In this document: in pieces, positions 1 through 64,000 of the stretch
How positions within the stretch are numbered: position 1 is the first letter of the stretch
Layout: each line of letters begins with the position of its first letter
Source of the DNA: Escherichia phage vB_EcoM_TH18
Direction: 5' to 3' (one strand)
Sequence record: ON075799
DNA length: 64,000 nucleotides
Translations under genes and position numbers: made by a program
Notes under the pieces: model-generated
The model's input: the letters and a program-made list of their open reading frames with translations, nothing else
What the model was told of the DNA's origin: nothing
Databases searched by the model: none

Positions 1-575
1 GCAAGTTTTGCAAAAGGTGTAAATCTTGTTAATTTTGATTTATTGGTTGGTGTAGGATCTTTTTCTACTGTAAATCCTTCCGCTATTAGTTCACGAGAGC
101 TTGTTAAAAATTCACTTATTCCTGCTTGTCCTGGGTCAACACTGAAAATTATGGTAACATCATCACCATCAAAATAAGCCTGTTTCTTAATGATAACATC
201 ACGTTCCCCAGCTTTTTTACAGAATCTCCCCTGCGTTTGAGTTGAATATCTACCATCATCAAAAAATTCAGGACAATAATCACCAGACAAATAGTAAAAG
301 CCATCATTGTCTTTACTTACCTTAACAGATGCTGTAAAGTCAGGATATCTGTTTCCAGATGTTCTTTCTGTACCTGCTTTATCATACGGACGAACAGATA
401 CAACACCGAGAGGTAAGCAGGGAACCTCTTTTAAATAAGATCTCTGGAAATAGTTTGCCCCTTCAGGTCTTGCGTTCCAGTTTCCATGCAATAACTGGGC
501 TTTTTCTACCTCTGGAAGACCTTCAAGGAATGCTAGATAATCTGGGTTATTCTCCAGCATGGGAGGATTATCGAA
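1..575 (-). CDS. terminase large subunit-like protein, 3' exon (partial, continues beyond window start)
   Basis: Minus-strand frame open from ~575 to position 1, translating DNPPMLENNPDYLAFLEGLPEVEKAQLLHGNWN...VTIIFSVDPGQAG; follows the putative intron 3' end; in-frame stop just upstream marks exon start. Confidence 0.5.
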
Positions 576-1570
576 TCCTTGTATTCAAGGTTGGACGCAA
601 CGCCAACCCCCGCACCACTACGTGCTGCTGCATGTCACCATGCAGAGTAGACTATATCACCACCCACACATAATGGGTGCTTCGCTTTTCGAACGCCATT
701 AGCTTGCGATCTACTCCCTTGCGGGATAGTCGTTGAACTACATTACCATTCATAGTTGTTTGAGATATAGATGTAAGTTTTTCTATCTTTTATTCTTCTA
801 ACAAGATTAAAACTAACACCCCATTTTTTAGATATCTTATTAATGCTTAGGATACCGTCTCTCAGATCTTCACATATCCCTATAACTTTGGATTCACTAA
901 TTCTGTTGGAAGAAGGAACCATCCTGAAATTAAACTCTTTAGAAATGTCTGGGTAGACTCTCCCAGCTTTGATACTACTAACCACAGTCTGCCCAATACC
1001 AAACATCTCACTGATATCCTTTACTCTAGCACCCTGCTCAAGTAATCTGCATATCTCAAGGGCAGTGTTATCATCAAGAGGCCTGTAACTGTTTACATAA
1101 GACTTCTTAAGCCCTATTTCATGTGCGTGATGTGTGCTTTCCTTTGCAGTTGTCCACTCAAGATTCCACGCTGCGTTATTAAGTTTGTTTCCATCTAAAT
1201 GGTTCACTTGAGTTTTTGTATCAGGGCTATCATTCTCGACAAAAGCAAAAGCAATAACCCTATGGACAAGAACTTGAAACTTTTTACCATCCTCACACAA
1301 CGTTAACATTGCATAGCCAGTTTTCTTATGGACATTAGGATGTAAAAATTTGTGGGAATACAAACTATAAATTCTTCCATCATACGTCGCACAATAATGG
1401 GAATACCCTAAAAATCCTAAATTTTTCATCTCAAACATTCTCCCTACTACAGTTTCGGAAAAGTAATTATAGCTGCTGATTGCCCTTATACAAAGGGTTT
1501 CCCAGCAATTAACGAAGTTATTCGACATGCATTACTGCATGAAGCCACTATTCTTTTAATGGTTGCGGAA
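576..1570 (-). mobile_element. putative group I intron carrying an HNH homing endonuclease ORF (boundaries approximate)
   Basis: Separates two coding segments of one ATPase gene; R-like (revcomp of gatagtcgtt ~725) and S-like (revcomp of agactatatc ~650) elements in correct order at the 3' end. Confidence 0.5.
743..1528 (-). CDS. HNH homing endonuclease (intron-encoded)
   Basis: 261 aa ORF with HNH motif HRVIAFAFVEN...VNHLDGNKLNN; sits inside the intervening sequence; start codon uncertain. Confidence 0.7.
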   Translation of the reverse strand: MSNNFVNCWETLCIRAISSYNYFSETVVGRMFEMKNLGFLGYSHYCATYDGRIYSLYSHKFLHPNVHKKTGYAMLTLCEDGKKFQVLVHRVIAFAFVENDSPDTKTQVNHLDGNKLNNAAWNLEWTTAKESTHHAHEIGLKKSYVNSYRPLDDNTALEICRLLEQGARVKDISEMFGIGQTVVSSIKAGRVYPDISKEFNFRMVPSSNRISESKVIGICEDLRDGILSINKISKKWGVSFNLVRRIKDRKTYIYISNNYEW

Positions 1571-1902
1571 ATGAAGGAAAATGAAAGCGGTTTAGGCTTT
1601 CTTTTCTCATCCTTGCCATCCCAATACTTTTCAATTAATTCTTGCTCTGAGTCACCCCAGATAAATTCTCCGTCACGTCTTATAAACCATCTAATCACCC
1701 CATCTCGTTCAGGTATAGGATATCCCTCATCGTCTAAATACCAAGAAATCAACTCCTTAATCTTATGATCTGGATCAGGGTTACAAGAGATAACCATCCT
1801 GCTCGGATATTTAGAGTTTGAACGTAGACGAGATATCAGATAATCTATCTGTGACCATGTGAATTGTGTTCCCTCATCAAAGCCGATGAAGGTATACTGC
1901 AA
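1486..1902 (-). CDS. terminase large subunit-like protein, central exon (Walker B region); ORF ends likely run into introns
   Basis: Translation FIGFDEGTQF (hhhhDE Walker B-like) ...IWGDSEQELIEKYWDG; no plausible own start; flanked by intron-like sequence. Confidence 0.5.
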   Translation of the reverse strand: MQYTFIGFDEGTQFTWSQIDYLISRLRSNSKYPSRMVISCNPDPDHKIKELISWYLDDEGYPIPERDGVIRWFIRRDGEFIWGDSEQELIEKYWDGKDEKRKPKPLSFSFISATIKRIVASCSNACRITSLIAGKPFV

Positions 1903-1904
1903 CT

Positions 1905-2160
1905 TATTGTCCCCTCAGTTCGCTACACTGAGGCGGTGTGCCAAGACACCCGCCACATGTTTCCATGTGGAACAGACTATATCTTCCATCCTTGGCGTGC
2001 CGTTTGGATCACCAATCGCTTGTGATTCTACTCTCCTACACTCATCGGAGATAGTCGTTACACCCAGATTTTATATTTCCATATTCTGTGGCACGGTATT
2101 TTCCCATAGGGAGTTCCACCGTTATAGGCACGAAGGGCAAGCTATTCACCCTGATGATCT
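1905..2160 (-). mobile_element. putative small group I intron, no ORF (boundaries approximate)
   Basis: ~250 nt non-coding insert between exons; same R-like (gatagtcgtt ~2052) and S-like (agactatatc ~1975) motifs as the other three intervening sequences. Confidence 0.45.
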
Positions 2161-3512
2161 AATTTGTTATTCTCATACTCCATGTGTCTCCACAACACCT
2201 TTGCCCCAGATGGGAAAATTGCTTCCAGAGCTTTCTCCCTGAACTTCGGCTTCCATTCCTTATCGAGTTGCAAATAAATACTTTTTGCTGTATCAAAAAG
2301 CCCACCTGCACCTGTCAATTGAGGTGTTGTCCTACGAAACATTATACATGCTGTCTGCGGGTCATCGACATAAGCAAGCGGCATCAATTGTAGGAGATAT
2401 GATTTTCCACTATTCCCAGTGACAACCACACAATCTTCTAGTCTGGTAACAAAGAAACCTGTTTGTGTTACAAAGCAGTATTTAAACCCATCCGTAGGTA
2501 TAAACTCTTTAAACTCAGCTTTTCTGTCTTTATTAGCCAGTGACCTTAATCCTTTTCCTCTAGCCATAATATTAACAGTATAACTGTCCTTTCCACTTCT
2601 TGTATCATGGTTTATGGTGGTATTATAACCAAGAGAAGATCCTACAAACTGAACAAAATCAGCGTTCATCTTATGGACAGTAAAATATCTACCTGTAAAG
2701 CTGTTATGTGTTTTACCGCCATATGGCTTACAAAAAGAACCATCCCAATGAAAAATCTCATCAAGTATTATCTCCAGTTGTTCATTTGAACACTGATAGT
2801 ATTTCTCTGTAAATTTTTTATCAGGATATTTAGGCCATACAATAACCTCGTACTGTTCCCCAGTGGTATATCTTTCACTGGGTTTTGATCCTCTATCTTC
2901 ATATCTTAATCCAAACTTTTTACAAAGTTCGATTAAGCGGTCATATTTACGCTTTTTAGCAAAGCGCATCTGTGTATAATTATCTTTCCCTTCTTTAACA
3001 ACTCTCCCATCAGCCATGACAGCAACCTGAAGCCGTAATTCCCCTTCTGTCATGTCTATCCCAGGACCATCATAGTTAAATGTAGTTATGAACTTACCTG
3101 TCCAACCTTTTTTAACAGAGTTGTTATGTCTTTCTGCCACTTCAGAAAAAGAAAGTGTTCTTGGCTGTGATTTATAGTCTGGTTTATAAATCACAGTATG
3201 TTCGTCAGATAGCTCTTGACAAATGCCATTACCTTCTATTCTTGTAAGTTTTTCGCAAGGGAGTTTAACAAACTCTAAAGGGGGGATAAATTTAGCCTCC
3301 CCAGTGGCTTTGTCATATTGCAGAATGTCCTGCCCTGACCATTCTGATATCTTAATCCAGCCAGATGGTGTCAACACCTCGTGGTCTTTAGACAAACACC
3401 CGGCGGCCCCACCAATTATTAGAATTTGGGCTTTACTCTCCAAAATCATTTTTTGCTTAGGACTGGCAGGTCCAAATACTTTACTCAAAAGACCTCCATA
3501 TTTTCTATTCAT
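2142..3512 (-). CDS. terminase large subunit-like protein, 5' exon, with in-frame intein
   Basis: N-terminus ...ILIIGGAAG then intein then SGKSYLLQLM: extein junction reconstitutes a GGAAGSGKS P-loop (Walker A). Confidence 0.6.
   Translation of the reverse strand: MNRKYGGLLSKVFGPASPKQKMILESKAQILIIGGAAGCLSKDHEVLTPSGWIKISEWSGQDILQYDKATGEAKFIPPLEFVKLPCEKLTRIEGNGICQELSDEHTVIYKPDYKSQPRTLSFSEVAERHNNSVKKGWTGKFITTFNYDGPGIDMTEGELRLQVAVMADGRVVKEGKDNYTQMRFAKKRKYDRLIELCKKFGLRYEDRGSKPSERYTTGEQYEVIVWPKYPDKKFTEKYYQCSNEQLEIILDEIFHWDGSFCKPYGGKTHNSFTGRYFTVHKMNADFVQFVGSSLGYNTTINHDTRSGKDSYTVNIMARGKGLRSLANKDRKAEFKEFIPTDGFKYCFVTQTGFFVTRLEDCVVVTGNSGKSYLLQLMPLAYVDDPQTACIMFRRTTPQLTGAGGLFDTAKSIYLQLDKEWKPKFREKALEAIFPSGAKVLWRHMEYENNKLDHQGE
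2412..3398 (-). mobile_element. putative intein with LAGLIDADG-type endonuclease domain (residues ~39-367)
   Basis: Begins CLSKDHEVLTP (block A-like), contains LQVAVMADGR and LEIILDEIFHWDGSF, ends ...VVVTGN before Ser+1; interrupts the P-loop. Confidence 0.6.
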
Positions 3513-3583
3513 ACCATAGAGGGTAGTTTACCACGAATAACGATAAAAATAAAGCCCTTATCATTAAATAAGGGCATTGTCAA

Positions 3584-3877
3584 CTATTTATCTGAAGTAA
3601 ATATTGTCTTTACATACTGTTGTAGCGTTCTTAATTTCATACGATCTTCAGCAGCCTTAATGTTGTTTTTCTTGATCACCTCTATAGCATCCGCATTACT
3701 AAGACCACCTGGCAATTTTTCAGGTTCTTTCGGTGGTATCATAGCTTCAGCGGGTGGTCTTGCTAAGATATCGCTTATTATGATCTCTTTTGCAACAGGA
3801 ACAACTCTCTCAGGCGGTGAAGTGCACCCTGTTAACATCAATAATAGAAAAGGAACCATGATGACACACTTTTTCAT
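3584..3877 (-). CDS. o-spanin-like outer-membrane lipoprotein
   Basis: Signal peptide with lipobox LTGC, proline-rich mature part; overlaps the upstream i-spanin-like gene by 4 nt. Confidence 0.55.
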   Translation of the reverse strand: MKKCVIMVPFLLLMLTGCTSPPERVVPVAKEIIISDILARPPAEAMIPPKEPEKLPGGLSNADAIEVIKKNNIKAAEDRMKLRTLQQYVKTIFTSDK

Positions 3878-4275
3878 TTCACCCCCAGACTATCGTTATA
3901 AATATCAACAAACTGGTTATCTAGGCAAACCTGTTTTCCTGCTTGTGTTTTGCTATAACTTTTAACCTTTTTATCAAGGTCTTCTTTCAGTTGGTTATTA
4001 ATTTCTCTCTCTTTCACCAACATGGTTGACAACTCATCGATCTTATCCTGCTGTTGTTTTTTAAAAGCGTTGTTGTGATCTCTAACTTGCTGGTTAATCC
4101 TCTCCCATTTAAGGTCAGTATCGCTGACACCTGCGTTGTAGGATGATGTTAACTGGTCATTATACCAATGCTTTATCTCCACAACACCCCAAACGAGCAT
4201 CACACAACACAAAACGACACCTATCTGTTTTATGTTCTTAGAAAAGAAAGTTAACAGCGTTTTAAACCATATCAT
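3874..4275 (-). CDS. i-spanin-like protein (N-terminal TM helix plus coiled coil)
   Basis: 133 aa; hydrophobic N-terminus (IGVVLCCVMLVWGVV) followed by charged heptad-rich region. Confidence 0.55.
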   Translation of the reverse strand: MIWFKTLLTFFSKNIKQIGVVLCCVMLVWGVVEIKHWYNDQLTSSYNAGVSDTDLKWERINQQVRDHNNAFKKQQQDKIDELSTMLVKEREINNQLKEDLDKKVKSYSKTQAGKQVCLDNQFVDIYNDSLGVK

Positions 4276-5609
4276 GATATATCACCATCACACTCAATAA
4301 TATTTTCAATCTTCAACGTTGTTTTTCTGTTTTCAGAAATACACAGACTATTAAAATTGCTAATATCGTACTGGATCTTAGATGTATCGCTTACAGAAAC
4401 CTCTAACAGAACTGCTCCAGGCTGATATATTGTAAACCCATAACTATCTCCCTCCCCGTTCTCACACAGAATTTTGTACTCTCCTCTTGCCTCCGCTTCA
4501 TCAACATAAAGTCTGAGAGTTGGAAAATTATTTGCTATATCTTCTTTGTGAAGCCCAACATGATGTTTATCTTTTGTTGGCATCATGAGATAGAAAACTT
4601 CCGCAGGACAAACTCCATATAGTTTTGTAAAATATTTCCTACCTGTTGCTTTTCTTAATCTTTGGAAAATACTGAACATATTAACTTTAGATACATCATT
4701 AAACGGCAACGGTTGCACAGGGGTAACATTTTTGTCTACCTGCTGGCAACAAGATTCTAATCTGTCTAGGAACTCAACCAAAGAATCAAGTGAAAACTGT
4801 TTTGTCTCATCAAAGATATCTGACAGTTTCATTCCGTACATCCCGCTAAGATGTGACTTTGCCGATTCCCAACTTTCTATCTGAAGGCTGGCAATAGCCA
4901 TAGCCAGTTTCATTGTCTCTTTTTTCGAAATTGTATAGCCACGAGATTTGTATTTTTCAGATCTCAAAAGTGATATAATCGGGTATTCAGTCTTATGATT
5001 TACAACTAAGACTCTTTGAGCAATATGTTTTAAGAAATTGCTATCAAATTCCCACACACCATCCTTGAAGTTAAAAGCGCCCATGTTGATTGTAAAATCA
5101 ACTTTGCTAAAGATATCTTCTGTTGTTTTGAACACATCCACAGCAACACACTGTAATACAGGATCCTGCCCAAAGTACAGCGTTACGCTCTTATCTGTCA
5201 CACCAACTCTGGTAAGATTTGGGAGATCATCTTCTTCAAGATGAAAATTTTCACATCTGGACAAAGGGTCTGTGAAACATAAATGCGTATCCTGCCCATT
5301 ATCAAGGTTATAAAAATACCTAAAAGTTCTTTTTTGATTTTCCCATCCGTTTGTCTGTGCGGTTAAATCATACTTTCCACTTAAAAGATTTTTATCCATC
5401 ATGTACGCAATGAATATCTCAAGATTTTCCCAAGATGGGAAATACAAATCAAGATCGTTGACTTTACTATTAGAGAACAAAGAGGTTATTGCCCCGCCAG
5501 CTATCTTAACATCCAGCTTCGACAATAAATCATAAACACCTTTTGGTATAAAAGAGCACAAAATGTCGTACTCTCTTTGAAAATCTTCTTTTTTGAAAAC
5601 ATGCAACAT
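4272..5609 (-). CDS. Pol-beta-superfamily nucleotidyltransferase-fold protein, function unknown
   Basis: Start refined to MLHVFKK (ATG at 5609); motif IAGGAITSLFSNSKVNDLDLYF fits the hG[GS]-x9-13-DhD nucleotidyltransferase signature; long C-terminal domain unassigned. Confidence 0.55.
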   Translation of the reverse strand: MLHVFKKEDFQREYDILCSFIPKGVYDLLSKLDVKIAGGAITSLFSNSKVNDLDLYFPSWENLEIFIAYMMDKNLLSGKYDLTAQTNGWENQKRTFRYFYNLDNGQDTHLCFTDPLSRCENFHLEEDDLPNLTRVGVTDKSVTLYFGQDPVLQCVAVDVFKTTEDIFSKVDFTINMGAFNFKDGVWEFDSNFLKHIAQRVLVVNHKTEYPIISLLRSEKYKSRGYTISKKETMKLAMAIASLQIESWESAKSHLSGMYGMKLSDIFDETKQFSLDSLVEFLDRLESCCQQVDKNVTPVQPLPFNDVSKVNMFSIFQRLRKATGRKYFTKLYGVCPAEVFYLMMPTKDKHHVGLHKEDIANNFPTLRLYVDEAEARGEYKILCENGEGDSYGFTIYQPGAVLLEVSVSDTSKIQYDISNFNSLCISENRKTTLKIENIIECDGDIS

Positions 5610-5660
5610 CTTAGCTATCCTTAAGTACAAAACAAGATGCGTAGAGACTAGCACATAAAG

Positions 5661-5682
5661 AAAAACCCCGCAAGAGGCGGGG
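5661..5682 (-). terminator. rho-independent terminator downstream of the tRNA cluster
   Basis: Hairpin ccccgc-aagag-gcgggg with A-run on plus strand (U-run on minus-strand transcript). Confidence 0.55.
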
Positions 5683-5814
5683 TTAGGCATAGGAGAGGAG
5701 ATTGATTGGATTATTATTATAGTTATTTGAGAAAAGTGGCGAAGGAACCTTTACATGTCGAGAGTGTCTTACCGTTTACTCAGCCACGACCCTCCTTAGT
5801 GTCCACTTTAATTC

Positions 5815-5893
5815 TGGTTGCGAGTATTGGAATCGAACCTGCAATCTTCAGGGTATGAACCTAACATGGTAAATCCATTTCCACCAATCTGCA
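5815..5893 (-). tRNA. degenerate tRNA-like element (anticodon-loop CAU; weak acceptor and T stems)
   Basis: Canonical T-loop GGTTCGATTCC, D stem and anticodon arm TTAGG-TTCATAC-CCTGA present, but T stem and acceptor have several mismatches. Confidence 0.3.
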
Positions 5894-5899
5894 ATAATT

Positions 5900-5975
5900 T
5901 GGTGTGACGGACAGGATTCGAACCTGTGACCACCTAGTCTTCAGCAAGGCACTCTACCAACTGAGTTACCGTCAC
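5900..5975 (-). tRNA. tRNA-Phe (anticodon GAA)
   Basis: Manual cloverleaf: acceptor GTGACGG/CCGTCAC, D arm ACTC/GAGT, anticodon loop CTGAAGA, T loop TTCGAAT, encoded CCA. Confidence 0.8.
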
Positions 5976-5980
5976 ATAAT

Positions 5981-6057
5981 TGGTGGGCGATGAGGGACTC
6001 GAACCCCCAAAATTCAGGTTCTAAGCCTGACATGTATACCAATTCCATCAATCGCCC
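5981..6057 (-). tRNA. tRNA with anticodon UAG (Leu-reading) but short variable arm
   Basis: Acceptor GGGCGAT/ATCGCCC, anticodon arm TCAGG-CTTAGAA-CCTGA, T arm GGGGG-TTCGAGT-CCCTC, CCA encoded; D stem has one mismatch. Confidence 0.55.
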
Positions 6058-6071
6058 ATCTATATTAACAG

Positions 6072-6263
6072 TTATGGTTTTCCACGATACACAGAAATAG
6101 TTTTCCCATTAGCATTGATAACATAAGCGGTCTGATCCTCAGACAAAAACACTTTTTGATCAATGCCGGAAATAGCTATAGACTTTTGATGAGCACAATA
6201 CCCAACAATTTTCCCACAAAAAATTTGTTCATCATTTGGAGAGACGACTTTAACTGTTAACAT
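6072..6263 (-). CDS. small hypothetical protein (63 aa) inside the tRNA cluster
   Basis: Start refined to MLTVKVV with RBS agagga 6 nt upstream; the longer ORF-track start would overlap tRNA-Pro. Confidence 0.45.
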   Translation of the reverse strand: MLTVKVVSPNDEQIFCGKIVGYCAHQKSIAISGIDQKVFLSEDQTAYVINANGKTISVYRGKP

Positions 6264-6305
6264 GGTATCCTCTGTACATTTCTGCTTTGATATGTTTATG
6301 TTTGT

Positions 6306-6383
6306 TGGTCTGTCCGGTTGGATTTGAACCAACGACCTGGTCATCCCAAGTGACCCGCGCTACCCAAGCTGCGCTACGGACAG
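6306..6383 (-). tRNA. tRNA-Pro (anticodon UGG)
   Basis: Perfect cloverleaf: acceptor CTGTCCG/CGGACAG, D arm GCGC/GCGC, anticodon arm GGTCA-CTTGGGA-TGACC, T loop TTCAAAT, CCA encoded. Confidence 0.85.
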
Positions 6384-6467
6384 AGAAATGTAGATTTTAA
6401 TTGTCCCAGAATCTACTAACTGGTATCGCTGGCTAGGTGATATCTGTGACTTGATTAAGTCAAGAAT

Positions 6468-6559
6468 TGGCGGTTCCTGAAGGATTCGAACCTTCGGTGG
6501 GGAGATTCATTCCCAACGGCTTAACAGGCCGTCACCATCGACCACTCGGTCAAAGAACC
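6468..6559 (-). tRNA. type II (long variable arm) tRNA with anticodon GUU; identity uncertain
   Basis: 92 nt; acceptor GGTTCTT/AGGAACC (one G-U), anticodon arm ACGGC-CTGTTAA-GCCGT, ~20 nt variable arm, T arm GAAGG-TTCGAAT-CCTTC, CCA encoded. Confidence 0.55.
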
Positions 6560-6568
6560 TGAATATTT

Positions 6569-6645
6569 TGGTGGATCTGGTTGGGGTCGAACCAACAATC
6601 TCTCGATTAAAAGTCGAGTGACTTAAACCATTTGGCTACAAATCC
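6569..6645 (-). tRNA. tRNA-Lys (anticodon UUU), weak D arm
   Basis: Acceptor GGATTTG/CAGATCC, anticodon arm CTCGA-CTTTTAA-TCGAG, T arm GTTGG-TTCGACC-CCAAC, CCA encoded; D stem poorly paired. Confidence 0.55.
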
Positions 6646-6663
6646 GTTAAATTATCTTTAAAA

Positions 6664-6691
6664 TAGCTAATTACTCGCACATAATTAGCTA
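6664..6691 (-). terminator. hairpin plus U-run (terminator-like) within tRNA cluster
   Basis: Inverted repeat tagctaatt...aattagcta followed on the minus strand by TTTTAAAGA. Confidence 0.3.
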
Positions 6692-6878
6692 TACGCAACA
6701 ACTCTCCAAGGAGAGCACACTAATGATCGATTACGATTATATGACTAAATTTAGACCATCATAAGTGTTTGGCTTACGCCAGTAAAGAGCGGACTGCTCT
6801 GGGGTATCGGTAAGATGGTTGCAGCCATCTACCGAAAAATCACACCAAGCAACTAAACAAGCTACATTAAAGATAACT

Positions 6879-6967
6879 TGGAGGAGGCTGACAGAATCGA
6901 ACTGTCACCATATCTCTACAGCGGGACTGGGTTCAAACCAGCTTGTGCACCATGCACCCCAGCCTCC
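6879..6967 (-). tRNA. tRNA-Ser (anticodon UGA), type II
   Basis: 89 nt; acceptor GGAGGCT/AGCCTCC, anticodon arm GCTGG-TTTGAAC-CCAGT, long variable arm, T arm GACAG-TTCGATT-CTGTC, CCA encoded. Confidence 0.7.
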
Positions 6968-7038
6968 AAAGATAGCCTCTGCCGAGGATATACACCCAAC
7001 AAAGGAGGCGCTCAGGTCAGAAGAAATCTGAGCCTTAA

Positions 7039-7132
7039 TGGAGGAAGATGCCAGACTTGAACTGGCACACCCATTTCTGGGTTACTATCTCCTTAGCAGG
7101 GAGATCCCTTACCAAATTAGGGTTAATCTTCC
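7039..7132 (-). tRNA. tRNA-Ser (anticodon GCU), type II
   Basis: 94 nt; acceptor GGAAGAT/ATCTTCC, 3-bp D stem, anticodon arm TCTCC-CTGCTAA-GGAGA, T arm GCCAG-TTCAAGT-CTGGC, CCA encoded. Confidence 0.75.
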
Positions 7133-7153
7133 AATACCTTAGTAATTAAAAAC

Positions 7154-7243
7154 TGGTGGAGAAGGAGAGAATCGAACTCTCAAGCCGTTTTACCAGTCAG
7201 CACATTTCCAATGTGCTTTCGTCGCCAATCGATTTGCTTCTCC
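7154..7243 (-). tRNA. tRNA-Ser (anticodon GGA), type II
   Basis: 90 nt; acceptor GGAGAAG/CTTCTCC, anticodon arm GCACA-TTGGAAA-TGTGC, long variable arm, T arm GAGAG-TTCGATT-CTCTC, CCA encoded. Confidence 0.65.
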
Positions 7244-7252
7244 GTTTTAACT

Positions 7253-7328
7253 TGGCAGGGGATGGTTGATTCGAACAACCGATCACGGGGTCAAAGCCCG
7301 TTGCATTAGGCCACTATGCTAATCCCCT
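7253..7328 (-). tRNA. tRNA-Gln (anticodon UUG)
   Basis: Perfect cloverleaf: acceptor AGGGGAT/ATCCCCT, D arm GCAT/ATGC, anticodon arm ACGGG-CTTTGAC-CCCGT, T loop TTCGAAT, CCA encoded. Confidence 0.85.
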
Positions 7329-7333
7329 TTTGC

Positions 7334-7410
7334 ACGAGAGTGAGGAATAGAACCTCTTAGTCACTGGTTTTGGAGGCCAGCCTTCACCCAGTGAAGTTAC
7401 GCTACTCTCA
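7334..7410 (-). tRNA. non-canonical tRNA-like element
   Basis: Good acceptor (TGAGAGT/ACTCTCG) and T-loop-like GGTTCTATTCC, but D and anticodon regions do not fold into standard arms; no encoded CCA. Confidence 0.3.
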
Positions 7411-7417
7411 TTAAAAA

Positions 7418-7975
7418 CTATTTTCGAAAAGGACTTATGAAAAATGCCAACATCACTCTCTCTCTTGAAAAAGCTCTGTCTTCAGGAACCACACTCTTCA
7501 GTTTCCAACCGACATAAATTCGCCAGTAAAATTGTTTTCCAAACAATCTAAAAGACGGGACAAACGCGAATACACCCCACGCATTGTCATTCCACATCAA
7601 CAAATAGCCTTGTTGGTTATCCTCCACATCAGAGCTTACATGGAGGTTTCCTTTCCACTTTGTCACAGATGTGATTTCACGTCCAAGTACGTGATAGGAG
7701 AAATTGTAGGCTTTATTTCTCCACAACCAAGCAACTCGTTGTAGGTAAACACCAAAACTTCCTATTTTACGGACTTCTTCCCATCTCTCTATGTGTCCTC
7801 TATCACCGTCTATAGGATTATCATATGTCTCCATCCACCTGAAAATATAAGGCAGATGCCCTGTCTTCTCATTATAGAACGGAACAACAAAAGGAGCCAG
7901 AATAACACAGAGAACCGACATAACTGGGTCAAGAGGTGCTAACAGGATCCACGATAAATATTTTAAGTATCTCAT
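7418..7975 (-). CDS. hypothetical protein (185 aa, hydrophobic N-terminus)
   Basis: ORF from six-frame track; start overlaps stop of upstream gene (ATGA). Confidence 0.5.
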   Translation of the reverse strand: MRYLKYLSWILLAPLDPVMSVLCVILAPFVVPFYNEKTGHLPYIFRWMETYDNPIDGDRGHIERWEEVRKIGSFGVYLQRVAWLWRNKAYNFSYHVLGREITSVTKWKGNLHVSSDVEDNQQGYLLMWNDNAWGVFAFVPSFRLFGKQFYWRIYVGWKLKSVVPEDRAFSRERVMLAFFISPFRK

Positions 7976-8202
7976 GCAGGATCAAGCCTAGATATAATGT
8001 ACTGGTTTAAATCTGAATATGGGAAGATACTTTCAAAGATAACCTGTTTAAATCTGAAGCCGCACAAACCGAAAAGTACCTTCTGACACTCACCAAAAGA
8101 GCAATCTTTACCAACTTTTATCACAACCGTATCGGCAATCTGCACACTTTCTATCTCTTTAGATTCATGATGCCGTACTATGATTACTTTAGAAACCATC
8201 AT
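7972..8202 (-). CDS. hypothetical protein (76 aa)
   Basis: ORF from six-frame track; translationally coupled to downstream gene. Confidence 0.45.
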   Translation of the reverse strand: MMVSKVIIVRHHESKEIESVQIADTVVIKVGKDCSFGECQKVLFGLCGFRFKQVIFESIFPYSDLNQYIISRLDPA

Positions 8203-8327
8203 ACTCGTCCATATTAAAGCCTTCTACTAAAGATAGTAGATGTCTAGGGTTGGACCGCAAACGCAACCCCATGGAATTTGTTACGGTCTTCAGTTGACCC
8301 AAGCGGATTTCATTGACATCTTTTAAC

Positions 8328-8402
8328 TGGAGCATCCAGAGGGTATCGAACCCTCGACTTCAGCTTGGAAGGCTGTAGTTTTCCCAATTAAACTATGGAT
8401 GC
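8328..8402 (-). tRNA. tRNA-Gly (anticodon UCC)
   Basis: Acceptor GCATCCA/TGGATGC, D arm GTTT/AAAC, anticodon arm (A)CAGC-CTTCCAA-GCTG, T arm GAGGG-TTCGATA-CCCTC, CCA encoded. Confidence 0.75.
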
Positions 8403-8407
8403 ATATT

Positions 8408-8483
8408 TGGTGGGAGTGGTAGGCTCTGCCCCTACGTCCTCTCGATTATCGGTCGAGCGATCTACTAACTGATCTACACTCCC
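8408..8483 (-). tRNA. tRNA-like cloverleaf with Ile-type anticodon GAU but non-canonical D and T loops and C at position 33
   Basis: All four stems perfectly paired, CCA encoded, but D loop AGTTAGTA lacks GG, T loop is GGCAGAG (no TTC), anticodon loop is CCGATAA. Confidence 0.5.
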
Positions 8484-8546
8484 AAACTGTACTGGCCCAA
8501 CAACCACGATTGGAGGGTATCGTCACACATCAAAGCCAGTACAGTT
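8484..8546. other. long perfect hairpin (13-bp stem, ~37-nt loop) between two tRNA genes
   Basis: aaactgtactggc (8484-8496) and gccagtacagttt (8534-8546) are exact reverse complements. Confidence 0.6.
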
Positions 8547-8551
8547 TTAGT

Positions 8552-8641
8552 TGGTGTGCCGTGATAGAGTCGAACTACCCGAGTCCCTTTCGAGACAGGA
8601 GATTTACAGTCTCCCCCGCTACCCCTACGGTCTAACGACAC
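8552..8641 (-). tRNA. tRNA-Tyr (anticodon GUA), type II
   Basis: 90 nt; acceptor GTGTCGT/ACGGCAC (one G-U), anticodon arm GGAGA-CTGTAAA-TCTCC, long variable arm, T loop TTCGACT, CCA encoded. Confidence 0.7.
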
Positions 8642-8642
8642 A

Positions 8643-8990
8643 TTAACCTTGTTTGAATTGAACAATATCCGTCGAGAACGGTTTAGCTGCCTTAATAGGT
8701 GCTTTTTCTGAGTTATCTTTTTCGAGTAACTCTTCGTTTTCCTCATCAAAGTAATCAGAAAGCATCTGCTCACCTTTCTCAATAACATAACGAGCTATAT
8801 TTTCTCTGATATTGTCTTTTGTATTCACATTCTTCATCAAATCCCTAAGAACCTGATGAGCTTCAGGAATCATTGCAATCAGATTCGTTTTTAAATCTAG
8901 GATATTTTTCTCTAACTGAATTGCATTAGATTCCTCTTTCAGAGGACGACCTTTTCCTCTTCTACGTTTTGTAAGCTGCTTAGTAGCCAT
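8643..8990 (-). CDS. hypothetical protein (116 aa, basic N-terminus)
   Basis: Start refined to MATKQLTKRRRGKG; the longer ORF-track N-terminus overlaps the tRNA cluster; sigma70-like promoter just upstream. Confidence 0.5.
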   Translation of the reverse strand: MATKQLTKRRRGKGRPLKEESNAIQLEKNILDLKTNLIAMIPEAHQVLRDLMKNVNTKDNIRENIARYVIEKGEQMLSDYFDEENEELLEKDNSEKAPIKAAKPFSTDIVQFKQG

Positions 8991-9009
8991 TTTAAAACCC
9001 CACTTAATG

Positions 9010-9039
9010 ATATTATCAAATAAAAACATATCTGTCAAG
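9010..9039 (-). promoter_or_regulatory. sigma70-like promoter (TTGACA, 18-nt spacer, TAATAT)
   Basis: Minus strand reads TTGACA...TAATAT shortly upstream of the ATG at 8990. Confidence 0.5.
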
Positions 9040-9075
9040 TGGTATTTTAACATATTTACCAAGAAATTGAAAGTT

Positions 9076-9152
9076 TGGAGCACGGTGTCGGACTTGAACC
9101 GACATATATCTGTTTTGCAGACAGATCCGTAACCAAATTCCAGCAACCGTGC
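9076..9152 (-). tRNA. tRNA-Cys (anticodon GCA)
   Basis: Acceptor GCACGGT/ACCGTGC, anticodon arm TCTGT-CTGCAAA-ACAGA, T arm GTCGG-TTCAAGT-CCGAC, CCA encoded; D stem weak. Confidence 0.65.
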
Positions 9153-9228
9153 AATAAGTACCCCAGGTAGAGAACCTATAGAGTGGGTCTTACGAGCCGC
9201 GCTGACGATTCTCAAGTTGGGGTTAATC

Positions 9229-9305
9229 TGGTCGAGGAGACAGGATTCGAACCTGTGACCTACGGCTTAGAAGGCCGCTGCTCTATCCAACTGAGCTACA
9301 CCCCG
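9229..9305 (-). tRNA. tRNA-Arg (anticodon UCU)
   Basis: D arm GCTC-AGTTGGATA-GAGC, anticodon arm GCGGC-CTTCTAA-GCCGT, T arm ACAGG-TTCGAAT-CCTGT, CCA encoded; acceptor has one mismatch. Confidence 0.7.
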
Positions 9306-9505
9306 AAAATAAGAATGCTTTATAGTGTATGGTTACTCAACCTCACTCCAACTTCCACAGTTGGTGCTCTACGAGCATGACTACGTTTGAAATCAACGTT
9401 GCGCACCGATAGCTTTCTCACGCATTGTATGCCTCATTCCCAACAAATGCTGATCAGACATTTATATCGAATAATATAAGCTAATACACTATAAAACAAA
9501 CTTGT

Positions 9506-9602
9506 GGCTGGGTGATGGAATCGAACCACCTATGTATTCAACGGCTTCCCCGTCTATTTTCAGGATTATAAATCCTCGCCCTTGCCAAAGGGCTTACCCA
9601 GC
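9506..9602 (-). tRNA. over-long (97 nt) tRNA-like element, anticodon arm ambiguous
   Basis: Perfect acceptor (GCTGGGT/ACCCAGC), D arm GCCC-TTTGGCAA-GGGC, T arm GGTGG-TTCGATT-CCATC; central region has only a 4-bp stem with loop TTTATAA and ~30 extra nt; no encoded CCA. Confidence 0.35.
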
Positions 9603-9604
9603 AT

Positions 9605-9679
9605 TGGTGCTCGCAGCAGGTTTCGAACCTGCAACCCCCTGCTTACAAGGCAGGTGCTCTACCGTTGAGCTATACGAGC
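9605..9679 (-). tRNA. tRNA-Thr (anticodon UGU)
   Basis: Acceptor GCTCGTA/TGCGAGC, D arm GCTC/GAGC, anticodon arm CCTGC-CTTGTAA-GCAGG, T arm GCAGG-TTCGAAA-CCTGC, CCA encoded. Confidence 0.85.
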
Positions 9680-10044
9680 AATAAGACATTGCTTCCGATT
9701 AACAGCCTTGAGGCTTTACAGACCATATCTTGTGAGCCATAACCTGTGCCAAGGATTTCAGATGATAAACGAAATTTTATCTTTCAAGAGTCAACTTTCA
9801 AGTTTCATCTTTTACATTTAACCATTGACCTTTATTGTATGAACTTTTACTTAGTGGAAACAACAAGGCATCTTCGTGTGCCTCGCTGCATCTATGTCCT
9901 GTATTATCCTCATACATATACGATACATGGTGGGGGATATTTAACCTCCAACCCCCAGGAGGCAAGATGATGTAAACTTCGTTAATCAAAAGCAATGTTT
10001 TAAATTTCAAAACAAAGGAACGATAATGATATTATCAGAGCCTT

Positions 10045-10692
10045 TTAGAGAGAGTGCTCAATCTCAATTTCTGTCTTAGCGTTTGACTCAGACAACGCAA
10101 AATCAACGTTAGACAAGAAATCTTCAATCTCTTCTTCAAGAGAACGAATCTTAGAAGCCAGTTCAAGAGGATCCACAACCGATGGTGTGTTCATCATTCG
10201 AATAGGAGCTTCCACAGTCTTAATCTGCTCTGCATCTGGCGCTTTATCACGTTGGATATATGGCGCTCTTGCATTTTCAAGTTTATCTTCCAGAGATTTT
10301 TCTTCTTTTGCCAGAAGAAGCTGTGCAGAAGCACGCTGTGCACAAAGTTTGTTTAACAACTCTTGTTTAAAGCAAATCGTCCGTTTGCGTTCGATTGCCT
10401 CAGCAACTGTCATAGACACATTACCAATTTTGACAATTGTCTCAGCATTAGACTTAACAATTTTTGCTTTCAGTTCATCACGCACTGCCAAGAGGTCTTG
10501 CAGACTTTGATAGTCGTTGATCGCAGATTTCTTAAAATCATCAACAGAGCCGATATAACCCGGAATCTTACAATTATTCTCAGTTCCTTTTGCAATCTTA
10601 ATACAATCAAGATTGTAGATACGCTTATTGATCTTATCTTCAATTTTAGAGATAGAAGCAAGTGCACGAGTTACGGAAATCTTAGTAGACAT
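10045..10692 (-). CDS. hypothetical protein (215 aa, charged coiled-coil-like)
   Basis: ORF from six-frame track; charged, heptad-like composition. Confidence 0.55.
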   Translation of the reverse strand: MSTKISVTRALASISKIEDKINKRIYNLDCIKIAKGTENNCKIPGYIGSVDDFKKSAINDYQSLQDLLAVRDELKAKIVKSNAETIVKIGNVSMTVAEAIERKRTICFKQELLNKLCAQRASAQLLLAKEEKSLEDKLENARAPYIQRDKAPDAEQIKTVEAPIRMMNTPSVVDPLELASKIRSLEEEIEDFLSNVDFALSESNAKTEIEIEHSL

Positions 10693-10765
10693 GCGATCTC
10701 TCCTATGTAAATCAGCTTTGATAAAGTAACTATCCAGAAAAACAAAAACTATGTCAAGAAAAATT

Positions 10766-10957
10766 TTAATCTTTTACAGCATCTTTTATAGAATCACAAA
10801 GATCTTGAACAACATCAGATGTCGGTGACAAAATCATCTCGTCGGCTGCTGCTATAGCATCTGATGCTAAATCAACAAACGGAGTTGTTACCGCAGAAGT
10901 CACTTCAACAGCCGTTATTGTTACTTCGCTTGCAATCTTAAGCAAAGATCCTATCAT
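10766..10957 (-). CDS. hypothetical small acidic protein (63 aa)
   Basis: ORF from six-frame track in an otherwise gene-free gap. Confidence 0.4.
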   Translation of the reverse strand: MIGSLLKIASEVTITAVEVTSAVTTPFVDLASDAIAAADEMILSPTSDVVQDLCDSIKDAVKD

Positions 10958-11033
10958 AATCTCAACCCTCCTGAATATCCGTGATTCCCTTTATTTAACG
11001 ACGCTGGCTCACGGTGGCACTCTCGTCAATAAA

Positions 11034-11357
11034 CTATTTTTTAGTTTTCTTACCGTTTTCTACAGAAATGCTTGTTTTCTGTTTCGCTTCTCGTTCGCGC
11101 TTTGTTTTCCCAGTGCGAATACGATATGAAGCAGAAATAACTTCACCACCAATGACACGAGACACAGATTCGTAATACATTTCAGTATTACCGTCTTCAT
11201 CTTTGCGTTTTTTCAGAACTGCTACAGTTTGCGTTTTACCACCAAGGCGCACATCGTGCGGTGCAGAATGTGTCTGCGTGGATTTTGATCCAAACTGAAA
11301 AGGTTGCTTTATCGCCTCGATAGCTGACACCTTTTTAGCAGACTGTTTCTTAGCCAT
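11034..11357 (-). CDS. hypothetical basic protein (107 aa)
   Basis: Start refined to MAKKQSAKK with strong RBS ggagga upstream; lysine/arginine-rich. Confidence 0.55.
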   Translation of the reverse strand: MAKKQSAKKVSAIEAIKQPFQFGSKSTQTHSAPHDVRLGGKTQTVAVLKKRKDEDGNTEMYYESVSRVIGGEVISASYRIRTGKTKREREAKQKTSISVENGKKTKK

Positions 11358-11408
11358 TAAGTTTTCTCCTCCGAAAACAATAAACATAGTTTATTTCGTG
11401 TGCCACAT

Positions 11409-11485
11409 TTGGTGGCCCCTGCTGGACTTGAACCAGCGACCAAGCGATTATGAGTCACCTGCTCTATCCAACTGAGCTAAGGGGC
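11409..11485 (-). tRNA. tRNA-Met (anticodon CAU; initiator/elongator/Ile2 not distinguished)
   Basis: Acceptor GGCCCCT/AGGGGCC, D arm GCTC-AGTTGGATA-GAGC, anticodon loop CTCATAA, T arm GCTGG-TTCAAGT-CCAGC, CCA encoded. Confidence 0.8.
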
Positions 11486-11818
11486 CGAATCTCTTAATAT
11501 GAGATGATATTATCCTGTATGATCTACATTGTCAAGAGATATTTTAAAATTTTATACATCCCAGTTTTCTTCTTGATAACAACCTTCCCCGAATCCAACT
11601 TCTTTTTCAAAATCAATACCTTTTTTCATACATTCCTCACATTAACAGATATTGTTTTCAAACTCAAAACGTAAAATACGAACTCTGTCAATACACTGCT
11701 GTAATCTACAAAGCAACAACTCAACTTGTTTATGCGTCTCTTCAGTATACGTTTTGGTCATCTTGCTTTTCTCCGTGATCTTTTCATTGCAGCTTCTGCA
11801 CGTCTTTGTTTACGATTT

Positions 11819-12067
11819 TTAGATGGTTGTTCTAAGGATCCTGATAACGTACTTTGTTGTGCTAATCCCTTCGATGGGGTAGAAATAATATAATCCCCCT
11901 TCTTCACCGAACGATGCAATATATTTCCAGGATTCAATTCCAAAACCAGTTGTAGAAAAAGCGACATCATCCGCTTCTTCAAGCGCATCATCATGTGTTT
12001 TATGGAAAGACTCATGTTCTACGTACTCCCCGTTATCAGACTTAAGAACCATTTTTAATTTAAACAT
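11819..12067 (-). CDS. hypothetical acidic protein (82 aa)
   Basis: ORF from six-frame track with ggtga RBS-like sequence upstream; preferred over the overlapping frame 11758..12015. Confidence 0.45.
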   Translation of the reverse strand: MFKLKMVLKSDNGEYVEHESFHKTHDDALEEADDVAFSTTGFGIESWKYIASFGEEGGLYYFYPIEGISTTKYVIRILRTTI

Positions 12068-12135
12068 AACAAATCACCACTAATTTTATTTTTATCTTGT
12101 TATTAGATCTTATCAGTGGTGTTTATTTTTGTCAA

Positions 12136-12342
12136 TTAAACTATTCCAAAAGCCTTGACACCACGCTCGTATTCTGCTACTGCAAGCTCATGAGGAGAAA
12201 GGTCACATGAGGCATCCTTGCAAAGACCGACTTCGATGTAATGTTCTTCTAGTCCATCAAGGATATCTGGCTCCCACGCTTTTTTCATGTCTGGATGGAC
12301 TGATGCACGATTTCTATCGTACTTCGCTACGAGATTTCTCAA
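12136..12342 (-). CDS. hypothetical protein (68 aa)
   Basis: ORF from six-frame track, downstream of the nadV terminator. Confidence 0.45.
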   Translation of the reverse strand: MRNLVAKYDRNRASVHPDMKKAWEPDILDGLEEHYIEVGLCKDASCDLSPHELAVAEYERGVKAFGIV

Positions 12343-12354
12343 AACATTCTCCTC

Positions 12355-12382
12355 AAAATAAAAACCCCTCCATGTGGAGGGG
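12355..12382 (-). terminator. rho-independent terminator after nadV
   Basis: Hairpin cccctcca/tggagggg preceded on the plus strand by an A-run (U-run on the minus transcript). Confidence 0.55.
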
Positions 12383-12395
12383 AATGATTATGGTG

Positions 12396-14111
12396 TTAAA
12401 GCTGTGATAAGGCTCTTTGGCGAATTTCTTCAAGATCCTCATCCACAAGCAGCTTACCATTAACAAAAACTGTTCTAAGCTCGTTATCATGGTCAGATAC
12501 TTGGTTAATACCAAGATTATCTACCAGCTTCAACTCGCCATCATCACCACGAATAACTTTAACAAAACCTTTCGCAGATTTCTTCCCAAGATCAGTCTTA
12601 GGCTCTTTTACGACCATTACTTGTCTGCCATCAATCACAGCACCAGTAGCTTTTACAGCCATCCCAAGAGAATCACGGGTTGTATATTGCGTTGTATAAG
12701 ACCCTACACCAAACACAATGTTACTGGAAGCAAACCCTCGTTCTTCAAGGCGCTCAAAGATCTCTTTAGCACGGGAGATTGTGATAGAGTCTCCGTAGAT
12801 TAAACCAACATGGCTATCAAGAACTTTGTAACCCAAAGAGTTTACACTACCACCAAAGATTTCCCACAAGCATTGTACAGCACCCTTAACTTCCTCTTTT
12901 GTCAGATAATTTGTAAATTCATCACCTGTCAAAGATTTCCAATCTACGAGGTTGCCTTCCGAATCTCGCATCCATGAAGTGTCTCTGGACATCTCGTATA
13001 AAGTGACATATTTGCCATTTTTAAACAGCACAGCATCCATGTCACAGCACTGCCCCGTTGCCCATTCTTCCTGAGAGCACACGCGATAACCAGCAATGAT
13101 GTGCTCTGGGATCCCACTGTCAGGTCGGAAGACCAGCTTGCCATCACGAGACATAATCTCATCTTTCAGGATTTTTGCTGCCTGTGTAATGATTGCCCAA
13201 AAATCATAGCTGTCAGCGACGTATGAAGCATAACCTGATGGGAAAATCTCTGTCACATAACGCTTTAAGAACTCAACTTCAGCACGAAAACGTGCTTCAT
13301 CAAGCGGCATATCAGGATTTTCCTGCTGGATACGCTCAACAATAAAACCAATGTTCGTTGTCGCTACGCTATGCTCAGATGCGGGAATAGACCCAGCAAC
13401 AAAGCGACCTTTCATGTTGTAATAGCGATTTGCGTAAACAATCGCTGGAATTGTATCTGTGCCCATTGAGCTAATCAGTTGCCCAAATTCGCTCTGTGCT
13501 GCGTCATGTGTTCCAGCTTCACCACGGTATGCAAAACAATGGTTCTGGAAAGGAACATGATCGTTGTTATCACATGTTTTCTTTGCCCACAGTTCTGATA
13601 GTTTACGGTATTGCCAGAAAGTCGTTGCCGTGGTAATTGTCTTCCAAGTCTCCGATGAGATCACGCTCTCAAGGAAGTTCGGCAGCCAGTAAAAATCAGG
13701 ATGCGTGTTCTGAATCGTGAACATGGGAACCTGAACAGGAACAAGAGTTCCTTCAGGCAAAGCCCTAATTTCAATTGGGAGATAACCAAGGTCATGCAAT
13801 TTCTCAAAACCCCAAGTTTCAACAGCATCCTTCCCAATGCTCAAATCACAAATCTCTTTGTAATCCTGAATCGCCTTTTCTTTCGGTAAAGCGAAGAAAT
13901 TATTATTAAACATGTCGATCAGGAACCACTTGATAAATCCCTGAAGACCTGCAAACATCACACGATGGTCATCATCTGCAAAGTGTACAAAGTGTTTCAC
14001 ATTGCGTGGGGTCATGTTGTCTTGAACAAACTGTGAACGTCTATCGTACATCGAGATGTGACTTGGTTTATAAAAATCTGCGAACAGCAATGGACTTTCT
14101 TTGTGAAGCAT
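12396..14111 (-). CDS. nadV: nicotinamide phosphoribosyltransferase (NAMPT/NadV family)
   Basis: 571 aa; overall resemblance to the NAMPT family by eye (not searched); adjacent to a PRPP synthetase gene. Confidence 0.7.
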   Translation of the reverse strand: MLHKESPLLFADFYKPSHISMYDRRSQFVQDNMTPRNVKHFVHFADDDHRVMFAGLQGFIKWFLIDMFNNNFFALPKEKAIQDYKEICDLSIGKDAVETWGFEKLHDLGYLPIEIRALPEGTLVPVQVPMFTIQNTHPDFYWLPNFLESVISSETWKTITTATTFWQYRKLSELWAKKTCDNNDHVPFQNHCFAYRGEAGTHDAAQSEFGQLISSMGTDTIPAIVYANRYYNMKGRFVAGSIPASEHSVATTNIGFIVERIQQENPDMPLDEARFRAEVEFLKRYVTEIFPSGYASYVADSYDFWAIITQAAKILKDEIMSRDGKLVFRPDSGIPEHIIAGYRVCSQEEWATGQCCDMDAVLFKNGKYVTLYEMSRDTSWMRDSEGNLVDWKSLTGDEFTNYLTKEEVKGAVQCLWEIFGGSVNSLGYKVLDSHVGLIYGDSITISRAKEIFERLEERGFASSNIVFGVGSYTTQYTTRDSLGMAVKATGAVIDGRQVMVVKEPKTDLGKKSAKGFVKVIRGDDGELKLVDNLGINQVSDHDNELRTVFVNGKLLVDEDLEEIRQRALSQL

Positions 14112-14174
14112 GATCTCAACCCTCCAACCTAAAAGCGTATTTTTTCACTAAAACGTATCTTTGTCAAGATGTAA

Positions 14175-14984
14175 TTAAAAATTTTCTGTCCAGTCGTAGT
14201 ACGCATAGATTTCGTCAACGCCACCGTTGAGAATAAATTCTTTCCCACGAGAGAAAATCCCATGCGTGACATACAAGATAACACGTTTAGCACCAGCAGC
14301 TTTCAAGGCTTGAGCTAAGTTTGTAAACGTAAACCCACCATCGCAGATATCATCAACAATCAGGCACATCTTCCCATCGACATCACCAAACACTGTTGTG
14401 CCTGTGATTGCCCCTGTTCCCACATCACGGATTTTACCAGCTTCAACCACAGATAGTTCCAAGGCATCAGCTACCTTCTGGGTCTTCTTGCGTGCACCTG
14501 CATCTGGAGCAACCAACACAAGCGATTCGTCCGTAAGCAGATCAAAATCAAACTTCATGTTCAAGAACAATTCAGTCTGAGAACGAATTTTCACGTTATC
14601 AAGCAGTGCTGCGGATACGTCACTGTGTGGGTCATCGACGATGACTTTGTGGAAACCCAGCGAGTTAATCATTGTGGCAAAGACTTTCACCGACAGAGCT
14701 TCACCAGGGTTCATAACTCGGTCTTGTCGAGCATACGGGATGTACGGCAGGTGTAAAACCTTTTCCACACCAACATCCAAATTGCCAAGACGATTGACTG
14801 CATCAACAAGCAACGCAAGACACATCACATCTTGGGAGTGCTTAATGCGAGCGAAGATATCCACAAAACCAATCGAACCCTTAGGGATATAGTGCATATC
14901 GATCTTCACCTGCTCCTCACCACCACTGAAGGTAAAATGGTCAACTGGAACATGCAACTTGTTCAAACTCAAACGAATATTCAT
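14175..14984 (-). CDS. prs: ribose-phosphate pyrophosphokinase (PRPP synthetase)-like
   Basis: Motifs PYIPYARQDR, VAPDAGARKK and PRPP-binding LIVDDICDGGFT match the Prs family pattern. Confidence 0.7.
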   Translation of the reverse strand: MNIRLSLNKLHVPVDHFTFSGGEEQVKIDMHYIPKGSIGFVDIFARIKHSQDVMCLALLVDAVNRLGNLDVGVEKVLHLPYIPYARQDRVMNPGEALSVKVFATMINSLGFHKVIVDDPHSDVSAALLDNVKIRSQTELFLNMKFDFDLLTDESLVLVAPDAGARKKTQKVADALELSVVEAGKIRDVGTGAITGTTVFGDVDGKMCLIVDDICDGGFTFTNLAQALKAAGAKRVILYVTHGIFSRGKEFILNGGVDEIYAYYDWTENF

Positions 14985-15382
14985 GATTTATCTCCTCTAG
15001 CACGATTGACGATAATATAATTTCTTGGTTTCACGTTACCATCAGAATCCTGAAATCCTGATCTGACACGCCTGACATAACCAAAGCTCTCCATCCGAGA
15101 CAGAAATTCAGACACTTTGGTTCGTGAGTTTTCGTTCCACCCCAACAGACCACACAAGGATTGCTGTGACGGAAAGAATACCAGTTCCCCACCCAAGGGG
15201 TTCCGACTCTTGAAATACTCGTATCTCCACAACAAGCGTATCAGTCTTTGCAGATCGCTTGGTGATAACCGTTCATCAAAAACCCACTCTGTCGGCACAG
15301 CGATGTACGACCCAGCTTTCGGATTTACATGGAAACCCCCAACATTCGATTTCAAGGCAAACTCCGGTGTGTAATTCAACAC
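14981..15382 (-). CDS. hypothetical protein (133 aa)
   Basis: ORF from six-frame track; first minus-strand gene beside the AT-rich strand-switch region. Confidence 0.5.
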   Translation of the reverse strand: MLNYTPEFALKSNVGGFHVNPKAGSYIAVPTEWVFDERLSPSDLQRLIRLLWRYEYFKSRNPLGGELVFFPSQQSLCGLLGWNENSRTKVSEFLSRMESFGYVRRVRSGFQDSDGNVKPRNYIIVNRARGDKS

Positions 15383-15452
15383 CGAGAATGCTACTCATAA
15401 CACCACACAATGTCAACCCCTCCCATATGTCCCCATTTCAGGGACATTATGA

Positions 15453-15540
15453 TCTAATATAATATATATTATATAATATAATTTAATATAATACTACGTA
15501 TTATATATATTATAATATATATATATAATTTATATAAAAT
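15453..15540. repeat. AT-only low-complexity repeat tract (TA/ATA-type)
   Basis: ~90 nt of taatataatatatattatataatataatttaatataat... between divergent gene blocks. Confidence 0.8.
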
Positions 15541-15640
15541 ACACTAAGTCTTGAAGAATGTCAAGACTTGATTTTAAATATTTTTGTTGATATGATTCGA
15601 TTGAGTCGAATCGTATGGTTCGATGATTTCGAATCATAGA
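15541..15640. promoter_or_regulatory. cluster of palindromes at the divergent intergenic region
   Basis: agtcttga-agaatg-tcaagact, gattcga-ttgag-tcgaatc and atgattTCGAAtcat dyads next to the AT tract. Confidence 0.5.
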
Positions 15641-15976
15641 GTTCATGTTGTTTTGCCTGAAATCGTGAGTCGATGAGACTCTTCAGGCAATACGTGAGTG
15701 TGTAAGATGCTCACTGCGCTGATAGCTTGTGATCATCTAACCCTCATGAGCCATTCTGAGATAAACCCACATCAACAAACCCCACAGGTTTGTCTCTGTG
15801 TGTTAATCTCAATCATGGATTCGGGTTGTCACAAGTCACTATGTGACTCTGTGTGGGGATTTCGAATGTGTACCGGAGCATGGCGCACAGGACTGGTTCA
15901 TCTGTCCGTCTCAACTGGGGCGCGGCGGGGGTTAAGGTTTAGTTTTACGTTTTGTGTGGGTGTGGAGGAGAGTTTT

Positions 15977-16255
15977 ATGGCCTACGATGAAAATTCTATC
16001 CGGGTGCTGTCACCTGATGATATCAAACAACGATTTGACTGGGTACGCATCGGGGATTTGGTTCACGAATATAACTTACCTGTGGATTGGGTCAGACGTG
16101 GCTTTGAAGCGTGCTGGAGGTTAAACATCGAGCCTGATTATTTTATCAACAAGTACATCCTCAAGCAGGATGTTGAACCTGTACCTGATTTCGAGGTTGT
16201 TTTTAAAGAGATTGTTATGGAGTCTCGATTCAAGGATCAGGTATGCTCCAGGTAG
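15977..16255 (+). CDS. hypothetical protein (92 aa)
   Basis: Start refined to MAYDEN with RBS ggaggag 6 nt upstream. Confidence 0.55.
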   Translation: MAYDENSIRVLSPDDIKQRFDWVRIGDLVHEYNLPVDWVRRGFEACWRLNIEPDYFINKYILKQDVEPVPDFEVVFKEIVMESRFKDQVCSR

Positions 16256-16373
16256 TCTCAAAAACGCACCTGTGAATCAGATTTGCAAATGTAGTCCACA
16301 GATAGGTAAAAACATCAACGCAAATCGATTCTCCGCTGGATCTACAGAGTAAATTTTCAATTTTCGGAGAAAA

Positions 16374-16748
16374 ATGATGAAACGTACCATGACAGACAAA
16401 GAGCGCGAAATTGCCCTCCAGTTAGCAAGAGAAAAAAGAGAGCAACAAAAGCGAGAATGGGCTGCGCTGGCAGAAGCGGGAAAAATACGCCAACATTTCG
16501 CTGACGCTAATCACTGGGCAAGGCTCCGTAGTCAATACGGGATTACATCTCCGTACAAATTAGCTCCGGCAGAAAGTGATCATGGCATGAAAATTCTTAG
16601 ACGAACGATCAGACTGACCGGAGGATTCGAGTGGTTCAATGAGTCTTTCGGTATGGACATCAAGCAGTTTGTCAGAATGAACCCTACGTGGTCTGCATAC
16701 GCTATTCAGGGGGTAATCCTTGAAGAGTGGGATGATTATCAGAATTGA
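16374..16748 (+). CDS. hypothetical protein (124 aa)
   Basis: ORF from six-frame track with ggaga RBS. Confidence 0.55.
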   Translation: MMKRTMTDKEREIALQLAREKREQQKREWAALAEAGKIRQHFADANHWARLRSQYGITSPYKLAPAESDHGMKILRRTIRLTGGFEWFNESFGMDIKQFVRMNPTWSAYAIQGVILEEWDDYQN

Positions 16749-16841
16749 TTTTTGTTGTGTTTCTGGTAATCAACTGGTATGTTTATTACAGGGAGTGATA
16801 ACCACTCCCGTGTTACTTGTTTTATACAGGAGTATTAATAT

Positions 16842-17465
16842 ATGTCTTGGCCTTTTTTGATTTATCTTATTGATGTTCTTAGCACAGACGGGAAGTATGA
16901 AGGTTGGGGATTCTTGTTGTTTCTGTGTGTTATTGTATACATGCTGATGCGTATTCTTCCAAAGATCCTCGAAGAACCTAAGCTGGATATCTATCCAGGA
17001 CAAAACCTTGTTTTAGCACAAGACTGGTCACGATTTAAAGCCGGAGATGTTCTTGTTGTGAAGGATACTGCGGGTGGTGATGTTCTTCTTCGCCACGGGG
17101 AGGAATCACTTGGTTCTTGGGTGAGTAAGAGCATTTTACGAAAAGTGTGTAAACTTGATGAAAAACAAGGATATATCCCACAGCAAGATGCGATGGAAAC
17201 ACCGCGAAAGTTAACTGTGATTGCTATGGTTGTCTGTGTGATGGGTATTCTATACGCCAACTTCATGCCGCAGAAAGAGACTTCTTACAAGATGCTTGCT
17301 GCGTATGTTGGTCAAAACATTGTAGAATCTCCAAGGACTCAACAACTTGCGGATAGCACAATCAAGTATCTGGATGCCCAAATCAAGAAGTACACTCAAG
17401 AATTAGGTGATACTTCAGGAGTGGCGAGTAAGGATTCTAAGCCTGGTGAGAAGGTGAAAGAGTGA
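16842..17465 (+). CDS. hypothetical membrane protein (207 aa, 2-3 predicted TM segments)
   Basis: Hydrophobic stretches FLLFLCVIVYMLM and LTVIAMVVCVMGILYANF; aggag RBS. Confidence 0.55.
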   Translation: MSWPFLIYLIDVLSTDGKYEGWGFLLFLCVIVYMLMRILPKILEEPKLDIYPGQNLVLAQDWSRFKAGDVLVVKDTAGGDVLLRHGEESLGSWVSKSILRKVCKLDEKQGYIPQQDAMETPRKLTVIAMVVCVMGILYANFMPQKETSYKMLAAYVGQNIVESPRTQQLADSTIKYLDAQIKKYTQELGDTSGVASKDSKPGEKVKE

Positions 17466-17827
17466 TGGGAAAGTCATTTGAAACAAAACGAATAGCGTTG
17501 GACTTTGATGATACTTTCACGCTAGAGCCTGAGAGATGGTCACAATTTGTTGCTCTATTTGCAGCAAAGGATTCAGGTTGGTGTGTTAAATTTGTTACTT
17601 ATCGCTTCGATTCAGATGATAACTCTGATATCCAGTTTTGGGCTGAAAAACTAGGTATCGGAATAATTTATTGCAATGGTGTCCAGAAAGCACAAGTTTG
17701 TGCGGAACTTGGCTGGATCCCAGATGTGTGGATAGACGATTTTCCTGTTCTCATCCCTGTGAAACAACAACTACAGGGTATGCTTTTAGGGATAGAAAAT
17801 AACGAAGAAAAACATAATGTTAAGTAG
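17462..17827 (+). CDS. hypothetical protein (121 aa)
   Basis: ORF from six-frame track; start overlaps upstream stop (translational coupling). Confidence 0.5.
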   Translation: MMGKSFETKRIALDFDDTFTLEPERWSQFVALFAAKDSGWCVKFVTYRFDSDDNSDIQFWAEKLGIGIIYCNGVQKAQVCAELGWIPDVWIDDFPVLIPVKQQLQGMLLGIENNEEKHNVK

Positions 17828-18064
17828 TTTAAGGGGGAGTGTTGAGAAGCATTGCGTATTACAAATTCAAATGTTGGGAGAAACTCTATGATTTGAGCTA
17901 CCTTATTTTTGGGAATCTCCCTGTCACTGAAGACATTAAACACAAAATGTATCTTTCATACATGAAATACCGTCTCCACGAAAGAAAGAGTGGTTGATGA
18001 GAATGTTATAATGCCCTGTAGAGAGTGTCTACAGGGCTTTAATGCTTAATCACAGGACTTACCA

Positions 18065-18895
18065 ATGACAAGTATTTTACACACGACAGGTATTTTACCA
18101 CACTATCAGAAGGAATATTCTTTCCCTGATTTATCTGGGGATATGTTGCAAATATACGACAAAGTGCAAGGCGAAGTGTCGGAGCTACAATTTAGTTCAG
18201 ACCCTGATGATGAGCAAGAGTTTGATAAACAGATTTGTCGTGTAGAAAACGAGCTTATAGAGCTACAATCATTAGCCAAATCAACAGATATCGAAGACTT
18301 AAGGCGACACGTTGAGAATCTTGAAAATTTAGTGTTCGGGCTTTCGCAAGCTATTATAAACATTGGTGAAATTGCTAAAATTGCCTCTGACAAGTTGCCA
18401 GACAACACAGAAGATATTGAAGAAGCGTTGCAGAATATCTGCTATGAAGGAAGTTCTGCTCTCGGTTGTGAATGTAATCTAGGAAATGCTCTTGAAGAGC
18501 GTGGGTGGAACCTGTTCCAAAAAACTTTTGTTTATCGTGTTATTGGTGGTGAGTTTCCTCGGCTCATACAACTTAATGCCCTTTTTGGAAACAGCCAGGG
18601 TGATAATATTGCATTAGGTATTGATGGCTGGTTCTGTTTAAGAGGTAAAGAATTAGCATTTTGTTGTGGCGATGATGTGTTAATTCTCAATGCTTATAAA
18701 CCAGGTGTTGAAATAACAACAAAATTAAATGGTAAGTCCACTAAATTTCACACCAGAGAGTTGGAAGATATTTTCATGGACATATTTGATCCTACAGAAG
18801 ACGAAATTCTTATGTATGAAATGACCAGTGGAAAAAGATATGATATTTTGTCGTGGAGAAATATTTTTGGCAAGAAGAGAAAGCCTGTAGCGTGA
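18065..18895 (+). CDS. hypothetical acidic protein (276 aa)
   Basis: Long ORF from six-frame track on the plus strand. Confidence 0.55.
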   Translation: MTSILHTTGILPHYQKEYSFPDLSGDMLQIYDKVQGEVSELQFSSDPDDEQEFDKQICRVENELIELQSLAKSTDIEDLRRHVENLENLVFGLSQAIINIGEIAKIASDKLPDNTEDIEEALQNICYEGSSALGCECNLGNALEERGWNLFQKTFVYRVIGGEFPRLIQLNALFGNSQGDNIALGIDGWFCLRGKELAFCCGDDVLILNAYKPGVEITTKLNGKSTKFHTRELEDIFMDIFDPTEDEILMYEMTSGKRYDILSWRNIFGKKRKPVA

Positions 18896-19158
18896 TATTT
18901 TATCACTGATATTTGTTTTCCCTGTGATATTTTTGTCACAGGGAAAGTTTCAATAGTGGATATTTTCTTGATACTTTAAATTCCTACCAGAAATTTAAAT
19001 TCTGTAAATTTAGAAAACTATTACTTATAGGCGTTTCGACACAATTTTGTTATGAAAGCCTTGTTTTTATATAAAAACCTGTTTTAGCATGGGTGGTAGG
19101 ATCACACTCCATACTACCTTTATTCCTACAGATGAGCATCTCCATGTTCGAAAACTCG

Positions 19159-19370
19159 GTTCTCGATCGAAAATTCATTTTCCAGATCGTATTTGCTCCT
19201 TACGGAGAAAATTTTTTAGGGCTACAAGTTTCAGTTCTCGATCGGTTTTTCGATTTCAAAATCGTATTTGTTTTTTCTTGCGAAATTTTTCGCACGCTCA
19301 GTTCTCGATCGAGTTTTCAAAATCGAAATCGTATTTGCTCTATAGTGCGAAAAAATTTTTATGGGTATCA
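19159..19370. repeat. three tandem ~67-75 bp repeats with internal dyads
   Basis: Units begin gttctcgatcg at ~19159, 19234, 19301 and share ...atcgtatttg...gcgaaa; internal palindrome tgcgaaatttttcgca. Confidence 0.75.
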
Positions 19371-19742
19371 TAATTCTATCACACACTTAAACGCAAAGCA
19401 ACATAAAAATTTTTGTTGAATGATAATCATTCTCATTTGCAGAATGACAGGTAGGATCAGTGTCTTATCCTCCCCCGTTGACCATCGTCGCCGTAGTTTG
19501 AAGTTTATAGCCGTTCTCGGCTTATCTCTTTGTTAGAGATAGATTACCATAATTGATAAAGAAAGCAAGCGTTAATTGTAATCTTTACGTTTCTTTACAA
19601 ATTTATTTTAGACAAACTACCGGCGATCGACCTTCCAACCAGCGCCCTGGTATGTTAGCCCCGCCTTTACGCCGTGGGGATGGCGTTGCCTCTTCTGTAT
19701 GTTAGGCATTATAAGCCCAATCCCTGGGCTTGTCAAACATTT

Positions 19743-20006
19743 TTATTTATTTTCTTGCCAGGTTAGGACACCTAACCAGAAATGGCAATCACCTTTCGCC
19801 CATTGTGGTATATTGCTTTCTTTCCCACCTTCCCGCGCCCAGGAATAACCGCCCGTGTAACTTTGTAATTGATAACTATCCTCGACCTTATAATCTGACA
19901 GGTTGAGAACTGTTTCTACCTTTAAGCCTGTTGCGCTCGCTACCTGGTGGATAGTTCCCCCTTGCCAGCCTAACGCGTGCATAAGGTGCATTGTGGTAGT
20001 GGTCAT
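19743..20006 (-). CDS. hypothetical protein (87 aa)
   Basis: ORF from six-frame track with gagga RBS upstream on the minus strand; isolated between plus-strand blocks. Confidence 0.45.
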   Translation of the reverse strand: MTTTTMHLMHALGWQGGTIHQVASATGLKVETVLNLSDYKVEDSYQLQSYTGGYSWAREGGKESNIPQWAKGDCHFWLGVLTWQENK

Positions 20007-20102
20007 TTTTTCTATTCCTCTGTTAGTTGGTTGTCAGAATTGTATCTATAACCAACCAGGTTAGCAAGATAAATAAAAGAGAAAAATTTTTTAAAAATAC
20101 TA

Positions 20103-20131
20103 TTGACAGCTAGATAGTATAGGTCTACTAT
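20103..20131 (+). promoter_or_regulatory. sigma70-like promoter (TTGACA, 17-nt spacer, TACTAT)
   Basis: Consensus -35 and near-consensus -10 about 55 nt upstream of the ATG at 20186. Confidence 0.55.
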
Positions 20132-20185
20132 GTGCACATCAAGGCGATACACCGCCACCAACCAACCTAAAAGGGGTAAATCAAT

Positions 20186-20809
20186 ATGAAAACCATTGTT
20201 AACGCTGAGAATGTATCTTTCGATAAGTTGAACGACGCACAAAAAGAAAAAGCCATTGATCTTATTCGTGAGCGTGAAAGAGAAAGCGCCGATAATTTCT
20301 TTGCGGATAGTGTCATTGAAGACTATAAGAATGACATTTTACCAGAGTACGGGATCGATGACGCGGTTATCTATTGGTCAGGATTCTGGTCGCAAGGCGA
20401 CGGCGCATCTATCAGCACTGATCGCGTGGATATTGAAAAATTTTTAAGAAAAGTTAAATCTTTAACAAAATTTAGAGGTATCCGCAAACTATTTGATCTT
20501 GGTGAATATAGTCAGTTATACGCAAGCATTGAGCGGGATAATTACAGCCGCTACCATCATGAAAATACTGTTTCCGGTTACGTTGAAACTATGTATTGTG
20601 GTGATTTAACGGCAAAACAGGAAGATCTAGCCAATCAGCTTGAAAACTTGTTAACTGAAACGATCCGCGATCTGTCTTGTAAACTTTACAGAGATTTAGA
20701 ATCAGCCTATGATGACCAGTTTACAGATGAAGCCATCACCGAATCAATTGAAGCCAATGATTATCGTTTTGATATTGATGAAGATGGAGAAGTTTACGCT
20801 ATCGCTTAA
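20186..20809 (+). CDS. hypothetical acidic protein (207 aa)
   Basis: ORF with RBS aaaggggtaaatcaat-ATG and own promoter. Confidence 0.6.
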   Translation: MKTIVNAENVSFDKLNDAQKEKAIDLIRERERESADNFFADSVIEDYKNDILPEYGIDDAVIYWSGFWSQGDGASISTDRVDIEKFLRKVKSLTKFRGIRKLFDLGEYSQLYASIERDNYSRYHHENTVSGYVETMYCGDLTAKQEDLANQLENLLTETIRDLSCKLYRDLESAYDDQFTDEAITESIEANDYRFDIDEDGEVYAIA

Positions 20810-20896
20810 AAGTACTTGCATTCAGTTTTAAAATAGTATTATACTACTAAAACAGGACGGGGAACTGCTCCCCGTCACATTCAGGAGATCATCAAA

Positions 20897-21109
20897 ATGG
20901 CTAATATTCGCACCTTGTTAAAAAATGCAAAGCAAGTTTTATTTTCCGATCACGATTATTTCAATAAAGACATTACAGGCGTAAAGAATATCAAAGACGT
21001 AAAAAATGTCATGGGTATCTATTGCAATATGAAGCGAGTAGGCACATTTGGCAATAAAGTATTATATCAGGCAGGTGACTATAATTTTACTTTGACAATT
21101 ATTTCATAA
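20897..21109 (+). CDS. hypothetical protein (70 aa)
   Basis: ORF with RBS caggaga; GC hairpin in 5' UTR. Confidence 0.5.
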   Translation: MANIRTLLKNAKQVLFSDHDYFNKDITGVKNIKDVKNVMGIYCNMKRVGTFGNKVLYQAGDYNFTLTIIS

Positions 21110-21174
21110 AACCACTTGCAAAGTTATATAGCTCTGTTATACTACCAACATTGACAAACGAGAGGTAAATAAAA

Positions 21175-21531
21175 ATGGCAATCCAGGCAATCATGTTAGA
21201 ACTTACAGATTTCCGTAATACTGTAAAAAATTTATCTAAGAAACAGGTTGACAATATCATCAACGGATACCGTAGCAAGATTAAAGATCTTCCGCTTAAA
21301 CGCGATCAACATGCGGCTAATATGATGTTTAATGCTATGATTAAAAAGATGATCCAATGTGATCTTTCTCTGGCTTATGAATACGCTGGCGATCTCTTTG
21401 CAACGTATAACAAGCCCGTGCTAGGTATGAGCACCACGGAAGAATTACACGCCTTAAATCTGCGGCAAGATGCTTGGGATAATATGCACCGCGTTATGGT
21501 GTGGGTAGAAAGCGGTAAAATTTATCAATAA
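21175..21531 (+). CDS. hypothetical protein (118 aa)
   Basis: ORF with RBS gagaggtaaat. Confidence 0.55.
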   Translation: MAIQAIMLELTDFRNTVKNLSKKQVDNIINGYRSKIKDLPLKRDQHAANMMFNAMIKKMIQCDLSLAYEYAGDLFATYNKPVLGMSTTEELHALNLRQDAWDNMHRVMVWVESGKIYQ

Positions 21532-21586
21532 AAGTAGTTGACTTTTAGTTATGCCGTGATAGAATACACGGCATAGATAAGAGAAA
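21531..21586 (+). promoter_or_regulatory. promoter with dyad operator-like element, copy 1 of a 56-nt direct repeat
   Basis: TTGACT-17-TAGAAT with inverted repeat atgccgtg...cacggcat bracketing the -10; near-identical copy at 25765-25820. Confidence 0.6.
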
Positions 21587-21607
21587 CTACTTATCAGAGT
21601 TTAAAAG

Positions 21608-21826
21608 ATGAAAAATATTACGGGTAAAACCGAACTATTAAAGGCGCTTTCTGTTGGTGAGTCAGCTTTATGGGTATGTGAAAAAGATCGCCTACCATCG
21701 CGAGAGATGGCCTTATTTAAGGCTTTATCTCTGAAGCTGAAAATTAAATTATCCCAAAAATTAGCGGTTGTTGCCGCACCGAGGGAAACCGCTTTCAGTG
21801 TTGTAATGGTTAAACGGTTGGAGTAG
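21608..21826 (+). CDS. hypothetical protein (72 aa)
   Basis: ORF downstream of the repeat promoter; RBS weak. Confidence 0.45.
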   Translation: MKNITGKTELLKALSVGESALWVCEKDRLPSREMALFKALSLKLKIKLSQKLAVVAAPRETAFSVVMVKRLE

Positions 21827-21912
21827 AAAAAAATTAAAAATTATCTTGACAAGCAAAACAGCAAAAATTAAACTTACACACAGTTAAACAAACAATATTG
21901 ACGAGGTAAATC

Positions 21913-22284
21913 ATGAAACAGTTAACCGCTTCCCAAAAAACAATGATCCGTGAGTATGTTTTAAATTCTCTTTCTTTTGATCTTGAATCTGATCTCAAAC
22001 AAGATCAGATTCAAGAATTAAAAAACCGCTTTGAATCTGAATACTGGTACGATAGCAACAAGAAACGCTATCAAAATGATAAAGTACAAGGCCTTAAAAA
22101 CTGGCTACAAGGCTTGCCAAGCGGTGTTGATATTGATTTCACTTATTACGATATTGAGCAACGCCTTAAGGATTTTGGAATCATCACCGACACGACCAGA
22201 GAAAGCACCATTGAAAAATATGTTTCTGAGTGGTGGGATCTAGTAGCGCCGTTTTATGTGGGTCTGATCGTAAACTTAAAATAA
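21913..22284 (+). CDS. hypothetical protein (123 aa)
   Basis: ORF with RBS gaggtaaatc and upstream TTGACA-17-TAAACT. Confidence 0.55.
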   Translation: MKQLTASQKTMIREYVLNSLSFDLESDLKQDQIQELKNRFESEYWYDSNKKRYQNDKVQGLKNWLQGLPSGVDIDFTYYDIEQRLKDFGIITDTTRESTIEKYVSEWWDLVAPFYVGLIVNLK

Positions 22285-22361
22285 TTCTTGAAAACTGTTT
22301 TAAATTGGCTTAAATTAAAGGGGTGAATTTAATCACCCCCAACATGAAAGAGGTTAATCAA

Positions 22362-22673
22362 ATGAATACTTATTTTTCTACTCGTTCACTTGCACGCATT
22401 GCAGCGAAAGAAACAGGCGGTAAAGTTTTAGACAATGGCAAAGATTCACCGATCGGTAAACGTTGGCAGGTTATCCCCGGTTATGTTGTCGAAGCCTCCC
22501 AGGATACAGCAAAACAACGCGCGGAGATGGAAAATAAACCAGTAGTTACCTTATCCATCGGCAAGCGTAGCAATGTAGCGAATAAAGCCCGTAAGGCGCT
22601 TTATTACGCCATCAATTACGCAAGAAATAATAAAACTGTACCAGTTTATCATAAGCGTTCATTTAAGAAATAA
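22362..22673 (+). CDS. hypothetical basic protein (103 aa)
   Basis: Start refined to MNTYF (RBS agaggttaatcaa); ORF-track start is a GTG inside the 5' UTR hairpin. Confidence 0.5.
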   Translation: MNTYFSTRSLARIAAKETGGKVLDNGKDSPIGKRWQVIPGYVVEASQDTAKQRAEMENKPVVTLSIGKRSNVANKARKALYYAINYARNNKTVPVYHKRSFKK

Positions 22674-22743
22674 TTTTTAATTAGATAAAAAAGCGCCCTA
22701 GGAAATGGGCGCTAAACAAAAACACTTAAAGAGGTAAATTATT

Positions 22744-23094
22744 ATGACTAATATTGCAGAAGCTTTTCAAAAAGCTATCGAAAATAAAAACGCTGAGTTG
22801 TCTTTAACTTCTCTGGATTTTACGGATGTGTACGGTAACACTTATTTTGTTTATGAGCTTGCTTTTACTTGTCCTGAGTTAAAAACATGGGAAACGTTGC
22901 ATAAATCTCGCGAGCTGCAATATGGTTATGGCGATCATGTTCTTCATGTTGCAATGAAAGACCTTTCAACTATCGCCGAGGTAAAATCTGAGGCCGCATA
23001 TATTACCCGTTGGGCGCATGACAACGGCTTAAAAATTAGTGTCAACAAGCGCACCAATTGCCGGAAAAAAGATTTAAAACAGTTTATCGCTTGA
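22744..23094 (+). CDS. hypothetical protein (116 aa)
   Basis: ORF with RBS agaggtaaatt; GC hairpin in 5' UTR. Confidence 0.55.
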
Positions 23095-23119
23095 TCCTGT
23101 TAATCATCTTGGTGGTTGT

Positions 23120-23470
23120 ATGATTCAGTTTTATATAATCATCGCGGCGCTTGCAATTTACTTAGGATTGCACAAAAAAGTATTCAGGTTAATTCTCTGG
23201 TTTTATTACGAGTACAGGATCAGAATGGTTTTCCATTATATTGAATACTCTTTCCACGGTGAGAGATACCACACAAGGAGATCCGGCCCATTAAATGATC
23301 TTGAGGGAAACGGTTTAATCTGTGAGGTTAAAAAGCGTGGCGGGAAAATTCTTTACCACAAAGAGGGCACTTTTGATTATATTGATGAGGTGATTAATTT
23401 TAGGCAACAAGCCGTAAAAGATCACGCAAGCAAAATAATCAACGGCAGCTATAAACGCAAAGCGGGGTAA
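23120..23470 (+). CDS. hypothetical protein with N-terminal TM helix (116 aa)
   Basis: N-terminus MIQFYIIIAALAIYLGL hydrophobic. Confidence 0.5.
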   Translation: MIQFYIIIAALAIYLGLHKKVFRLILWFYYEYRIRMVFHYIEYSFHGERYHTRRSGPLNDLEGNGLICEVKKRGGKILYHKEGTFDYIDEVINFRQQAVKDHASKIINGSYKRKAG

Positions 23471-23471
23471 T

Positions 23472-23654
23472 ATGCGGAATTTTGAAAAAATTGTTAAAGC
23501 TAATCGCCTGGAATACGGGGAAACAGACGAAAAACGGGAACGGGTAGGCAAACGCCACAAGCCTAAAAAGGTTCCTAAATTGTGGTGCCCTGATAAATAC
23601 GACCACAAATTAAAACAACGCATCGCTGAAAAACAGCGATTAAATGCAAGATAA
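23472..23654 (+). CDS. hypothetical basic protein (60 aa)
   Basis: ORF immediately followed by a rho-independent terminator. Confidence 0.45.
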   Translation: MRNFEKIVKANRLEYGETDEKRERVGKRHKPKKVPKLWCPDKYDHKLKQRIAEKQRLNAR

Positions 23655-23660
23655 CAGACA

Positions 23661-23686
23661 AGGCCGGAACTATCCGGCCTTTTTAG
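23661..23686 (+). terminator. rho-independent terminator
   Basis: aggccgga-actat-ccggcct followed by TTTT. Confidence 0.7.
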
Positions 23687-23873
23687 CACCTAGTAGCGCC
23701 TGTAACGATTAAAAAGGCCAACGGTGGCATGATGCACCACAAAATAAAATAGCTCGTTAGAGAGTGTTTTAGAGGCCTTAAAATCGATCCGAAAAATATC
23801 TATAAAAATGCTTGCAATGCTTTCCCGCTATCGTTATAGTGTTCCCAACAAGCAAGCAAACGAGGTAACGGCA

Positions 23874-24011
23874 ATGATTGAGATTCTTAAAAATCCTATT
23901 TTGTGTGGTATGGTTGTTTCTGTGTCACTTCCGATCGTGCTGTTAGTCGTTAGCGAAATAGATGATTTTATTTTCAATAAAAGACTTGCCAACAAGTCAA
24001 AAACAAATTAA
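23874..24011 (+). CDS. small membrane peptide (45 aa)
   Basis: Start refined to MIEIL with RBS gaggtaacggca; hydrophobic core LCGMVVSVSLPIVLLVV. Confidence 0.4.
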   Translation: MIEILKNPILCGMVVSVSLPIVLLVVSEIDDFIFNKRLANKSKTN

Positions 24012-24048
24012 TATAGTACCAACATACTAACTAGCGAGGTGATTTAAT

Positions 24049-24267
24049 ATGTTTGGTTTTATTGTTCTATCTTGTTCTCTTTCTGTTACTGCTGCAAAGG
24101 TAGAATGTAACTACACTGTAAAAGAGACTTTTAATGATGAAAAGTCTTGCAATGTATACGAAAATAATTATAAACTAGGAGACGGGGAGCAGTTCGGGAT
24201 CTGTGATGAATTAAAGGACGGTATCAAGAAAGGCGATAAGCGCCCGATCTTGGTCCTGAAAAAATAA
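24049..24267 (+). CDS. small secreted or lipo-protein (72 aa)
   Basis: N-terminal hydrophobic segment MFGFIVLSCSLSVTAA; RBS gaggtga. Confidence 0.5.
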   Translation: MFGFIVLSCSLSVTAAKVECNYTVKETFNDEKSCNVYENNYKLGDGEQFGICDELKDGIKKGDKRPILVLKK

Positions 24268-24308
24268 TTTTTCTAATCATGTTGATCAATTTTTAAGAGG
24301 TGAATAAA

Positions 24309-24596
24309 ATGTTTGAAGTTTTCGCGGGTATGTGTTTTTATACAGCTTTGGCAATTCGTCAGTGTGATGATTATATCGTTGAATCATACGATGATCAGCT
24401 GACTTGCGAAATAGTCGCTAATGACTACGGCAAAAAAGATCGCTGGATTAATCCGGCTTGCATACCATCCCCAGAGGTAGAAGCCATGCCGGAAGGGGAA
24501 GAGGTATCAGATCCAGTTGTGGCGGTATCCTCCTTTTTCGTTGACAACCTGGACGCCCAAGAATTGATCGACATGTATGTAAAAAATCAAAAATAA
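24309..24596 (+). CDS. hypothetical acidic protein (95 aa)
   Basis: Start refined to MFEVF (RBS aagagg 8 nt upstream); ORF-track GTG start lies in the RBS. Confidence 0.5.
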   Translation: MFEVFAGMCFYTALAIRQCDDYIVESYDDQLTCEIVANDYGKKDRWINPACIPSPEVEAMPEGEEVSDPVVAVSSFFVDNLDAQELIDMYVKNQK

Positions 24597-24602
24597 CGCT
24601 TG

Positions 24603-24640
24603 ACGTTGATTTGTGCCGCTTTATAATAGGCGGCATAGGC
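24603..24640 (+). promoter_or_regulatory. sigma70-like promoter (TTGACG-17-TATAAT) with dyad around the -10
   Basis: Inverted repeat tgccgc...gcggca flanks TATAAT; shares CGGCATA motif with other promoters of this block. Confidence 0.5.
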
Positions 24641-24686
24641 AAGCGAAAGCGGATATAAATCTTAAACAAGTTAAGAGAGGTAAATC

Positions 24687-25007
24687 ATGGAACAAGCGAA
24701 TAAATTTTTCTTTCTGGCTGGGATCGTGGATAATGTGAAATGTGATTTCAAGCGTGAAAATGATAAGACGTTACTCACTTTCTGCGATATGCTTGATCAT
24801 GAGAATGCCGACACGTTACGAATCGAGATCCGCACGATAACCAATATCGACAATTTAAGCCGTTTAATTTATAAATCTCATTCTATAGCCTACAACCTGG
24901 AAACATCAACAAGCTGCCTCCAACAAGGAGAGAGCTTGCCCATTCTAAATAGTGCCGATGTATTTGGCGCGGTTGTTGCAATTGTAAATGATGTTTTTTC
25001 TCGTTGA
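24687..25007 (+). CDS. hypothetical protein (106 aa)
   Basis: ORF with RBS agagaggtaaatc. Confidence 0.55.
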   Translation: MEQANKFFFLAGIVDNVKCDFKRENDKTLLTFCDMLDHENADTLRIEIRTITNIDNLSRLIYKSHSIAYNLETSTSCLQQGESLPILNSADVFGAVVAIVNDVFSR

Positions 25008-25223
25008 TTGGTGTTAATATTATGTTAGAGAATATTGTGTTCTTGTGTGGTGTCGTTCTTGCTGTTGTGGTTGGCCTCCTGGCGACGATGGCGAATATTG
25101 TGATCTCAAACAACCTGGCAGGGTAAAAATTTTTAAAAATAGTATTGACATACTTGCGGCATATGGTATTATTTACCACATGAAGGGGCAAGATTGACTT
25201 GCCTCACTAACGAAAGGTAAATA

Positions 25224-25493
25224 ATGATGAACATTTCTAAAACTACTTTTAACTTTGCTAAAAAGCGCGGTATTGAGCTTGAGCTGATCGAAGCGGATGA
25301 TCGCTTGGTCCTGGCTTTTTATGAGGCTAAAAATGAATGTGAATGGATGTTCTCTTATAATGTTAATCATGATTGCCTAACATGGCGCGGCAATATCTAT
25401 CTTTCAAACGAAGTAAAAGAGGAGTTACCCGCCACGATCACGACTGAGAAAAAACTACGTGAGGTTATTGATTTCATCTCTAAAAATATCTAA
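25224..25493 (+). CDS. hypothetical protein (89 aa)
   Basis: ORF with RBS aaaggtaaat and TTGACA-17-TATTAT promoter upstream. Confidence 0.55.
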   Translation: MMNISKTTFNFAKKRGIELELIEADDRLVLAFYEAKNECEWMFSYNVNHDCLTWRGNIYLSNEVKEELPATITTEKKLREVIDFISKNI

Positions 25494-25540
25494 GATTACA
25501 TGAAAAGGGGCGAAAGCCCCTACCGAAGAAGGTAATAAAA

Positions 25541-25765
25541 ATGGATAAAGTAACAAAGATTGAGCATGAGGTAATTGACTTGGCACGGGCCAACAAGCCA
25601 TTTGATAAGATTTATTCTAAGGAGAATAAAGAGATCTTGAAAGACCTAACGCAAGGTCAAAAAGATGGCTTGCGCCGCTTATATCGTGAGGCGTATGACT
25701 ATTTTCGTTGGTGGGAAATAGAAGAGGCTAACGCGAAAATAGAAGGCCTAGAAAATTTAGTATAA
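25541..25765 (+). CDS. hypothetical protein (74 aa)
   Basis: ORF with RBS gaaggtaat; GC hairpin ggggcgaaagcccc in 5' UTR. Confidence 0.5.
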   Translation: MDKVTKIEHEVIDLARANKPFDKIYSKENKEILKDLTQGQKDGLRRLYREAYDYFRWWEIEEANAKIEGLENLV

Positions 25766-25820
25766 AAGTAGTTGACTTTTAGTTATGCCGTGATAGAATG
25801 CACGGCATAGATAAGAGAGA
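25765..25820 (+). promoter_or_regulatory. promoter with dyad operator-like element, copy 2 of the 56-nt direct repeat
   Basis: Differs from the 21531-21586 copy by a single base (tagaatG vs tagaatA). Confidence 0.6.
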
Positions 25821-25860
25821 CGGCACAAGCCATTGATTAAACTTAAAGAGGTAAATTATT

Positions 25861-26262
25861 ATGAATACTTACAAAACTGTTTTTAATTTCGACAATTTCA
25901 AAGCTATCTGCGACGACCAGATCGGCAAGTGCCGTAAAGAAAAAGGATTCTATAAATCTTATAAGTTGATTGCGGTTGTTGATGAAGAGATCACCGAAGT
26001 GGCAACGCTCAACCTGTACCACACTAACGCTACTAATTACGCTTGCTTATGGATGCACTGGGCCAATATTAAAGGTTGGGATCATGGCTATGTTGGCGGG
26101 AAAGCAAGCGGATACGGTTACAACAGGGAGGAGGCCGCGATCCATGTCGCAGCTAATAAACTCGGTATCACTGGCAACTGGTTTAACGGTGAACAATTGT
26201 TAGATGCAATGGCACGTAATTTTGATATGAAAGGCGCGAAGGTTATCTGCTGCAACGCGTGA
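25861..26262 (+). CDS. hypothetical protein (133 aa)
   Basis: ORF with RBS agaggtaaatt downstream of repeat promoter copy 2. Confidence 0.55.
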   Translation: MNTYKTVFNFDNFKAICDDQIGKCRKEKGFYKSYKLIAVVDEEITEVATLNLYHTNATNYACLWMHWANIKGWDHGYVGGKASGYGYNREEAAIHVAANKLGITGNWFNGEQLLDAMARNFDMKGAKVICCNA

Positions 26263-26309
26263 TCACTCAATAGCGGGGAATATTCCCCGCTTATAGATAG
26301 GGCATAATC

Positions 26310-26768
26310 ATGATTTACGATCTTAAATATTACGACGAATTGAGTATTGCAGCACAATTAACCGCCCGTGTCAATATTATAGCAGACCTGGAAAATCACC
26401 ATAGAAAGCGCATAGTCCAGACTATAGCCAGTTTTAAAAATGATCCTCATAAAGTGATTAATGACACGAAGCACATTCAACGCCTCATAAACGGCGCAAA
26501 GACGCTTTATAGTGTACGTCATTACGGGGATGATTACCTTATAAAGTTTATTCGTGATAATCGTTTGATCTTTACCCCTGGTGGTAGCTATATAACCTAT
26601 AGCGACGGCTTTATGATGATTATTGGAGGTAAGGAATACACCCCCACGGCCTCACAACAAAAAGCATTGAGAGAGCTTTATATAGCCATTAATGAGCGTG
26701 GTCAATCATATCATGATTGGTTATATAGAATGCACCACAAAATAAAAATTTTTATGATTCCCGCTTGA
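26310..26768 (+). CDS. hypothetical protein (152 aa)
   Basis: ORF from six-frame track; GC hairpin agcgggga...tccccgct upstream. Confidence 0.5.
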   Translation: MIYDLKYYDELSIAAQLTARVNIIADLENHHRKRIVQTIASFKNDPHKVINDTKHIQRLINGAKTLYSVRHYGDDYLIKFIRDNRLIFTPGGSYITYSDGFMMIIGGKEYTPTASQQKALRELYIAINERGQSYHDWLYRMHHKIKIFMIPA

Positions 26769-26846
26769 CACCTACATAAAAACGCCTTATTATCTATCTC
26801 ATAAGGCGGGGAGCGGTTCCCCGCCACACTTAAGAGGTAAATAATC

Positions 26847-27236
26847 ATGCGTAACCTGGTTCATGTTTCCAACGTTGAAAAATTCCAATCTTTACAGGCT
26901 ATCGTAAACGATACAGCGCCTTTTATCGTTAAAGGCTTGATTGCCAGAATGCAACAGAAAAAACCTGAAATCTGGGCTAATTATTGCCTTGATAATGATG
27001 ATCAGGCTGCCGCTTTCATGGTTGGCGAACTGCTGGGAAGTGTAGGGAACATGCTACCGGAAAACATCGCAGAAGAGATCACCTACCGTTATAATATGGC
27101 GATAACTTATCAGGAAGTCGCACAATTTAACCTGATGGATGACGACGAACAACAGGATCAGGAAATTTTCTGGGAGTATGCCGACCGCCAAGCCGTTTTT
27201 GATGAGCGGTTAGAGATGTACTATAACGAATGGTAA
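26847..27236 (+). CDS. hypothetical acidic protein (129 aa)
   Basis: ORF with RBS agaggtaaat; promoter TTGACA-17-TTATTA with dyad cgccttat/ataaggcg. Confidence 0.55.
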   Translation: MRNLVHVSNVEKFQSLQAIVNDTAPFIVKGLIARMQQKKPEIWANYCLDNDDQAAAFMVGELLGSVGNMLPENIAEEITYRYNMAITYQEVAQFNLMDDDEQQDQEIFWEYADRQAVFDERLEMYYNEW

Positions 27237-27332
27237 TAAACAGGCCGCTAATATGCGGCCTTTAATTTTTCTATTGACAATATCGCACTAACCTTTAAAA
27301 TGTTCTTTGTTAAGTATCTTTAAAGGTGTAAC

Positions 27333-27512
27333 ATGTTCCAATCAATCATTGATATTCTATCAGTCGCTAATAACGTGATGAACGTAATTACAATGATTAA
27401 ACTTGTTGCGTGGTTTGTTTCCGGGGATTATCGCTATATTAAATGGCGCAAGCCAACCATAAAAGACGTAGTGAAGATCTCATTTGAAGCAATGACAGAA
27501 TATTATCTATAA
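27333..27512 (+). CDS. hypothetical small protein (59 aa), not in ORF track (<60 aa)
   Basis: ATG at 27333 with RBS aaaggtg; translation MFQSIIDILSVANN... Confidence 0.4.
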   Translation: MFQSIIDILSVANNVMNVITMIKLVAWFVSGDYRYIKWRKPTIKDVVKISFEAMTEYYL

Positions 27513-27868
27513 CGATTATTTTTTGTTGACATCCAAAAGATTTTTCAATACCATTGATCACATAAGGGCGGCAATGATGCTGCCCACAACTGAAAGAGAA
27601 ATCACCATGGCGCTTAAAAAACTAACAAGTAATACACGTTGGGATGAAATCGGCGGGGAAGTATACATTTTTACCCGTAAACCAGGTGACCAAAAATGAT
27701 CAAAGGCTTTTACTTGCCACCCTGCAACCATAGACCTGATAAAAAGGGAAGGTTTACGCGAAGCAGTAGCAAGAAGTTTACTGATCCCTTATAAAAAATA
27801 GTTTGAAATTAATTTCACTATTGATAAAATATTATATAAAACTTTAACCTAAAAAGGGGTAAATTAAT

Positions 27869-28069
27869 ATGAAACGTTTTACTTATGGTGTGGTTGATGG
27901 TTATGTATCTAACCGTTTTTACAATACCGAGCGTGGTGCTAAAAATGCGGCTACCCGTGAACATGGCAATAGTGTAAATTTACAAGTTGGCTATATTAGC
28001 AAAATTAGCGGTATGTTTATTCCGGTTGCTCAACGCGGCATGTATTGCATAAACTGGATGCCAATGTAA
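27869..28069 (+). CDS. hypothetical protein (66 aa)
   Basis: ORF with RBS aaaggggtaaat. Confidence 0.5.
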   Translation: MKRFTYGVVDGYVSNRFYNTERGAKNAATREHGNSVNLQVGYISKISGMFIPVAQRGMYCINWMPM

Positions 28070-28084
28070 AAAGGAGTAATAAAA

Positions 28085-28276
28085 ATGGATGTATCACAAG
28101 TTAGAAAGGTATTAGCAGCGTTACGCTATCACAATCATAGCAAGGTGAAGAATGATCCTGATTATGTTGATTCAAGTCTGGAGGAAGACACCTTGCAAGC
28201 TATAAGCCATATGCAGGAATTGCTTAAGCGTATGACAGAGAAGAACAGATCTGACTATATAGGTGACGAGATCTAA
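28085..28276 (+). CDS. hypothetical protein (63 aa)
   Basis: ORF with RBS aaaggagtaat. Confidence 0.5.
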   Translation: MDVSQVRKVLAALRYHNHSKVKNDPDYVDSSLEEDTLQAISHMQELLKRMTEKNRSDYIGDEI

Positions 28277-28372
28277 TCTTTACAATCTCGCCTATTGACA
28301 CCGGATCACGCTTACATTATTATCTATCTTGTAGGGCAAGCAATACCGCAAGCCCACAAAGAGGACAATAAA

Positions 28373-28741
28373 ATGAGCAAATCAGCAATTAAAGCACTTG
28401 AAAAAGCGCAAAAAGTGATCGCTACTTCCACCACTGGCGCAAGTATTAATCTGATCGCTTACTTGGAAGATGAAACTATCCGTAAAAATTGGCGTAATAC
28501 TGATTTGCTGGCTTGCTTATTGATTAATAGTGTTGCTAATGCTTTCCAGTGTGAAACAGCCGAGAGCCTGGAAGAAAACTTGTTTGACAATATGGATCAA
28601 GCCATTGAAACCTATATCCAATCAAATCTGGATAGCTGGAACAGTAAAACATGGCCCGACAGCTTACGCGATACAACTGACCAACTGATCCGCCTTGCGG
28701 TGATGGTTGAACGCGATAACGTTTACAGCCGCACAAAGTAA
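28373..28741 (+). CDS. hypothetical protein (122 aa)
   Basis: Start refined to MSKSAIK with RBS aagagga; promoter TTGACA-17-TATTAT upstream. Confidence 0.55.
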   Translation: MSKSAIKALEKAQKVIATSTTGASINLIAYLEDETIRKNWRNTDLLACLLINSVANAFQCETAESLEENLFDNMDQAIETYIQSNLDSWNSKTWPDSLRDTTDQLIRLAVMVERDNVYSRTK

Positions 28742-28750
28742 GATAGTACA

Positions 28751-28779
28751 AAGGGCGCTTAATGCGCCCTTTCTTTTTG
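28751..28779 (+). terminator. strong rho-independent terminator closing the plus-strand block
   Basis: aagggcgc-ttaa-tgcgccctt followed by TTCTTTTT. Confidence 0.75.
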
Positions 28780-29165
28780 CCCTAACAAACATGATAAGTT
28801 TTATCTATCAAAACACCACACAGAAAGAAAGTGAATAAAACGCGGTATCGAGCTAAACGAGGGTGGGCAATACAACGGCAAGGCTAAACAATTAAGGCTG
28901 TTATAACGCGATTTAGGCCGCTTAAAATCGATCCCCACCACAAACAACACCCACAAAATGACCAAAACGACACAACATGACTTAAATGATAACCATTCCC
29001 AACAACATAAGCATTTTTATGCAATTTGAGTGAATATCTATTTAAATGATAATGACTCTCAACAACAAACTAACACGACCGAAGCGATTCAATCGCCTAC
29101 CACAAAATTAATCACTTGTAAAGAGTAATTTGAAAAAAGCTGCGTAGGTGGCGCGACCGTAGGGA

Positions 29166-29440
29166 GCGACACAATAACGCAGTAGTAGCCCCTCACCCCT
29201 CCTTCCAGTCGCCCCCGGTATCGGGGCAGCGTTATTGTGTCGCTAAGCGACAACGCGTTAACAATTTTGCAAGATTTTATTAATACTTTAACTGTTATAA
29301 TTTTATTGCAAAATTGTTAACCTACTGCGTTATTGTGTCACGTAGTGATTAGTTACATATGTAACTAACAGCTATCACTGCAAAATTGTGTCACGTAGTG
29401 ATTAGCTGAGAATCAGCTAACCCGTAAAACGGGCTAAATT
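29166..29440. repeat. cluster of inverted and direct repeats flanking an AT-rich core (candidate origin or regulatory hub)
   Basis: gcgacacaataacgcagtag at 29166-29185 with reverse-complement copies at 29229-29243 and 29321-29340; 16-bp dyad 29257-29272/29306-29321; direct repeat attgtgtcacgtagtgattag at 29332 and 29385; palindromes gttacatatgtaac and agctgagaatcagct. Confidence 0.7.
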
Positions 29441-30604
29441 GTGTCCGGTACGGATGAGATAATCTCTCATTAATCCCCGATTATTACGCAGTAAATCACC
29501 ATGAATCACCTGTTTTTAACCCTGTTATTGTGTTCTTGCCCAGGGATAACCGCTTACTATGCGGTTAAATGCTGTATAGTCGCTACGCGATTAAGCGCGA
29601 TGCGCTTAACCTGCAAAGCAGGCTTCTAAGTGCCTGAAATGCCAGATCAATTTGGTCACTGCGTGATCATGATTGCGACAATAATTTGCTTATGATTTGC
29701 TATTTATTTGTTTGTAGTTGGTTATAGTTGTTATGGTTTGTTTGTTAATAGTTGCTATAATTTTGCTTTATTTGATTTTATTTGTTAAACACCCTTTTAT
29801 CATTCCTCTTACATTTTCGCAATATTTATTTTTGTTATCGTTTTCCCTCATTTCATTTCGTTATTGAAAACAAGAATTATTATCAATGCGCCTTAACAGG
29901 CTGACAGGTCTGTTAGTGGGCTAGCTCTCTGTGTGGTTATGTGTCGGCTGTTATTGTTAGCTTGCTTATTGTTGTGTGGTGTATGTACCAGTTAACTAGT
30001 ACATTGTGTGGTGCGCATAACGTGTATTATGTTAAATCGCTAAGCCCACAAATCAGGTGACTTGTCAATAACAATAAGTGCTGTGTGCGGTAGGTCTGAC
30101 CTATCAGTGTGCCCCTTTGTTGTGTGGTGCTTCCAATGGCTGGTCTGCCTGCTGTCTGTGCTGCGTCAGGAATCGAGGGGACTCGATCGCAATAGCTGTA
30201 AGATATTTTGTAAAGATTCGTAGTTTTTCTTGACACCCACAATCGTCTGCCTAACCCTTCAGAGATAAATACTTCAGAGATTTATCTGGGCTTTTTACCC
30301 TTCAGGTATAGAGACGTGTGTTTTATCCCTCACTTCTGAGATAAAGCCGTAGATATTTTCACTCTTCACATCATGTGCAAGTTAATACATGTATGTCTTT
30401 ACAGACGGGGTGGGGTAACAATCAGGAAGTGGTCTGGCAGTGATAACGCACTGGATAAAAGCTCTGTGTGGATTGTCGATGATATTTGTGTGTGTGGGAA
30501 ATGCTGATAGGCAAGAGATAAGACACTTGTCTCCGGCAGGGGTGGGGTGTGGAAAAGAAATGGGCCTGTCCGACCCATTGTGTTACAGAGATGAAACGCC
30601 TATC

Positions 30605-30856
30605 TCACCATTGACCAGGTAAGCCAATATCAAGGCCAAATTCGTGACATTCATCCCAGTCAAGACTTTGATTCCAGTTTGTAACTGTTTGCTCTGTGTG
30701 GTGGGTGTGTGATGCTCTCTGTGACTGCTTGGGCATCTTTTTTGTCTGGGATTTCCCGAAGAGAGGTGTGTTGTCATTAAGTCTTCCGGCAGCCTTTTCA
30801 CCCTTTTTGACTTGTCTCCCACGGGCATTCCACTGCTCCAGTGTCCTGTAACACAT
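30605..30856 (-). CDS. possible small basic protein (83 aa)
   Basis: ORF with aggaga RBS ~9 nt upstream; lies in an otherwise low-complexity non-coding region. Confidence 0.3.
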   Translation of the reverse strand: MCYRTLEQWNARGRQVKKGEKAAGRLNDNTPLFGKSQTKKMPKQSQRASHTHHTEQTVTNWNQSLDWDECHEFGLDIGLPGQW

Positions 30857-31247
30857 AAAATGATTCTCCTGTAATATCTGGTGTGGGAATGATAGTGGAG
30901 AATGTCAGTCGTGTCAAGTAGGTTGCTCAGAGGCGCTATTATAAAAATTTTTTGGTGGCTTTCTGGGGCTTGTTGTGGGACTGTAAACAAGCTGTGGAGC
31001 CAGATGTGACGGGGCTTTCAGCCATGTTGTGTGTTGATAGCAAATAAGGATAAAATAATCAATATAAATGCGGATAAATGTTGTTTTATTGCGGTTGTGT
31101 GACTAGTGTGTCAATTCTTGATAGGCTATGTCTTGTACATATTTTGTACAATTGTGTGGTGTGTGGAGTTTGGGTGGCAATTCCCCAGACGGGGTAGGGT
31201 AGGTTATGGTGGGGAGCAGGGGCATGGTTAGCCCCATATGATCAGGG

Positions 31248-31565
31248 TTATGCGTCTGTTTGTTTGAACTGGTCTTTTGAACGTATTATATAGCTGCATC
31301 CGTATTTTCTTAGCCAGACAAGTTCCCATGGACTATCACTCAGGTTCTTCCTGTTTATCTCTTTTAGCTGGGCAACCGCATCGTCCCATGATGTGACTTC
31401 GAGATAACCGATAAGACAGTCCTCTCCAAAATCTCCGTAATCAAATGTGCATCTGACCTTGGCGATAAACTCTGTTTGTGGGCTTGTTGGTTTTACAAAA
31501 GCCCGGTGAAAGATTTGTTCTGTGCAGTGCTCATTAACCCATCTGATTTGTGTGGTCATAATCAC
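31248..31565 (-). CDS. hypothetical protein (105 aa)
   Basis: ORF from six-frame track; last gene of the minus-strand block. Confidence 0.55.
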   Translation of the reverse strand: MIMTTQIRWVNEHCTEQIFHRAFVKPTSPQTEFIAKVRCTFDYGDFGEDCLIGYLEVTSWDDAVAQLKEINRKNLSDSPWELVWLRKYGCSYIIRSKDQFKQTDA

Positions 31566-31568
31566 CCC

Positions 31569-32192
31569 TCATCGTATAATTTCGCCTCGGAAAACTGTCT
31601 CTTGCTCCTGAAGATGCCTTGTCATGTAGTCTTTGATCCGATCATCAACCCATTTAATACGTTCTGGGTTGGTGTGGCAATTAGCGTTGGTACTTTCCAA
31701 CCAGTAAGCCGCCTGGTCCGTGGCGAATGGAAAATTCAATGGACGACCCGCAGCTACGAATTGTGCTTGCATCTCCCGAAGTAAGTTATCCCTTTCTCGC
31801 CATGACCAGCGCCATTCTGCATAAGCCTTCAGATTGTTTTTCAGGCCTGTCTGTGTTGAAAACTTATACCCTAAATATTTGTCAGGGTCATTAAGCCATT
31901 TCTGGTAAGCCGTGTAAAACTCATACAGTTTTTCACTTGAAACTTTTATCTTTGTTGCCTGTGTGGGTGGCAGAGGCAGATATCTCCAGTGTGTTGGTTC
32001 ACACACAATACGCGTGTCATCGTGGTAAGCATACTGAAACACACCTTGCCCAATATGAGCACCAACAAACATTTCTTTAGTGTCTGAACAGAACACCAGA
32101 ACATCTACAAAATCTTGTGGTAACTTATCGGAACACATTGCCCATGTATCTTGATGATAGGTTTTTAATTCCGCAAAAAATTTATTTTCCAT
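31569..32192 (-). CDS. hypothetical protein (207 aa)
   Basis: Start refined to MENKFF with gagggtg RBS. Confidence 0.55.
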   Translation of the reverse strand: MENKFFAELKTYHQDTWAMCSDKLPQDFVDVLVFCSDTKEMFVGAHIGQGVFQYAYHDDTRIVCEPTHWRYLPLPPTQATKIKVSSEKLYEFYTAYQKWLNDPDKYLGYKFSTQTGLKNNLKAYAEWRWSWRERDNLLREMQAQFVAAGRPLNFPFATDQAAYWLESTNANCHTNPERIKWVDDRIKDYMTRHLQEQETVFRGEIIR

Positions 32193-32194
32193 AC

Positions 32195-32383
32195 CTACAC
32201 CCTCAAAAATAAGGAAAACAGACAGGCAATCCCACCGAATACACTGACGCAACTTAGAAGAATACCCCTGAGCCTTTTCCAACCTTTAACAGAGGCACTT
32301 TCCCAGAGTCCACTGACTGCCAATACGAAATTGGCAATCCCAAGAAAGGCTAGTAGTAAATTTAATAGTATATCCATTATCGG
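32195..32383 (-). CDS. small membrane protein (~62 aa)
   Basis: Two hydrophobic segments; start ambiguous (overlaps upstream gene). Confidence 0.35.
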   Translation of the reverse strand, partial: PIMDILLNLLLAFLGIANFVLAVSGLWESASVKGWKRLRGILLSCVSVFGGIACLFSLFLRV

Positions 32384-32385
32384 CA

Positions 32386-32742
32386 TCACCCAAACCACAT
32401 TACTATCCCCAGTACCACGAAAAGAAACCCAAGTAAACAAAAGGAGGTCATTCTCTCTTTCTTTTTAAACTCTTTTGTTGGGTTGTAATTTTCCTGTTTT
32501 AATACAAGGTTCTCATCATACCAAGTAATCCGTTGCCCGTTCAGGTTATAATACCGCTTATGAAGCTGCACAGCTTTTTTGGCAATATCTCCTGTTGGGT
32601 ATGGGTTTGAGTACATGGCATCGCCATCATCTGAAACTACTGTTTGATTTATCGCATTACCATCGTAGTACACTTCCCAGCAGGATTTAGTTATAACCCC
32701 ATCAACCATGTCTTCTATGTGGTATATATTGTACTTGCTCAT
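32386..32742 (-). CDS. hypothetical protein with C-terminal TM anchor (118 aa)
   Basis: C-terminus FCLLGFLFVVLGIVMWFG hydrophobic. Confidence 0.5.
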   Translation of the reverse strand: MSKYNIYHIEDMVDGVITKSCWEVYYDGNAINQTVVSDDGDAMYSNPYPTGDIAKKAVQLHKRYYNLNGQRITWYDENLVLKQENYNPTKEFKKKERMTSFCLLGFLFVVLGIVMWFG

Positions 32743-33092
32743 ACGTACTCTTTTATCTCCTGGATTGCATCTTTCGATAGCCAGTTATCAACAGGAATAC
32801 TACTGAAATCCTTGTGCCCCTCCCTATGGTCAAGGGGACATATATCCTCTGGCACTTTAAAATGAATGCCTTCGATATCGTAATAGTTTCCGTCTATAAG
32901 GGTATAGACGTGTCCTTGTATCCTGCTATAGCATATTTGTGCTTGTGGAAAAATGTGTTTAAGTACTAATGCCACCTGGTAGCACTTTCCATTCTGACCA
33001 ACCCACACACTATCTACTTGTGGTGGGAAAATATCTCTGATTTTTCTTATCAAAGATGTTATATGGTTCTCTACACAACCTGCCATACTCAT
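32739..33092 (-). CDS. hypothetical protein (117 aa)
   Basis: ORF from six-frame track; coupled overlaps with neighbours. Confidence 0.5.
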   Translation of the reverse strand: MSMAGCVENHITSLIRKIRDIFPPQVDSVWVGQNGKCYQVALVLKHIFPQAQICYSRIQGHVYTLIDGNYYDIEGIHFKVPEDICPLDHREGHKDFSSIPVDNWLSKDAIQEIKEYV

Positions 33093-33385
33093 CGCCTTGT
33101 TTTTAGCAGTGCCTTGAAAAATTTTCTCGCTGCTTTTTCTGCTTGCCCCTTACGAGAAAACTCATTCTCTCTGAATCTCCATTTCCCAGTGTCCTCGTCC
33201 TTCCAGACTTCTGTGTCAAGGAAATCAAGGATAGTCATCTTGTCTATGTACATAGTGCTTGGAATCATTCCAATATCCTCATCTGTAAACCAGTATTTTA
33301 TAACTCCGTTATAGACTTCTCGGAGGTACTCTCTACGATCATTACCAGAAATCATATTTTTCCCTGATAGCTGCTCCCAGTCCAA
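33089..33385 (-). CDS. hypothetical protein (98 aa)
   Basis: ORF from six-frame track. Confidence 0.5.
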   Translation of the reverse strand: MDWEQLSGKNMISGNDRREYLREVYNGVIKYWFTDEDIGMIPSTMYIDKMTILDFLDTEVWKDEDTGKWRFRENEFSRKGQAEKAARKFFKALLKTRR

Positions 33386-33527
33386 TACCGATAGCTAATA
33401 ATACTGCCACAGTGATCAACCAAAAGAGATAAGCATTGCCAAAAATGGTTGTTGGAAACACAACAATGAACAAAACAAGCAGTACGACAGGAACCCCGAT
33501 ACACAAATTCTTCAGCACTTCCTTCAT
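33342..33527 (-). CDS. small membrane protein (61 aa, two TM helices)
   Basis: Sequence almost entirely hydrophobic (VVLLVLFIVVF...LITVAVLLAIGIGLGAAI). Confidence 0.5.
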   Translation of the reverse strand: MKEVLKNLCIGVPVVLLVLFIVVFPTTIFGNAYLFWLITVAVLLAIGIGLGAAIREKYDFW

Positions 33528-33529
33528 AA

Positions 33530-33820
33530 TTACAAACTATCCTCTTTCTTTGGTAAAGGTTTAAAGCATGGCGGTAATTCACCACCTAACGACCAACGTA
33601 GAAGATAATTATATCCTGGAAGTCTCTTGATACCGCCTTCTCCTTTATACACCCACGGAACAAGCGTAGATTCAAATTTTCTCTTGCCTGTCTTTGACTC
33701 ATACAATAGCCACATACCTTTGGTATTGGTTCCTGTATCCGTCCAGTTTATCTGCCACTCTGATGTTCCCACTAATTCGAAATTGTCTGTTTCTTTCTTT
33801 TTCTTAAACCATCCAAACAT
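33530..33820 (-). CDS. hypothetical protein (~96 aa)
   Basis: Start tentatively MFGWFKKKK; ORF from six-frame track. Confidence 0.45.
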   Translation of the reverse strand: MFGWFKKKKETDNFELVGTSEWQINWTDTGTNTKGMWLLYESKTGKRKFESTLVPWVYKGEGGIKRLPGYNYLLRWSLGGELPPCFKPLPKKEDSL

Positions 33821-33977
33821 TACTCTATCCTTACTGATACATATCGCCATGTTCTTTTGTAATATTCTACAGTTTCCTTCAGTTTGTCAAGAGGTACTTT
33901 GGTTTTCAACACCCACCAGTTTCCCAAGTATTCGGCAGAACATGCACTCATCCTGCCACATATGGTATACGTTGCCA

Positions 33978-34178
33978 CTACATCCTCCACGTTAGTTTCT
34001 GAGCGATCTCTAACAAGGCATCTATCTTGTGCATATACTCTTTCCTTTTCTCACTACCAGGAGGGAATTGGTCTCTCGTTTGCATCAAGGTTTTTATCTC
34101 TTCAGACAGATGATTAAGGATTTCAACGCGCTCACGTTTTCGACCTAGTTGCTCAATTTCTTTATCACGACAATTCAT
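33978..34178 (-). CDS. hypothetical protein (66 aa)
   Basis: ORF from six-frame track; divergent from the plus-strand gene at 34258. Confidence 0.45.
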   Translation of the reverse strand: MNCRDKEIEQLGRKRERVEILNHLSEEIKTLMQTRDQFPPGSEKRKEYMHKIDALLEIAQKLTWRM

Positions 34179-34194
34179 AATACACCCTACAGTG

Positions 34195-34223
34195 TTGTCA
34201 AACTATGAGAGTATGATAATATA
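34195..34223 (+). promoter_or_regulatory. sigma70-like promoter (TTGTCA, ~16-nt spacer, TAATAT)
   Basis: Upstream of the lone plus-strand gene starting at 34258. Confidence 0.45.
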
Positions 34224-34257
34224 TGGTGCAACAACTTACAATAGCAGGAGACGATTT

Positions 34258-34539
34258 ATGACTGTAAAAATCCCTAAAGGTGGCAGACCAGATAGAAATG
34301 CATGTGACATGCGTGTAAGGGTAGGGAGAATGTGTCTAATTTATGGAATAACTTATCCACCAATGGTGCGACTTAATGGTAAAATATGTAAGGTCATCGA
34401 CATACCAAAAGATAACACAACACGCTTCTTGTGCAAGGTCAAAGATGAAGAGAAGGTTTTTAACATCCCACACAAAAACCTAACAGTTTTGGATCTTAAT
34501 GACAACATTGTTATCTCTAAATACCGTTGTATAAGCTAA
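34258..34539 (+). CDS. hypothetical protein (93 aa), lone plus-strand gene within the minus-strand block
   Basis: Start refined to MTVKIPKGG with RBS aggag; own promoter and terminator. Confidence 0.5.
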   Translation: MTVKIPKGGRPDRNACDMRVRVGRMCLIYGITYPPMVRLNGKICKVIDIPKDNTTRFLCKVKDEEKVFNIPHKNLTVLDLNDNIVISKYRCIS

Positions 34540-34542
34540 CAT

Positions 34543-34566
34543 AAAAGCCCCGCATGGGGCTTTTAT
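34543..34566. terminator. bidirectional rho-independent terminator
   Basis: aaaagccccg-cat-ggggctttt with A-run and T-run on either side, between convergent genes. Confidence 0.7.
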
Positions 34567-34568
34567 GT

Positions 34569-35309
34569 TTATTCAAAATCATCAACACCACTATCGGTAA
34601 GGTTTTCTCTGCTTGAAGGTTTTGTCGAAAGAACTTGCTCAAGCAGAGAGGAAAATTTCTGCAAATTACTTACAGAAGAAGTACCTGCTGCCATGGCAAG
34701 CATATCCACTTCTTTTTCGGTAGGTTGAGCCCAGTCTAGAAACATCTCTTTCATGTACAACGTTGATGACCCTATTGGTGTGGCGAGGTCAACCCTATCA
34801 GCATAGATCCAGAAAAGAACCTCTTTCTCTATACATACACACAAAGCAGCACCCAACGAGTATCCTGTAACGATGGATGGATATCTTGCAACGAGGATCT
34901 CGACATTCAGGTCATCCCAGTGAAATACAACACCCAAATACTTCATACCCACAATGTCTTCCACTGCGGGTTTTAGCTCCTCATGGGAAGAAAGGGAGTC
35001 ATAGTTAATATTCTTTATGAATTTAAGAACGTCTTGGCGGTTGTAGGCACAATCGTTATCACCTTGCTTCCAATAACCCCAAAATGAAGTCGATAAATTC
35101 AACCAAAAACTTGCAGTTGTCCCTAATGTCTCAGCCAGTTTTTCAGCCACATCTTCTGATACTTCTTCCATGTTATAAAGGATGGTTCTCAACTTATTTA
35201 CCGGTATACCAGATTTGTCGGCAAGATCATCCACACACCAACCTAATGGATCTAGATATTCGTGGATAATAACCTCACCTGGTGATACTGGTGCTCTTTC
35301 TTTTAACAT
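34569..35309 (-). CDS. HTH (XRE/HigA-like) DNA-binding domain fused to an unknown C-terminal domain
   Basis: Start refined to MLKERAP; N-terminus PGEVIIHEYLDPLGWCVDDLADKSGIPVNKLRTIL resembles HigA/XRE HTH; ~180 aa C-terminal part unassigned. Confidence 0.55.
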   Translation of the reverse strand: MLKERAPVSPGEVIIHEYLDPLGWCVDDLADKSGIPVNKLRTILYNMEEVSEDVAEKLAETLGTTASFWLNLSTSFWGYWKQGDNDCAYNRQDVLKFIKNINYDSLSSHEELKPAVEDIVGMKYLGVVFHWDDLNVEILVARYPSIVTGYSLGAALCVCIEKEVLFWIYADRVDLATPIGSSTLYMKEMFLDWAQPTEKEVDMLAMAAGTSSVSNLQKFSSLLEQVLSTKPSSRENLTDSGVDDFE

Positions 35310-35365
35310 TCTTGCTCCTCTATCTATATCAGAAAACCCTGCAAAGCAGCAGGGTTCTGTCACTC

Positions 35366-35569
35366 TTAACACTTAGGTGAGCATTTATCGCACGAACATG
35401 AAATTCCGTGGAAACACAATCCTGTCCCGTCTTTCTTGACCCCTGTTCCACCACACTGGGGACAACTATCGTGTAAACATTTTGTTTTTGTTGTCTCCTC
35501 TTTATCTTTATTAAAGAGGTTTTTCATAATCATTTTCTGTTGTTCAATCGTAAACATTTGCGTCCCCAA
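35366..35569 (-). CDS. small Cys-rich (zinc-binding-like) protein (67 aa)
   Basis: CPQCGG...CFHGISCSCDKCSPKC cysteine pattern. Confidence 0.5.
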   Translation of the reverse strand: MGTQMFTIEQQKMIMKNLFNKDKEETTKTKCLHDSCPQCGGTGVKKDGTGLCFHGISCSCDKCSPKC

Positions 35570-35850
35570 AATCTTTCAAGTGCTTCTGCCTCTTCCATGT
35601 TCGGGAAGATACCGTAGAAACAGAACTTACCTTTAGAGAAGTACGGAATAAATACCCGCCCATCACTGGTTTCAAACATCTTATCAAAATTTGGTAGCTT
35701 CAGGTGTGATTTTATAGCCTCTTTAATACTTTTATCCCATTGATGCTGCCATTTACAGGCTTTTAGGTATTCACTAATATTGTAAGAACCTACTCTCCTC
35801 AAAATACTGGTGAGAAACTTTTTGTTTTTACGAATAATCTTCTTTTTCAC
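35530..35850 (-). CDS. hypothetical protein (106 aa), paralog of the next gene
   Basis: N-terminus MKKKIIRKNKKFLTSIL similar to MKKKLARRNKLFLSKSL of 35828..36133. Confidence 0.5.
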   Translation of the reverse strand: MKKKIIRKNKKFLTSILRRVGSYNISEYLKACKWQHQWDKSIKEAIKSHLKLPNFDKMFETSDGRVFIPYFSKGKFCFYGIFPNMEEAEALERFWGRKCLRLNNRK

Positions 35851-36133
35851 TCAAAAGCCTCATTTCTTCAAACTGCTCTGGTGTCAATAAACTTGTTCCT
35901 ACACGACTGCCATTACCACACATAAGAGGTACGGCAATCATATGGCTATCCTTTTCTGCATTACCTAAATCAAGGTACTCCCCATAACGTTTGATAAGTC
36001 GAATGCTCATTTTTGAATTAGCTAAAGCCCTTGTGTTATAGAGATAATCCTCAAGGTACAAATGTAGATCGTTTGCCACCTTTAAAGATTTTGATAAGAA
36101 TAATTTATTACGCCGTGCCAGTTTTTTCTTCAT
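35828..36133 (-). CDS. hypothetical protein (101 aa), paralog of the previous gene
   Basis: Shared N-terminal basic motif with 35530..35850. Confidence 0.5.
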   Translation of the reverse strand: MKKKLARRNKLFLSKSLKVANDLHLYLEDYLYNTRALANSKMSIRLIKRYGEYLDLGNAEKDSHMIAVPLMCGNGSRVGTSLLTPEQFEEMRLLSEKEDYS

Positions 36134-36326
36134 ACACCCCTCGCTTGTGCCTGTACATTGCCAGAGGCCATACAGAACTCACTATAAAGCATTTCCATGC
36201 CCAACCCCATGCAGTTTTTGGTGCATAGACCTGTTCAAGTGTTTTACTATTCTCCATCTCTGCGGTATGCACAAACCATACCGCAATATACAATGTAACT
36301 GTAATGTAGATAAAGCTATTAATCAT
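36108..36326 (-). CDS. small membrane protein (72 aa)
   Basis: Two hydrophobic segments (FIYITVTLYIAVWFV; CFIVSSVWPLAM). Confidence 0.45.
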   Translation of the reverse strand: MINSFIYITVTLYIAVWFVHTAEMENSKTLEQVYAPKTAWGWAWKCFIVSSVWPLAMYRHKRGVYEEKTGTA

Positions 36327-37380
36327 TCATCTTATCCCAACACATTTGTTGCGCTGTCATCAAGACGTCAGCAGCAAAATCAAGGTCTGTTGACTTCGGT
36401 AAATGCGTGCTCTTGTACAGAGTGTTACGAATATAATCATCCTTCTCTTCTGCCCAAGCCAAGAGCTTCTCCAAAGACCATGCACCATTCCTGATTGCAA
36501 GAAGCTCCTGAGCATCAGGTCTTTTTACTAAGACTTTACCTTCTGCTAGGATCTCCTCAGCCATACGCATCAATCTTACCAAATGGAGAGCATGTTTGCA
36601 ATCGTACCCGTACTTTTCTTCTAAGTCATGCCGAACCAGATTTCTGTTTTTAACCCATGCCCAGTAGTTCTTATGTTTTTCCTTTGCTTGTTTATGCTCC
36701 TCTGCCAGATATTTAACAATTAAAATTGGCTTACGTCTCTTATCCTCGTCAGAGAACTGCTCGTAAGGAACTTTACGAATAGAACCATCAGAGTTAAACA
36801 AGCCAGCATTGTCGTGTGTTCCGATCACGCCATAGATATTATCACCCATGGGTAAAAAGACACACAACTTGTTAAGATCATCCAACATTTTCTGGAAGTC
36901 TTTGTGTTTTGTAAGATTATCATCCATCCACGAGTGTGTCAAGCGCATGAACTCTTTTTGTGTTGGTTGCTCTTTAGGTTGCGGGTTATTAATCCATTTA
37001 TTATGGCCTTTGATACGCTTAAGTTGCGCCATCGCATACCCAGAAAAAGTAAAAGCAACTTTGCTGGATAGGAGTTTTGGCGCTTGCTCGCGTAGGTACT
37101 CGTAAACATCTGAAGTTTGCAGAATGTCACCTCTATCAACAAACATAAGCTCGATGATGTTTGGGTTCATATCAACGAACAACTTCATGTAGTTTGTTAG
37201 CTCATACAGCTTACCATCCTCTTCATCAATAAGGGTCATTTCTCTGTCAACGAAAAATGGGGTAAGAATGCTTTTAGGCTCTGCACAATAAATTCCGCGA
37301 ATATCCACATCGGATGTTGGTAAGTTAGTTCCATATGCAATGCTGCCGGAGTAACAGCGCATTAGTTCTAGTTTCTTCAT
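36319..37380 (-). CDS. Pol-beta-superfamily nucleotidyltransferase, function unknown
   Basis: N-terminal signature YSGSIAYGTNLPTSDVDIRGIY (GS-x9-13-DhD) typical of minimal and cGAS/DncV-like nucleotidyltransferases; 353 aa. Confidence 0.6.
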   Translation of the reverse strand: MKKLELMRCYSGSIAYGTNLPTSDVDIRGIYCAEPKSILTPFFVDREMTLIDEEDGKLYELTNYMKLFVDMNPNIIELMFVDRGDILQTSDVYEYLREQAPKLLSSKVAFTFSGYAMAQLKRIKGHNKWINNPQPKEQPTQKEFMRLTHSWMDDNLTKHKDFQKMLDDLNKLCVFLPMGDNIYGVIGTHDNAGLFNSDGSIRKVPYEQFSDEDKRRKPILIVKYLAEEHKQAKEKHKNYWAWVKNRNLVRHDLEEKYGYDCKHALHLVRLMRMAEEILAEGKVLVKRPDAQELLAIRNGAWSLEKLLAWAEEKDDYIRNTLYKSTHLPKSTDLDFAADVLMTAQQMCWDKMND

Positions 37381-37739
37381 TCTCGTACCTTTGTGCTTTT
37401 TCTTACATTATCCCAAAAATCAAGGATATTTTGGTATCGGATCTTGTCTTCCATATATTCAGCCTCATCACGAAGATCGCATACATGGTCTATTAAGGCA
37501 CACACTTCATTATAGTGTTCTGTATCACTTGTGATGTGCTTAATCATACAAGATCCTGCTTTCCACTTTGAAAGTGAGTATCTCAGATTATCATCTTTCT
37601 CTGTGGGGGACGCGTCAACTAATATTTTTGCCTTATTGCCTTTTATCTTTTGTACCACCCCTCTGCGCAATTCATTATTACCCCAATAGATAAATACTGT
37701 ATCGCCAACAAACAGTTTTGTTCCGCTTGCGTCTCTCAT
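37377..37739 (-). CDS. hypothetical protein (120 aa)
   Basis: ORF from six-frame track; coupled to the nucleotidyltransferase gene (overlapping stop/start). Confidence 0.5.
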   Translation of the reverse strand: MRDASGTKLFVGDTVFIYWGNNELRRGVVQKIKGNKAKILVDASPTEKDDNLRYSLSKWKAGSCMIKHITSDTEHYNEVCALIDHVCDLRDEAEYMEDKIRYQNILDFWDNVRKSTKVRE

Positions 37740-37740
37740 T

Positions 37741-38085
37741 TTAAGACCCTAGTAAGAAGAAATAATAAATGGTTATTGCTGCAAAGTAAGTAATCCCGCT
37801 CAATAACCCAAACCAACATTGCTTGGCAGTATAAACTTTCTCTGACAAAAGATTATTCCCTGCTACAATATGCCTACACAACCAAACTCCCATCAAGAAT
37901 CCACCTATTAAGCCACCCGTCGGAGGTGTTAACATGGTGATCATTGCAAGACCTTCAAGCAAAGAGAATATTAAAAAACATGGGAATGCTTTTCTTTTAC
38001 ATTTAAAACCTTTTCCATCGACACAAACTTTGGCTAGGCTTGCTATGCAAAAGACCGTCCAAAGCACATACAATGTATAAACCAT
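37741..38085 (-). CDS. membrane protein (114 aa, 3-4 TM helices)
   Basis: Highly hydrophobic throughout. Confidence 0.5.
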   Translation of the reverse strand: MVYTLYVLWTVFCIASLAKVCVDGKGFKCKRKAFPCFLIFSLLEGLAMITMLTPPTGGLIGGFLMGVWLCRHIVAGNNLLSEKVYTAKQCWFGLLSGITYFAAITIYYFFLLGS

Positions 38086-38149
38086 AATCCACTTAACCTT
38101 CGAATGTTAACCTCTCCTATTCTATCAGAGAGGTTTCAAAAATGATCTA

Positions 38150-38647
38150 CTACTCACCTTTTAGCTTAAAACTTTTCAACGTTTTGATAAAGTCTTTCTC
38201 TGCTGGTGTGTAAGTGTGAACTAAACCTGTTTCTTCACAGGTGTAGGTATCATTAACCTCCATTGCATGTTGAGGGATAAATGTACCTTCAGGAACAGGC
38301 TTATATTCTGGGTTGTAGATAAACTCCGGCAGCACAACAGCCACAGCAGTCATTGCTCCATTCAAGGCTTCCTCTTCTTCACGCCACCAAGCATATGGAT
38401 AAGTTTTGAGAGGCATAAGTTGAGCAAGAAAATCTTGGAGTACTGACTGATAACCACCATTTAAAATAATGATGGTCTTATCTTTTTCTCTCCAACATTT
38501 CAACCAGTGGTGTGCGGTTAACTCCTCTGGCGCTCCTGCTGGTTGGTCATACCATGTCATGAGTTCCGCAATAGCATGTGCCGATTGGATACCTGCATGG
38601 ATACCGGAGATATACTGATTAACAACACAATACATTCTTGTTTTCAT
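38150..38647 (-). CDS. hypothetical protein (165 aa)
   Basis: ORF from six-frame track. Confidence 0.5.
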   Translation of the reverse strand: MKTRMYCVVNQYISGIHAGIQSAHAIAELMTWYDQPAGAPEELTAHHWLKCWREKDKTIIILNGGYQSVLQDFLAQLMPLKTYPYAWWREEEEALNGAMTAVAVVLPEFIYNPEYKPVPEGTFIPQHAMEVNDTYTCEETGLVHTYTPAEKDFIKTLKSFKLKGE

Positions 38648-38862
38648 TTTTCTTTCTTCCTAAAGATTATTCTATCTTCACTAAAAATTTCCTGTAACCC
38701 AGCAGCTATCAGTGCAAATATTGCTACCCACCATACAACTAACAGGAGTACCCCAACAAGCAAATCTCTACCTGTGATCTGTTGCTCAACCCTGTAGGTA
38801 ATAATAAAGAAAGCTACGGATACTAAAGCACCAACAAAGAAGTAGATAAACACTTCAGTCAT
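38644..38862 (-). CDS. small membrane protein (~73 aa)
   Basis: Start refined to MTEVFIYFF (ggaga RBS) to remove the frame overlap with the upstream gene. Confidence 0.45.
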   Translation of the reverse strand: MTEVFIYFFVGALVSVAFFIITYRVEQQITGRDLLVGVLLLVVWWVAIFALIAAGLQEIFSEDRIIFRKKEK

Positions 38863-39173
38863 TATCTCTTTTCTCCAAGTACCTTTTTTACCATAAGGGC
38901 CACAACGTAAATTCCCACAAGACAAATCCAGAATGTGAAAATAATAGGTAAAAGCATTACCGCAAGCGTTATAAACAGTGGTCCTGCAACAGTGACGAAT
39001 GCTGTTCCAAGCAACAACAAAAATACTACATATCTAACCGTTTCATCCACCTTCTTAAGATACACACCTAAACACACAGAAGACAATAGGAATGATAGAA
39101 TGGACAGCAACAGATACCAATTATCAATGAAAATGACAATTGGACTAGCAACATTTTCTAACCACCACATCAT
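38862..39173 (-). CDS. membrane protein (103 aa, 3 TM helices)
   Basis: Hydrophobic throughout. Confidence 0.5.
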   Translation of the reverse strand: MMWWLENVASPIVIFIDNWYLLLSILSFLLSSVCLGVYLKKVDETVRYVVFLLLLGTAFVTVAGPLFITLAVMLLPIIFTFWICLVGIYVVALMVKKVLGEKR

Positions 39174-39187
39174 ATATTCATACCTCT

Positions 39188-40432
39188 TTAGAATAACATA
39201 TCCCTGCTAATTGCTTTACGAATAGCATCAATACGGGCTACTCGCACAGCTTCACCAATCTCTTTACCCTTCTTACCTTTTTCCAGAAGAGGGTTTGTGA
39301 TAGCTTTAGAATCAACTTTTGTCATAGCGTCATAGGCTTCCAACAAAATATGACCTTGAAGGTAAGGTTTATGCCTAAAATCACCACCTCTTCCTTTAGC
39401 ATCACAATAACATGCATCTGCAAGTGTGTAAACCTTCATTTTCTGATCAGCTTGTCCAGCAGCTTCAAATATTTTCATGATGCTTTTTGGTTTCAAACCG
39501 TTGTTACCATCTGTGGGAGAGATGGCGTGCACTTTTGTGTGATTTTCTGCAACATATTTTGCCGTGTCACGATAGATATTATAAATCTTTAACCTTTCGC
39601 ACAAAGATTGGATAACATCCGCACCAGCTTTTTCATGACCATGCAAATTACCATTGTTCTTGTAAGTTACAGCTTTGCCAAAATCATGGCAAAGCACAGC
39701 AAACTTGGTCAGTGGATCAGCTTCTAATTCATCGGCAACCCGTAACGCTAGAATTGTATGAGTGTAAGCATCCCCTTCTGGGTGGTGTTCTTTAGGTTGT
39801 TGTACACGACGCAGGGCTTCCAGTTCAGGAAGCTCGCCAATACGTCCCATATTGACAGCAAAAGATCTGAAATAATCACTCTTTAAGGCTTTCAACATTT
39901 CATTCCATTTACGCTCGGCGCTTATTTCTGCCAAAGAGTGTCGGTTGTCATAAGCCAGTTTAAAAGTCTCTGGGTGGATATGCCATTCTTCCCCAAGCTG
40001 GGCTTTAAATCTAAACAGGCGTAGAATACGTAACGGGTCTTCAATAAATGCCTGTGATGTATGACGTAATGTTTTAAGTCCTAAATCAACCTGGCCACCA
40101 AAAGGATCAATAATCTCACCACTGTCAACATCCATCGCCATGGAGTTGATGGTTAGATCTCTACGTGCCAAATCCTCTTCCAGAGTTACATCTGGGCTAA
40201 AGCATACCTCAAATCCTTTATGGCCTTCGCCTGTTTTTCTTTCTGTGCGTGCAAGAGCGTACTCTTCTTTTGTTTCTGGGTGAAGATAAACTGGAAAAGA
40301 TGCGCCAACTTGTGTGAACCCTCTTTTCAACATCTCTTCATGCGTAGCTCCAACAACAACATAATCACGGTCTGATAATTCACGACCCAATAATTTATCT
40401 CTAACCGCCCCACCTACCAAATATACCTTCAT
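39188..40432 (-). CDS. cca: tRNA nucleotidyltransferase (CCA-adding enzyme) with HD domain
   Basis: Start MKVYLVGGAVRDKLLG...DRDYVVVG (class II head) and HD-domain region; ATGA overlap with upstream stop. Confidence 0.85.
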   Translation of the reverse strand: MKVYLVGGAVRDKLLGRELSDRDYVVVGATHEEMLKRGFTQVGASFPVYLHPETKEEYALARTERKTGEGHKGFEVCFSPDVTLEEDLARRDLTINSMAMDVDSGEIIDPFGGQVDLGLKTLRHTSQAFIEDPLRILRLFRFKAQLGEEWHIHPETFKLAYDNRHSLAEISAERKWNEMLKALKSDYFRSFAVNMGRIGELPELEALRRVQQPKEHHPEGDAYTHTILALRVADELEADPLTKFAVLCHDFGKAVTYKNNGNLHGHEKAGADVIQSLCERLKIYNIYRDTAKYVAENHTKVHAISPTDGNNGLKPKSIMKIFEAAGQADQKMKVYTLADACYCDAKGRGGDFRHKPYLQGHILLEAYDAMTKVDSKAITNPLLEKGKKGKEIGEAVRVARIDAIRKAISRDMLF

Positions 40433-40701
40433 TTCTTCACCCACATGTTCATATAATTAACAATATCTTTTATGGTTCTCTTGCCGTCCAGTGGATAAAC
40501 CATGTCATCGCTCATCCCACCGTGTTTTAGCATTGCTACCAGCCTAGTATATACCCCTTTTGGTCTTTTGCAAGTTCTTTTCTTCCATTTATGACCGTCT
40601 GGGGAGTACTCCTTATCTTCAAGAGAGATATGAAGTATATCTCCTATAAACTCTTTTGCCTGTGTGCTGTAAAGTGGACGGTAGAATATGTAGAATTTCA
40701 T
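40429..40701 (-). CDS. hypothetical protein (~90 aa)
   Basis: Start tentatively MKFYIFYRPLY; stop overlaps cca start. Confidence 0.45.
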   Translation of the reverse strand: MKFYIFYRPLYSTQAKEFIGDILHISLEDKEYSPDGHKWKKRTCKRPKGVYTRLVAMLKHGGMSDDMVYPLDGKRTIKDIVNYMNMWVKK

Positions 40702-40760
40702 CGCTTGCTCCTTTGTTGTAATAACAATACCAGTGCAAGCCACCTGTGTCAACACATAAA

Positions 40761-40785
40761 GAAAAACCCGCTAAAAAGCGGGTTA
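40761..40785 (-). terminator. rho-independent terminator (hairpin usable in both directions)
   Basis: aacccgc-taaaaa-gcgggtt flanked by A/T runs. Confidence 0.6.
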
Positions 40786-40790
40786 ATCTC

Positions 40791-41072
40791 TTACCATGTT
40801 ACAAATATGTTTATAGATGTGCCTTGTTTTGTTGGTTGATAGCTAATAATATCCACCATGAAACCACCACCACGAAGATCGCCAACAATATGAGGCAGGT
40901 AATCACCCATTTCCTCCGGGAACTGTAGTGACATACCCATTCCAAATAGACCTTTCTTTGCACATTGGCTTATCCCGTTTACTATCTGGTCGTACAGTTC
41001 CACCAGAGATTTTGGGGTATCCTTCTTTGACTTGTTCGCTATCTCTCTCATTTTGCTGGCGACATTTGCCAT
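40791..41072 (-). CDS. hypothetical protein (93 aa)
   Basis: Strong RBS aagaggtaaaga upstream; overlaps the 3' end of the methyltransferase ORF in another frame. Confidence 0.5.
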   Translation of the reverse strand: MANVASKMREIANKSKKDTPKSLVELYDQIVNGISQCAKKGLFGMGMSLQFPEEMGDYLPHIVGDLRGGGFMVDIISYQPTKQGTSINIFVTW

Positions 41073-41583
41073 CTTTACCTCTTAAAAAATAGAAAGGCTT
41101 CAAATTAAGGGTGTTCTTTTTGTCCCACACATACCATGCATACCCGCTTCCATCTGTCTTACCATCCTCTGTAAAAGATGGTCTTTGAGAAAGTACAAGC
41201 AGAGATGTTGGGGGATTATCTTGCCACCACTCCCACCTTTTCATACTTTCAAGAAAACCAAGACGTAGAAGCATGATAACGACATCAGCATCACGTAGAG
41301 CTTTCTCAACAAACTCTTGAGCCAGTGAGTATGGAGGGTTAGAGATTATGATGTCTGTGTGATTATACTCTGTTGTCAGATAATCAACACCTTGGCGTAT
41401 TTCTCCCCAAGCACTTCCGATTGGTAGAAAATTATAAATCCTACCGGAAGCTCTGCACGGCTCCATATATTTCTTTTTCATATCTATGGGGATGACTTCC
41501 AACAGGGCTTCAACAGCCCATACTGGGGTTTCATACGTGTCGTACTCTCTCCGATCACCCTTCCTTTTCAGAGGTGCTACCAT
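40903..41583 (-). CDS. DNA N6-adenine methyltransferase
   Basis: Motif IV DIIISNPPY; the last ~55 residues are low-complexity and overlap the next gene, so the true 3' end is uncertain. Confidence 0.65.
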   Translation of the reverse strand: MVAPLKRKGDRREYDTYETPVWAVEALLEVIPIDMKKKYMEPCRASGRIYNFLPIGSAWGEIRQGVDYLTTEYNHTDIIISNPPYSLAQEFVEKALRDADVVIMLLRLGFLESMKRWEWWQDNPPTSLLVLSQRPSFTEDGKTDGSGYAWYVWDKKNTLNLKPFYFLRGKDGKCRQQNERDSEQVKEGYPKISGGTVRPDSKRDKPMCKERSIWNGYVTTVPGGNG

Positions 41584-42530
41584 CAGTTACCAACCTTTTC
41601 GATAGTTTCTTTCAAAATATCTTCGGAAACACTAAGAATTTGATTCAGTAGAATGTCTCTTTTGTGTGGTATTACTCTGGTCTCATTCTCACCATATTGC
41701 AGGTTGTTTAATTGCGCAAGAATTTCTTTTAGCTCGTCAACGTTAAAACCATCAAAATCACGGTCGTTCAAAGTTGACATATTGAAACTAAAATTCTCGC
41801 CACCAACGGTAATGTTCATAAGCATTTCTTGTACCTCACCCTTAGGAACGGCATCTATGTTTTTGGGTGTGACATTCTTAACCACTGTTGTTTTTGTGGT
41901 TTTTAGGCCAGTTACATACCGCAAACCTTGCTGTTCTCTTCGGATATTCTCTTTATCCAGTAAAGCGGCTTCAGTGCGTACCAAAATATCTTCTTCTGTC
42001 AGCCAAACTTCCCCACCACCTTTAATGGTTTCCATTTCTTCAGGTGTTAGCACATCCTTATAGAAATGATCGAAGACACGATCAAAGTAGTCTTTTTGGA
42101 ACACAGCTTGGCGGTAAATGTTGGATCCGTCCCCGCCTATCCAACCCTGATAGTTATGGAACATAAAAATTGTCAATGGTGAGACAGTTCTGCGCTCACA
42201 TGCCAACCATAATACTGTTCCTGCTGAACACACTTGGCCTTCTGCATGAACAATAACCATGGCCTGACTTTCTCGGATGGCGCTAACGTATGCCATAGCA
42301 ATAGCAACATCCCCACCCAATGTATTTATAATAATGCGTACTGTATCCTCTGGATTGGCTGCACGAATTGTTTGTAATCGCTCTTGGTGGTCTTCCAACC
42401 AATGCATCTCATTAACGTATATGACATGATTATTAGCATGAGCACGATATGTAAAAACGTTAGCAGTCTCTACACGGTTAACATTAAAACCATTATTCAG
42501 TTTTTGCATTACAACCTTCTCCGTTTTCAA
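41583..42530 (-). CDS. ClpP-family (S14) serine protease-like protein
   Basis: TLGGDVAIAMAYVSAI and GQVCSAGTVL resemble the ClpP fold and active-site serine region; 315 aa. Confidence 0.55.
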   Translation of the reverse strand: MKTEKVVMQKLNNGFNVNRVETANVFTYRAHANNHVIYVNEMHWLEDHQERLQTIRAANPEDTVRIIINTLGGDVAIAMAYVSAIRESQAMVIVHAEGQVCSAGTVLWLACERRTVSPLTIFMFHNYQGWIGGDGSNIYRQAVFQKDYFDRVFDHFYKDVLTPEEMETIKGGGEVWLTEEDILVRTEAALLDKENIRREQQGLRYVTGLKTTKTTVVKNVTPKNIDAVPKGEVQEMLMNITVGGENFSFNMSTLNDRDFDGFNVDELKEILAQLNNLQYGENETRVIPHKRDILLNQILSVSEDILKETIEKVGN

Positions 42531-42990
42531 TGAGGATGCCCCTCAAAATATGACTATTACTCAAAAGCCAATCTATGTTTATGCCACACTCCTCATCAAC
42601 AATAACTTTGTCGCTGTACATGGAGCACCGGATAACTCTACGGGCATATTCAGCCGCTATAGCTGCTTGGTGTATAATTGTAAACCTATCGAGATCTTTT
42701 TTAGCAAGATAAATGAACTTAGATTTGCCATTCATACAGATAAGGTGCTCTAGCAACTCAATTCTGTTAGAGAACATCAATTCGGCATCCCTCTTAGCAG
42801 CACTTTCAGAATAAAACATACTAGCCAAGAAGCCTTTATTAACAATTCTCAAAGAATTAGCTACTGTGATCATATATCTATTATAAAGCTCAGTAGCCAT
42901 CTCTTCAAACACGTCAGGCTCTACAACCCCACAATTCTGTAACTTTACCAAGGTATCGTTTGTTAAGACACTGTAGACAGTACTTTTCAT
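42493..42990 (-). CDS. hypothetical protein (165 aa)
   Basis: ORF from six-frame track. Confidence 0.5.
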   Translation of the reverse strand: MKSTVYSVLTNDTLVKLQNCGVVEPDVFEEMATELYNRYMITVANSLRIVNKGFLASMFYSESAAKRDAELMFSNRIELLEHLICMNGKSKFIYLAKKDLDRFTIIHQAAIAAEYARRVIRCSMYSDKVIVDEECGINIDWLLSNSHILRGILIENGEGCNAKTE

Positions 42991-42996
42991 TGTCCC

Positions 42997-43326
42997 CTAC
43001 CTAGCAATTAAATATCGTATCTTTCCGTCATCTTCCTGATACCCGACATCTACAACATAGTATTCTCCAACATCAGGAATCAACAACTTATCCCCAACTT
43101 CATACTCTTTTTGGGTATGATACACCATTGACTCTGTAAAATATTTGTACTTATTTGTATCGTTAATGTTGCATGAAACTTCCATTTCTCCGCTCTTGTT
43201 GAGGATAAGAATATCCTCACCATTCTTTTTTCCAACCACATAACCGCCAGCCAATGTCTTGACCAAGCACAGTGTTTTATTGAGTTTGTCTTGGAACTTT
43301 GGCAAAAGAGTCCTCCATCTTGTCAA
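42997..43326 (-). CDS. hypothetical protein (109 aa)
   Basis: ORF from six-frame track. Confidence 0.5.
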   Translation of the reverse strand: MTRWRTLLPKFQDKLNKTLCLVKTLAGGYVVGKKNGEDILILNKSGEMEVSCNINDTNKYKYFTESMVYHTQKEYEVGDKLLIPDVGEYYVVDVGYQEDDGKIRYLIAR

Positions 43327-43921
43327 GGAAAGTTTTTAGGAGTTTTATTCTTTCTGGTGTGTTAAGATTAAGAGTTTTAATCCCTTTCATTTTGGCAAGG
43401 TTGACAGCAGTGGCTGTACCTCCTTTCGGGTTTCCGTTCTTATCTTCTTTTGCAAAGTAAAGCACAAAGGAAGATGGCTTTGGGTTGTTAATATTCACTC
43501 CCAATACTTGATGCACATTCCTGGAATGTAGAGCAAATGCTGCTCTGTTTCTCAGCAATGCTTGTGGGTTTGGATGCACCTTTTGTACTAACTCATTTCG
43601 GTATTCCATTTGCTCGATATACAGATGGTTAATATATTGTAAGTCATAATCCCAGTTATCGTACAAATCAGCTTCTTTATCACCAAAACCTTTCCATGGT
43701 ATGTAAATTTCTGCGAGTCTGTTACCATACAACATCTTTGTTTTATCGTCAAGGCTATTGAAATATCGCTGCATCCCTCTCTGGAACGCTGCATCGGCTC
43801 CTTCTGCCTTACCGCTCCGCAATGTAAACCCTAACCCAGCCAGTCTAAAAGCAGCGTCTTCCATGACGCTGATAACTTCTGGGGGTGTTTCACGAGAACC
43901 TACCCCAGTATAATAACGCAT
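43277..43921 (-). CDS. Rossmann-fold protein of the DprA/LOG-like (SLOG) type
   Basis: N-terminal YTGVGSRETP...SGKAEGADAAFQRG motif. Confidence 0.5.
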   Translation of the reverse strand: MRYYTGVGSRETPPEVISVMEDAAFRLAGLGFTLRSGKAEGADAAFQRGMQRYFNSLDDKTKMLYGNRLAEIYIPWKGFGDKEADLYDNWDYDLQYINHLYIEQMEYRNELVQKVHPNPQALLRNRAAFALHSRNVHQVLGVNINNPKPSSFVLYFAKEDKNGNPKGGTATAVNLAKMKGIKTLNLNTPERIKLLKTFLDKMEDSFAKVPRQTQ

Positions 43922-43929
43922 AAACCCCC

Positions 43930-44715
43930 TTATGATGCCATTGGTGTGTAAATACCTTTATCTCTGTCTTTCAACAATCCCTTGGCGATCTCCTTGACAA
44001 CACCACCACGGACTACATCCTGTAGTTGATTAAATTGAACAATACCCACACCAGAAATATTATGTCTGTGGAGAAAATCTTCAACCCATTCCAAACCAGA
44101 GACACCACGTATATCTTTTTGACTTTCATCCCCCATGATGACAAGAGTGCAATTATCTGAAATGCGAGTTACAATACTCAGCATTTCTTCTGGAGTGCTT
44201 TGTTGTGCCTCGTCAATCAGCAGGAAGCTGTTTTCATCAAACGATCTTCCTCTAATACTTTCCAACTCTTGCACCTCGATACGTCCATGCAATCCATCTT
44301 TCAATGAATTGTAATACGCCCCATCACCCATTCTTTTACGAATTGTGTCGAGCATATTTCTTACGTAAGGATATAGTTTCTCCAGAGTAGAACCAGGTTT
44401 GAAGCCTGAGGTCTTTCCCGTTTGCACATATGGTCTTGCCACAATGATTTTATCTATCTCATTTTTCCTGAGAAGATCAGCAGCATATGCAGAGGCGAGA
44501 TATGTCTTTCCTGTTCCAAAGATCCCTTTTGCTATAATGATGTTACAGGTCTTAAGTTTTTGGAGGTAATCTTGTTGCTTTCTATTCATGGCAACAAGTG
44601 CTGGGGCGCTGTTTCTATCTTCATCAAACTTAGGATTGTATTTCATCTTTCTTTCAGCGCGTGCTTTCTTCCTTGCGGCAAGTTTCAAAGCACGCGTCTC
44701 TTTACTTCTTCCCAT
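43930..44715 (-). CDS. phoH: PhoH-like ATPase
   Basis: Walker A GIFGTGKTYLA and Walker B LLIDEAQ in PhoH-typical context. Confidence 0.85.
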   Translation of the reverse strand: MGRSKETRALKLAARKKARAERKMKYNPKFDEDRNSAPALVAMNRKQQDYLQKLKTCNIIIAKGIFGTGKTYLASAYAADLLRKNEIDKIIVARPYVQTGKTSGFKPGSTLEKLYPYVRNMLDTIRKRMGDGAYYNSLKDGLHGRIEVQELESIRGRSFDENSFLLIDEAQQSTPEEMLSIVTRISDNCTLVIMGDESQKDIRGVSGLEWVEDFLHRHNISGVGIVQFNQLQDVVRGGVVKEIAKGLLKDRDKGIYTPMAS

Positions 44716-44727
44716 CAGAGGGTCTCC

Positions 44728-45432
44728 TTAAGAGTTCAGAACAGATTTAGCTTTATTATAGTATGCAGTTCTTTCAGACAGATGGTTTGTCCCACCATTC
44801 ACAAGTTTTGTTATTTTTACAATATCATCAGCATCACAAGCTGCATTAATATTCCTAGATTGCCAGTACCAACCAGCACTTAATACAGCATATTCCGGCT
44901 GCTCAAGAAGCTCTGGGTGATTAATCAAATCTATGCCTAGAGCTTTGCCACAATCTCTGTAATTGGCATAACCTGTAATCTGGATAAGGCCTCTTCCTTT
45001 ATACTTTGCCCCATCACCATCTTTTTCCGGTGTATTGCCGAGTTTTTTTGCTAGGCTACCTGTGTCATACTTGTCAAAATAGGAATCATTCCCAAGTTCC
45101 CTAACATATTTAAATTCAGCAGATTCAACCCCTATCTGGGATAGGAAACCAGCTATCCTGTTTGTGGTGTTTATATTTGTCTTTGAGAATAGCTCATTCA
45201 GAGGCTCAAGAAATTTAGAATTTCTGTTGGCTTTCGCACCTGTAGGAAAGATCTTATCTAGTTGCGATTGTGTTAGTAGTGTATTCCCCCCGTTTGTTGA
45301 GTTAGCTTTCTGTATGCATTTTTCCAATGCGGATTTAGTGGCGGGGCCATATATTCCATCAGCCCCTGATTTTCCTACACTAAAACCACCATTTATCAGC
45401 ATACGTTGAATTTCGGCTATCGCAGAGTTCAT
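44728..45432 (-). CDS. endolysin: peptidoglycan-binding domain plus GH19-type lysozyme/chitinase domain
   Basis: N-terminal ...GADGIYGPATKSAL (PG-binding-like) and C-terminal GRGLIQITGYANY (GH19 signature). Confidence 0.8.
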   Translation of the reverse strand: MNSAIAEIQRMLINGGFSVGKSGADGIYGPATKSALEKCIQKANSTNGGNTLLTQSQLDKIFPTGAKANRNSKFLEPLNELFSKTNINTTNRIAGFLSQIGVESAEFKYVRELGNDSYFDKYDTGSLAKKLGNTPEKDGDGAKYKGRGLIQITGYANYRDCGKALGIDLINHPELLEQPEYAVLSAGWYWQSRNINAACDADDIVKITKLVNGGTNHLSERTAYYNKAKSVLNS

Positions 45433-45447
45433 TTTCCCTCTTCTGTG

Positions 45448-45906
45448 TTAGCCCTCTCCAATTGCCTCACTAAAAGCTGTTTGAAAACTGGAAGCAACTC
45501 CAGCAAGTTTAATCGTAATTCTTTCTTGATAAATTGCATACGCTAGCTCATCTGGCGAGAGAGCTTCTTTCAAATGACCAGCCATTACACCCATTACTTT
45601 CTCAAGTGTATCTTCAGATAACATCTTCTTGAGCCGTTTCTGGGCTGTGTTTAACTCTTTCTCAAGAGTTGGATTAGAGTCTTTCTTAGCTTGCGCTTTC
45701 ATCATCTTCATGGAATCAATCATTAACTGAGTGTCCTCAGTCACCTGATTAATCAATCTTGGGAAGATCAATTCTGCGAAAATATAGGCCAACTCTTGAT
45801 GAGTTTTAAGGAGTAAACTATCAATCGCTAGTTTTGGTGCGTACAAGTTTTCTTCATTAATGATATCTGCCATGATATTATCCTCTACGGGTTGCTCGTG
45901 CTGCAT
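45448..45906 (-). CDS. hypothetical protein (152 aa)
   Basis: ORF from six-frame track. Confidence 0.5.
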   Translation of the reverse strand: MQHEQPVEDNIMADIINEENLYAPKLAIDSLLLKTHQELAYIFAELIFPRLINQVTEDTQLMIDSMKMMKAQAKKDSNPTLEKELNTAQKRLKKMLSEDTLEKVMGVMAGHLKEALSPDELAYAIYQERITIKLAGVASSFQTAFSEAIGEG

Positions 45907-46024
45907 TATCAGCCATTACCTGAAACAATTCCTCTTCGGTAATTTTTCTTTTCTTGCGTTTTCCACTGCGCAGCGCCAGCGCAAGCTCTTTTTCATATGC
46001 TTTTCGTAGAGTTTTCTTACTCAT
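45878..46024 (-). CDS. possible small basic protein (48 aa), not in ORF track
   Basis: ATG directly after nrdG stop with RBS aggaga; MSKKTLRKAYEKELALALRSGKRKKRK... Confidence 0.35.
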   Translation of the reverse strand: MSKKTLRKAYEKELALALRSGKRKKRKITEEELFQVMADNAARATRRG

Positions 46025-46498
46025 TTAAATCTCCTCTTTCCACAAACCATCTTTTTTAACCCACATTTTTTGGTTATCAGAACCCCTGAACCTTTTGGTT
46101 GTAGGCTTAGACATATCATACTTACCATCTATAACAATGTCAACAAGATTTTTAATACTTTCAGGTATTTCTTCAAATAAATATCCTGTCCACAGCCAAA
46201 TGTCTTTATCATCTCCGTAAACTGACCGTACCTTTAAAATAATCTTTATAACACCATCAATATTTTGTGGATCAAGTGGTTCCCCACCTAAAATTGAGAG
46301 TCCTTTTATTTGCTTACGTGCCAAATCCTTTATAATTCTATCTAAGTGTTCGTCTGTAAACATTTCACCATAGCTATATGACCAAGCTCTTTGGTTAAAG
46401 CATCCGCGACAACAATGACCACATCCGCTAACCCAGAGGGAGCATCGCACTCCCTCCCCGTTGATCATATCTGTTGGTTCATAACCGCAGAAATTCAT
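46025..46498 (-). CDS. nrdG: anaerobic ribonucleotide reductase activating protein
   Basis: Cys cluster SGCGHCCRGCFN typical of the NrdG glycyl-radical activase; adjacent to nrdD. Confidence 0.85.
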   Translation of the reverse strand: MNFCGYEPTDMINGEGVRCSLWVSGCGHCCRGCFNQRAWSYSYGEMFTDEHLDRIIKDLARKQIKGLSILGGEPLDPQNIDGVIKIILKVRSVYGDDKDIWLWTGYLFEEIPESIKNLVDIVIDGKYDMSKPTTKRFRGSDNQKMWVKKDGLWKEEI

Positions 46499-46875
46499 GT
46501 ATGTTTCACTCTCTCTACAACTTCTTGCATCTTACCCTTGTTATAAGGACGGCTGTTTGGAGCAGACAAATATCCAGACACACGTCTAATCACACTTATT
46601 GTTTCTTCATCATGATTGCCACAAGAAGGGCACTCGAATCCCTTAGCTGTGGCCTTGAACTCACCAGAGAAACCACACTCGTAACATCTATCTACAGGCT
46701 GATTTATACCAAAATAAGGGATGTGTTCATATCCATAATCCACTAAGGCTTCCAACGCTTGCATGTTGTTTCTTAGATTAGGAACTTCCACATAACCTAT
46801 GTTACCACCATTGCTTATCTCAGCAAACCCACATTCATAATCCCATTTGGAGAATGGATCAGACGTTTTCCACAC
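46495..46875 (-). CDS. nrdD: anaerobic ribonucleotide reductase NrdD, 3' exon (glycyl-radical and zinc-ribbon region)
   Basis: CYECGFSGEF...CPSCGNHD zinc ribbon and RRVSGYL glycyl-radical motif. Confidence 0.75.
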   Translation of the reverse strand: MWKTSDPFSKWDYECGFAEISNGGNIGYVEVPNLRNNMQALEALVDYGYEHIPYFGINQPVDRCYECGFSGEFKATAKGFECPSCGNHDEETISVIRRVSGYLSAPNSRPYNKGKMQEVVERVKHT

Positions 46876-46879
46876 TGGT

Positions 46880-47240
46880 TGATGAAACGAGTTTGTCAGA
46901 TAATCTCTTTCGATTAATCCTGGGTATGCTTCTTTAAGTTTTGTGGCAAATTTATAACACAGAGATTCTGCCGATGTACCGCTGCTTTCGCAGTATTTTC
47001 ACGGACTAGACTATATCACGATCTTGTGACCACTCACAAGACCCTCCACATTTCGCCATTCAAGGCTACTCTACTCGCTTCTTCACATCAGGTGAAGCTG
47101 ATGCTATGCTTTCGATAGTCGTTAGAGACAATCTCTTGCCTACGGGGTTAGCTCTGCCCCAACAGGGTTTAGCCTTTCTTACCAGCTTATTGTTTATTCA
47201 GCTATGCCCGTTTAGTGGAGTTATTCGACAACCATCACTG
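46880..47240 (-). mobile_element. putative group I intron in nrdD (no ORF; boundaries approximate)
   Basis: ~360 nt non-coding insert between nrdD segments; R-like gatagtcgtt (~47120) and S-like agactatatc (~47003) elements. Confidence 0.5.
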
Positions 47241-47753
47241 GTTGAAGGCCCAATTGTGTTTAGGCGTGCCATATAGGCTAAATGCTAAACCACTTCGCTC
47301 TTTAAAATCAGCACAAATATCCTTCATATATTTCAAGATATTCATTGCCATCTCTTTACGAACTGGTTCGCCATACAAAATTTCAACTGCTTCATAAAGA
47401 CCCACATAGCCAATACTGATTGATGCGTAGCCATTAAAGAAGAGTTTACTAATCTTTTCATCAGGTCCGAGCCGTGCAATAGCCCCCTCCATAAACATTG
47501 TGGGATTCTGGGATGCTTTTACATCCATCAATCTACCGACTCTAACCATGTGCGCTTTATACGCCATTTCCATGTGCTTTTCAAGCAATTCGGTAAACAG
47601 AGTTTTCTTAGATTTTGCTTCTGCTGCAATCATAGGTAAGTTTAGAGAGACAACACCAAGATTGAATCTACCATCATATTTCTCACCATGTTCTGTTGCA
47701 TAATAAGATAAGAAACTTCTACACATTATGTTCGAAGTGGTTCGCAAGGCCAC
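47235..47753 (-). CDS. nrdD: anaerobic ribonucleotide reductase NrdD, central exon (ORF ends extend into introns)
   Basis: In-frame segment between two intron-like inserts, assigned to nrdD by position; true exon limits likely ~47245-47725. Confidence 0.6.
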   Translation of the reverse strand: MALRTTSNIMCRSFLSYYATEHGEKYDGRFNLGVVSLNLPMIAAEAKSKKTLFTELLEKHMEMAYKAHMVRVGRLMDVKASQNPTMFMEGAIARLGPDEKISKLFFNGYASISIGYVGLYEAVEILYGEPVRKEMAMNILKYMKDICADFKERSGLAFSLYGTPKHNWAFNQ

Positions 47754-47985
47754 TCCCGCACCACTACGTGCTGCTGCATGTCACCATGCAGACCAGACCA
47801 TATCTTCATGCTTAAAGCATGTCTGCCGTTTGGGGTGTCATCAGCTTACACTCTACATCCCTACATTCATCAGGATTGGTCGTTAGGCATTTACGGTTGA
47901 TACCGATTTAGCACGGGATTCCCTCCATAGAGGATTCCCCCGTTTAGGCAGATTTTACATGAGCAGTTATAGTTTACCCATGCTT
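47726..47985 (-). mobile_element. putative group I intron in nrdD (no ORF; boundaries approximate)
   Basis: Non-coding insert with a 38-nt block (47755-47792) identical to one in the terminase intron (609-646); S-like agaccatatc and R-like ggtcgtta elements. Confidence 0.5.
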
Positions 47986-49142
47986 GTAACACGCCCGTCT
48001 GAAGAACCTGTTACCTTTTTATTCAACGGTACAGATATGAAATCTGGATAAATCCTTTCAACACAACACTCCATGGCTAATTGCTTTAAGTCGTAGTTGG
48101 GATCGCCAGGTTTCATGTTTACACCATCTTCCAAGAAGAAGATAACTTTTGGAAAAACAGGTGTGACTTTGTCTTTGCCAAGTCCGTTTTTGTGAACAAG
48201 AAGATAATTCTTTGTAATCATTCTCCCAAAATAGGAAGTATCAAGCCCAAGACTCAAGGTGATAAATGGGCATTGACCGTTAGCACTCATCAAGGTATTT
48301 ACCTGATAAAGCAATGTCTGCATAGCATCGTAAACATCTTTTTCCGTCATCTGCATAGCTACACCTTCTGGGTCTGGCAGCCATTGCTCCTGACAAAATT
48401 TTAGATTTTTATCGTAACTTGCCTTGGCATATTGTTTTAATCCTTCATCAATATGGGTGTATGACTGACCACCATATTGAACCGAAGAAACTGATTGGGA
48501 TATCTGGCTAAGAATGGTACAGGCAACACCTATCGATTTCGGCTTTTCTATTTTTGCATTGCCAATTTTAAAACCGTTCTCCAACATATCCCTATAATTT
48601 ACAAGACTGCAATTAGTTAATGGGCTTATCAAATAATCTAAGTCATGTATATGACCATAACCATTTGTATGCCATTCAGCCAATTCTTTTGGTAGAATTT
48701 GAGTTAGTGAGACGTGCTTGCTAAGGATACCCGCGAGAAGATCACGATGGCTACTAACCACCCCACTTGGTTTATTAGCGTTTTCTTTAGTAAATTCATC
48801 GGCAGTTTGTTCTAAGAATCCCGTAATATCTGCAAACAGTTTTCCTTTACCTTCCCTAACGTTATCACGCGTTTTACGATATTCAATATACGCCCGTGCA
48901 GCGTTCTTGAGGTCAAGATCCATTAGTGAATCTTCCACAATGCGGTGAATATCACAAACAGCCACTTTCTCTTGCGGTGGTTCTGATTTTTCCAGAGTTT
49001 CATAGGCTTGCTCGCCAACTGCACACGCCAGAGGATATGATTTCTCACCATAACCAGCAGCAATTAAAGCGGCTTCTGCCGCTTTAATAACTTTCACACC
49101 ATCATAATCTTCTTCACGCCCATCACGTTTAACAACTTTCAT
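47967..49142 (-). CDS. nrdD: anaerobic ribonucleotide reductase NrdD, 5' exon (N-terminal region)
   Basis: N-terminus MKVVKRDGREEDYDGVKVIKAAEAA (ATP-cone-like); ORF 3' end likely runs a few codons into the intron. Confidence 0.75.
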   Translation of the reverse strand: MKVVKRDGREEDYDGVKVIKAAEAALIAAGYGEKSYPLACAVGEQAYETLEKSEPPQEKVAVCDIHRIVEDSLMDLDLKNAARAYIEYRKTRDNVREGKGKLFADITGFLEQTADEFTKENANKPSGVVSSHRDLLAGILSKHVSLTQILPKELAEWHTNGYGHIHDLDYLISPLTNCSLVNYRDMLENGFKIGNAKIEKPKSIGVACTILSQISQSVSSVQYGGQSYTHIDEGLKQYAKASYDKNLKFCQEQWLPDPEGVAMQMTEKDVYDAMQTLLYQVNTLMSANGQCPFITLSLGLDTSYFGRMITKNYLLVHKNGLGKDKVTPVFPKVIFFLEDGVNMKPGDPNYDLKQLAMECCVERIYPDFISVPLNKKVTGSSDGRVTSMGKL

Positions 49143-49145
49143 TGT

Positions 49146-49415
49146 TTATTCCCCCAGTTCAGTATTAATAAACGCAATAAATTCATCTGCCGTGCCAACA
49201 TATACAGTATCGACACCGCACTCATAAAAAATCCGTGGGACTGTTTTTGGGATAACAGGAGAGCATTTTAAGACCAATTCCTCTTTGGTGAAATCTTCTC
49301 CTAATTTCTTATAGATAAAGTTAAGTCCTTTTTGTTTTGCAAACTCTTTTGCTCTTACACAATGAGGGCAATTATCTTTCCCATAAATTACAAACGTGCA
49401 TTCTTTAAAGTTCAT
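49146..49415 (-). CDS. glutaredoxin/thioredoxin-like redoxin
   Basis: Start refined to MNFKECTFVIYGKDNCPHC (CxxC active site); next to nrdB. Confidence 0.7.
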   Translation of the reverse strand: MNFKECTFVIYGKDNCPHCVRAKEFAKQKGLNFIYKKLGEDFTKEELVLKCSPVIPKTVPRIFYECGVDTVYVGTADEFIAFINTELGE

Positions 49416-49416
49416 C

Positions 49417-50505
49417 TTAAAAATCCCAGATTTCTTCTTCTGCATCATTCACCGTTGTGTTAACACGATAGTCTGTGTTGGACATTTCTTGGTTAGCCGT
49501 CTGCTGCAATGCAGGATTCATCCATACTTGCATTAACGGTAAAGGGTCTTTGGAAGGAGGGTTGAAGTCCCTATCAAATCCAAAATGGTCATAGATAGGA
49601 GCACAATTATAATCAACCCACTCTTTCAGCAATGATTCGTTAAGGCCAATGATTGCCCTACCATCACTGAAGATATAGTGACTCCAACTATACTCTTTAA
49701 ATCTAACTTCGTCAAGAATTTCTTTCAATTCATGTTTGATGGCATTAAAGCTGTTCAACCATACAGGATCTTCTAACAGAATTTCAATAATTGCAAAGTC
49801 GTTTTTTGTATGGAGAATCTCATCAAGCATTATTTTTTGCACAAGCTGTGCAACTTGAACAAAAATCCCCTGTTCCGCTAGAGCAAATGTGCACGCAAAA
49901 CTGGATATGAACTCTATGGCCTCTAGGCCAAGCAGAGCAAACATAGCTCTCAGAATACCTCTACGGATATCTTCTTTATCTATAGAAGCAGGATCCAGTC
50001 TGTATTTAGCACCAAGAACTTCTAGTTCACGCATATATTTGACAATGACACCAGATCTGTTTAAAACTTCTTGGTTGTTTTGTACTTCTTCAATAATTTC
50101 TCGTGCATTTGGCAAACACTGTCTGACAATTTCTGAGTATGTCAAAGCATGAAGCACTTCGATTTCTGCCTGTTTCATCATCAAAGCGTATAATTCACTG
50201 TTTGTGATGAATGGGGCAAATAAACAGATAATTGATTGCGCTGCAACACTATCAGCTTCCCATTGCCACATCAAAGTTTGCACCATAACATCATAGGTTG
50301 ATTTACTGCATGTAGCAAAATCTGAAATTGATTGTACTAAATCAACTTCGTCTTCTGACCAGTCTTGCTCTTTTTGTTTTTTATACAAATCGAAAAGTTT
50401 TGGGTATTTTTTATTAATGGAGTCATACATCCCCATCTGCTGACCAAGAAACAGAGGGTAATCCCCAGTTTTATGTGCTGTGTTTTCTGTATTGAATAAT
50501 GCCAT
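49417..50505 (-). CDS. nrdB: ribonucleotide reductase small subunit (class I beta)
   Basis: 362 aa; assigned by overall resemblance to the R2 family and position directly downstream of nrdA. Confidence 0.85.
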   Translation of the reverse strand: MALFNTENTAHKTGDYPLFLGQQMGMYDSINKKYPKLFDLYKKQKEQDWSEDEVDLVQSISDFATCSKSTYDVMVQTLMWQWEADSVAAQSIICLFAPFITNSELYALMMKQAEIEVLHALTYSEIVRQCLPNAREIIEEVQNNQEVLNRSGVIVKYMRELEVLGAKYRLDPASIDKEDIRRGILRAMFALLGLEAIEFISSFACTFALAEQGIFVQVAQLVQKIMLDEILHTKNDFAIIEILLEDPVWLNSFNAIKHELKEILDEVRFKEYSWSHYIFSDGRAIIGLNESLLKEWVDYNCAPIYDHFGFDRDFNPPSKDPLPLMQVWMNPALQQTANQEMSNTDYRVNTTVNDAEEEIWDF

Positions 50506-50516
50506 TTAAACCTCGA

Positions 50517-50539
50517 TGAAAAAGGGGCTTTCGCCCCTT
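50517..50539 (-). terminator. hairpin plus U-run between nrdA and nrdB (terminator/attenuator-like)
   Basis: aaaggggc-tttc-gcccctt; on the minus strand followed by TTTTTCATCGAGG and the nrdB RBS. Confidence 0.5.
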
Positions 50540-50545
50540 AATAAA

Positions 50546-52861
50546 TTACAATGCACAACTCTCGCAGTACGGATCTTCAACTGAACTGTCTGCAATCAAA
50601 GGATAGTTCTTTTTAGTTTCTTCCTCAGCTTGTCTCTTCGCGTGAAGTTCCGCTGTCAAGGAATCACCAGCACCAACCTTAGAATTTAGATAGTACCACG
50701 TTTTCATACCCACTTTTGTTGCTTTGATAAGATACCCTAGCTGCTCTTTCATAGAAATCTTACCATCTTTTTGTTTGGTGTAATCAAGGTAGAGATCTGC
50801 ACTGATCGTCTGCCCAGTAAATTTCTGGAATAGAGCATAGATATCTATCATGTCATTTGTTGGTGTATCCCAAGCAGATGTGTAGTAATCTTTTAATTCT
50901 TCATAATCAGGGACAATAAAAAGAACCTGACCTTGAGGTGATTTTTTAAAGATCACATGATCACGAACAGGGTATATACCATTTGTTGTGTTTGTTGCCA
51001 AAGACGAACTTTCGTTCGGCATGTAGGCTTCCAGCACACTGTTCCTTATTCCACCAAAATCAATAATCTCCTTGCGTAATGACTCCCAATCCTGTTTGAG
51101 TGTGGGATCCTCCACCACACTATCAATCGCCTTATTATAGGTATCGATCGGTAGCCAGCCAGACGGGTATTTTGTTTTACCAATCCACTCACAAACACCA
51201 CGTTCTTTAGCTAACCGCAGACTTGCCTTATGAAGGCTGTAGCTGTGCAATTCAGCTAAATCATGTACCAACTGTTTGCTCTCAGGAGAACCATAAGGAA
51301 CTCTATGTGTCGCAATATAATGTGCCACGTTTGTGATGCCAACACCAATAGACCTGCGTTTTTTAACTGTACTCTCCATATTTTCATACGGATAGGTCAT
51401 GATATCCATCACGTTGTCAATCATGAGTACGGTATAGTATGCCACATCTTCATATTCTTCTGGTTTAACTCTGCCAGCAACCAACGAGGCCAAGAAGCAC
51501 AAAGCAACTTCACCATCTTCAGCATCATACTTGAAGAGGTTACGCATATCTGAATAACCTTTTGTTGGGAGTGATATCTCACAACACAGATTGCTTGAAT
51601 AAATAATTTCCTTAAATGGGGTGTGTCTATTCATCTCGTCAGTCCAGTAAACATAAAGTCTACCAGTTTCTGTACGCTGGGTAATTATCTCTATTGCCAA
51701 ATCTCTTGCCTTAATCCAAGTTTTTGGAATAGAAGCATCTTTGGCAATCTTATCAACTTCAGAGTCAAACTCCTCCATTGTCATAGTGAACATCCCATCA
51801 TGGAGTTGTGGGGCATCTTTATAAGATACCAGCATCCAATCCAAGTTTTTCGCAACACGATTGACAAAAGATTTGTTAATACCAACGGAATAATCCATTG
51901 TGTTAATTCGCTTAGATGTCACAGTCATAGGGTTACGTAAGCGAATTAATTCATCAATTTGTGGATCAAGAGCTAAGAAAGAAACTGTTGCTGAACCACC
52001 TCTGGACTGTTGCCTATTCTCTTTTACCCCAGCATCAATACCACGATAGTAAGGTAGTTTGCCCATATGCTTGATTGTGTTCCCTCTAACACCATCACCA
52101 ATAGAGCGAGATGCTAGATAATAACCAATACCAGCTTGATTAACAGTCATCGTATATGCAACTTCTCGTGCAACACCGATGGATTTAGCTGTATCGTCTG
52201 CCTTGATTACACAACATGAAGCATATCCTGTTTTTCCGGTACGAAGCCCGTTAAGGTATGGTGTCGGGGCGTTAATCTTAAGATCAGACAAATATGTGTA
52301 CAATTTTGTCACATCTTTAATACGACGAGCCTTGGGCATATTCTTCATAACTGCCATTGCCATCCCCATAAACATCATCTGCGGGGATTCAAAAAGGATG
52401 TCATTAACAGCGTCCTTAATACCGTACTTATCACGGAACTGTTTCAATACAGCATACCCATAAGACAGGTCTTTACTATGGTCGATAACAGCTTCTAATG
52501 CTGTTAGTTCCAAACCTGTGTATTTCATATCTTCCCAATAGCCTGAATCAACCATACGGTGATAGAAATTTGGCAAACTAGGAATTTTTGTGAACCCACC
52601 AAAGGCTTCTTTATAAATCTGCCCGACTAAAACTCTACCAGCCATCCGTGCATGTGCTTCATCTTTACGGCTAATACACGCATCTATAATAGCTTGGTTA
52701 ACTTCTTTTGTTGTGCAACCATCATATAATCTTCTATATGCGTCAAGAGCAATGTGTGACCAGTTGCCGTTGCCATCATCACCAAAAATGGCAGCTTTGT
52801 TAAGACGCTCAGGATCGAACACTACCTCTGACCCATCGCTTTTAATAACTTTAGTAATCAA
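50546..52861 (-). CDS. nrdA: ribonucleotide reductase large subunit (class I alpha)
   Basis: 771 aa; ATP cone VIKSDGSEVVFDPERLNKA and catalytic region NLCCEISLPT. Confidence 0.9.
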   Translation of the reverse strand: MITKVIKSDGSEVVFDPERLNKAAIFGDDGNGNWSHIALDAYRRLYDGCTTKEVNQAIIDACISRKDEAHARMAGRVLVGQIYKEAFGGFTKIPSLPNFYHRMVDSGYWEDMKYTGLELTALEAVIDHSKDLSYGYAVLKQFRDKYGIKDAVNDILFESPQMMFMGMAMAVMKNMPKARRIKDVTKLYTYLSDLKINAPTPYLNGLRTGKTGYASCCVIKADDTAKSIGVAREVAYTMTVNQAGIGYYLASRSIGDGVRGNTIKHMGKLPYYRGIDAGVKENRQQSRGGSATVSFLALDPQIDELIRLRNPMTVTSKRINTMDYSVGINKSFVNRVAKNLDWMLVSYKDAPQLHDGMFTMTMEEFDSEVDKIAKDASIPKTWIKARDLAIEIITQRTETGRLYVYWTDEMNRHTPFKEIIYSSNLCCEISLPTKGYSDMRNLFKYDAEDGEVALCFLASLVAGRVKPEEYEDVAYYTVLMIDNVMDIMTYPYENMESTVKKRRSIGVGITNVAHYIATHRVPYGSPESKQLVHDLAELHSYSLHKASLRLAKERGVCEWIGKTKYPSGWLPIDTYNKAIDSVVEDPTLKQDWESLRKEIIDFGGIRNSVLEAYMPNESSSLATNTTNGIYPVRDHVIFKKSPQGQVLFIVPDYEELKDYYTSAWDTPTNDMIDIYALFQKFTGQTISADLYLDYTKQKDGKISMKEQLGYLIKATKVGMKTWYYLNSKVGAGDSLTAELHAKRQAEEETKKNYPLIADSSVEDPYCESCAL

Positions 52862-53136
52862 ACATTCTCCTTCTCTTCTACATCATATCTAGCCAAAAAT
52901 AAAGCAGCTTCATCATTAAGATCTTCTTTTAAAGAGTCTCTATCATCTGCAAGGATATTAATTACTTTTCCTGTGTATGCGTCATAATAAACATCATCAT
53001 ACATCTTGCTATCATCTGTAAGATCATTAAAATATAACCACCCAGCATAATGATATTTATCATCAAAACCGCGATCTTTCCATTTGGTCTTTTCTCGTGC
53101 CATTAATCCCCCAGACCAAACATATCGCCAAGCCAT
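52858..53136 (-). CDS. hypothetical protein (92 aa)
   Basis: ORF from six-frame track; coupled to nrdA. Confidence 0.5.
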   Translation of the reverse strand: MAWRYVWSGGLMAREKTKWKDRGFDDKYHYAGWLYFNDLTDDSKMYDDVYYDAYTGKVINILADDRDSLKEDLNDEAALFLARYDVEEKENV

Positions 53137-53579
53137 GATTCATCTTTAGAATCAAAGTTAATATCTAAACTCTGCTTTCTTTCTCCACGCTTTGTGTATT
53201 TTCTGACATTGACTTTTTCTGTCACAGGAAGATCATACGGAAGATCAATAACAAATTCCATATCCTTTTCTGAATACATTTCTACATCAAGAATATCTAT
53301 GCCATTATAAATTCCTGCGTATGGATAATCATTCCTCATATCACCTACAAAAATTGTTGTTTTTCTATAGGTTGATGGGTAGTTGGCACAACGAACATTC
53401 TTGTTGTGTAGCATTGTAATATGTTTAGGAAGTCCATCAGCATCACTGACTTGGAATCCAATAGCATACAACGCAGCACGAAGTTGATTTTCTTCTTTAA
53501 TATTAAAACCGGGGATTGTGCGAAGAAAGTCCAGCGTCACAGAAATATGCTGTGTAGGTTTACGTTTTGTTTTTTTCAT
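53103..53579 (-). CDS. hypothetical protein (158 aa)
   Basis: ORF from six-frame track, downstream of a sigma70-like promoter. Confidence 0.5.
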   Translation of the reverse strand: MKKTKRKPTQHISVTLDFLRTIPGFNIKEENQLRAALYAIGFQVSDADGLPKHITMLHNKNVRCANYPSTYRKTTIFVGDMRNDYPYAGIYNGIDILDVEMYSEKDMEFVIDLPYDLPVTEKVNVRKYTKRGERKQSLDINFDSKDESWLGDMFGLGD

Positions 53580-53638
53580 ATATTCTCCACCACATTTGCA
53601 AACTAGGGGACAAATAGCCCCCTATACATCATGCAAAC

Positions 53639-53668
53639 ATAATATGTATTTTTATTAAATTTGTCAAC
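53639..53668 (-). promoter_or_regulatory. sigma70-like promoter (TTGACA, ~18-nt spacer, TATTAT)
   Basis: Consensus hexamers on the minus strand ~50 nt upstream of the ATG at 53579; GC hairpin in the UTR. Confidence 0.55.
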
Positions 53669-55553
53669 CTGCCACAACATTGTTGGGAACTAGTTGGCGG
53701 TATTGTACCCACCCACGTAGATTTCCTGACCACATGTTTCCCTTTCTATCCATATGCGTCACGCCGTCACTTGCCTGTCCATCCCACCACAATGAAGCCT
53801 CATTCTCCAACATAGGTGTTGCAACATGCTCAAAAGGAGAGGCGTGTACCTTATCACCACTTGTTAACTTTTTATAGATATCAAGGGCTTTATCCTTAGT
53901 GTTGTTAAGCACGCGATAAGAGACTTGTGCACAACAAGACACAGAAATAGCAATTGCCTCATCAACACGTAGCATCACAGGTTCGTTGTTTTCGTCTAAA
54001 ACACAATACCCCTGAAATTCTCCAACACCCTCACCAACCTCAACTGTGTAGAGGTGCGCTACATATGGGGTGTGCCACTGCCCAGGTTCTAATGGTTCAG
54101 GTACAGACTCATCCACAGCTTGTTTCATGAGAGATGCTAGTTTATGGATCGTCGGGTCCGCATCTCCATCTTCGCGCAGATGGAAAAAATTATTCCAATC
54201 CGTAGCAGTAACAACAGTTTTCATCCTCTGGAACGGTTCCAGTAAGCGATTTGCCACCTGCTTGTGGTATCCAGCTTGTGAGTATGCTTCGGCAAAACGT
54301 GATGCACTTAAAGCCGCCAATTGCCACCAATCCTCTGGGGAATATCCAGCATCTATTTCAGCATTGTGATTACCATCATCTTGCATACCAGGTTTATTCT
54401 TACCAAATTGAACAGGCATGGCAGGATTTTTTCGTACTTGCTCAATCATCTTAGAGATTGGAATTGCTCTGCTACTCATGGCATTCCTGCTAAACAGTCT
54501 ATGCGTCATAAGTTCACAGTTCCCACTGATAAATACGACACCTTCCCTTCGAACAACCACGTAGGAGGTGTCTACACTTACACAATACACCTTCCCTACA
54601 TAGTCCTCATACTCGAAGATATCTTTATCCTGCCTTAGACTAATGTAGTTCGTAACTTTAAATGAGCATTTATACAGAGAGCCATACTTACGAATATTCA
54701 CAGAGTCACCATTCAGGTGAGCTAACACCTGAATTTGGTTAATCAGTGTTTTGGATGTGGTGTTATACTCCATGTTGTCAATATTGCCGTCTGAGAGTAG
54801 CAATGCTCTCTTAAATAAGCGGTACTGCTCCTTATTTAACCCTCTGATATATTTTGGTAATTTTTTCTCCCCTTCTCCAGTGTAACATGCTTCTGTTAAT
54901 GGGTTTTTATTAAAACTGATAACTATATCGTCCCCATATATAGAGGTGCTATATTCGTATCCACACTCTTCAAGGATACGTGTAACTTCCTGTACCTTCC
55001 GAGACTTTTTAAAGTGGAAGTTTGCCTTATTCCCCTTTTCTGGGGTATGCCCATCAGCAGCAAACCAAACACAAAATTCAATCTCCGCATCAGAAAGGTC
55101 ACACTTTGCATCCATTACCCCAGACTGCTCGATACGTAATGTTCCATAGTCTCCTACAAGTTCCTCAGCAAGAATCGTCTTACTTACAAATTTACCCCCA
55201 GTGGTCCTTTTTTTTTTCGTAAGGACTCGATGCTTGTCTGTAACAAGCATGGGGAACTTCTTCTTGTTCAGAGATACCATCCGATGACGACCTTCGTTCT
55301 CTATGTGTGCGGATGGGGTTACAAAGCTAATAGCTCCTGTTGTATCATCATACTGTGCTACCTTAGCATTGAGTGCAAATACTTCCCTGAAAGATCTGAA
55401 CTCTGGCAATTCCGAGTTAATCTGACTGAGTATCTCTGTCTTCTCGTCAAAGCAGTGAATAATGCGAGGGTATTCCAACTCAAAAGTGGTAATTCTGATA
55501 CCTTGTGGGGAAATACTGTCAGCTACGATATGTACAGAAATCTGATTATTCAT
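53664..55553 (-). CDS. thyX: ThyX-like (flavin-dependent thymidylate synthase family) protein containing an in-frame intein
   Basis: Extein motifs ELMTHRLFSRNAMSSR (RHR-x7-S-x-R spacing), NFFHLR and SPFEH; 312-aa insert with intein and LAGLIDADG features. Confidence 0.55.
   Translation of the reverse strand: MNNQISVHIVADSISPQGIRITTFELEYPRIIHCFDEKTEILSQINSELPEFRSFREVFALNAKVAQYDDTTGAISFVTPSAHIENEGRHRMVSLNKKKFPMLVTDKHRVLTKKKRTTGGKFVSKTILAEELVGDYGTLRIEQSGVMDAKCDLSDAEIEFCVWFAADGHTPEKGNKANFHFKKSRKVQEVTRILEECGYEYSTSIYGDDIVISFNKNPLTEACYTGEGEKKLPKYIRGLNKEQYRLFKRALLLSDGNIDNMEYNTTSKTLINQIQVLAHLNGDSVNIRKYGSLYKCSFKVTNYISLRQDKDIFEYEDYVGKVYCVSVDTSYVVVRREGVVFISGNCELMTHRLFSRNAMSSRAIPISKMIEQVRKNPAMPVQFGKNKPGMQDDGNHNAEIDAGYSPEDWWQLAALSASRFAEAYSQAGYHKQVANRLLEPFQRMKTVVTATDWNNFFHLREDGDADPTIHKLASLMKQAVDESVPEPLEPGQWHTPYVAHLYTVEVGEGVGEFQGYCVLDENNEPVMLRVDEAIAISVSCCAQVSYRVLNNTKDKALDIYKKLTSGDKVHASPFEHVATPMLENEASLWWDGQASDGVTHMDRKGNMWSGNLRGWVQYRQLVPNNVVAG
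54519..55454 (-). mobile_element. putative intein with LAGLIDADG-type endonuclease domain (residues ~34-345)
   Basis: Begins CFDEKTEIL, block-B-like VTDKHRVLT, LAGLIDADG-like FCVWFAADGHT and FKRALLLSDGNID, ends ...VVFISGN before Cys+1. Confidence 0.6.
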
Positions 55554-55873
55554 TATAAAGCCCCTTCCAGTTTCTTTAGAAAGTCATCTTTAAAACTATC
55601 TACCAGTTTCATATATTCTTCTGCAATCATATCCTCAATAATCCCACGGCGTTCAGAATATTTTTTATCGAAGGAGATCATTTCTTCGATTTCTTCTGCG
55701 GTGAAGATTTTTAAGTGCATATCGTTAATAATTTTAGTAACAAATTCCTCTGTGATACCCAGATCTTCAATTGTGATCCCTGTTCCTTCAAGGCCAAGGA
55801 TAGGGATGATTTTACCTGCACGAGCAATCATTTCAGTCTTAAGGTATTCAAAAGATTCTTTTTTCAACATCAT
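55553..55873 (-). CDS. hypothetical acidic protein (106 aa)
   Basis: ORF from six-frame track; stop overlaps the next start (TAATG). Confidence 0.5.
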   Translation of the reverse strand: MMLKKESFEYLKTEMIARAGKIIPILGLEGTGITIEDLGITEEFVTKIINDMHLKIFTAEEIEEMISFDKKYSERRGIIEDMIAEEYMKLVDSFKDDFLKKLEGAL

Positions 55874-56067
55874 CTTCCTCTCTTTTTTATCTTGAACTTT
55901 GTTTGTGGATCCATGCCAGCTTTAAAAACAAGATATCTTGTAAGAATATCGTTACACATATCGCTGGTAGCTTTAAAAGATATTAAGAAGTCTCCACTCT
56001 CTGTGAAAACTTCTACCCAATCTCCATATTTTACTACAAAATCACCTTTTGTGCATCGTCTAATCAT
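55870..56067 (-). CDS. hypothetical protein (65 aa)
   Basis: ORF from six-frame track. Confidence 0.45.
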   Translation of the reverse strand: MIRRCTKGDFVVKYGDWVEVFTESGDFLISFKATSDMCNDILTRYLVFKAGMDPQTKFKIKKRGR

Positions 56068-56669
56068 GCTATATCTAAAACAAAATCACGTATTGTATAC
56101 CAATCATCTGTTTCAAGGTCTAGGGATGTCTTTAATTCTTCAGACTGATCGTAAGGTGTTTTAAATTTAATTTTAATAACCTCTGGACCAAACTGATTAA
56201 GGAACTCATTCCTATCATCAATAATAACATCAACATCTACCCCAGCTTTATGCTTTGTTGCATAGAAAGCATGACCGGAACCAGGCTCTAGGCTGAAAAA
56301 CTCTTCTGTTTCTCTTTTTAGAAAGCGCACTTTAGATGAAAAATGACCTTTCATGCAATAAGAGACAAAATGATTAAAATGACCAGCTTTAGCCCATGCA
56401 GCCACGGCTTCCACTGCACCGGGGAGAGGTTTCAACTTATCGTAAAGATAAGGATCCTCCCAAAATTCATAAGGACTAAGCTGATGCACCTTCGCAGGTG
56501 GGAAATACTTAGAAACATTGTAATACAGCATACCTTGTGGATTAGGTGGTGGTAATGATAAATCCATTTTAACACCATAAACCTTTTCCAACCACTCAAT
56601 CCAAGGTGTTCCAGAGTCAACAAATGTCAAATCCACATCAATTCCGATCTTAAGCCTGTTCATCCTCAC
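56064..56669 (-). CDS. HAD-family phosphatase (5'-nucleotidase/deoxyribonucleotidase-like)
   Basis: N-terminal motif IGIDVDLTF (DxDxT HAD motif I). Confidence 0.55.
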   Translation of the reverse strand: MRMNRLKIGIDVDLTFVDSGTPWIEWLEKVYGVKMDLSLPPPNPQGMLYYNVSKYFPPAKVHQLSPYEFWEDPYLYDKLKPLPGAVEAVAAWAKAGHFNHFVSYCMKGHFSSKVRFLKRETEEFFSLEPGSGHAFYATKHKAGVDVDVIIDDRNEFLNQFGPEVIKIKFKTPYDQSEELKTSLDLETDDWYTIRDFVLDIA

Positions 56670-57274
56670 TTCACCTCACCAAGACCAGTTACTGAAAAAA
56701 CGAACCACTTATGGATTGATTTGGCACACTCTTCCATCTTACCATCAATATTCTCGAAATCTCTTTCGTACCCTCGGATCCCGTCTAAACAGAGCCAATT
56801 ACGACTATCATTGCCCCAGTCGCAACCTTCTCTGTGAATACGTGCCAAGAAGAATTTACCGCCAGTTTCATAGGCATAGTTGGAAAGCTCAAGAATCTCT
56901 TCTTTAAAACCACCATCTGAAAAAACAACCAACCACGCTTCTTGATAATTTTTCTTTAAGTTCTCTACAGCAGCTTTGCCAAATGCATTCTCACCGAAAA
57001 TTGGTTTAATCACATTCTCTGAACAATGGATCATCCATTCTCGTGGTGAAACATGCTTTCCATCAATTTGCAGGTAAGGGCACGGTTTTTCTTTGTATCT
57101 ACGGTCATAAAGACTGTTCCATAAATCTTTTGAAACTCCAGAAGACCTAACAGCAACTTCAAAAAGCAATTTCTTCACTTCTTCGTGAAAAACACCAGAA
57201 ATATTCTCACACAAATAAGAGCAAATAGCGTCTTTTCCAGCACCAGGTGGTGCATTTAAAACAAGAATATGCAT
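56666..57274 (-). CDS. P-loop kinase (deoxynucleoside monophosphate kinase-like)
   Basis: N-terminal Walker A ILVLNAPPGAGKD; size and context fit a phage dNMP kinase. Confidence 0.55.
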   Translation of the reverse strand: MHILVLNAPPGAGKDAICSYLCENISGVFHEEVKKLLFEVAVRSSGVSKDLWNSLYDRRYKEKPCPYLQIDGKHVSPREWMIHCSENVIKPIFGENAFGKAAVENLKKNYQEAWLVVFSDGGFKEEILELSNYAYETGGKFFLARIHREGCDWGNDSRNWLCLDGIRGYERDFENIDGKMEECAKSIHKWFVFSVTGLGEVK

Positions 57275-57288
57275 TCAATCTCCAACAA

Positions 57289-58263
57289 TCAGATGATATT
57301 GACAAGAGTATTAGCCATCTCTTCTTTGGTGCGGATATTACGTCTATCACGCATAACAGATCCGCAACATTCGCAACGGTAAGCCTGGAATTTTGATAAA
57401 TATGTTGTCCCTACCTTACCATCCATAACTGACAAATTATCAGAATTGCATCTTACGCAACGAAGCCCCACATTATCATCCGGCTCATTAAAAAGCGTAA
57501 CGTTAGGATGTTTTTTCATAAAAGGTCTTACTTTAAGGTAAATACCTTCCAGTGTTGGAATATCACCAATATTATAGTACTCCATTTCCTCAAACGCCTT
57601 AACATCTCCGTGGCAGCATCGTTTCCACAAAGAGATCCCTTCGTGGTGTCTTTTACGAGCTTCCAGTTGAAAGTAGTTACACGCAGCTTCTAAGGAGTTA
57701 GAAGGTAATGAAAAAGCATTCTTTAACTCAGCAAGAGTATCAATAACAATATATGGCGAGGGGGGGTTCATACCATGAAAAGCAAATCTTTGGTTTGCCC
57801 AACCCTTATCAAATTTAGCATTATGTGCAATAAAAATATCACACTCATCCAGAATATGCCACAAATCTTCCACAAGCTCTCTGTCATTATGGATATCTGT
57901 TTTAAATGTTTCGTAGTCAGGTAATTTACGACTTAATATTGCGGGGTTGTCTAACCACTTTCCTGCCCATGTTAACATATATGGTTCGCTCTCTACGTGG
58001 GACGGAGAGATGTTTTCTTTAACTCTTCTAAAAACCCAAGCCAATGTTGGTGCTACTTCCACATCACCAAGAAAAATCTTTGCCCCTGGTTTTTTAGTTA
58101 GGACTTCGACAATCTGTTTTGATGCCCCAGCATTCTGAGCGTGAGCTTTAAGAACTAACCTGATATGGGACTCTTTGCTTTCTTTTCCCAGATACCGACG
58201 AGCTATTTCTCTGTTGCTCAAGCCTTTAGATTTTAACTCTAGAATTTCTTCTGCACTAAGCAT
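57289..58263 (-). CDS. DEDD-family 3'-5' exonuclease with N-terminal HTH-like and C-terminal zinc-ribbon segments
   Basis: Exo motifs IFLGDVEV (DxE) and IAHNAKFD (H-x4-D); C-terminal CVRCN...CECCGS. Confidence 0.65.
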   Translation of the reverse strand: MLSAEEILELKSKGLSNREIARRYLGKESKESHIRLVLKAHAQNAGASKQIVEVLTKKPGAKIFLGDVEVAPTLAWVFRRVKENISPSHVESEPYMLTWAGKWLDNPAILSRKLPDYETFKTDIHNDRELVEDLWHILDECDIFIAHNAKFDKGWANQRFAFHGMNPPSPYIVIDTLAELKNAFSLPSNSLEAACNYFQLEARKRHHEGISLWKRCCHGDVKAFEEMEYYNIGDIPTLEGIYLKVRPFMKKHPNVTLFNEPDDNVGLRCVRCNSDNLSVMDGKVGTTYLSKFQAYRCECCGSVMRDRRNIRTKEEMANTLVNII

Positions 58264-58475
58264 TACACCTCTCTAACAAACTCGATGATATCGTTAACAG
58301 CAAAATCACGGACATCACCCTTGTCGATATCGTATGCCCTCATTAACCATTGGGGTTTTTTGTGATAAGGGGTCGTTCCAAACCACAATTTTGGGTCTAA
58401 AACATTCCTGTACCCACACTTACCTTTCCAGTTTTTATAATAAAAACGTAGAGGGTTATTCAAATCTTCAGCCAA
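58263..58475 (-). CDS. hypothetical protein (70 aa)
   Basis: ORF from six-frame track. Confidence 0.45.
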   Translation of the reverse strand: MAEDLNNPLRFYYKNWKGKCGYRNVLDPKLWFGTTPYHKKPQWLMRAYDIDKGDVRDFAVNDIIEFVREV

Positions 58476-58755
58476 ACTTCTCCTCCGTCTGCCTCACAAA
58501 TTCCTTCAAATACAAGATGATACTATCCTGCTTCTTAGCAGTTGAAGGAATGTCTAATCCAAGGTCTTGTTTTGCTCTTTCGATAATCTTTTCATTAGAG
58601 CATCTTCTTAAGAATTTTAGCATGTCATCCTTATATGAGGGATGTAATGGGTAACTGCTAAAATCCCTCTCAAGATAATCTGCAAGGTTTCTTAATGCTG
58701 TAGACAAAGATGTTTCTGTGTGAAGTGACACATACTTCATCCAAGCCTTCAACAC
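58468..58755 (-). CDS. hypothetical protein (95 aa)
   Basis: ORF from six-frame track. Confidence 0.45.
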   Translation of the reverse strand: MLKAWMKYVSLHTETSLSTALRNLADYLERDFSSYPLHPSYKDDMLKFLRRCSNEKIIERAKQDLGLDIPSTAKKQDSIILYLKEFVRQTEEKFG

Positions 58756-58979
58756 GTAACCTTCGAAAGTGTTAACACACTGACTAAGGACTCCACGGCA
58801 TTTTCCTTCAAAATGGTCATGATCAAGACAAGGGTTGCGAAGTGGCTCACCTAAAACAGGATCAAGACCATTCTGGTCTAAGATCAGATATTCTCTAAAC
58901 TCAGCTATTTGCTTAGGATTTTTTAACCAGAGACTATCGTTGAGAGGGACGCTTACTGCTTTCTTCCTTGGCTTACGTT

Positions 58980-59609
58980 TTACTTTCTGTTGTTTTTGTC
59001 TTTTTCTTGGGATAATTCCTCCAAGAATTTTTTACCTATTAGGTAAGCATCAGCATAATCGGATTTACCAGCAGCCAATGTAATACCATCTAACCAACCA
59101 GGACAAACACAATCAACAGCTCGTATCATGTGTGATTTTTCCATCTTTACTTTACGAGATGAGTATACCTTTTTCCCAGTCTTTTTGTCAAGTCTTTCTT
59201 TAACTATTTCTCTATCTTTTTCTGGGAGTAAGTTTCTGGCAAAAGACTTTAGAGAAGTTGGTGGTATTTTATGTATATTATCAAGCCACTCAGGTGATTT
59301 ATCACATAAGGCATAGACAATGCAATGGAACAAACCTGCCAAATCACGCGTCGCATTCCCTACAGATCCGAAACTCAAATCCTCCATCACATACTTATCT
59401 ATCTTGTACTTATCAACTAATTCCAAGATCTTTTGAACTATGTGTCTGATTTGTTCGTAGACTGTATCGTAATAAACGACATCTTTATTTTTCTTAGACC
59501 TGCTGGAGTTAGATCCTGTTCTAATCATCTCTCTATATATGGGAACACCATGCTCCCATATAACAACAGCGCAGTGGGAGATTGACTGGTCAACCGACAT
59601 CAGTCGCAT
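58980..59609 (-). CDS. RuvC-like Holliday junction resolvase
   Basis: N-terminal MSVDQSISHCAVVIWE, central VMEDLSFG...NATRDLAGL and C-terminal DYADAYLIG resemble RuvC catalytic motifs. Confidence 0.6.
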   Translation of the reverse strand: MRLMSVDQSISHCAVVIWEHGVPIYREMIRTGSNSSRSKKNKDVVYYDTVYEQIRHIVQKILELVDKYKIDKYVMEDLSFGSVGNATRDLAGLFHCIVYALCDKSPEWLDNIHKIPPTSLKSFARNLLPEKDREIVKERLDKKTGKKVYSSRKVKMEKSHMIRAVDCVCPGWLDGITLAAGKSDYADAYLIGKKFLEELSQEKDKNNRK

Positions 59610-59919
59610 CTAAACCCCCGCCAAAATCTTCAACAGCCTGATCTTTAAATAAAACTAAACCACATTCTAAATCACCATGCAACACACTTGTCAGAAGAAC
59701 TAGTCTTTCTCCTTCTACCAACTCACAATCTTCTAAAATCTGTGCAGCAAACATTTTATCCTTGTTTATAAAATCATCCTTAAAAAGGATATGATCACCA
59801 TTCTCATCTTCTACTAATTTCCACTGCCCTGTACCAACCAAGAACTTCGGTTTCAAAGACGATACAGAAAGTGCTTGGGAGTCCCTCATCACAGCTTCTA
59901 TAATCATCACATCTATCAT
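59590..59919 (-). CDS. hypothetical protein (109 aa)
   Basis: ORF from six-frame track. Confidence 0.5.
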   Translation of the reverse strand: MIDVMIIEAVMRDSQALSVSSLKPKFLVGTGQWKLVEDENGDHILFKDDFINKDKMFAAQILEDCELVEGERLVLLTSVLHGDLECGLVLFKDQAVEDFGGGLDATDVG

Positions 59920-61049
59920 AGTACCCCTACCCTTTTCAATTCTGTTGCTAGTGTTGTTTTATCATTGGGGTGTCTTTTCATGTAAACCATCTGGAAAATT
60001 ACAGATGCCCATTGACCAGCACTCATCTTTTTAAGGCTTCCATCCCAAGATGTAAATTCAACCCCGTTTGGAAACCATGCCTTATACTGGTCAACAATTG
60101 CTTCCCACATCTCTTTTTCTGTTCCAAGATGCCCGATCAAATTGAAAGCCGCAGTATCCCCAAATCTTCCGTTTATATCAAAGCACTGGTATGGCTTAAT
60201 ATTGTCAGAAATATCACCACAAAGCATCTGATAACCGAAGAACTTTTTGCCCCAGCCTTTAATCTTACTACCTTCCATCCATATTTCACCCATTGAGTCA
60301 TCAATCAGCATTGGGGTTGGATGTTTCCACTGCTTCTCCCCGTTATCGCGCATCGTATCAAATAGCAGACCTGGTGTTCCTTTCTGATCCTTATCGAAGG
60401 ATGCTATCAAGAAATTAAACTTACCTGTCTTCTTATAATTTTCCCACCCTGTGTACATTAGTACGGATAAGTAATCATCTGCTTCAACACCATTGATGAC
60501 TTTTGCATTGTACTTCTTCTTAACGTAATCTCGCGTTTCCTGTAAAAGCAACGGCCTGAGTAGATCTTCCCTATTACCTTTATATCTTTCTGGGGCAGGA
60601 AGCATAAGACGGAAATTATTCTCGCCACCAAGAACACCAACACCTTGCTTGCTGCTAATTTCAAGATGATCAAAAATAGCATTAATCTTCATTTTTAGGA
60701 GATGCAAGCAATTCTCAACAGGCTCTGGTGTTTGGATATCCTCAACAAGGAAGTCTTCCCTCGTCCATGGTGTAAATGATTTTCCTGCGGCCTTCGCTTT
60801 CATTTCCATATTAGCATTTTGGTCTTTTAGCCAACCGCCTACAACTTTTTTTGTTGATCCCCAAAACTCTGTGCGATTACGAAACTCTTTAGATTTCCCA
60901 GATTTAATATGCGTCGCTCGGATGGTTCTTTTTTCAGAGCCAGCAGCCGATACGTAACATGTTTGATCTAAATCCAAGACAATTACACAATCATTTGTGA
61001 TTTTATCTTTCCAGTTTTTATCGTATGGATACCCCACAACACCTCTCAA
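59916..61049 (-). CDS. 5'-3' exonuclease / flap endonuclease (FEN family)
   Basis: N-terminal VIVLDLDQT and the hallmark GVEADDYLSVL motif. Confidence 0.7.
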   Translation of the reverse strand: MRGVVGYPYDKNWKDKITNDCVIVLDLDQTCYVSAAGSEKRTIRATHIKSGKSKEFRNRTEFWGSTKKVVGGWLKDQNANMEMKAKAAGKSFTPWTREDFLVEDIQTPEPVENCLHLLKMKINAIFDHLEISSKQGVGVLGGENNFRLMLPAPERYKGNREDLLRPLLLQETRDYVKKKYNAKVINGVEADDYLSVLMYTGWENYKKTGKFNFLIASFDKDQKGTPGLLFDTMRDNGEKQWKHPTPMLIDDSMGEIWMEGSKIKGWGKKFFGYQMLCGDISDNIKPYQCFDINGRFGDTAAFNLIGHLGTEKEMWEAIVDQYKAWFPNGVEFTSWDGSLKKMSAGQWASVIFQMVYMKRHPNDKTTLATELKRVGVL

Positions 61050-61483
61050 GTATTACCTAAATAATCTTTCAAATAGCTAACGTCAAGTTCCCATTCCTGA
61101 CGCTTACTTCTCTCACGATACAAAGCAAATGCATCTTCAACATATTTTTCGGCTACATGTTGGGGGATGTTGTTGACTTTCATGAAATGCTTCAAAGCTA
61201 TATGCCCTCTACCTCGTAAACTAGCCAAACCGATATGTTTAACTTCGTGACACGATGGACATAGTGCAATAAGACCTTTCAGGGTGATCTTACCATCTTC
61301 AAAATCCCACACCTCGTGGCATTCAACAGGGTGTTTATGCCCTTTCCCTCCGCAGATTTCACATTTGTAACCTGCCTCTACATAACATTTCTTTCTTACC
61401 TTGTCCCATTCTGATTTTGATAAGTAAGAACGTAGATTGTTGAACCATGCCGTTTTAGGTACTAGCTCAATAGTTAATTTCAT
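61046..61483 (-). CDS. zinc-binding HNH-like protein (145 aa)
   Basis: CEICGGKGHKHPVECHEVWDF and CPSCHEVKH motifs. Confidence 0.45.
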   Translation of the reverse strand: MKLTIELVPKTAWFNNLRSYLSKSEWDKVRKKCYVEAGYKCEICGGKGHKHPVECHEVWDFEDGKITLKGLIALCPSCHEVKHIGLASLRGRGHIALKHFMKVNNIPQHVAEKYVEDAFALYRERSKRQEWELDVSYLKDYLGNT

Positions 61484-61661
61484 TCTTATTTCTCCCGAAG
61501 TACATATGCAAAATTCTCATCCAACTAGGCATTGGTAAAAGAGCCAGTAGAGAACATATCATTAATGCCTTCAAATCATAATCTTGGCAAACAAGCCATC
61601 CAATGCTTACCAAACATAAAGACAGGATAAAACTTAACAACATTATTAACATATTTTTCAT
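61467..61661 (-). CDS. small membrane protein (64 aa)
   Basis: Hydrophobic segments LIMLLSFILSLCLVSIGWL. Confidence 0.45.
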   Translation of the reverse strand: MKNMLIMLLSFILSLCLVSIGWLVCQDYDLKALMICSLLALLPMPSWMRILHMYFGRNKNEINY

Positions 61662-61681
61662 AACAATCTATGTTCTATGTT

Positions 61682-61879
61682 TTAATGAAAGGTTCTTTTT
61701 GATGGGCAGCTTCCAGCACCTTCTTTAACCACTGCTTCTGTTCTATGCCCGTCGCTATAGATACAGACTTTGGAATCACCATCACGATATTCTGCCTCAA
61801 GGCTCAAGGTGTTTGTGGTAGAAATTGCTAGAGGACTAAACAGAAGTGATGAGAAGAGGATAATGTTTTTAGCTTTCAT
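61682..61879 (-). CDS. small secreted protein (~65 aa)
   Basis: Start refined to MKAKNIILFSSLLFSPLAIS (signal-peptide-like). Confidence 0.45.
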   Translation of the reverse strand: MKAKNIILFSSLLFSPLAISTTNTLSLEAEYRDGDSKVCIYSDGHRTEAVVKEGAGSCPSKRTFH

Positions 61880-61892
61880 TTTTACCACCTTT

Positions 61893-61920
61893 GAAAAAGC
61901 CCGATGAAAGCTCATCGGGC
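61893..61920 (-). terminator. rho-independent terminator after the SPFH gene
   Basis: gcccgatga-aagc-tcatcgggc preceded on the plus strand by gaaaaa (U-run on the minus transcript). Confidence 0.65.
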
Positions 61921-61933
61921 ATACGGTATATTA

Positions 61934-62824
61934 TTACTTACCTGTAGGTAATGTTACAAACGGGGCTTGTGCTCCACTAGTCATATACACAGGTGTTACA
62001 CCATTCCATTTATTAATTGCTTCAAGCTGCATAATCTCTGGATTTTTACGCAGGGCAGCACCACGTAATTCAATAGACTCTGCATCACCTTTGGCAATCA
62101 GAATTTTGGCATCTGCCTCGCCTTGTGCCTGTAGACGTTTAGACTCAGCCTCACCACGAGCAGCCTCGATACGTTTCTGAGCTTCAGCTTTCACTTGCTG
62201 AATTTCGTTTTCACGAAGCAGTGCTTTTTGGGTTGCTTCGATCTTAGCATTGATGGAAGCCGTCACCTGTGGTGGATACACCAGATCGTCTGTATAAGAC
62301 AGCTTCACAAGCACAATACCAACAGGATCAAGTTTTTGTTTCAGATGCTTGGTTACACGCTCAAGCAGTTGTGTTTTTCCATCTCCAGCTAGTGTACCGA
62401 TATCCATTGAACCAGCTTCCTTGATCAAGGCATCAGAGATATTCTGGCGAATATTTACCTCTGTAATTTCTTGCACACCTTTACGGTACGTCTGGAAAAT
62501 AGTTGTTACTTTAGAACGATCAACATAATATTCAACACCAATTTTCGCAGAAACTGTCATAGAGTCTTTTGTCTGGAAATTGAATGGTTGATCATAGTTA
62601 TGCAACTGGTTAAAAGTCGGGAACTGATAAATCTCTTCGTTCCAAGTCAGCCAGTATTTACCTACCCCAACTTCTTGTTGTTGGACACCTTTTTCATCGC
62701 CGTACAGGTCAACTTTAACGCCAACGTAACCTGCTGGAACGGTTGCACGCTCACAACCTGTCAGACCAATTGCAGAGACTGCAAGAATACCTGCAAAAAT
62801 AACTCGTTTAATAGATTTAAACAT
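61934..62824 (-). CDS. SPFH/band-7 (stomatin/prohibitin/HflC-like) domain lipoprotein
   Basis: Signal peptide with lipobox LTGC, SPFH-like core, C-terminal coiled coil QKALLRENEIQQVKAEAQKRIEAARGEAESKRLQAQGEADAK. Confidence 0.7.
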   Translation of the reverse strand: MFKSIKRVIFAGILAVSAIGLTGCERATVPAGYVGVKVDLYGDEKGVQQQEVGVGKYWLTWNEEIYQFPTFNQLHNYDQPFNFQTKDSMTVSAKIGVEYYVDRSKVTTIFQTYRKGVQEITEVNIRQNISDALIKEAGSMDIGTLAGDGKTQLLERVTKHLKQKLDPVGIVLVKLSYTDDLVYPPQVTASINAKIEATQKALLRENEIQQVKAEAQKRIEAARGEAESKRLQAQGEADAKILIAKGDAESIELRGAALRKNPEIMQLEAINKWNGVTPVYMTSGAQAPFVTLPTGK

Positions 62825-62837
62825 TAAAACAATCTCC

Positions 62838-63050
62838 TTACTTTTTACGTTTCCCAGTCTTCTTCTTAGAAGACTTGCCTAAGAATACCTTACGCCCCCA
62901 GACAAAAATAATCATCGGAGACACAAGCAACATTGCAAATCCACACACTACCATCAGTGTGTCTTTTGCAGACAGCATTGTTGGCACTACAAATCCAATA
63001 ATGACACAGATAAAAACAAGAATACCAACGCAATTTAAATACGTCTTCAC
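62838..63050 (-). CDS. small membrane protein with basic C-tail (70 aa)
   Basis: Two TM-like segments then KSSKKKTGKRKK. Confidence 0.5.
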   Translation of the reverse strand: MKTYLNCVGILVFICVIIGFVVPTMLSAKDTLMVVCGFAMLLVSPMIIFVWGRKVFLGKSSKKKTGKRKK

Positions 63051-63052
63051 AA

Positions 63053-63370
63053 TTATCCCTCACTACCAAACAAAATATCCACCTCAGCCATTTGTTCGAT
63101 CTTCTCTTCAAGATCTTTACGTTTCTTTCCTGCTTGGTATTGTCGATCAAACAGAGCATTGATCATGGCATTAATAAATTTAGGATCGTAGCCGTGACTT
63201 TCTTTTTCTACTGAAACGATATCTTTAAGCATGTCACCTGCGTCTTTTTGCATGATGCGAGCTTCAACACCTTCCAAGATAACTTTTTTCAGTCGATCGC
63301 ACTCGACAGGATCAGAAGGTAAAGTATTTTTCAGTTCAATTTTTGTTTTAGGCATACGTGGCATTTTCAT
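63053..63370 (-). CDS. hypothetical protein (105 aa)
   Basis: ORF from six-frame track. Confidence 0.5.
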   Translation of the reverse strand: MKMPRMPKTKIELKNTLPSDPVECDRLKKVILEGVEARIMQKDAGDMLKDIVSVEKESHGYDPKFINAMINALFDRQYQAGKKRKDLEEKIEQMAEVDILFGSEG

Positions 63371-63428
63371 CTCCTCTGTCTACGTATAAATTTAATTATA
63401 AAATTTTTATATGGTTTGTCAAGGGGTG

Positions 63429-63635
63429 TTAAAGAAAATCTACACCAACCAAATCACCATCACAACGAGCAATATTATCTGCCACACTGCTAAGTTCATA
63501 GACATAGCAAGTATGAGCATATTTCTTAGCTCCACCCCAACGACGCTTCACAACAAAGCGTACAACACACTTCTGAAACAGTGTTTCTGTACCACCGCGT
63601 TGTTCTATCTTCTTGATAATATCTTCGATATTCAC
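63429..63635 (-). CDS. hypothetical protein (68 aa)
   Basis: ORF from six-frame track; hairpin agcccctcataaggggct downstream. Confidence 0.45.
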   Translation of the reverse strand: MNIEDIIKKIEQRGGTETLFQKCVVRFVVKRRWGGAKKYAHTCYVYELSSVADNIARCDGDLVGVDFL

Positions 63636-63690
63636 TTTTCACCACACTTCCAAAACAAGCCCCTCATAAGGGGCTATTGTTATAGATTGA

Positions 63691-63993
63691 TTATACTTTA
63701 ATAATTGGTTCAACAAAGGTAATTGGTTTCATAATTTTACCATTGCCATCCATAAAAGCAACACGTTCACCGACCTGAGCATGGATTACAGAATTATAAC
63801 GCCCTTTTGAACGGCGTTCAATCTCTTTACATTCAAACTCCAACATCTCAAGTTCTTTATCCTTGTAGTCAGGATATTTAACAAGTAGTTGTGTGATTGT
63901 TGGGAATTTAGAGTCGTTGGAATTAAGAACCTCTTCCATATTGTATCCAAGATTGATATCCAAATTATAGCATAAAGCCACAACTTGTTTCAA
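63691..63993 (-). CDS. hypothetical protein (100 aa)
   Basis: ORF from six-frame track near window end. Confidence 0.45.
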   Translation of the reverse strand: MKQVVALCYNLDINLGYNMEEVLNSNDSKFPTITQLLVKYPDYKDKELEMLEFECKEIERRSKGRYNSVIHAQVGERVAFMDGNGKIMKPITFVEPIIKV

Positions 63994-64000
63994 AATCTCT

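Follow-up and report, generated by a model that had tools for sequence, protein, structure and literature searches.

At the left end of the window (the whole stretch of 64,000 nucleotides that was analysed) three open frames lie on the minus strand (2142-3512, 1486-1902, and a third running from about 575 off the left edge), and the question was whether they encode separate proteins or one. In GenBank the locus is annotated as three separate "terminase" CDSs and an HNH gene; the initial annotation had joined the three segments into one terminase-like protein interrupted by an intein and two group I introns. Positions 1-3512 (minus strand) are the large terminase (TerL) gene of Escherichia phage 18-1-2 (Avunavirus, Vequintavirinae). 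Its reading as a single essential gene (packaging ATPase/nuclease) with three independent, predicted self-splicing mobile elements, one intein and two group I introns, was given a probability of about 0.9.

The restored terminase gene

The features of the gene, all on the minus strand, are given below in the order of translation; a slash marks an insertion point.

3399-3512, minus: exon 1, N-extein part; ends ...IIGGAAG, the first half of Walker A
2412-3398, minus: putative intein, 329 codons in frame; Cys1 ... Thr327-Gly328-Asn329, then Ser+1
2148-2411, minus: exon 1, C-extein part; SGKSYLLQ... to ...KLDHQG; final codon GGU, U before the 5' splice site
1903-2147, minus: predicted group I intron 1, 245 nt, no ORF; between codons G126 and L127
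1559-1902, minus: exon 2; LQYTFIGFDEGTQF... (Walker B) to ...SFISAT-I(AU)
577-1558, minus: predicted group I intron 2, 982 nt; within the Ile241 codon (AU/A), before Phe242
743-1429 (longest frame 743-1528), minus: predicted HNH homing endonuclease gene in intron 2, 228 aa, I-HmuI-like, with C-terminal helix-turn-helix
1-576, minus: exon 3; (A)-FDNPPML... and the nuclease domain; truncated at the edge of the window

Removal of the inserts (3398-2412, 2147-1903 and 1558-577) gave a TerL of 507 aa, 87% identical to uninterrupted relatives with zero gaps at the junctions; the joined, intein-free product was a single TerL colinear with nine uninterrupted homologues, and the residues across each junction were invariant in the alignment (GGAAGSGKS, QGL and I-x-DNP). 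The insertion points were nucleotide-exact against six uninterrupted TerL loci. Pfam Terminase_6N matched the joined product with 87.5 bits (cut-off 22; 1.3e-24; profile positions 1-213 of 215), the full-length match being obtained only with the pieces joined (exon 2 alone: 1e-9); Terminase_6C matched with 32.1 bits (cut-off 22.6; 2.5e-8). The protein is predicted to be of the Terminase_6 (T4-like) type, with an N-terminal ATPase (Walker A and B) and a C-terminal RNase H-like nuclease domain.

The three segments proposed initially were present as open frames, but the exon ends differ from theirs and lie at 2148, 1902/1559 and 576, the ORF ends beyond them being read-through into the introns. 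Translation starts at ATG 3512 or at TTG 3488, as in GenBank and the homologues; exon 3 continues past position 1 for about 225 nt and the stop codon (record OK136180.1, 63775). The exons are under strong purifying selection, as judged from substitutions (exon 3 vs Av-05: 14 synonymous, 1 non-synonymous differences). The public annotation is corrected to a single TerL gene, join 3512/3488..2148, 1902..1559, 576.., the product of which would need two RNA-splicing events and one protein-splicing event.

The insert in the Walker A loop

The initial annotation had placed a 329-aa LAGLIDADG intein exactly between GGAAG and SGKS, and this position was recovered to the nucleotide (nt 3398-2412): the Walker A loop is interrupted as GGAAG/.../SGKS, and the site is contiguous in six intein-less TerL loci. 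The intein nature was recognised by fold; Pfam and PDB sequence searches barely detected it (Pfam LAGLIDADG_3: 13.9 bits, cut-off 22.5, E = 0.068). The AlphaFold model (pLDDT 90.4, pTM 0.89) gave as top Foldseek matches the TliVMA intein (7qsu, E = 2e-14), PI-SceI and PI-PfuI (down to 3e-9), and its endonuclease part matched I-DmoI and I-Tsp061I (E about 1e-5). As modelled, the insert is an intein, with a predicted Hint splicing domain split by a double-motif LAGLIDADG domain, the two helices of which end ...MADG (D130) and ...HWDG (D219). The following motifs were located:

3186-3212, minus: intein block B (LSDEHTVIY); Ser64 at B:7, His67 at B:10, Val69 at B:12 (no Trp B:12)
3000-3038, minus: LAGLIDADG motif 1, LRLQVAVMADGRV; Asp130, helix 118-130, I-DmoI matches
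2733-2777, minus: LAGLIDADG motif 2, LEIILDEIFHWDGSF; Asp219, helix 205-218
2412-2483, minus: intein blocks F and G; KYCF with Cys308 at F:4, C-terminal CVVVTGN with Thr327 at G:5, penultimate Gly328 and Asn329

In the family alignment (A3, 19 members) C1, E66, H67, K306, Y307, C308, F309, G328 and N329 were invariant, T327 was conserved in at least 90%, and Ser+1 was found in all members examined; the intein, like the exons, is under purifying selection (pN/pS about 0.14 against L018). The class 1 essentials are present (N-terminal Cys1, block B His67, Asn329, Ser+1). The penultimate His (G:6) and Asp F:4 are absent from the intein, with Gly328 and Cys308, both invariant in A3, in their places; these two residues are typical of class 1 inteins, not obligatory. 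At the WCT triplet positions of class 3 inteins stand Val69, Cys308 and Thr327, two of three, and Ser1 or Cys1 does occur in a few recorded WCT inteins; class 3 inteins are also defined by lack of an N-terminal nucleophile, whereas Cys1 is invariant here. Judged from these residues, the intein is mechanistically atypical, combining Cys1 with what looks like the class 3 Cys-His-Thr triad, without a penultimate His.

The closest solved splicing domain is the AceL NrdHF split intein (PDB 6zgq; Hoffmann et al. 2020, PMC7891396; Foldseek E about 1e-5; family profile E = 3.4e-8), a proven class 3 intein with Met-Cys-Thr at the WCT positions. Common to both are Ser B:7, His B:10, Cys F:4 and Thr G:5, with no Trp B:12 and no penultimate His; AceL NrdHF differs in its initial Ala, its naturally split form, its lack of an endonuclease domain and its RNR-related host gene. 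This nearest relative, by both sequence profile and Hint fold, speaks for splicing by the class 3 instead of the class 1 route, in which Cys308 F:4 would attack the N-terminal junction, assisted by the His67-Thr327 triad, with Cys1 dispensable; so do the invariance of Cys308, the near invariance of Thr327, the class 3-like spacing (C to T 19 residues, C to N 21), Ser+1, the P-loop site and the helicase-like host. However, Cys1 is probably in use, since it is invariant in 19 of 19 family members, and Trp B:12, needed by the typical class 3 inteins tested, is missing; the class 3 route was judged possible, if rather doubtful. More speculatively, this family of phage P-loop inteins might represent a living transition from standard to class 3 inteins, spliced via either route or similar to the "standard phage intein" that has been proposed as the source of class 3; the co-occurrence of Cys1 and Cys F:4 is relevant to the origin of the class 3 mechanism.

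For the P-loop inteins of mycobacteriophage TerL, both splicing and cleavage of TerL DNA that lacks the intein have been demonstrated (Kelley et al. 2016, PMC5050341). They likewise lie in Walker A and carry a homing endonuclease, but their host phages are unrelated; as quoted there, the classic site is between Lys and Thr and a second one residue away, whereas the site described here is three residues upstream (G/SGKS). The present family further differs from them in Cys1 plus Cys F:4 and in the penultimate Gly.

The two gaps as group I introns

The core pair AACGACTAT...GATATAGTCT was found exactly twice in the 64-kb window, once per gap (0 expected; 100 shuffles). Both gaps are, by these core motifs, drawable group IA cores and canonical splice sites (U before, G last), predicted group I introns, in agreement with the initial proposal. 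The Rfam search (RF00028, gathering score 50 bits) gave matches in both gaps, all three of them below the gathering score: intron 1, 34.5 bits (Intron_gpI, 1953-2203, E = 1.2e-6 in a 1.8-kb search); intron 2, 31.6 bits (628-819, E = 9e-6) and 21.4 bits (1361-1568, E = 0.01), the match being split because of the 687-nt nuclease ORF. The ORF-less intron of RudolfGeigy at the same site as intron 2 scored 95.6 bits and aligned full-length with intron 2 minus its ORF; the homologous-site introns of RudolfGeigy, rV5 and L020 scored 84-96 bits.

Intron 2 was folded into P1-P9.2, with P6 accommodating the HNH gene in its loop (the stop codon of the gene adjoins the 3' strand of P6) and with the terminal G at 577; at the splice sites CCAU/UA pairs with UAGUGG, and the 3' end is ...CAAGG/A. 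In an alignment of three sequences only, 96.8% of the cells pair, with 6 compensatory pairs, vs 34-49% in slid controls. That an HNH homing endonuclease ORF occupies the larger gap was confirmed by Pfam HNH_3 (27.7 bits, above the 24.8 cut-off), PDB 1u3e (E = 3e-10) and phrog_59 (1.1e-46). The protein of 1u3e, I-HmuI, the HNH nickase of the SPO1 DNA polymerase intron, is intron-encoded too, and its N-terminal and HNH regions align; the present protein has a longer C-terminal DNA-binding part with two HTH-like stretches, and its nickase role is predicted.

Intron 1 was folded with a U.G pair in P1 at the splice site, no P2, P3-P9, P7.1, P7.2, P9.1, P9.2 and a terminal G; ...AGGGU/GA pairs with UUGCCCU, and the 3' end is ...AAUAAG/UUG. 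The core P3-P8 with the P3/P7 pseudoknot is drawable, and ACGACUAU and GAAGAUAUAGUCU match the Rfam consensus (P7, J8/7); P8 has just 3 bp. In the hand-drawn structure 71 of 71 pairs are canonical, and 98.6% of the cells pair vs 33-51% with slid partners. The core pairs never vary among three near-identical copies, and no covariation is seen in the core helices because the known copies are nearly identical; the P9.2 stem differs in L018 and re-pairs. The site is contiguous in intron-less alleles, and the occupied site was found only in sibling records of this phage and in two raw assemblies. Over its core, intron 1 shares 72-74% identity with a T4-type nrdD intron (sunY, group IA2; 72% over P7 through P7', about 105 nt), from which it differs in its host gene, lack of an ORF and shorter length. 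The sunY intron also has no P2 and has several P9 hairpins.

The rV5 (Vequintavirus) TerL gene consists of three segments with two introns, one of them with an HNH gene (Kropinski et al. 2013, PMC3606486). This TerL is of the same family (about 68% identity), and its second intron corresponds to intron 2 (same site ATI/FDNP, about 75% DNA identity including the HNH gene). Identity of intron 1 with the published first rV5 intron was considered and rejected: intron 1 sits 33 nt upstream, at HQG/LQY, whereas the rV5 intron lies at FDEG/TQF (G137/T138), is longer (84.9 bits) and is absent from 18-1-2. The rV5 gene is also without an intein, which the 18-1-2 gene has.

Each of the three inserts is of a kind already known. 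Bacillus prophage SPbeta bnrdE holds an intein and a group I intron in one gene. A LAGLIDADG intein and an HNH intron occur in NrdA of Pectobacterium phage CB7 (PMC7344957), and two or three introns interrupt the TerL genes of Bastillevirinae, with small exons in between (PMC11878797); as in the present gene, several homing elements share one conserved enzyme gene. An intein together with two introns within one TerL is described in none of the sources consulted, and for this phage group the combination is apparently new to the literature.

Alternatives, homing and relatives

It is very unlikely that the inserts do not splice, leaving TerL as a fragmented pseudogene or as separate polypeptides that assemble, as is reportedly the case for Aeh1 NrdA split by mobE. 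GenBank does list three CDSs, exon 2 opens with a TTG that might serve as start codon, with GAGGGG before it, both introns score below the Rfam threshold, and one HNH-containing CB7 insert failed to splice; in the same phage, splicing of a TerL intron was demonstrated by RT-PCR (both PMC7344957). Against this, no start codon is present where exon 3 meets its junction, and the third CDS of the annotation begins at an internal Met, dropping the conserved FDNPP; a P-loop interrupted by 329 aa cannot bind ATP; the junctions are canonical (U/...G/) and restore the invariant residues exactly, both ribozyme cores are intact and the exons are under selection. An artefact of scaffold assembly is less credible still. 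The window spans the junction of two scaffolds, the records being "partial genome" scaffolds from marmot samples, and the related Av-05 record is visibly mis-assembled in its TerL gene; yet three GenBank records agree exactly over these 3.6 kb, the part from exon 1 through the intein to intron 1 was recovered independently in two Logan assemblies, and the reading frame is restored exactly.

For intron 1 on its own, a decaying, nuclease-less remnant that self-splices inefficiently, depends on a protein cofactor or limits TerL expression was regarded as unlikely. Its core is the poorest (34.5 bits, 3-bp P8, no P2, no obvious P10, no ORF), and some Bastillevirinae introns are spliced in vivo and not in vitro (PMC11878797); but all 71 proposed pairs are canonical, P7 and J8/7 follow the consensus, the intron persists with hardly a change in three GenBank records and in two independent assemblies, and the single variable hairpin retains pairing.

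For the spliced TerL gene we infer the following route. The locus would be transcribed into one pre-mRNA, from which both ribozymes would self-excise by guanosine-initiated transesterification, with joining of GGU/UUG (G126-L127) and AU/A (Ile241); the mature mRNA would give an 836-aa precursor with its Walker A loop split by the intein, and self-excision of the latter would ligate GGAAG to SGKS, with release of the active 507-aa TerL and a free LAGLIDADG endonuclease. In mixed infections this enzyme and the I-HmuI-like HNH nickase would cut or nick element-free TerL alleles, and repair would copy the elements in. Intron 1, having no nuclease, is presumably carried along by co-conversion with the adjacent elements, which on the spliced sequence lie at distances of 264 and 344 nt, or is mobilised by a trans-acting nuclease.

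The relatives display every combination of element presence, absence and nuclease decay: in Av-05 the nuclease domain of the intein has decayed, intron 1 is missing and the rV5-type intron is present; L018 and L019 have intron 1 and the rV5-type intron; L022 has the intein and one intron; in RudolfGeigy intron 2 is present but its HNH gene is not. This mosaic distribution points to independent mobility of the elements. Across the TerL relatives five intron sites (G126/L127, one nt further, D135/E136, G137/T138 and I241/F242) and two intein sites, both in the same P-loop, were counted, homing elements being densely packed in the ATPase motifs of this TerL family. Current understanding is not overturned by these findings; the Vequintavirinae TerL gene is a handy natural system for competition and co-conversion of neighbouring homing elements.

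Joined TerL gene and element boundaries

The minus-strand ORFs 2142-3512 and 1486-1902 were found at the locus, as was an open frame that continues past the left edge. The ORFs of the initial annotation are thus real, but positions 2142 and 1486 are not ends of gene pieces and represent read-through into introns. For the joined product, the three exons were combined after the 329-codon insert had been taken out of exon 1; the part of exon 3 that lies beyond the window edge was supplied from the GenBank record. A single 507-aa ORF colinear with uninterrupted large terminase subunits (TerL) was obtained, and the three segments accordingly read as one protein, as had been proposed. The product gave a whole-profile Pfam match to Terminase_6N (1.3e-24), plus a match to Terminase_6C; many homologues without interruptions, 493-515 aa long, were found among public proteins (best identity 87%).

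Alignment with TerL proteins showed zero gaps at 3/3 junctions, and the junction-spanning residues (GGAAG-SGKS, HQG-LQY and ATI-FDNP) were invariant or nearly so among the homologues. The IMG/VR loci that supplied the junction alignment were retrieved with the spliced protein; the search gave uninterrupted or Av-05 loci only and no further copies of intron 1. In six uninterrupted loci the nucleotides are contiguous exactly at the insert points of the window. The element boundaries therefore follow from the gap-free junctions and the contiguous loci.

Elements of the TerL locus in the window, placed by joined-ORF and locus alignment
3512(3488)-3399 plus 2411-2148, minus strand, TerL exon 1
3398-2412, minus strand, intein
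2147-1903, minus strand, intron 1
1902-1559, minus strand, TerL exon 2
1558-577, minus strand, intron 2
576 onward, minus strand, TerL exon 3

The TerL exons are under purifying selection; exon 3 differs from that of the related phage Av-05 by 14 synonymous and 1 non-synonymous changes.

Positions 1-3600 are 100% identical to OK136180.1 64001-67600 (Escherichia phage 18-1-2 scaffold 1; Avunavirus, Vequintavirinae), and the same sequence is present, unchanged, in the sibling records 19-1-2 and 24-2-1. In GenBank the locus is annotated with 'terminase large subunit' three times, as separate CDSs, and with one 'HNH homing endonuclease'. The GenBank records of phage 18-1-2 are partial scaffolds; OK136180.1 ends at window position 15447 and OK136181.1 of the same phage begins at 15448, so the sequence across this join, two scaffolds end to end, is not contiguous DNA. 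The Av-05 record (KM190144.1) is opened within a TerL intron, and its TerL exon 2 is inverted between two introns of similar core; the deposited sequence is most likely misassembled here. Av-05 was consequently dropped as a full reference allele, and only its exon 1, intein and exon 3 were used.

The spanin and TerL genes have a large cluster of tRNA genes upstream of them, at 5815-11486 (minus strand); 12 genes were found by ARAGORN in 5815-8641, and more, to 11486, with Rfam. A 472-aa ORF (4272-5690, minus strand) adjoins the spanin-like genes; its homologue in the Logan assembly L018 carries the precomputed Pfam label PF26128 (Gad2), and a Pfam scan of the ORF itself gave no match at E<=0.01.

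The two group I introns

The group I core motifs noticed in the gaps were recovered as the pair AACGACTAT...GATATAGTCT, found twice in 64 kb, once per gap (chance expectation 0). With the Rfam group I model both gaps were matched, but every score was under the gathering score of 50: the smaller gap scored 34.5 bits (E=1.2e-6), while in the larger gap the 5' half reached 21.4 bits and the other half 31.6 bits (E=9e-6).

Intron 2 has its 5' splice site after ...ACCAU and its 3' end at ...CAAGG, followed by AUUCGAU. P1 is formed by CCAU|UA with UAGUGG, U.G pair included, all helices from P2 through P9.2 can be drawn, and P10 is possibly AUUC with GAAU. The HNH homing endonuclease ORF assigned to the larger gap proved to be I-HmuI-like (PDB 1u3e, E=3e-10; HNH_3 above cut-off; phrog_59, 1e-46); it occupies the P6 loop, with its stop codon lying immediately next to the 3' strand of that helix. 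The same intron, HNH gene included, occupies this site in phage rV5 (DNA identity about 75%), and phage RudolfGeigy has it there with no ORF (Rfam 95.6 bits). After removal of the ORFs, 96.8% of cells pair across the three sequences and 6 pairs are changed on both sides (in P2, P5, P6, P8 and P9.2); in controls with shifted 3' partners, 34-49% pair and 0-1 pairs are changed on both sides. Covariation thus lends the structure support that is modest, coming from three sequences.

Intron 1 (245 nt, without ORF) follows the 5' exon ...AGGGU and ends in ...AAUAAG, then UUG. P1 is AGGGU|GA with UUGCCCU, the U.G pair falling at the splice site; P2 is lacking, and the helices that can be drawn, P3 through P9, P7.1, P7.2, P9.1 and P9.2, comprise 71 canonical pairs; the consensus is matched at J6/7-P7 and J8/7-P7'. 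The core shares 72-74% identity with the T4-like nrdD (sunY-type) intron and with the intron of a Kuravirus primase gene. Within the GenBank phage collection, only the three sibling records were found to contain intron 1 in full. An exact-pattern IMG/VR scan (GTGCCTATAACGGTGGAA) gave a single match, which lies in a coding region without group I signal and was rejected as chance.

Identity with the published first intron of rV5 was ruled out by site and by sequence: the first intron of rV5, RudolfGeigy and Av-05 lies at FDEG|TQF, 33 nt downstream of the intron 1 site, and is unlike it in sequence (84-85 bits in rV5 and RudolfGeigy). In phage CB7 the TerL intron is at D135|E136. Independent copies of intron 1 were found in two Logan assemblies of close relatives, L018 and L019, where it is followed 33 nt on by an intron of the rV5 type; this arrangement (L018 5348-5817, L019 1879-2371) leaves an 11-codon micro-exon (LQYTFIGFDEG, Walker B) between two ribozymes. 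P9.2 is the sole variable helix among the copies; the L018 stem differs yet is fully paired, as checked by folding because MAFFT mis-registers this hairpin. The core helices show no variation, all copies being nearly identical, and covariation is therefore uninformative for them.

More distant TerL genes with the same intein family (L020 5372-6603 and L021 5402-6403) have an intron with an HNH gene at GGGU|UA, 1 nt further downstream than intron 1, L020 having a further intron at D135|E136 (91.4 bits); at least 5 intron sites and at least 2 intein sites were counted in the TerL family overall.

A third group I intron was located at window 47774-48014 (minus strand; Rfam 79.8 bits, above the gathering score). 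The flanking ORFs 47967-49142 and 47235-47753, read from their translations, are seemingly one split nrdD-type anaerobic ribonucleotide reductase gene. The T4 nrdD gene also has an intron.

The P-loop intein and its splicing class

The Pfam scan gave no match for the 456-aa ORF and LAGLIDADG_3 only (E=0.068) for the isolated intein; phmmer against PDB reached E=0.38 at best. The intein being nearly missed in this way, fold and profile searches were needed. The AlphaFold model (19-member alignment; pLDDT 90.4, pTM 0.89) was matched by Foldseek to endonuclease-containing inteins, TliVMA on top (E=2e-14), PI-SceI and PI-PfuI next, which bears out the earlier reading of the P-loop insert as an intein with a LAGLIDADG domain. 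Taken by part, the middle domain resembles I-DmoI-type LAGLIDADG enzymes and the Hint part the class 3 intein AceL NrdHF.

Homology search gave a family at the identical TerL position (GGAAG|C...GN|SGKS). Related inteins occur in primase/helicase, PhoH-like and DnaB/KaiC-like ATPases, the visible flanking residues there being Walker A motifs, and others in genes annotated as RtcB, RecD-like and RNR. Cys1, Gly13, Trp14, Glu66, His67, Lys306, Tyr307, Cys308, Phe309, Gly328 and Asn329 are invariant in the 19-member alignment, Thr327 is conserved at >=90%, and Ser+1 is present in every family member examined. Both LAGLIDADG motifs keep an acidic residue (D130, D219). The nuclease domain is decayed in the relatives Av-05, P0034 and P0136, and deleted to leave a mini-intein in P0138, P0071 and P0077; this is the homing cycle as expected. 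From the 98%-identical L018 copy the intein differs by 11 synonymous and 6 non-synonymous changes (pN/pS ~0.14).

As to the splicing route, the family has the class 1 nucleophile Cys1 alongside Cys F:4 and Thr G:5, and the latter two with His B:10, spaced as in class 3 inteins, make up the catalytic triad of that class; Trp B:12 is replaced by Val and the penultimate His by Gly. AceL NrdHF, the closest solved relative in the family profile search (E=3.4e-8), likewise has no penultimate His, and its triplet is Met-Cys-Thr; it is a proven class 3 intein, but its first residue is Ala, in contrast to Cys1 here. Splicing by the class 1 route is somewhat more likely than not (probability about 0.6). 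The class 3 route is less likely, and dual or other routes would take the small remainder.

The Ser+1 codon (window 2409-2411) is AGT here and TCA in 6/6 intein-less relatives, a difference right at the presumed endonuclease target. Three metagenome TerL homologues (P0082, P0104, P0115) have a second, unrelated intein type in the same P-loop, 3 residues on (GK|[S/T]), with Val or Ala as first residue and the end ...THN; in P0082, Trp two residues past the block B His (EHLW) and the block F Cys make a typical class 3 signature.

Proposed expression, homing and meaning

The analysis shows the TerL architecture, the restored frame, the folds, the mosaic presence and absence of the elements and the purifying selection on the exons. 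By what is established for group I introns, inteins and homing endonucleases, one pre-mRNA would span the gene, and two guanosine-initiated self-splicing events would remove introns 1 and 2 with the predicted junctions CAUCAGGGU-UUGCAGUAU and GCAACCAU-AUUCGAUAAU; translation would give an 836-aa precursor, in which protein splicing would rebuild Walker A. At the DNA level, the LAGLIDADG and HNH enzymes may promote homing in mixed infections. Since intron 1 is without a nuclease, it probably spreads by co-conversion or by a nuclease acting in trans.

The searchable literature gave no account of the intein or of intron 1 in Avunavirus or Vequintavirinae. Two TerL introns are published for rV5 (PMC3606486); in CB7, splicing of the TerL intron was demonstrated by RT-PCR, and NrdA has an intein and an intron (PMC7344957); inteins in the TerL P-loop of mycobacteriophages are described as splicing and cutting DNA (PMC5050341), and there are Bastillevirinae whose TerL gene holds two or three introns along with micro-exons (PMC11878797). 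With such precedents each kind of element is already known, and the result is therefore a re-annotation that is both correct and useful, and one that illustrates well a hot spot for homing elements.

Follow-up and report, generated by a model that had tools for sequence, protein, structure and literature searches.

A 38-nt repeat in a terminase intron and an nrdD intron is very likely a P9-P9.1 module that two distinct group I introns share as members of the td-like family

We find that the 38-nt block CCCGCACCACTACGTGCTGCTGCATGTCACCATGCAGA, which occurs twice in the window (the whole stretch of DNA analysed, 64,000 nt), very likely represents P9 and P9.1, a module conserved among td-like introns, in two separate members of that family, with no recent duplication of a whole intron behind it. 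The block is an RNA structural module, neither a DNA signal nor protein-coding sequence, and the module itself holds nothing outside known group I biology. One carrier, terB, interrupts the gene for the terminase large subunit; the other, nrdD_1, interrupts nrdD. From their sequences we classify both as T4-td-like (IA2-like) group I introns, previously unannotated. The phage belongs to Vequintavirinae, Avunavirus. The two copies are as follows.

Block copy 1, 609..646, minus strand: P9 at 628-645 and P9.1 at 612-625, from the exact match, the 3'-domain model, the MFE fold and family covariation.
Block copy 2, 47755..47792, minus strand: P9 at 47774-47791 and P9.1 at 47758-47771, from the exact match, the RF00028 alignment and the 3'-domain model (88.9 bits).

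In plus-strand letters the block has exactly these two copies, as the original prediction had described, and allowing up to three mismatches revealed no further copy in the window. No 38-mer match appeared in any of 100 dinucleotide-preserving shuffles. In the window, the terminase and nrdD genes are both encoded on the minus strand. The distance from the block to the 3' exon downstream of it is 32 nt in terB (omega-G at 577) and 31 nt in nrdD_1 (omega-G at 47724), within the range of about 25-35 nt given before.

Two scaffolds of a single partial, multi-scaffold assembly meet in the window, and the block copies lie on different scaffolds. Window 1-15447 corresponds to OK136180.1 64001-79447, and window position 47700 to OK136181.1 position 32253. 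The relative orientation of the copies in the window is therefore arbitrary, and both their same-strand arrangement and the 47-kb spacing hold for the window only. The complete relatives YP-6, rV5 and PD114 encode TerL and NrdD on opposite strands; in the real genome the copies therefore probably form an inverted repeat. Three deposited assemblies (18-1-2, 19-1-2, 24-2-1), which come from a single submitter series, contain these sequences. An assembly or polishing artefact might have equalised the copies in such a partial assembly, where the three records with the exact repeat share one origin, and the Av-05 genome shows that a repeated palindromic hairpin can disturb assembly. We consider this highly improbable, however, as independent genomes from other laboratories carry the block with 1-3 loop differences, and typical reads far exceed 38 nt and would be anchored by the unique flanks of each copy.

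The terminase large-subunit gene is split into three pieces, deposited as separate CDS, and nrdD is in three pieces as well. The interrupting elements are listed here; a slash marks a splice or intein junction throughout.

terB, 577..1558, minus strand: group I intron of 982 nt, from the Rfam halves, the 3'-domain model and TerL colinearity.
Homing-endonuclease ORF inside terB, 743..1429, minus strand: Pfam HNH_3 at 28 bits (cut-off 24.8), annotated in the record as 'HNH homing endonuclease'.
terA, 1903..2147, minus strand: second terminase intron, from Rfam at 34.1 bits (below threshold), the 3'-domain model at 58.7 bits ending at 1903, and a fold z of -3.8.
nrdD_1, 47724..47975, minus strand: ORF-less group I intron of 252 nt, from RF00028 at 79.8 bits (gathering score 50) and the rV5 NrdD junctions.
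nrdD_2, 46972..47263, minus strand: second nrdD intervening sequence (SLYGTP/AESLCY), from the rV5 NrdD junction.

The terB junction was determined by comparison with phages GAP31 and BIS47, whose TerL genes are uninterrupted. The 5' splice site follows ...GCAACCAU, and the predicted TerL junction is ACCAU/AUUCG (GCAACCAU/AUUCGAUAAU). The predicted ligated peptide ...SFSFISATI/FDNPPMLENN... scores 88.6% to GAP31 and 85.7% to BIS47; there is no indel at the junction, because the match of 105 aa is a single 315-nt piece. In terB, P1 is predicted to pair CCAU with GUGG (4 bp) and to place a U.G at the splice site, as read from the sequence at homology-fixed junctions; P10 pairs AUUC with GAAU, and the 3' end is ...ACAAGG. 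The HNH ORF splits the ribozyme, with P1-P6 on one side and J6/7 on the other, and terB scores in Rfam only as two sub-threshold halves (31.6 and 21.4 bits). Group I membership of terB thus rests on its other features. terB carries a predicted homing endonuclease ORF, as mobile introns do, and its ortholog in phage Av-05 is without this ORF.

The second terminase intron, terA, keeps the P9-P9.1-P9.2 architecture; its stem sequences differ, and the block is absent. Exon 1 of Av-05 reads through the terA site. When terB, terA and a putative intein are removed, TerL matches Terminase_6N in a single unbroken alignment (89.6 bits, profile positions 1-213 of 215). The intein is probable from its C...N/S boundaries and the restored P-loop; in Pfam it matched no family at 1e-3, the only match being LAGLIDADG_3 at E = 0.068.

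For nrdD, alignment to the intron-free rV5 NrdD places the junctions at ...VTSMG/CRSFL... and ...SLYGTP/(S or A)ESLCY.... The predicted NrdD junction at nrdD_1 is AUGGGU/UGUAGA (AGCAUGGGU/UGUAGAAGU). P1 is predicted to pair CAUGGGU with GCUCAUG (7 bp), again with a U.G at the splice site and read from the sequence at homology-fixed junctions; P10 pairs UGUAG with CUAUA, and the 3' end is ...AUAAUG. At the nrdD_1 position, the orthologs in YP-6 and phiWec187 have an endonuclease ORF of about 510 nt, of which the window intron has none. The Rfam alignment of nrdD_1 shows a 45-nt insertion running from the P7 5' strand to the P3 3' strand, with plausible hairpins AUCCU with AGGGAU and GUGU with ACAC in the P7.1/P7.2 region. 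The other insert, nrdD_2, contains the P7-like motifs GAUAUAGUCU and AACGACUA and is without P9.1, P9.2 and the block. It gave no Rfam match at E<=1 and only a 14-bit partial match to the 3'-domain model.

Excision at the predicted sites restores colinear NrdD and TerL. By these junctions both block copies are intronic over their entire length, which bears out their placement in non-coding inserts of the two genes rather than in exon sequence, the observation named in advance as counting against it. The block as a protein motif was rejected, since it is intronic and no coding frame matched.

On the RNA strand, the block reads U-CUGCAUG-GUGA-CAUGCAG-CA-GCAC-GUAGUG-GUGC-GG-G. It contains the P9 hairpin of 7 bp, capped by the GNRA loop GUGA, and the P9.1 hairpin of 4 bp with the hexaloop GUAGUG (GCAC-GUAGUG-GUGC). 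The last base of the block is the first G of P9.2. The two domains that contain it are the following.

terB 3' domain, 577..658, minus strand: P7 3' strand, J7/9, P9, P9.1, P9.2 (588-609) and tail.
nrdD_1 3' domain, 47724..47804, minus strand: same layout as the terB 3' domain, 83% identical.

P9.2 is GGGUUGG-CGUUGCGU-CCAACCU in terB and GAGUGG-CCUUGCGAA-CCACUU in nrdD_1, and in both introns a tail follows up to the terminal G. In terB, positions 648-649 pair with 582-583 as P9.0. The RF00028 alignment of nrdD_1 ends with P9 at 47774, on the block. The suggestion of a shared 3'-terminal intron domain is thus upheld, as P9-P9.1 followed by an analogous P9.2 and tail. An intrinsic terminator was also considered for the block and rejected, as no U-run follows P9.

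Secondary-structure prediction, one of the checks originally proposed, gave a divided answer. The single-sequence MFE fold reproduces P9, P9.1 and P9.2 for terB, as well as for terA, but in nrdD_1 P9.1 is mis-paired and the hairpin is absent. Against shuffles, the fold z-scores of the two block-bearing introns are weak (-1.3 and -1.4), that of terA being -3.8. Since folding of single sequences is weak evidence, covariation was used for the structure.

An IMG/VR scan with the block, its loop positions left free, returned 7 loci, and the P7-P9 signature occurs in at least 120 stretches there. With duplicates removed, the matches listed comprise about 120 distinct 3' domains, nearly all of one layout: GAUAUAGUCU-NN-P9(GNRA)-CAG-P9.1-CGG-P9.2(loop YUARCGA)-GAA-N-AUAA-G/exon. 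We aligned 62 family members over the helices P9.0, P9, P9.1 and P9.2; sequences with mis-parsed 3' splice sites, window nrdD_1 among them, were replaced or excluded beforehand. The four helices are 98.2% paired. Their covariation score is 0.606 versus 0.175 in shuffled alignments, none of 500 reaching 0.606, and at most 0.153 with partners slid. Of the four P9.1 pairs, three are changed on both sides within the 62 sequences, as is every one of the six P9.2 pairs. The P9.0 pair, formed by the first J7/9 base and the tail base after GAA, is GC in 24, AU in 23, CG in 14 and UA in 1; in a wider parse it is Watson-Crick in 107 of 111 introns. Across more than 100 introns among the matches listed, the P9 stem hardly varies. 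Five of its seven pairs show no variation in the alignment, which is uninformative because the search pattern fixed those pairs. These data support P9, P9.1 and P9.2, with the enclosing 2-bp P9.0, as conserved pairings.

Because Rfam at its gathering threshold caught only one of the four introns, a dedicated 3'-domain covariance model was built from the 62-sequence alignment. In the window it finds exactly three full members, nrdD_1 (88.9 bits), terB (85.2 bits) and terA (58.7 bits). The 3' ends that it assigns coincide with the splice sites derived independently.

The covariation also bears on whether the block is kept as a DNA-level site, recognised by a nuclease or DNA-binding protein or serving as a recombination hotspot. 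Nucleotide-level conservation in several genes fits such a site, as do the inversion junctions of the Av-05 record, which fall in P9. However, the compensatory changes in P9, P9.1 and P9.2 follow the rules of RNA pairing, which a DNA site would not need; in the PD114 terB ortholog, both sides of pairs are changed in all three helices. Together with the absence of any protein or motif evidence found for it, this makes a DNA site very unlikely.

As an RNA module, the block can be assigned a place in the intron. P9 and P9.1 are the first two of three hairpins in the 3'-terminal peripheral domain of both introns, and the 2-bp P9.0 between J7/9 and the tail closes P9, P9.1 and P9.2. The roles of P9, P9.0 and L9 are general knowledge on group I introns. 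By the established mechanism of such introns, P9.0 and P10 would place the terminal G in the P7 guanosine site for exon ligation and align the 3' exon in readiness for the second transesterification. L9, with its GNRA loop, may dock on P5 and help to pack the two core domains, with P9.1 and P9.2 as likely peripheral stabilisers.

Outside the 3' end, the two introns have little in common. Pairwise comparison, the other check proposed, gives 83% identity only over the last ~82 nt; the close match does not extend further, with 51% over J6/7-P8 and 32% over P1-P6. Each intron has its own P1/P10 guide pairing and a co-adapted P9.0, A-U in terB and G-C in nrdD_1. The flanks of the block are gene-specific too: J7/9 is AC versus GR, and the P9.2 stems and tails differ. 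Orthologs of terB with the HNH ORF are found in rV5-like phages (86-88% over the 3' half), that of rV5 being annotated as part of a 3-part join, and a distant one in Justusliebigvirus PD114 (73%). Orthologs of nrdD_1 are found in YP-6, phiWec187 and PD114. The orthologs span other genera and subfamilies: Vequintavirus has one at each of the two sites, and Justusliebigvirus has one at the nrdD site too.

The original prediction took the repeat as a sign that an intron had recently been duplicated, or had homed, from one gene into an unrelated one. In favour of such a whole-intron duplication or ectopic homing, an exact 38-nt repeat lies in two introns of one genome, and whole-intron duplicates do exist in the family: one co-resident pair (L106) is 91% identical upstream and 95% in the 3' domain. 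Such an origin is nonetheless most improbable for terB and nrdD_1, given the 32%/51%/83% mosaic, the orthologs holding both sites and the gene-specific flanks with their co-adapted P9.0 pair. On this comparative evidence the two introns appear as old residents of their respective sites and not as recent copies of one another. Nor does a run of this length by itself mark a recent transfer, as such runs occur in many members with unrelated 3' contexts. Over P7-P9-P9.1, exact runs of at least 38 nt occur in 20 of 7108 pairs with unrelated 3' contexts among the matches listed, and the terB/nrdD_1 pair is one of these 20. A recent event, if any, may be short-patch homogenisation of loop positions rather than transfer of an intron.

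We attribute the 38-nt identity to two properties of the module. It is the most conserved stretch of the family, and in P9.1, which falls into a few discrete types across the family, the two introns have one clade-specific type in common (GCAC-loop-GUGC). The same P9-P9.1 type is found in introns of other genes, one in a family B DNA polymerase gene (L006 type, Pfam PF00136) and a further one, L008. Compared with the orthologs in YP-6, rV5, phiWec187 and PD114, the block shows 1-3 base differences, only in loops. Among orthologs, L9 is GUGA, GUAA, GGGA or GCGA, and L9.1 is GUAGUG, GUAAUG or GUAAAG. At all four loop positions that vary in relatives, the two copies of the window agree, which may reflect short-patch gene conversion between co-resident introns in the Avunavirus lineage. 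This proposal has somewhat less than an even chance of being right; for the window pair its evidence is four nucleotides in very few Avunavirus genomes.

Evidence for conversion comes from the distribution of loop and stem types. Position 4 of L9.1 is G in Avunavirus introns alone (terB and nrdD_1 of the window, terB and terA' of Av-05), and the other members of the GCAC type among the matches listed have A. L9.1 is GUAGCG in Av-05 terB and GUAGUG in terA', the Av-05 intron at GFDEG/TQF. The 5' half of terA' resembles the rV5 intron at the same site; its 3' half differs and has the Avunavirus-type P9.1. For terB, the P9.1 type is CAC in Vequintavirinae and UUC in Justusliebigvirus; for nrdD_1 it is CAC in both. 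Among 14 contig groups of at least two members each, three have P9.1-P9.2 pairs at least 80% identical, versus 0.33 expected by label permutation (P = 0.0034). These co-resident pairs include a module-only case (L126, 53-65% upstream versus 82-87% in the 3' domain) besides the whole-intron duplicate described above. The pattern suggests that introns in one genome exchange or homogenise their 3' modules.

The conversion step, and this step alone, competes with an account by constraint and common descent, in which the loop agreement is due to chance or parallel selection; parallel loop changes could arise from a lineage-specific selective pressure. All orthologs, and introns in other genes as well, have the same block stems, variation is confined to the four loop positions, and exact runs of at least 38 nt are shared even by unrelated introns of different environments. 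Moreover, the same two introns differ in YP-6 at three of the four loop positions, and homogenisation is therefore not general. On the other hand, constraint does not readily fit the G that, at L9.1 position 4, no listed member of the type has other than four Avunavirus introns, which occupy three or four sites, the change of P9.1 type between phages at one site (terA', terB), or the co-residence enrichment. We regard constraint with common descent as a reasonable possibility, though one that falls short of being probable.

A broader proposal is that P9-P9.1(-P9.2) forms an exchangeable cassette, which short-patch gene conversion would homogenise or swap among group I introns of one phage genome, and that the palindromic P9 also acts as a breakpoint of rearrangement or assembly. 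In the Av-05 reference, terminase exon 2 appears to be inverted between two P9 hairpins, over about 550 bp. We put this proposal forward tentatively and think it rather doubtful as a whole.

With two introns per gene and a probable terminase intein, correct gene models can be given for the fragmented CDS. A long exact intron repeat by itself does not signify recent transposition, because the family keeps a near-invariant 3' module. If module exchange is real, the P9 hairpins should be flagged as a source of assembly errors, and these introns would provide a natural-population record of a process known mainly from T4 genetics.

Comparison with known systems begins with close relatives. TerL of rV5 is split in three, one segment carrying a homing endonuclease (PMC3606486). 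The rV5 terminase intron resembles terB in its site, its HNH ORF and a block with 2-3 loop differences. In contrast, the second rV5 terminase intron, at GFDEG/TQF, has a different P9.1 and is inserted 30 nt downstream of where terA sits in the window, and rV5 nrdD is without introns, unlike that of the window. In CB7, also of Vequintavirinae, RT-PCR demonstrated that a TerL intron with an HNH gene, not necessarily at the terB site, is spliced (PMC7344957).

The T4 td intron shares the layout GAUAUAGUCU - J7/9 - P9 - P9.1 - P9.2 (loop UUAACGA) - UGAACAUAAUG/exon and scores 80.8 bits on the 3'-domain model. Over the 19 nt UCUGCAUGGUGACAUGCAG it agrees exactly with the first half of the block, and P9 is identical. 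However, its P9.1 is GGA-UAUAA-UCC, versus GCAC-GUAGUG-GUGC in terB and nrdD_1. Furthermore, td (IA2) interrupts the thymidylate synthase gene and encodes the GIY-YIG enzyme I-TevI, whereas terB has an HNH ORF. The T4-type nrdD (sunY) intron, which fits this layout too, interrupts the same host gene family as nrdD_1, with a core about 76% identical over about 190 nt, the P7-P9 signature and the P9.0 pair. It differs in its site (...AFQAYE/ in phage JK45 versus ...VTSMG/CRSFL...), in the I-TevII ORF in the P9.1 region, and in P9.1.

Bryk and Belfort (Nature, 1990) reportedly described recombination between homologous elements of T4 introns, or 'domain shuffling', which gave chimeric introns. 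Those were laboratory recombinants, whereas our evidence is comparative sequence over a short tract. In both cases conserved blocks would serve as recombination substrates, and the mosaic in the window is the pattern expected from such shuffling. Module exchange, if true, would be the natural counterpart of the laboratory process in T4.

The gene for the terminase large subunit (TerL) carries two td-like group I introns in the window, referred to as terA and terB. We notice that the insertion site of the former is not shared by all relatives.

Window 1903-2147, minus strand: terA, second group I intron of TerL, without an ORF, inserted at HQG/LQYTF.

In phages Av-05 and rV5, a TerL intron occupies GFDEG/TQF instead, 30 nt downstream of the terA site. 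At least three TerL intron sites are therefore in use across the subfamily.

The Av-05 RefSeq record (NC_025830.1 117500-120938 and 1-2600) shows an inverted segment of approximately 550 bp that comprises exon 2 of the terminase gene together with the 5' portion of terB; it is bounded by the P9 hairpins of two terminase introns. The annotation places one terminase fragment on the strand opposite to the remaining fragments. Neither junction is precise (CTGCATGTCACCA/GCAG and CTGCATGGT/CATGCAG, spanning the ends of the record). Because a genuine inversion would destroy TerL, the arrangement most likely reflects an assembly error at this palindromic hairpin, which occurs more than once.

The introns also vary in ORF content. 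In YP-6 and phiWec187, the orthologs of nrdD_1, an insert of nrdD, contain an endonuclease ORF of approximately 510 nt (L002 30478-30987; L005 46994-47503), located with the initial ~84 nt of the ribozyme on its 5' side and the final ~183 nt on its 3' side, whereas nrdD_1 lacks an ORF in the window and in PD114. The pattern is reversed for terB, whose HNH ORF is present in the window and absent from Av-05.

The nrdD gene is interrupted a second time.

Window 46972-47263, minus strand: nrdD_2, second intervening sequence of nrdD, inserted at SLYGTP/AESLCY.

It contains P7-like motifs and, in its 5' part, GUCGAAUAACU, which is common to terB; P9.1 and P9.2 are absent, and at E<=1 Rfam gave no match. 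The insert is probably a group I intron in divergent or reduced form.

Among the matches listed, the P9.1 hairpin UUC-AUAAGA-GAA, loop included, is identical in about 45 of ~120 loci. Since this identity extends across introns with unrelated 3' exons, it hints that L9.1, the loop of P9.1, may make a sequence-specific contact.

Two or three td-like introns lie within 1-2 kb of one another in several phage contigs from the environment (L126 2507-4130; L106 11838-12721; L058 7016-8692). Both introns of L106 are near-identical over their full length and look like a whole-intron duplicate. In L126, near-identity is limited to P9.1-P9.2, with compensatory changes in P9.

TerL contains a further insert.

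Window 2412-3398, minus strand: putative intein of ~329 aa, splitting the TerL Walker A motif (GGAAG/CLSKDHEV...VVVTGN/SGKS).

Its removal restores GGAAGSGKS and an unbroken Terminase_6N match. Because its sole Pfam match is faint (LAGLIDADG_3, E = 0.068), the insert is either a divergent intein or no intein.

Two scaffolds from a partial assembly meet in the window: OK136180.1 runs up to position 15447, and OK136181.1 begins at 15448. As they are joined there, spacing and relative strands across this junction do not reflect the real genome; TerL and NrdD lie on opposite strands in complete relatives.

Many unannotated 'Campylobacter phage' records (MG0656xx, host C. jejuni) match E. coli rV5-like and phi92-like loci, and these matches equal those of Escherichia phages; their label looks doubtful.

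Thirteen tRNA genes (Rfam) cluster at window 5903-11486 on the minus strand. As in rV5-like phages, the cluster is downstream of the region that holds the terminase and spanin genes.

Follow-up and report, generated by a model that had tools for sequence, protein, structure and literature searches.

A predicted Gad2-family nucleotidyltransferase, and candidate anti-Gabija enzyme, encoded beside the tRNA array of an Escherichia phage

What is the function of the protein encoded directly after the tRNA array of Escherichia phage vB_EcoM_TH18? A preliminary description of this locus noted a nucleotidyltransferase (NTase)-like motif near the N-terminus of the protein and, from the position of the gene, raised the possibility of a tRNA- or RNA-modifying enzyme. 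In the present study, we examined this gene within a window of 64,000 nucleotides (the whole stretch of DNA that was analysed; sequence record ON075799). The phage belongs to Avunavirus (Vequintavirinae), and its host is E. coli. The ORF described at 4272-5609 is real and lies on the minus strand. It is also, as described, the first protein gene after the last tRNA along transcription (tRNA-Met, 5815-5893). The product, previously given as 446 aa, consists of 445 aa plus a stop codon. An AAGGA Shine-Dalgarno-like stretch precedes the ATG at 5609. A longer frame of 472 aa from 5690 was rejected because it begins inside the hairpin 5684-5664; therefore, the ATG at 5609 is the likelier start. The 1338-nt stretch and its protein are 100% identical in Escherichia phages 18-1-2, 19-1-2, and 24-2-1, and Av05_004 of phage Av-05 shows 87% nucleotide identity to the gene. 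In all four phages, the gene is annotated as "hypothetical protein". The features of the locus are summarized in Table 1.

Table 1. Features of the locus, with positions in the 64,000-nucleotide window
Feature	Position	Strand	Remarks
Gene for the predicted Gad2-family protein	4272..5609	minus (5609..4272)	ORF, 445 aa + stop
Predicted N-terminal nucleotidyltransferase core, residues 1 to about 270	4800..5609	minus	like class II CCA/PAP head + neck
Motif A, G38-G39-x12-D52-x-D54, putative metal-binding DxD	5448..5498	minus	invariant in 143 sequences; aligns to GGAVRD...DRD of the window's CCA enzyme
Insertion of ~60 residues (about 72-133), following motif A and preceding the next core strands	5211..5396	minus	Vequintavirinae clade-specific
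V170-D171-FTINM, counterpart of class II motif B (RRDxTIN)	5082..5102	minus	D171 invariant; aligned by hhalign onto RRDLTIN
Y209-PIISLLRSEKY220, counterpart of class II motif D helix (EDPLRxLR)	4950..4985	minus	from hhalign and 143-sequence conservation
Low-confidence linker, residues 288-307	4689..4748	minus	pLDDT below 50
C-terminal domain, residues 308-445, tentatively ADP-ribosyltransferase-like (BC2332-like)	4275..4688	minus	without conserved catalytic residues
Upstream tRNA array, 16 tRNAs	5815..11486	minus	syntenic neighbour
Intrinsic-terminator-like hairpin between tRNA array and gene	5664..5684	minus	
Rz-like i-spanin gene	3874..4275	minus	annotated "Rz-like spanin" in Av-05; neighbour kept in 11 loci
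Rz1-like o-spanin (lipoprotein) gene	3584..3877	minus	
Terminator-like hairpin at the end of the three-gene unit, ahead of TerL	3554..3575	minus	

Sequence comparisons indicate that the gene product almost certainly belongs to the Gad2 (Gabija anti-defence 2, PF26128) family. The precomputed Pfam label PF26128 was found on an identical protein (P0001) and on 75 of 75 homologues. BLASTP aligned the protein with Gad2 of phage SPbetaL7 at 1e-30 (37% identity over 167 aa of the core) and again at 1e-9 in the N-terminus, and profile A1 matched SPbetaL7 Gad2 over 345 columns (hhalign probability 100%, E 1.3e-77). The corresponding CDS is annotated as Gad2 in the SPbetaL7 record OQ921347, and the prototype is WIT28108.1. 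A Brevibacillus laterosporus protein (P0058) also matched the gene product (E 2e-32). The family comprises 5396 clusters (50% identity, E up to 1e-3), 722 of them at E up to 1e-30, a size far beyond the 170 homologues of the original account.

The definition of Gad2 comes from Yirmiya et al., who reported that SPbetaL7 without Gad2 becomes fully sensitive to Gabija, that a homologue from a B. laterosporus prophage blocks Gabija when co-expressed, that the SPbetaL7 protein is toxic, and that an AlphaFold2 prediction for Gad2 contains an NTase domain (bioRxiv 10.1101/2023.05.01.538930). The companion Gabija structure paper makes no mention of Gad2. A Gad2-family NTase of a Pseudomonas putida phage is also toxic upon overexpression. 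A review of February 2026 lists the mechanism of Gad2 as not yet elucidated (PMC12904381). SPbetaL7 Gad2 and the present gene product are both phage-encoded, both combine an N-terminal NTase with a C-terminal domain, and share a homologous catalytic core in which both carry all of the family-invariant residues. However, identity to the validated Gad2 proteins is 27-37% and confined to the core. Compared with SPbetaL7 Gad2, the gene product has the extra insertion after motif A, its C-terminal domain is barely alignable, and the host phylum differs. The neighbourhoods also differ, with tRNA, spanin, and terminase genes here and an SPbeta anti-Gabija locus adjoining a DNA ligase gene in SPbetaL7.

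The motif that first drew attention to the protein had been read as GG-x13-DLDLY. It is present as A37-G38-G39-AITSLFSNSKVN-D52-L-D54-L-Y56, and the spacing is x12 rather than x13. Taken alone, the motif is weak evidence for an NTase, since 11 occurrences of the looser pattern G[GS]-x9-13-D-x-[DE] were counted among the window's long open stretches, which total 20.9k aa. What raises this occurrence above chance is the invariance of its residues and the fold prediction. G38, G39, D52, D54, Y56, D171, T207, P210, K219, and Y220 were invariant in an alignment of 46 homologues, whose identities span 24-93%. The same ten residues were invariant in a set of 143 sequences with the prototype Gad2 among them, at a mean column identity of only 19%. 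The motif residues are conserved in homologues; the preliminary description had named a lack of such conservation as a refuting result. The insertion after motif A was missing in all short-form homologues of alignment A1 and was modelled with lower pLDDT (71-89).

An AlphaFold2 model built from the 46-sequence alignment had a mean pLDDT of 85.6 and a pTM of 0.85, with disorder limited to the linker. The modelled fold supports a Pol-beta-type NTase and, among solved structures, most resembles class II CCA-adding enzymes and poly(A) polymerases. Structural matches, each over approximately 190 aligned residues, scored 12.2 for 3h37 and 3aql, 11.3 for 3wfo, 11.2 for 4wby, 11.1 for 9kma, 10.7 for TENT5B, 10.0 for 1miv, and 8.5 for 1ou5. 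The lack of an NTase fold in the structure prediction had been set beforehand as the result that would overturn the assignment, and the fold was found. Class II tRNA nucleotidyltransferases and bacterial poly(A) polymerases (PF01743; 3h37, 3aql, 1miv) appear in this model to share the head and neck fold with the gene product. The non-canonical TENT5/FAM46 poly(A) polymerases (6jyj) are eukaryotic, show no sequence similarity to it, and carry another accessory domain.

The likeness to PF01743 enzymes is structural, and no significant sequence match accompanied it. A Pfam scan of the protein at E up to 1 returned no match with a model set that lacked PF26128, and PolyA_pol in one distant relative (E 0.035) fell short of the cut-off. 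Scans of the protein and its relatives against NCBIfam, PADLOC, and the same Pfam set yielded nothing useful, PHROGs matches were exclusively to "unknown function" families, and PDB sequence searches with the protein and the family profile gave chance matches, such as ribosomal L3 and stathmin, located in the low-complexity C-terminal part. The window also encodes the canonical CCA enzyme that had been described at 39188-40432, in which we found the PolyA_pol head, RNA-binding, and HD domains. Comparisons of the gene product with this enzyme by hhalign, as a single sequence or an 18-sequence profile, were not significant (E 0.02-0.03; E 0.023 and probability 2% against the CCA profile). The register of this alignment agrees with the structural match although the score is not significant: GGAITS...DLD was aligned to GGAVRD...DRD, KVD171FTINM to RRDLTINS, and YPIISLLR216 to EDPLRILR.

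In class II enzymes, the RRD motif reads the ribose 2'-OH, and EDxxR templates C or A. Both are absent from the gene product. At motif B, the aligned segment is K-V-D171 (family consensus x-F-D), so that both arginines are lost and the aspartate is kept invariant. At motif D, the aligned segment is E-Y-P-I-I-S; the ED pair and the arginine of ED..R are gone, P210, K219, and Y220 are invariant, and R216 is nearly so. The body and tail domains, through which class II enzymes bind tRNA or RNA, were not found, the alignment to these enzymes extending over approximately 190 residues; the HD domain is likewise missing, and the C-terminal domain is a different one. Given the loss of RRD and EDxxR and the apparent replacement of the body and tail that bind tRNA, we consider the protein not to be a CCA-adding enzyme, and the absence of these specificity motifs and domains implies a donor and acceptor specificity unlike that of CCA enzymes.

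Loss of the nucleotide-selection motifs may also be read as loss of catalysis. The protein would then act as Gad1 does, as an inactive scaffold that blocks a defence complex by binding to it, with the NTase fold serving a structural role, and D171 is a presumed third carboxylate. We consider this very improbable, because the invariance of G38, G39, D52, D54, and D171 across 143 sequences as diverse as these is the pattern of a working active site. From the model and this conservation, the gene product very likely performs catalytic nucleotidyl transfer. D52, D54, and D171 would hold Mg2+, and an NTP or dNTP would donate the nucleotidyl group to a hydroxyl acceptor.

The preliminary description had left the large C-terminal domain unassigned. 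Residues 308-445 were modelled with confidence in the full model and alone (pLDDT 88), and the C-terminal 140 residues matched ADP-ribosyltransferase (ART)-like folds in a structural comparison. We tentatively assign an ART-like fold on this basis; however, the assignment was not confirmed by Foldseek, in which the domain had no significant match in the PDB. The catalytic triad (H-Y-E, R-S-E, or variants) of the BC2332-like/ADP-ribosyltransferase superfamily (SCOP d.166; PDB 2aua) was not found in a conserved form, and the domain contains no invariant residue. No invariant or nearly invariant column was present past residue 272 in the sets of 46 and 143 sequences, and a single column of the C-terminal alignment reached or exceeded 90%. 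Between this domain in the Vequintavirinae clade and its counterpart in the validated Gad2 proteins, the hhalign match was weak and partial (E 1.5e-3, 41 columns). The C-terminal domain is probably not catalytic and is more likely to be a recognition or ligand-binding module.

The genes of this region are transcribed in the order tRNA array, hairpin, the Gad2-like gene, Rz, Rz1, hairpin, and the terminase large-subunit gene. An intein-like insertion and an HNH endonuclease ORF split this last gene. No sigma-70-like promoter was found between the upstream terminator and the ATG. The ATG of the Rz-like gene overlaps the Gad2-like stop codon (ATGA), terminators stand on either side of the three genes, and the order gene-Rz-Rz1-TerL is kept in 11 loci. 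Translational coupling to Rz and Rz1 in a terminator-bounded unit could point to a component of the lysis cassette. However, the protein has no transmembrane segment, signal peptide, or muralytic fold, and homologues outside this lineage do not have spanin neighbours, so that we regard a role in lysis as extremely improbable.

We searched for tRNAs in 80 viral loci that encode relatives, together with 6 kb of flanking sequence per side. An array lay directly upstream in 12 of them, comprising all 10 full-length Vequintavirinae-type loci and two loci of a shorter-form lineage (L015 and L016). A single tRNA was nearby in three, and the remaining 65 had no tRNA within 6 kb. The upstream array is restricted to one or two lineages. 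A 142-kb metagenomic relative shows the same order of tRNA, gene, Rz, Rz1, and TerL. The gene is flanked in 16 GC-rich loci by an AAA_24 ATPase on one side and by a DnaN clamp, SF2 helicase, and sigma factor on the other; it adjoins an ATP-dependent DNA ligase gene in 10 SPbeta-like loci, and one jumbo phage carries it near an RlaP-family NTase. Since the array is present in 12 of 80 loci and a terminator separates it from the gene here, the adjacency to tRNAs is inherited lineage gene order and not evidence of a tRNA function.

An enzyme acting on the 3' ends of tRNA or other RNA nevertheless has to be weighed against Gad2 membership. It might repair, tail, or mark host or phage tRNAs, either as part of a tRNA programme or against tRNA-cleaving defences. 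Among solved structures, the nearest folds belong to enzymes of RNA, namely tRNA CCA-adding enzymes and poly(A) polymerases. A tRNA array precedes the gene in all Vequintavirinae-type loci and in the shorter-form lineage, the PolyA_pol head is weakly matched by a distant family member, and toxicity upon overexpression would fit an action on cellular RNA. In addition, Toprim relatives of GajA (P2 OLD and PARIS AriB) cleave tRNAs; however, GajA itself was reported to cleave DNA (PMC12445682). Against this reading also stand the many loci without tRNAs, the terminator, the missing class II motifs and tRNA-binding domains, and the fact that the phage already encodes a complete CCA enzyme and an RlaP-family NTase. 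We therefore consider a tRNA or RNA 3'-end enzyme improbable, and the tRNA- or RNA-modifying role originally drawn from the position of the gene is not sustained.

From its family membership, we favour the view that the gene product is probably a Gad2-type anti-Gabija counter-defence enzyme in this phage. Gabija is reported to act at RecBCD-free phage DNA ends and to block end-joining and circularisation (PMC12904381). Gad2 genes are often located beside ligase, recombination, or replication genes, which places them in a setting of DNA metabolism in other lineages. In the proposed mechanism, the tRNA-binding body and tail have been replaced by the variable, tentatively ART-like domain, which would most likely pick the target. 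Any particular acceptor is a tentative choice. We would prefer a nucleic-acid 3' end, of DNA or RNA, that receives nucleotides by untemplated addition; such tailing may mask or remove what Gabija recognises. As alternatives, the enzyme may produce a nucleotide-derived small-molecule inhibitor or nucleotidylate GajA or GajB. The toxicity of SPbetaL7 Gad2 and of the P. putida phage NTase suggests a general cellular substrate and not the Gabija proteins alone. Against an anti-Gabija role stand the low identity to validated Gad2 proteins, the insertion and divergent C-terminal domain of this clade, and the size of the family. In addition, with spanin and terminase genes as neighbours and no obvious promoter past the terminator, the gene looks like part of a late unit, whereas an anti-defence enzyme would be expected early.

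The same core may serve a counter-defence or host-takeover enzyme directed at an enterobacterial target other than Gabija, perhaps another system that senses nucleotides or DNA ends. The Gad2 members tested experimentally number two, both from Firmicutes. The C-terminal domain shows no family-wide conservation, and in this clade it can hardly be aligned with its counterpart in validated Gad2 proteins; target specificity could therefore differ from theirs, and the size of the family makes a uniform anti-Gabija specificity unlikely. The insertion specific to this clade is also consistent with another target. However, the catalytic core, the presumed maker of the product, is strictly conserved, and no positive pointer to another system emerged, with the PADLOC and NCBIfam scans empty. 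Moreover, Gabija is widespread, Enterobacteria included. A target other than Gabija is thus fairly unlikely in our assessment.

A broader proposal joins the RNA and Gabija readings. Gad2-type enzymes in general may be tRNA or RNA 3'-end nucleotidyltransferases that arose from CCA-adding enzymes and neutralise an RNA or tRNA side of the action or trigger of Gabija. Gabija would in this case resemble its OLD-family relatives P2 OLD and PARIS AriB, and the ligand of the ART-like domain would be related to NAD or ADP-ribose, or would be an RNA 2'-phosphate or 3' end, as for Tpt1. We regard this as decidedly improbable. If true, it would connect the tRNA synteny of two lineages, the CCA-like fold, and the toxicity upon overexpression.

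The Gad2 family is already known, and the gene does not reveal a new kind of system. What the present study adds is an architecture of CCA/PAP type from which the selection motifs have been lost, a C-terminal domain that may be ART-like, and the spread of the family in Vequintavirinae. In nearly all of the GenBank records listed, the gene is annotated only as hypothetical. Our results provide a functional lead for a gene that is common to Vequintavirinae phages of Escherichia, Salmonella, Klebsiella, Cronobacter, Enterobacter, and Erwinia. Several of these phages are candidates for phage therapy.

Gad2 is among the few anti-defence proteins predicted to be enzymes, and the gene product offers a member of the family that is tractable in E. 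coli. The predicted CCA/PAP head and neck without nucleotide-selection motifs, joined to a variable and possibly ART-like domain, narrows the question of mechanism. As modelled, this architecture suggests a terminal nucleotidyl transfer in which the donor or the acceptor is new.

The direct Pfam scan of the Gad2-like protein (window 4272-5609) returned no family because the PF26128 (Gad2) model was missing from the library scanned, and in the precomputed tables the identical protein carries the label Gad2 (PF26128). Other null Pfam results in the same analysis may have the same cause. The window holds a third nucleotidyltransferase-fold gene, which belongs to the RlaP family (Table). In L003, the fetched locus of a jumbo-phage relative, an RlaP gene lies one gene downstream of the Gad2-like gene.

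Table. Features of the window outside the Gad2-like gene
Feature	Coordinates	Strand	Remarks
RlaP-family gene (PF10127, "RNA repair pathway DNA polymerase beta family")	36319-37380	-	motif GSIAYGTNLPTSDVD
DUF7205 gene	37377-37739		next after RlaP gene
DUF7338 protein gene	7418-7975	-	E 7e-65; within tRNA array
NamPT-like phosphoribosyltransferase (PF04095) and PRPP synthetase genes	12396-14111 and 14175-14984	-	immediately upstream of tRNA array
ORF with intein-like insertion and TerL part	2142-3512	-	insertion inside Walker A loop
Additional TerL piece	1486-1902	-	
HNH_3 homing-endonuclease ORF	743-1528	-	

A second Gad2-like lineage, of a shorter form (34% identity over query residues 4-344), is represented by the viral loci L015 and L016 (3926-6948), in which a five-tRNA array also ends approximately 240 nt upstream of the Gad2-like gene. 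Since Rz, Rz1, TerL, and portal genes also follow the Gad2-like gene in L016, this locus may derive from a distant Vequintavirinae-like phage. In a group of GC-rich phages (loci L049, L056-L062, L070-L076, and L080-L085; approximately 4000-12000 in each), the Gad2-like gene is located within a conserved replication/recombination module that comprises an AAA_24 ATPase, a 194-aa protein, Gad2-like, the DnaN clamp, a 311-aa protein, an SF2 helicase, and a sigma factor.

We noted that the TerL gene of the window is in pieces (743-3512, - strand). Its Walker A loop is split by the intein-like insertion (GGAAG/CLSKDHEV...VVVTGN/SGKS), which parts GGAAG from SGKS, whereas GGAAGSGKS is unbroken in relatives including L013.

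The NamPT-like and PRPP synthetase genes of the window are an NAD+ salvage pair. Phages employ such pairs against NAD-depleting defences. According to a study on Erwinia (2026), gad2 and NARP2 co-occur perfectly in phages.
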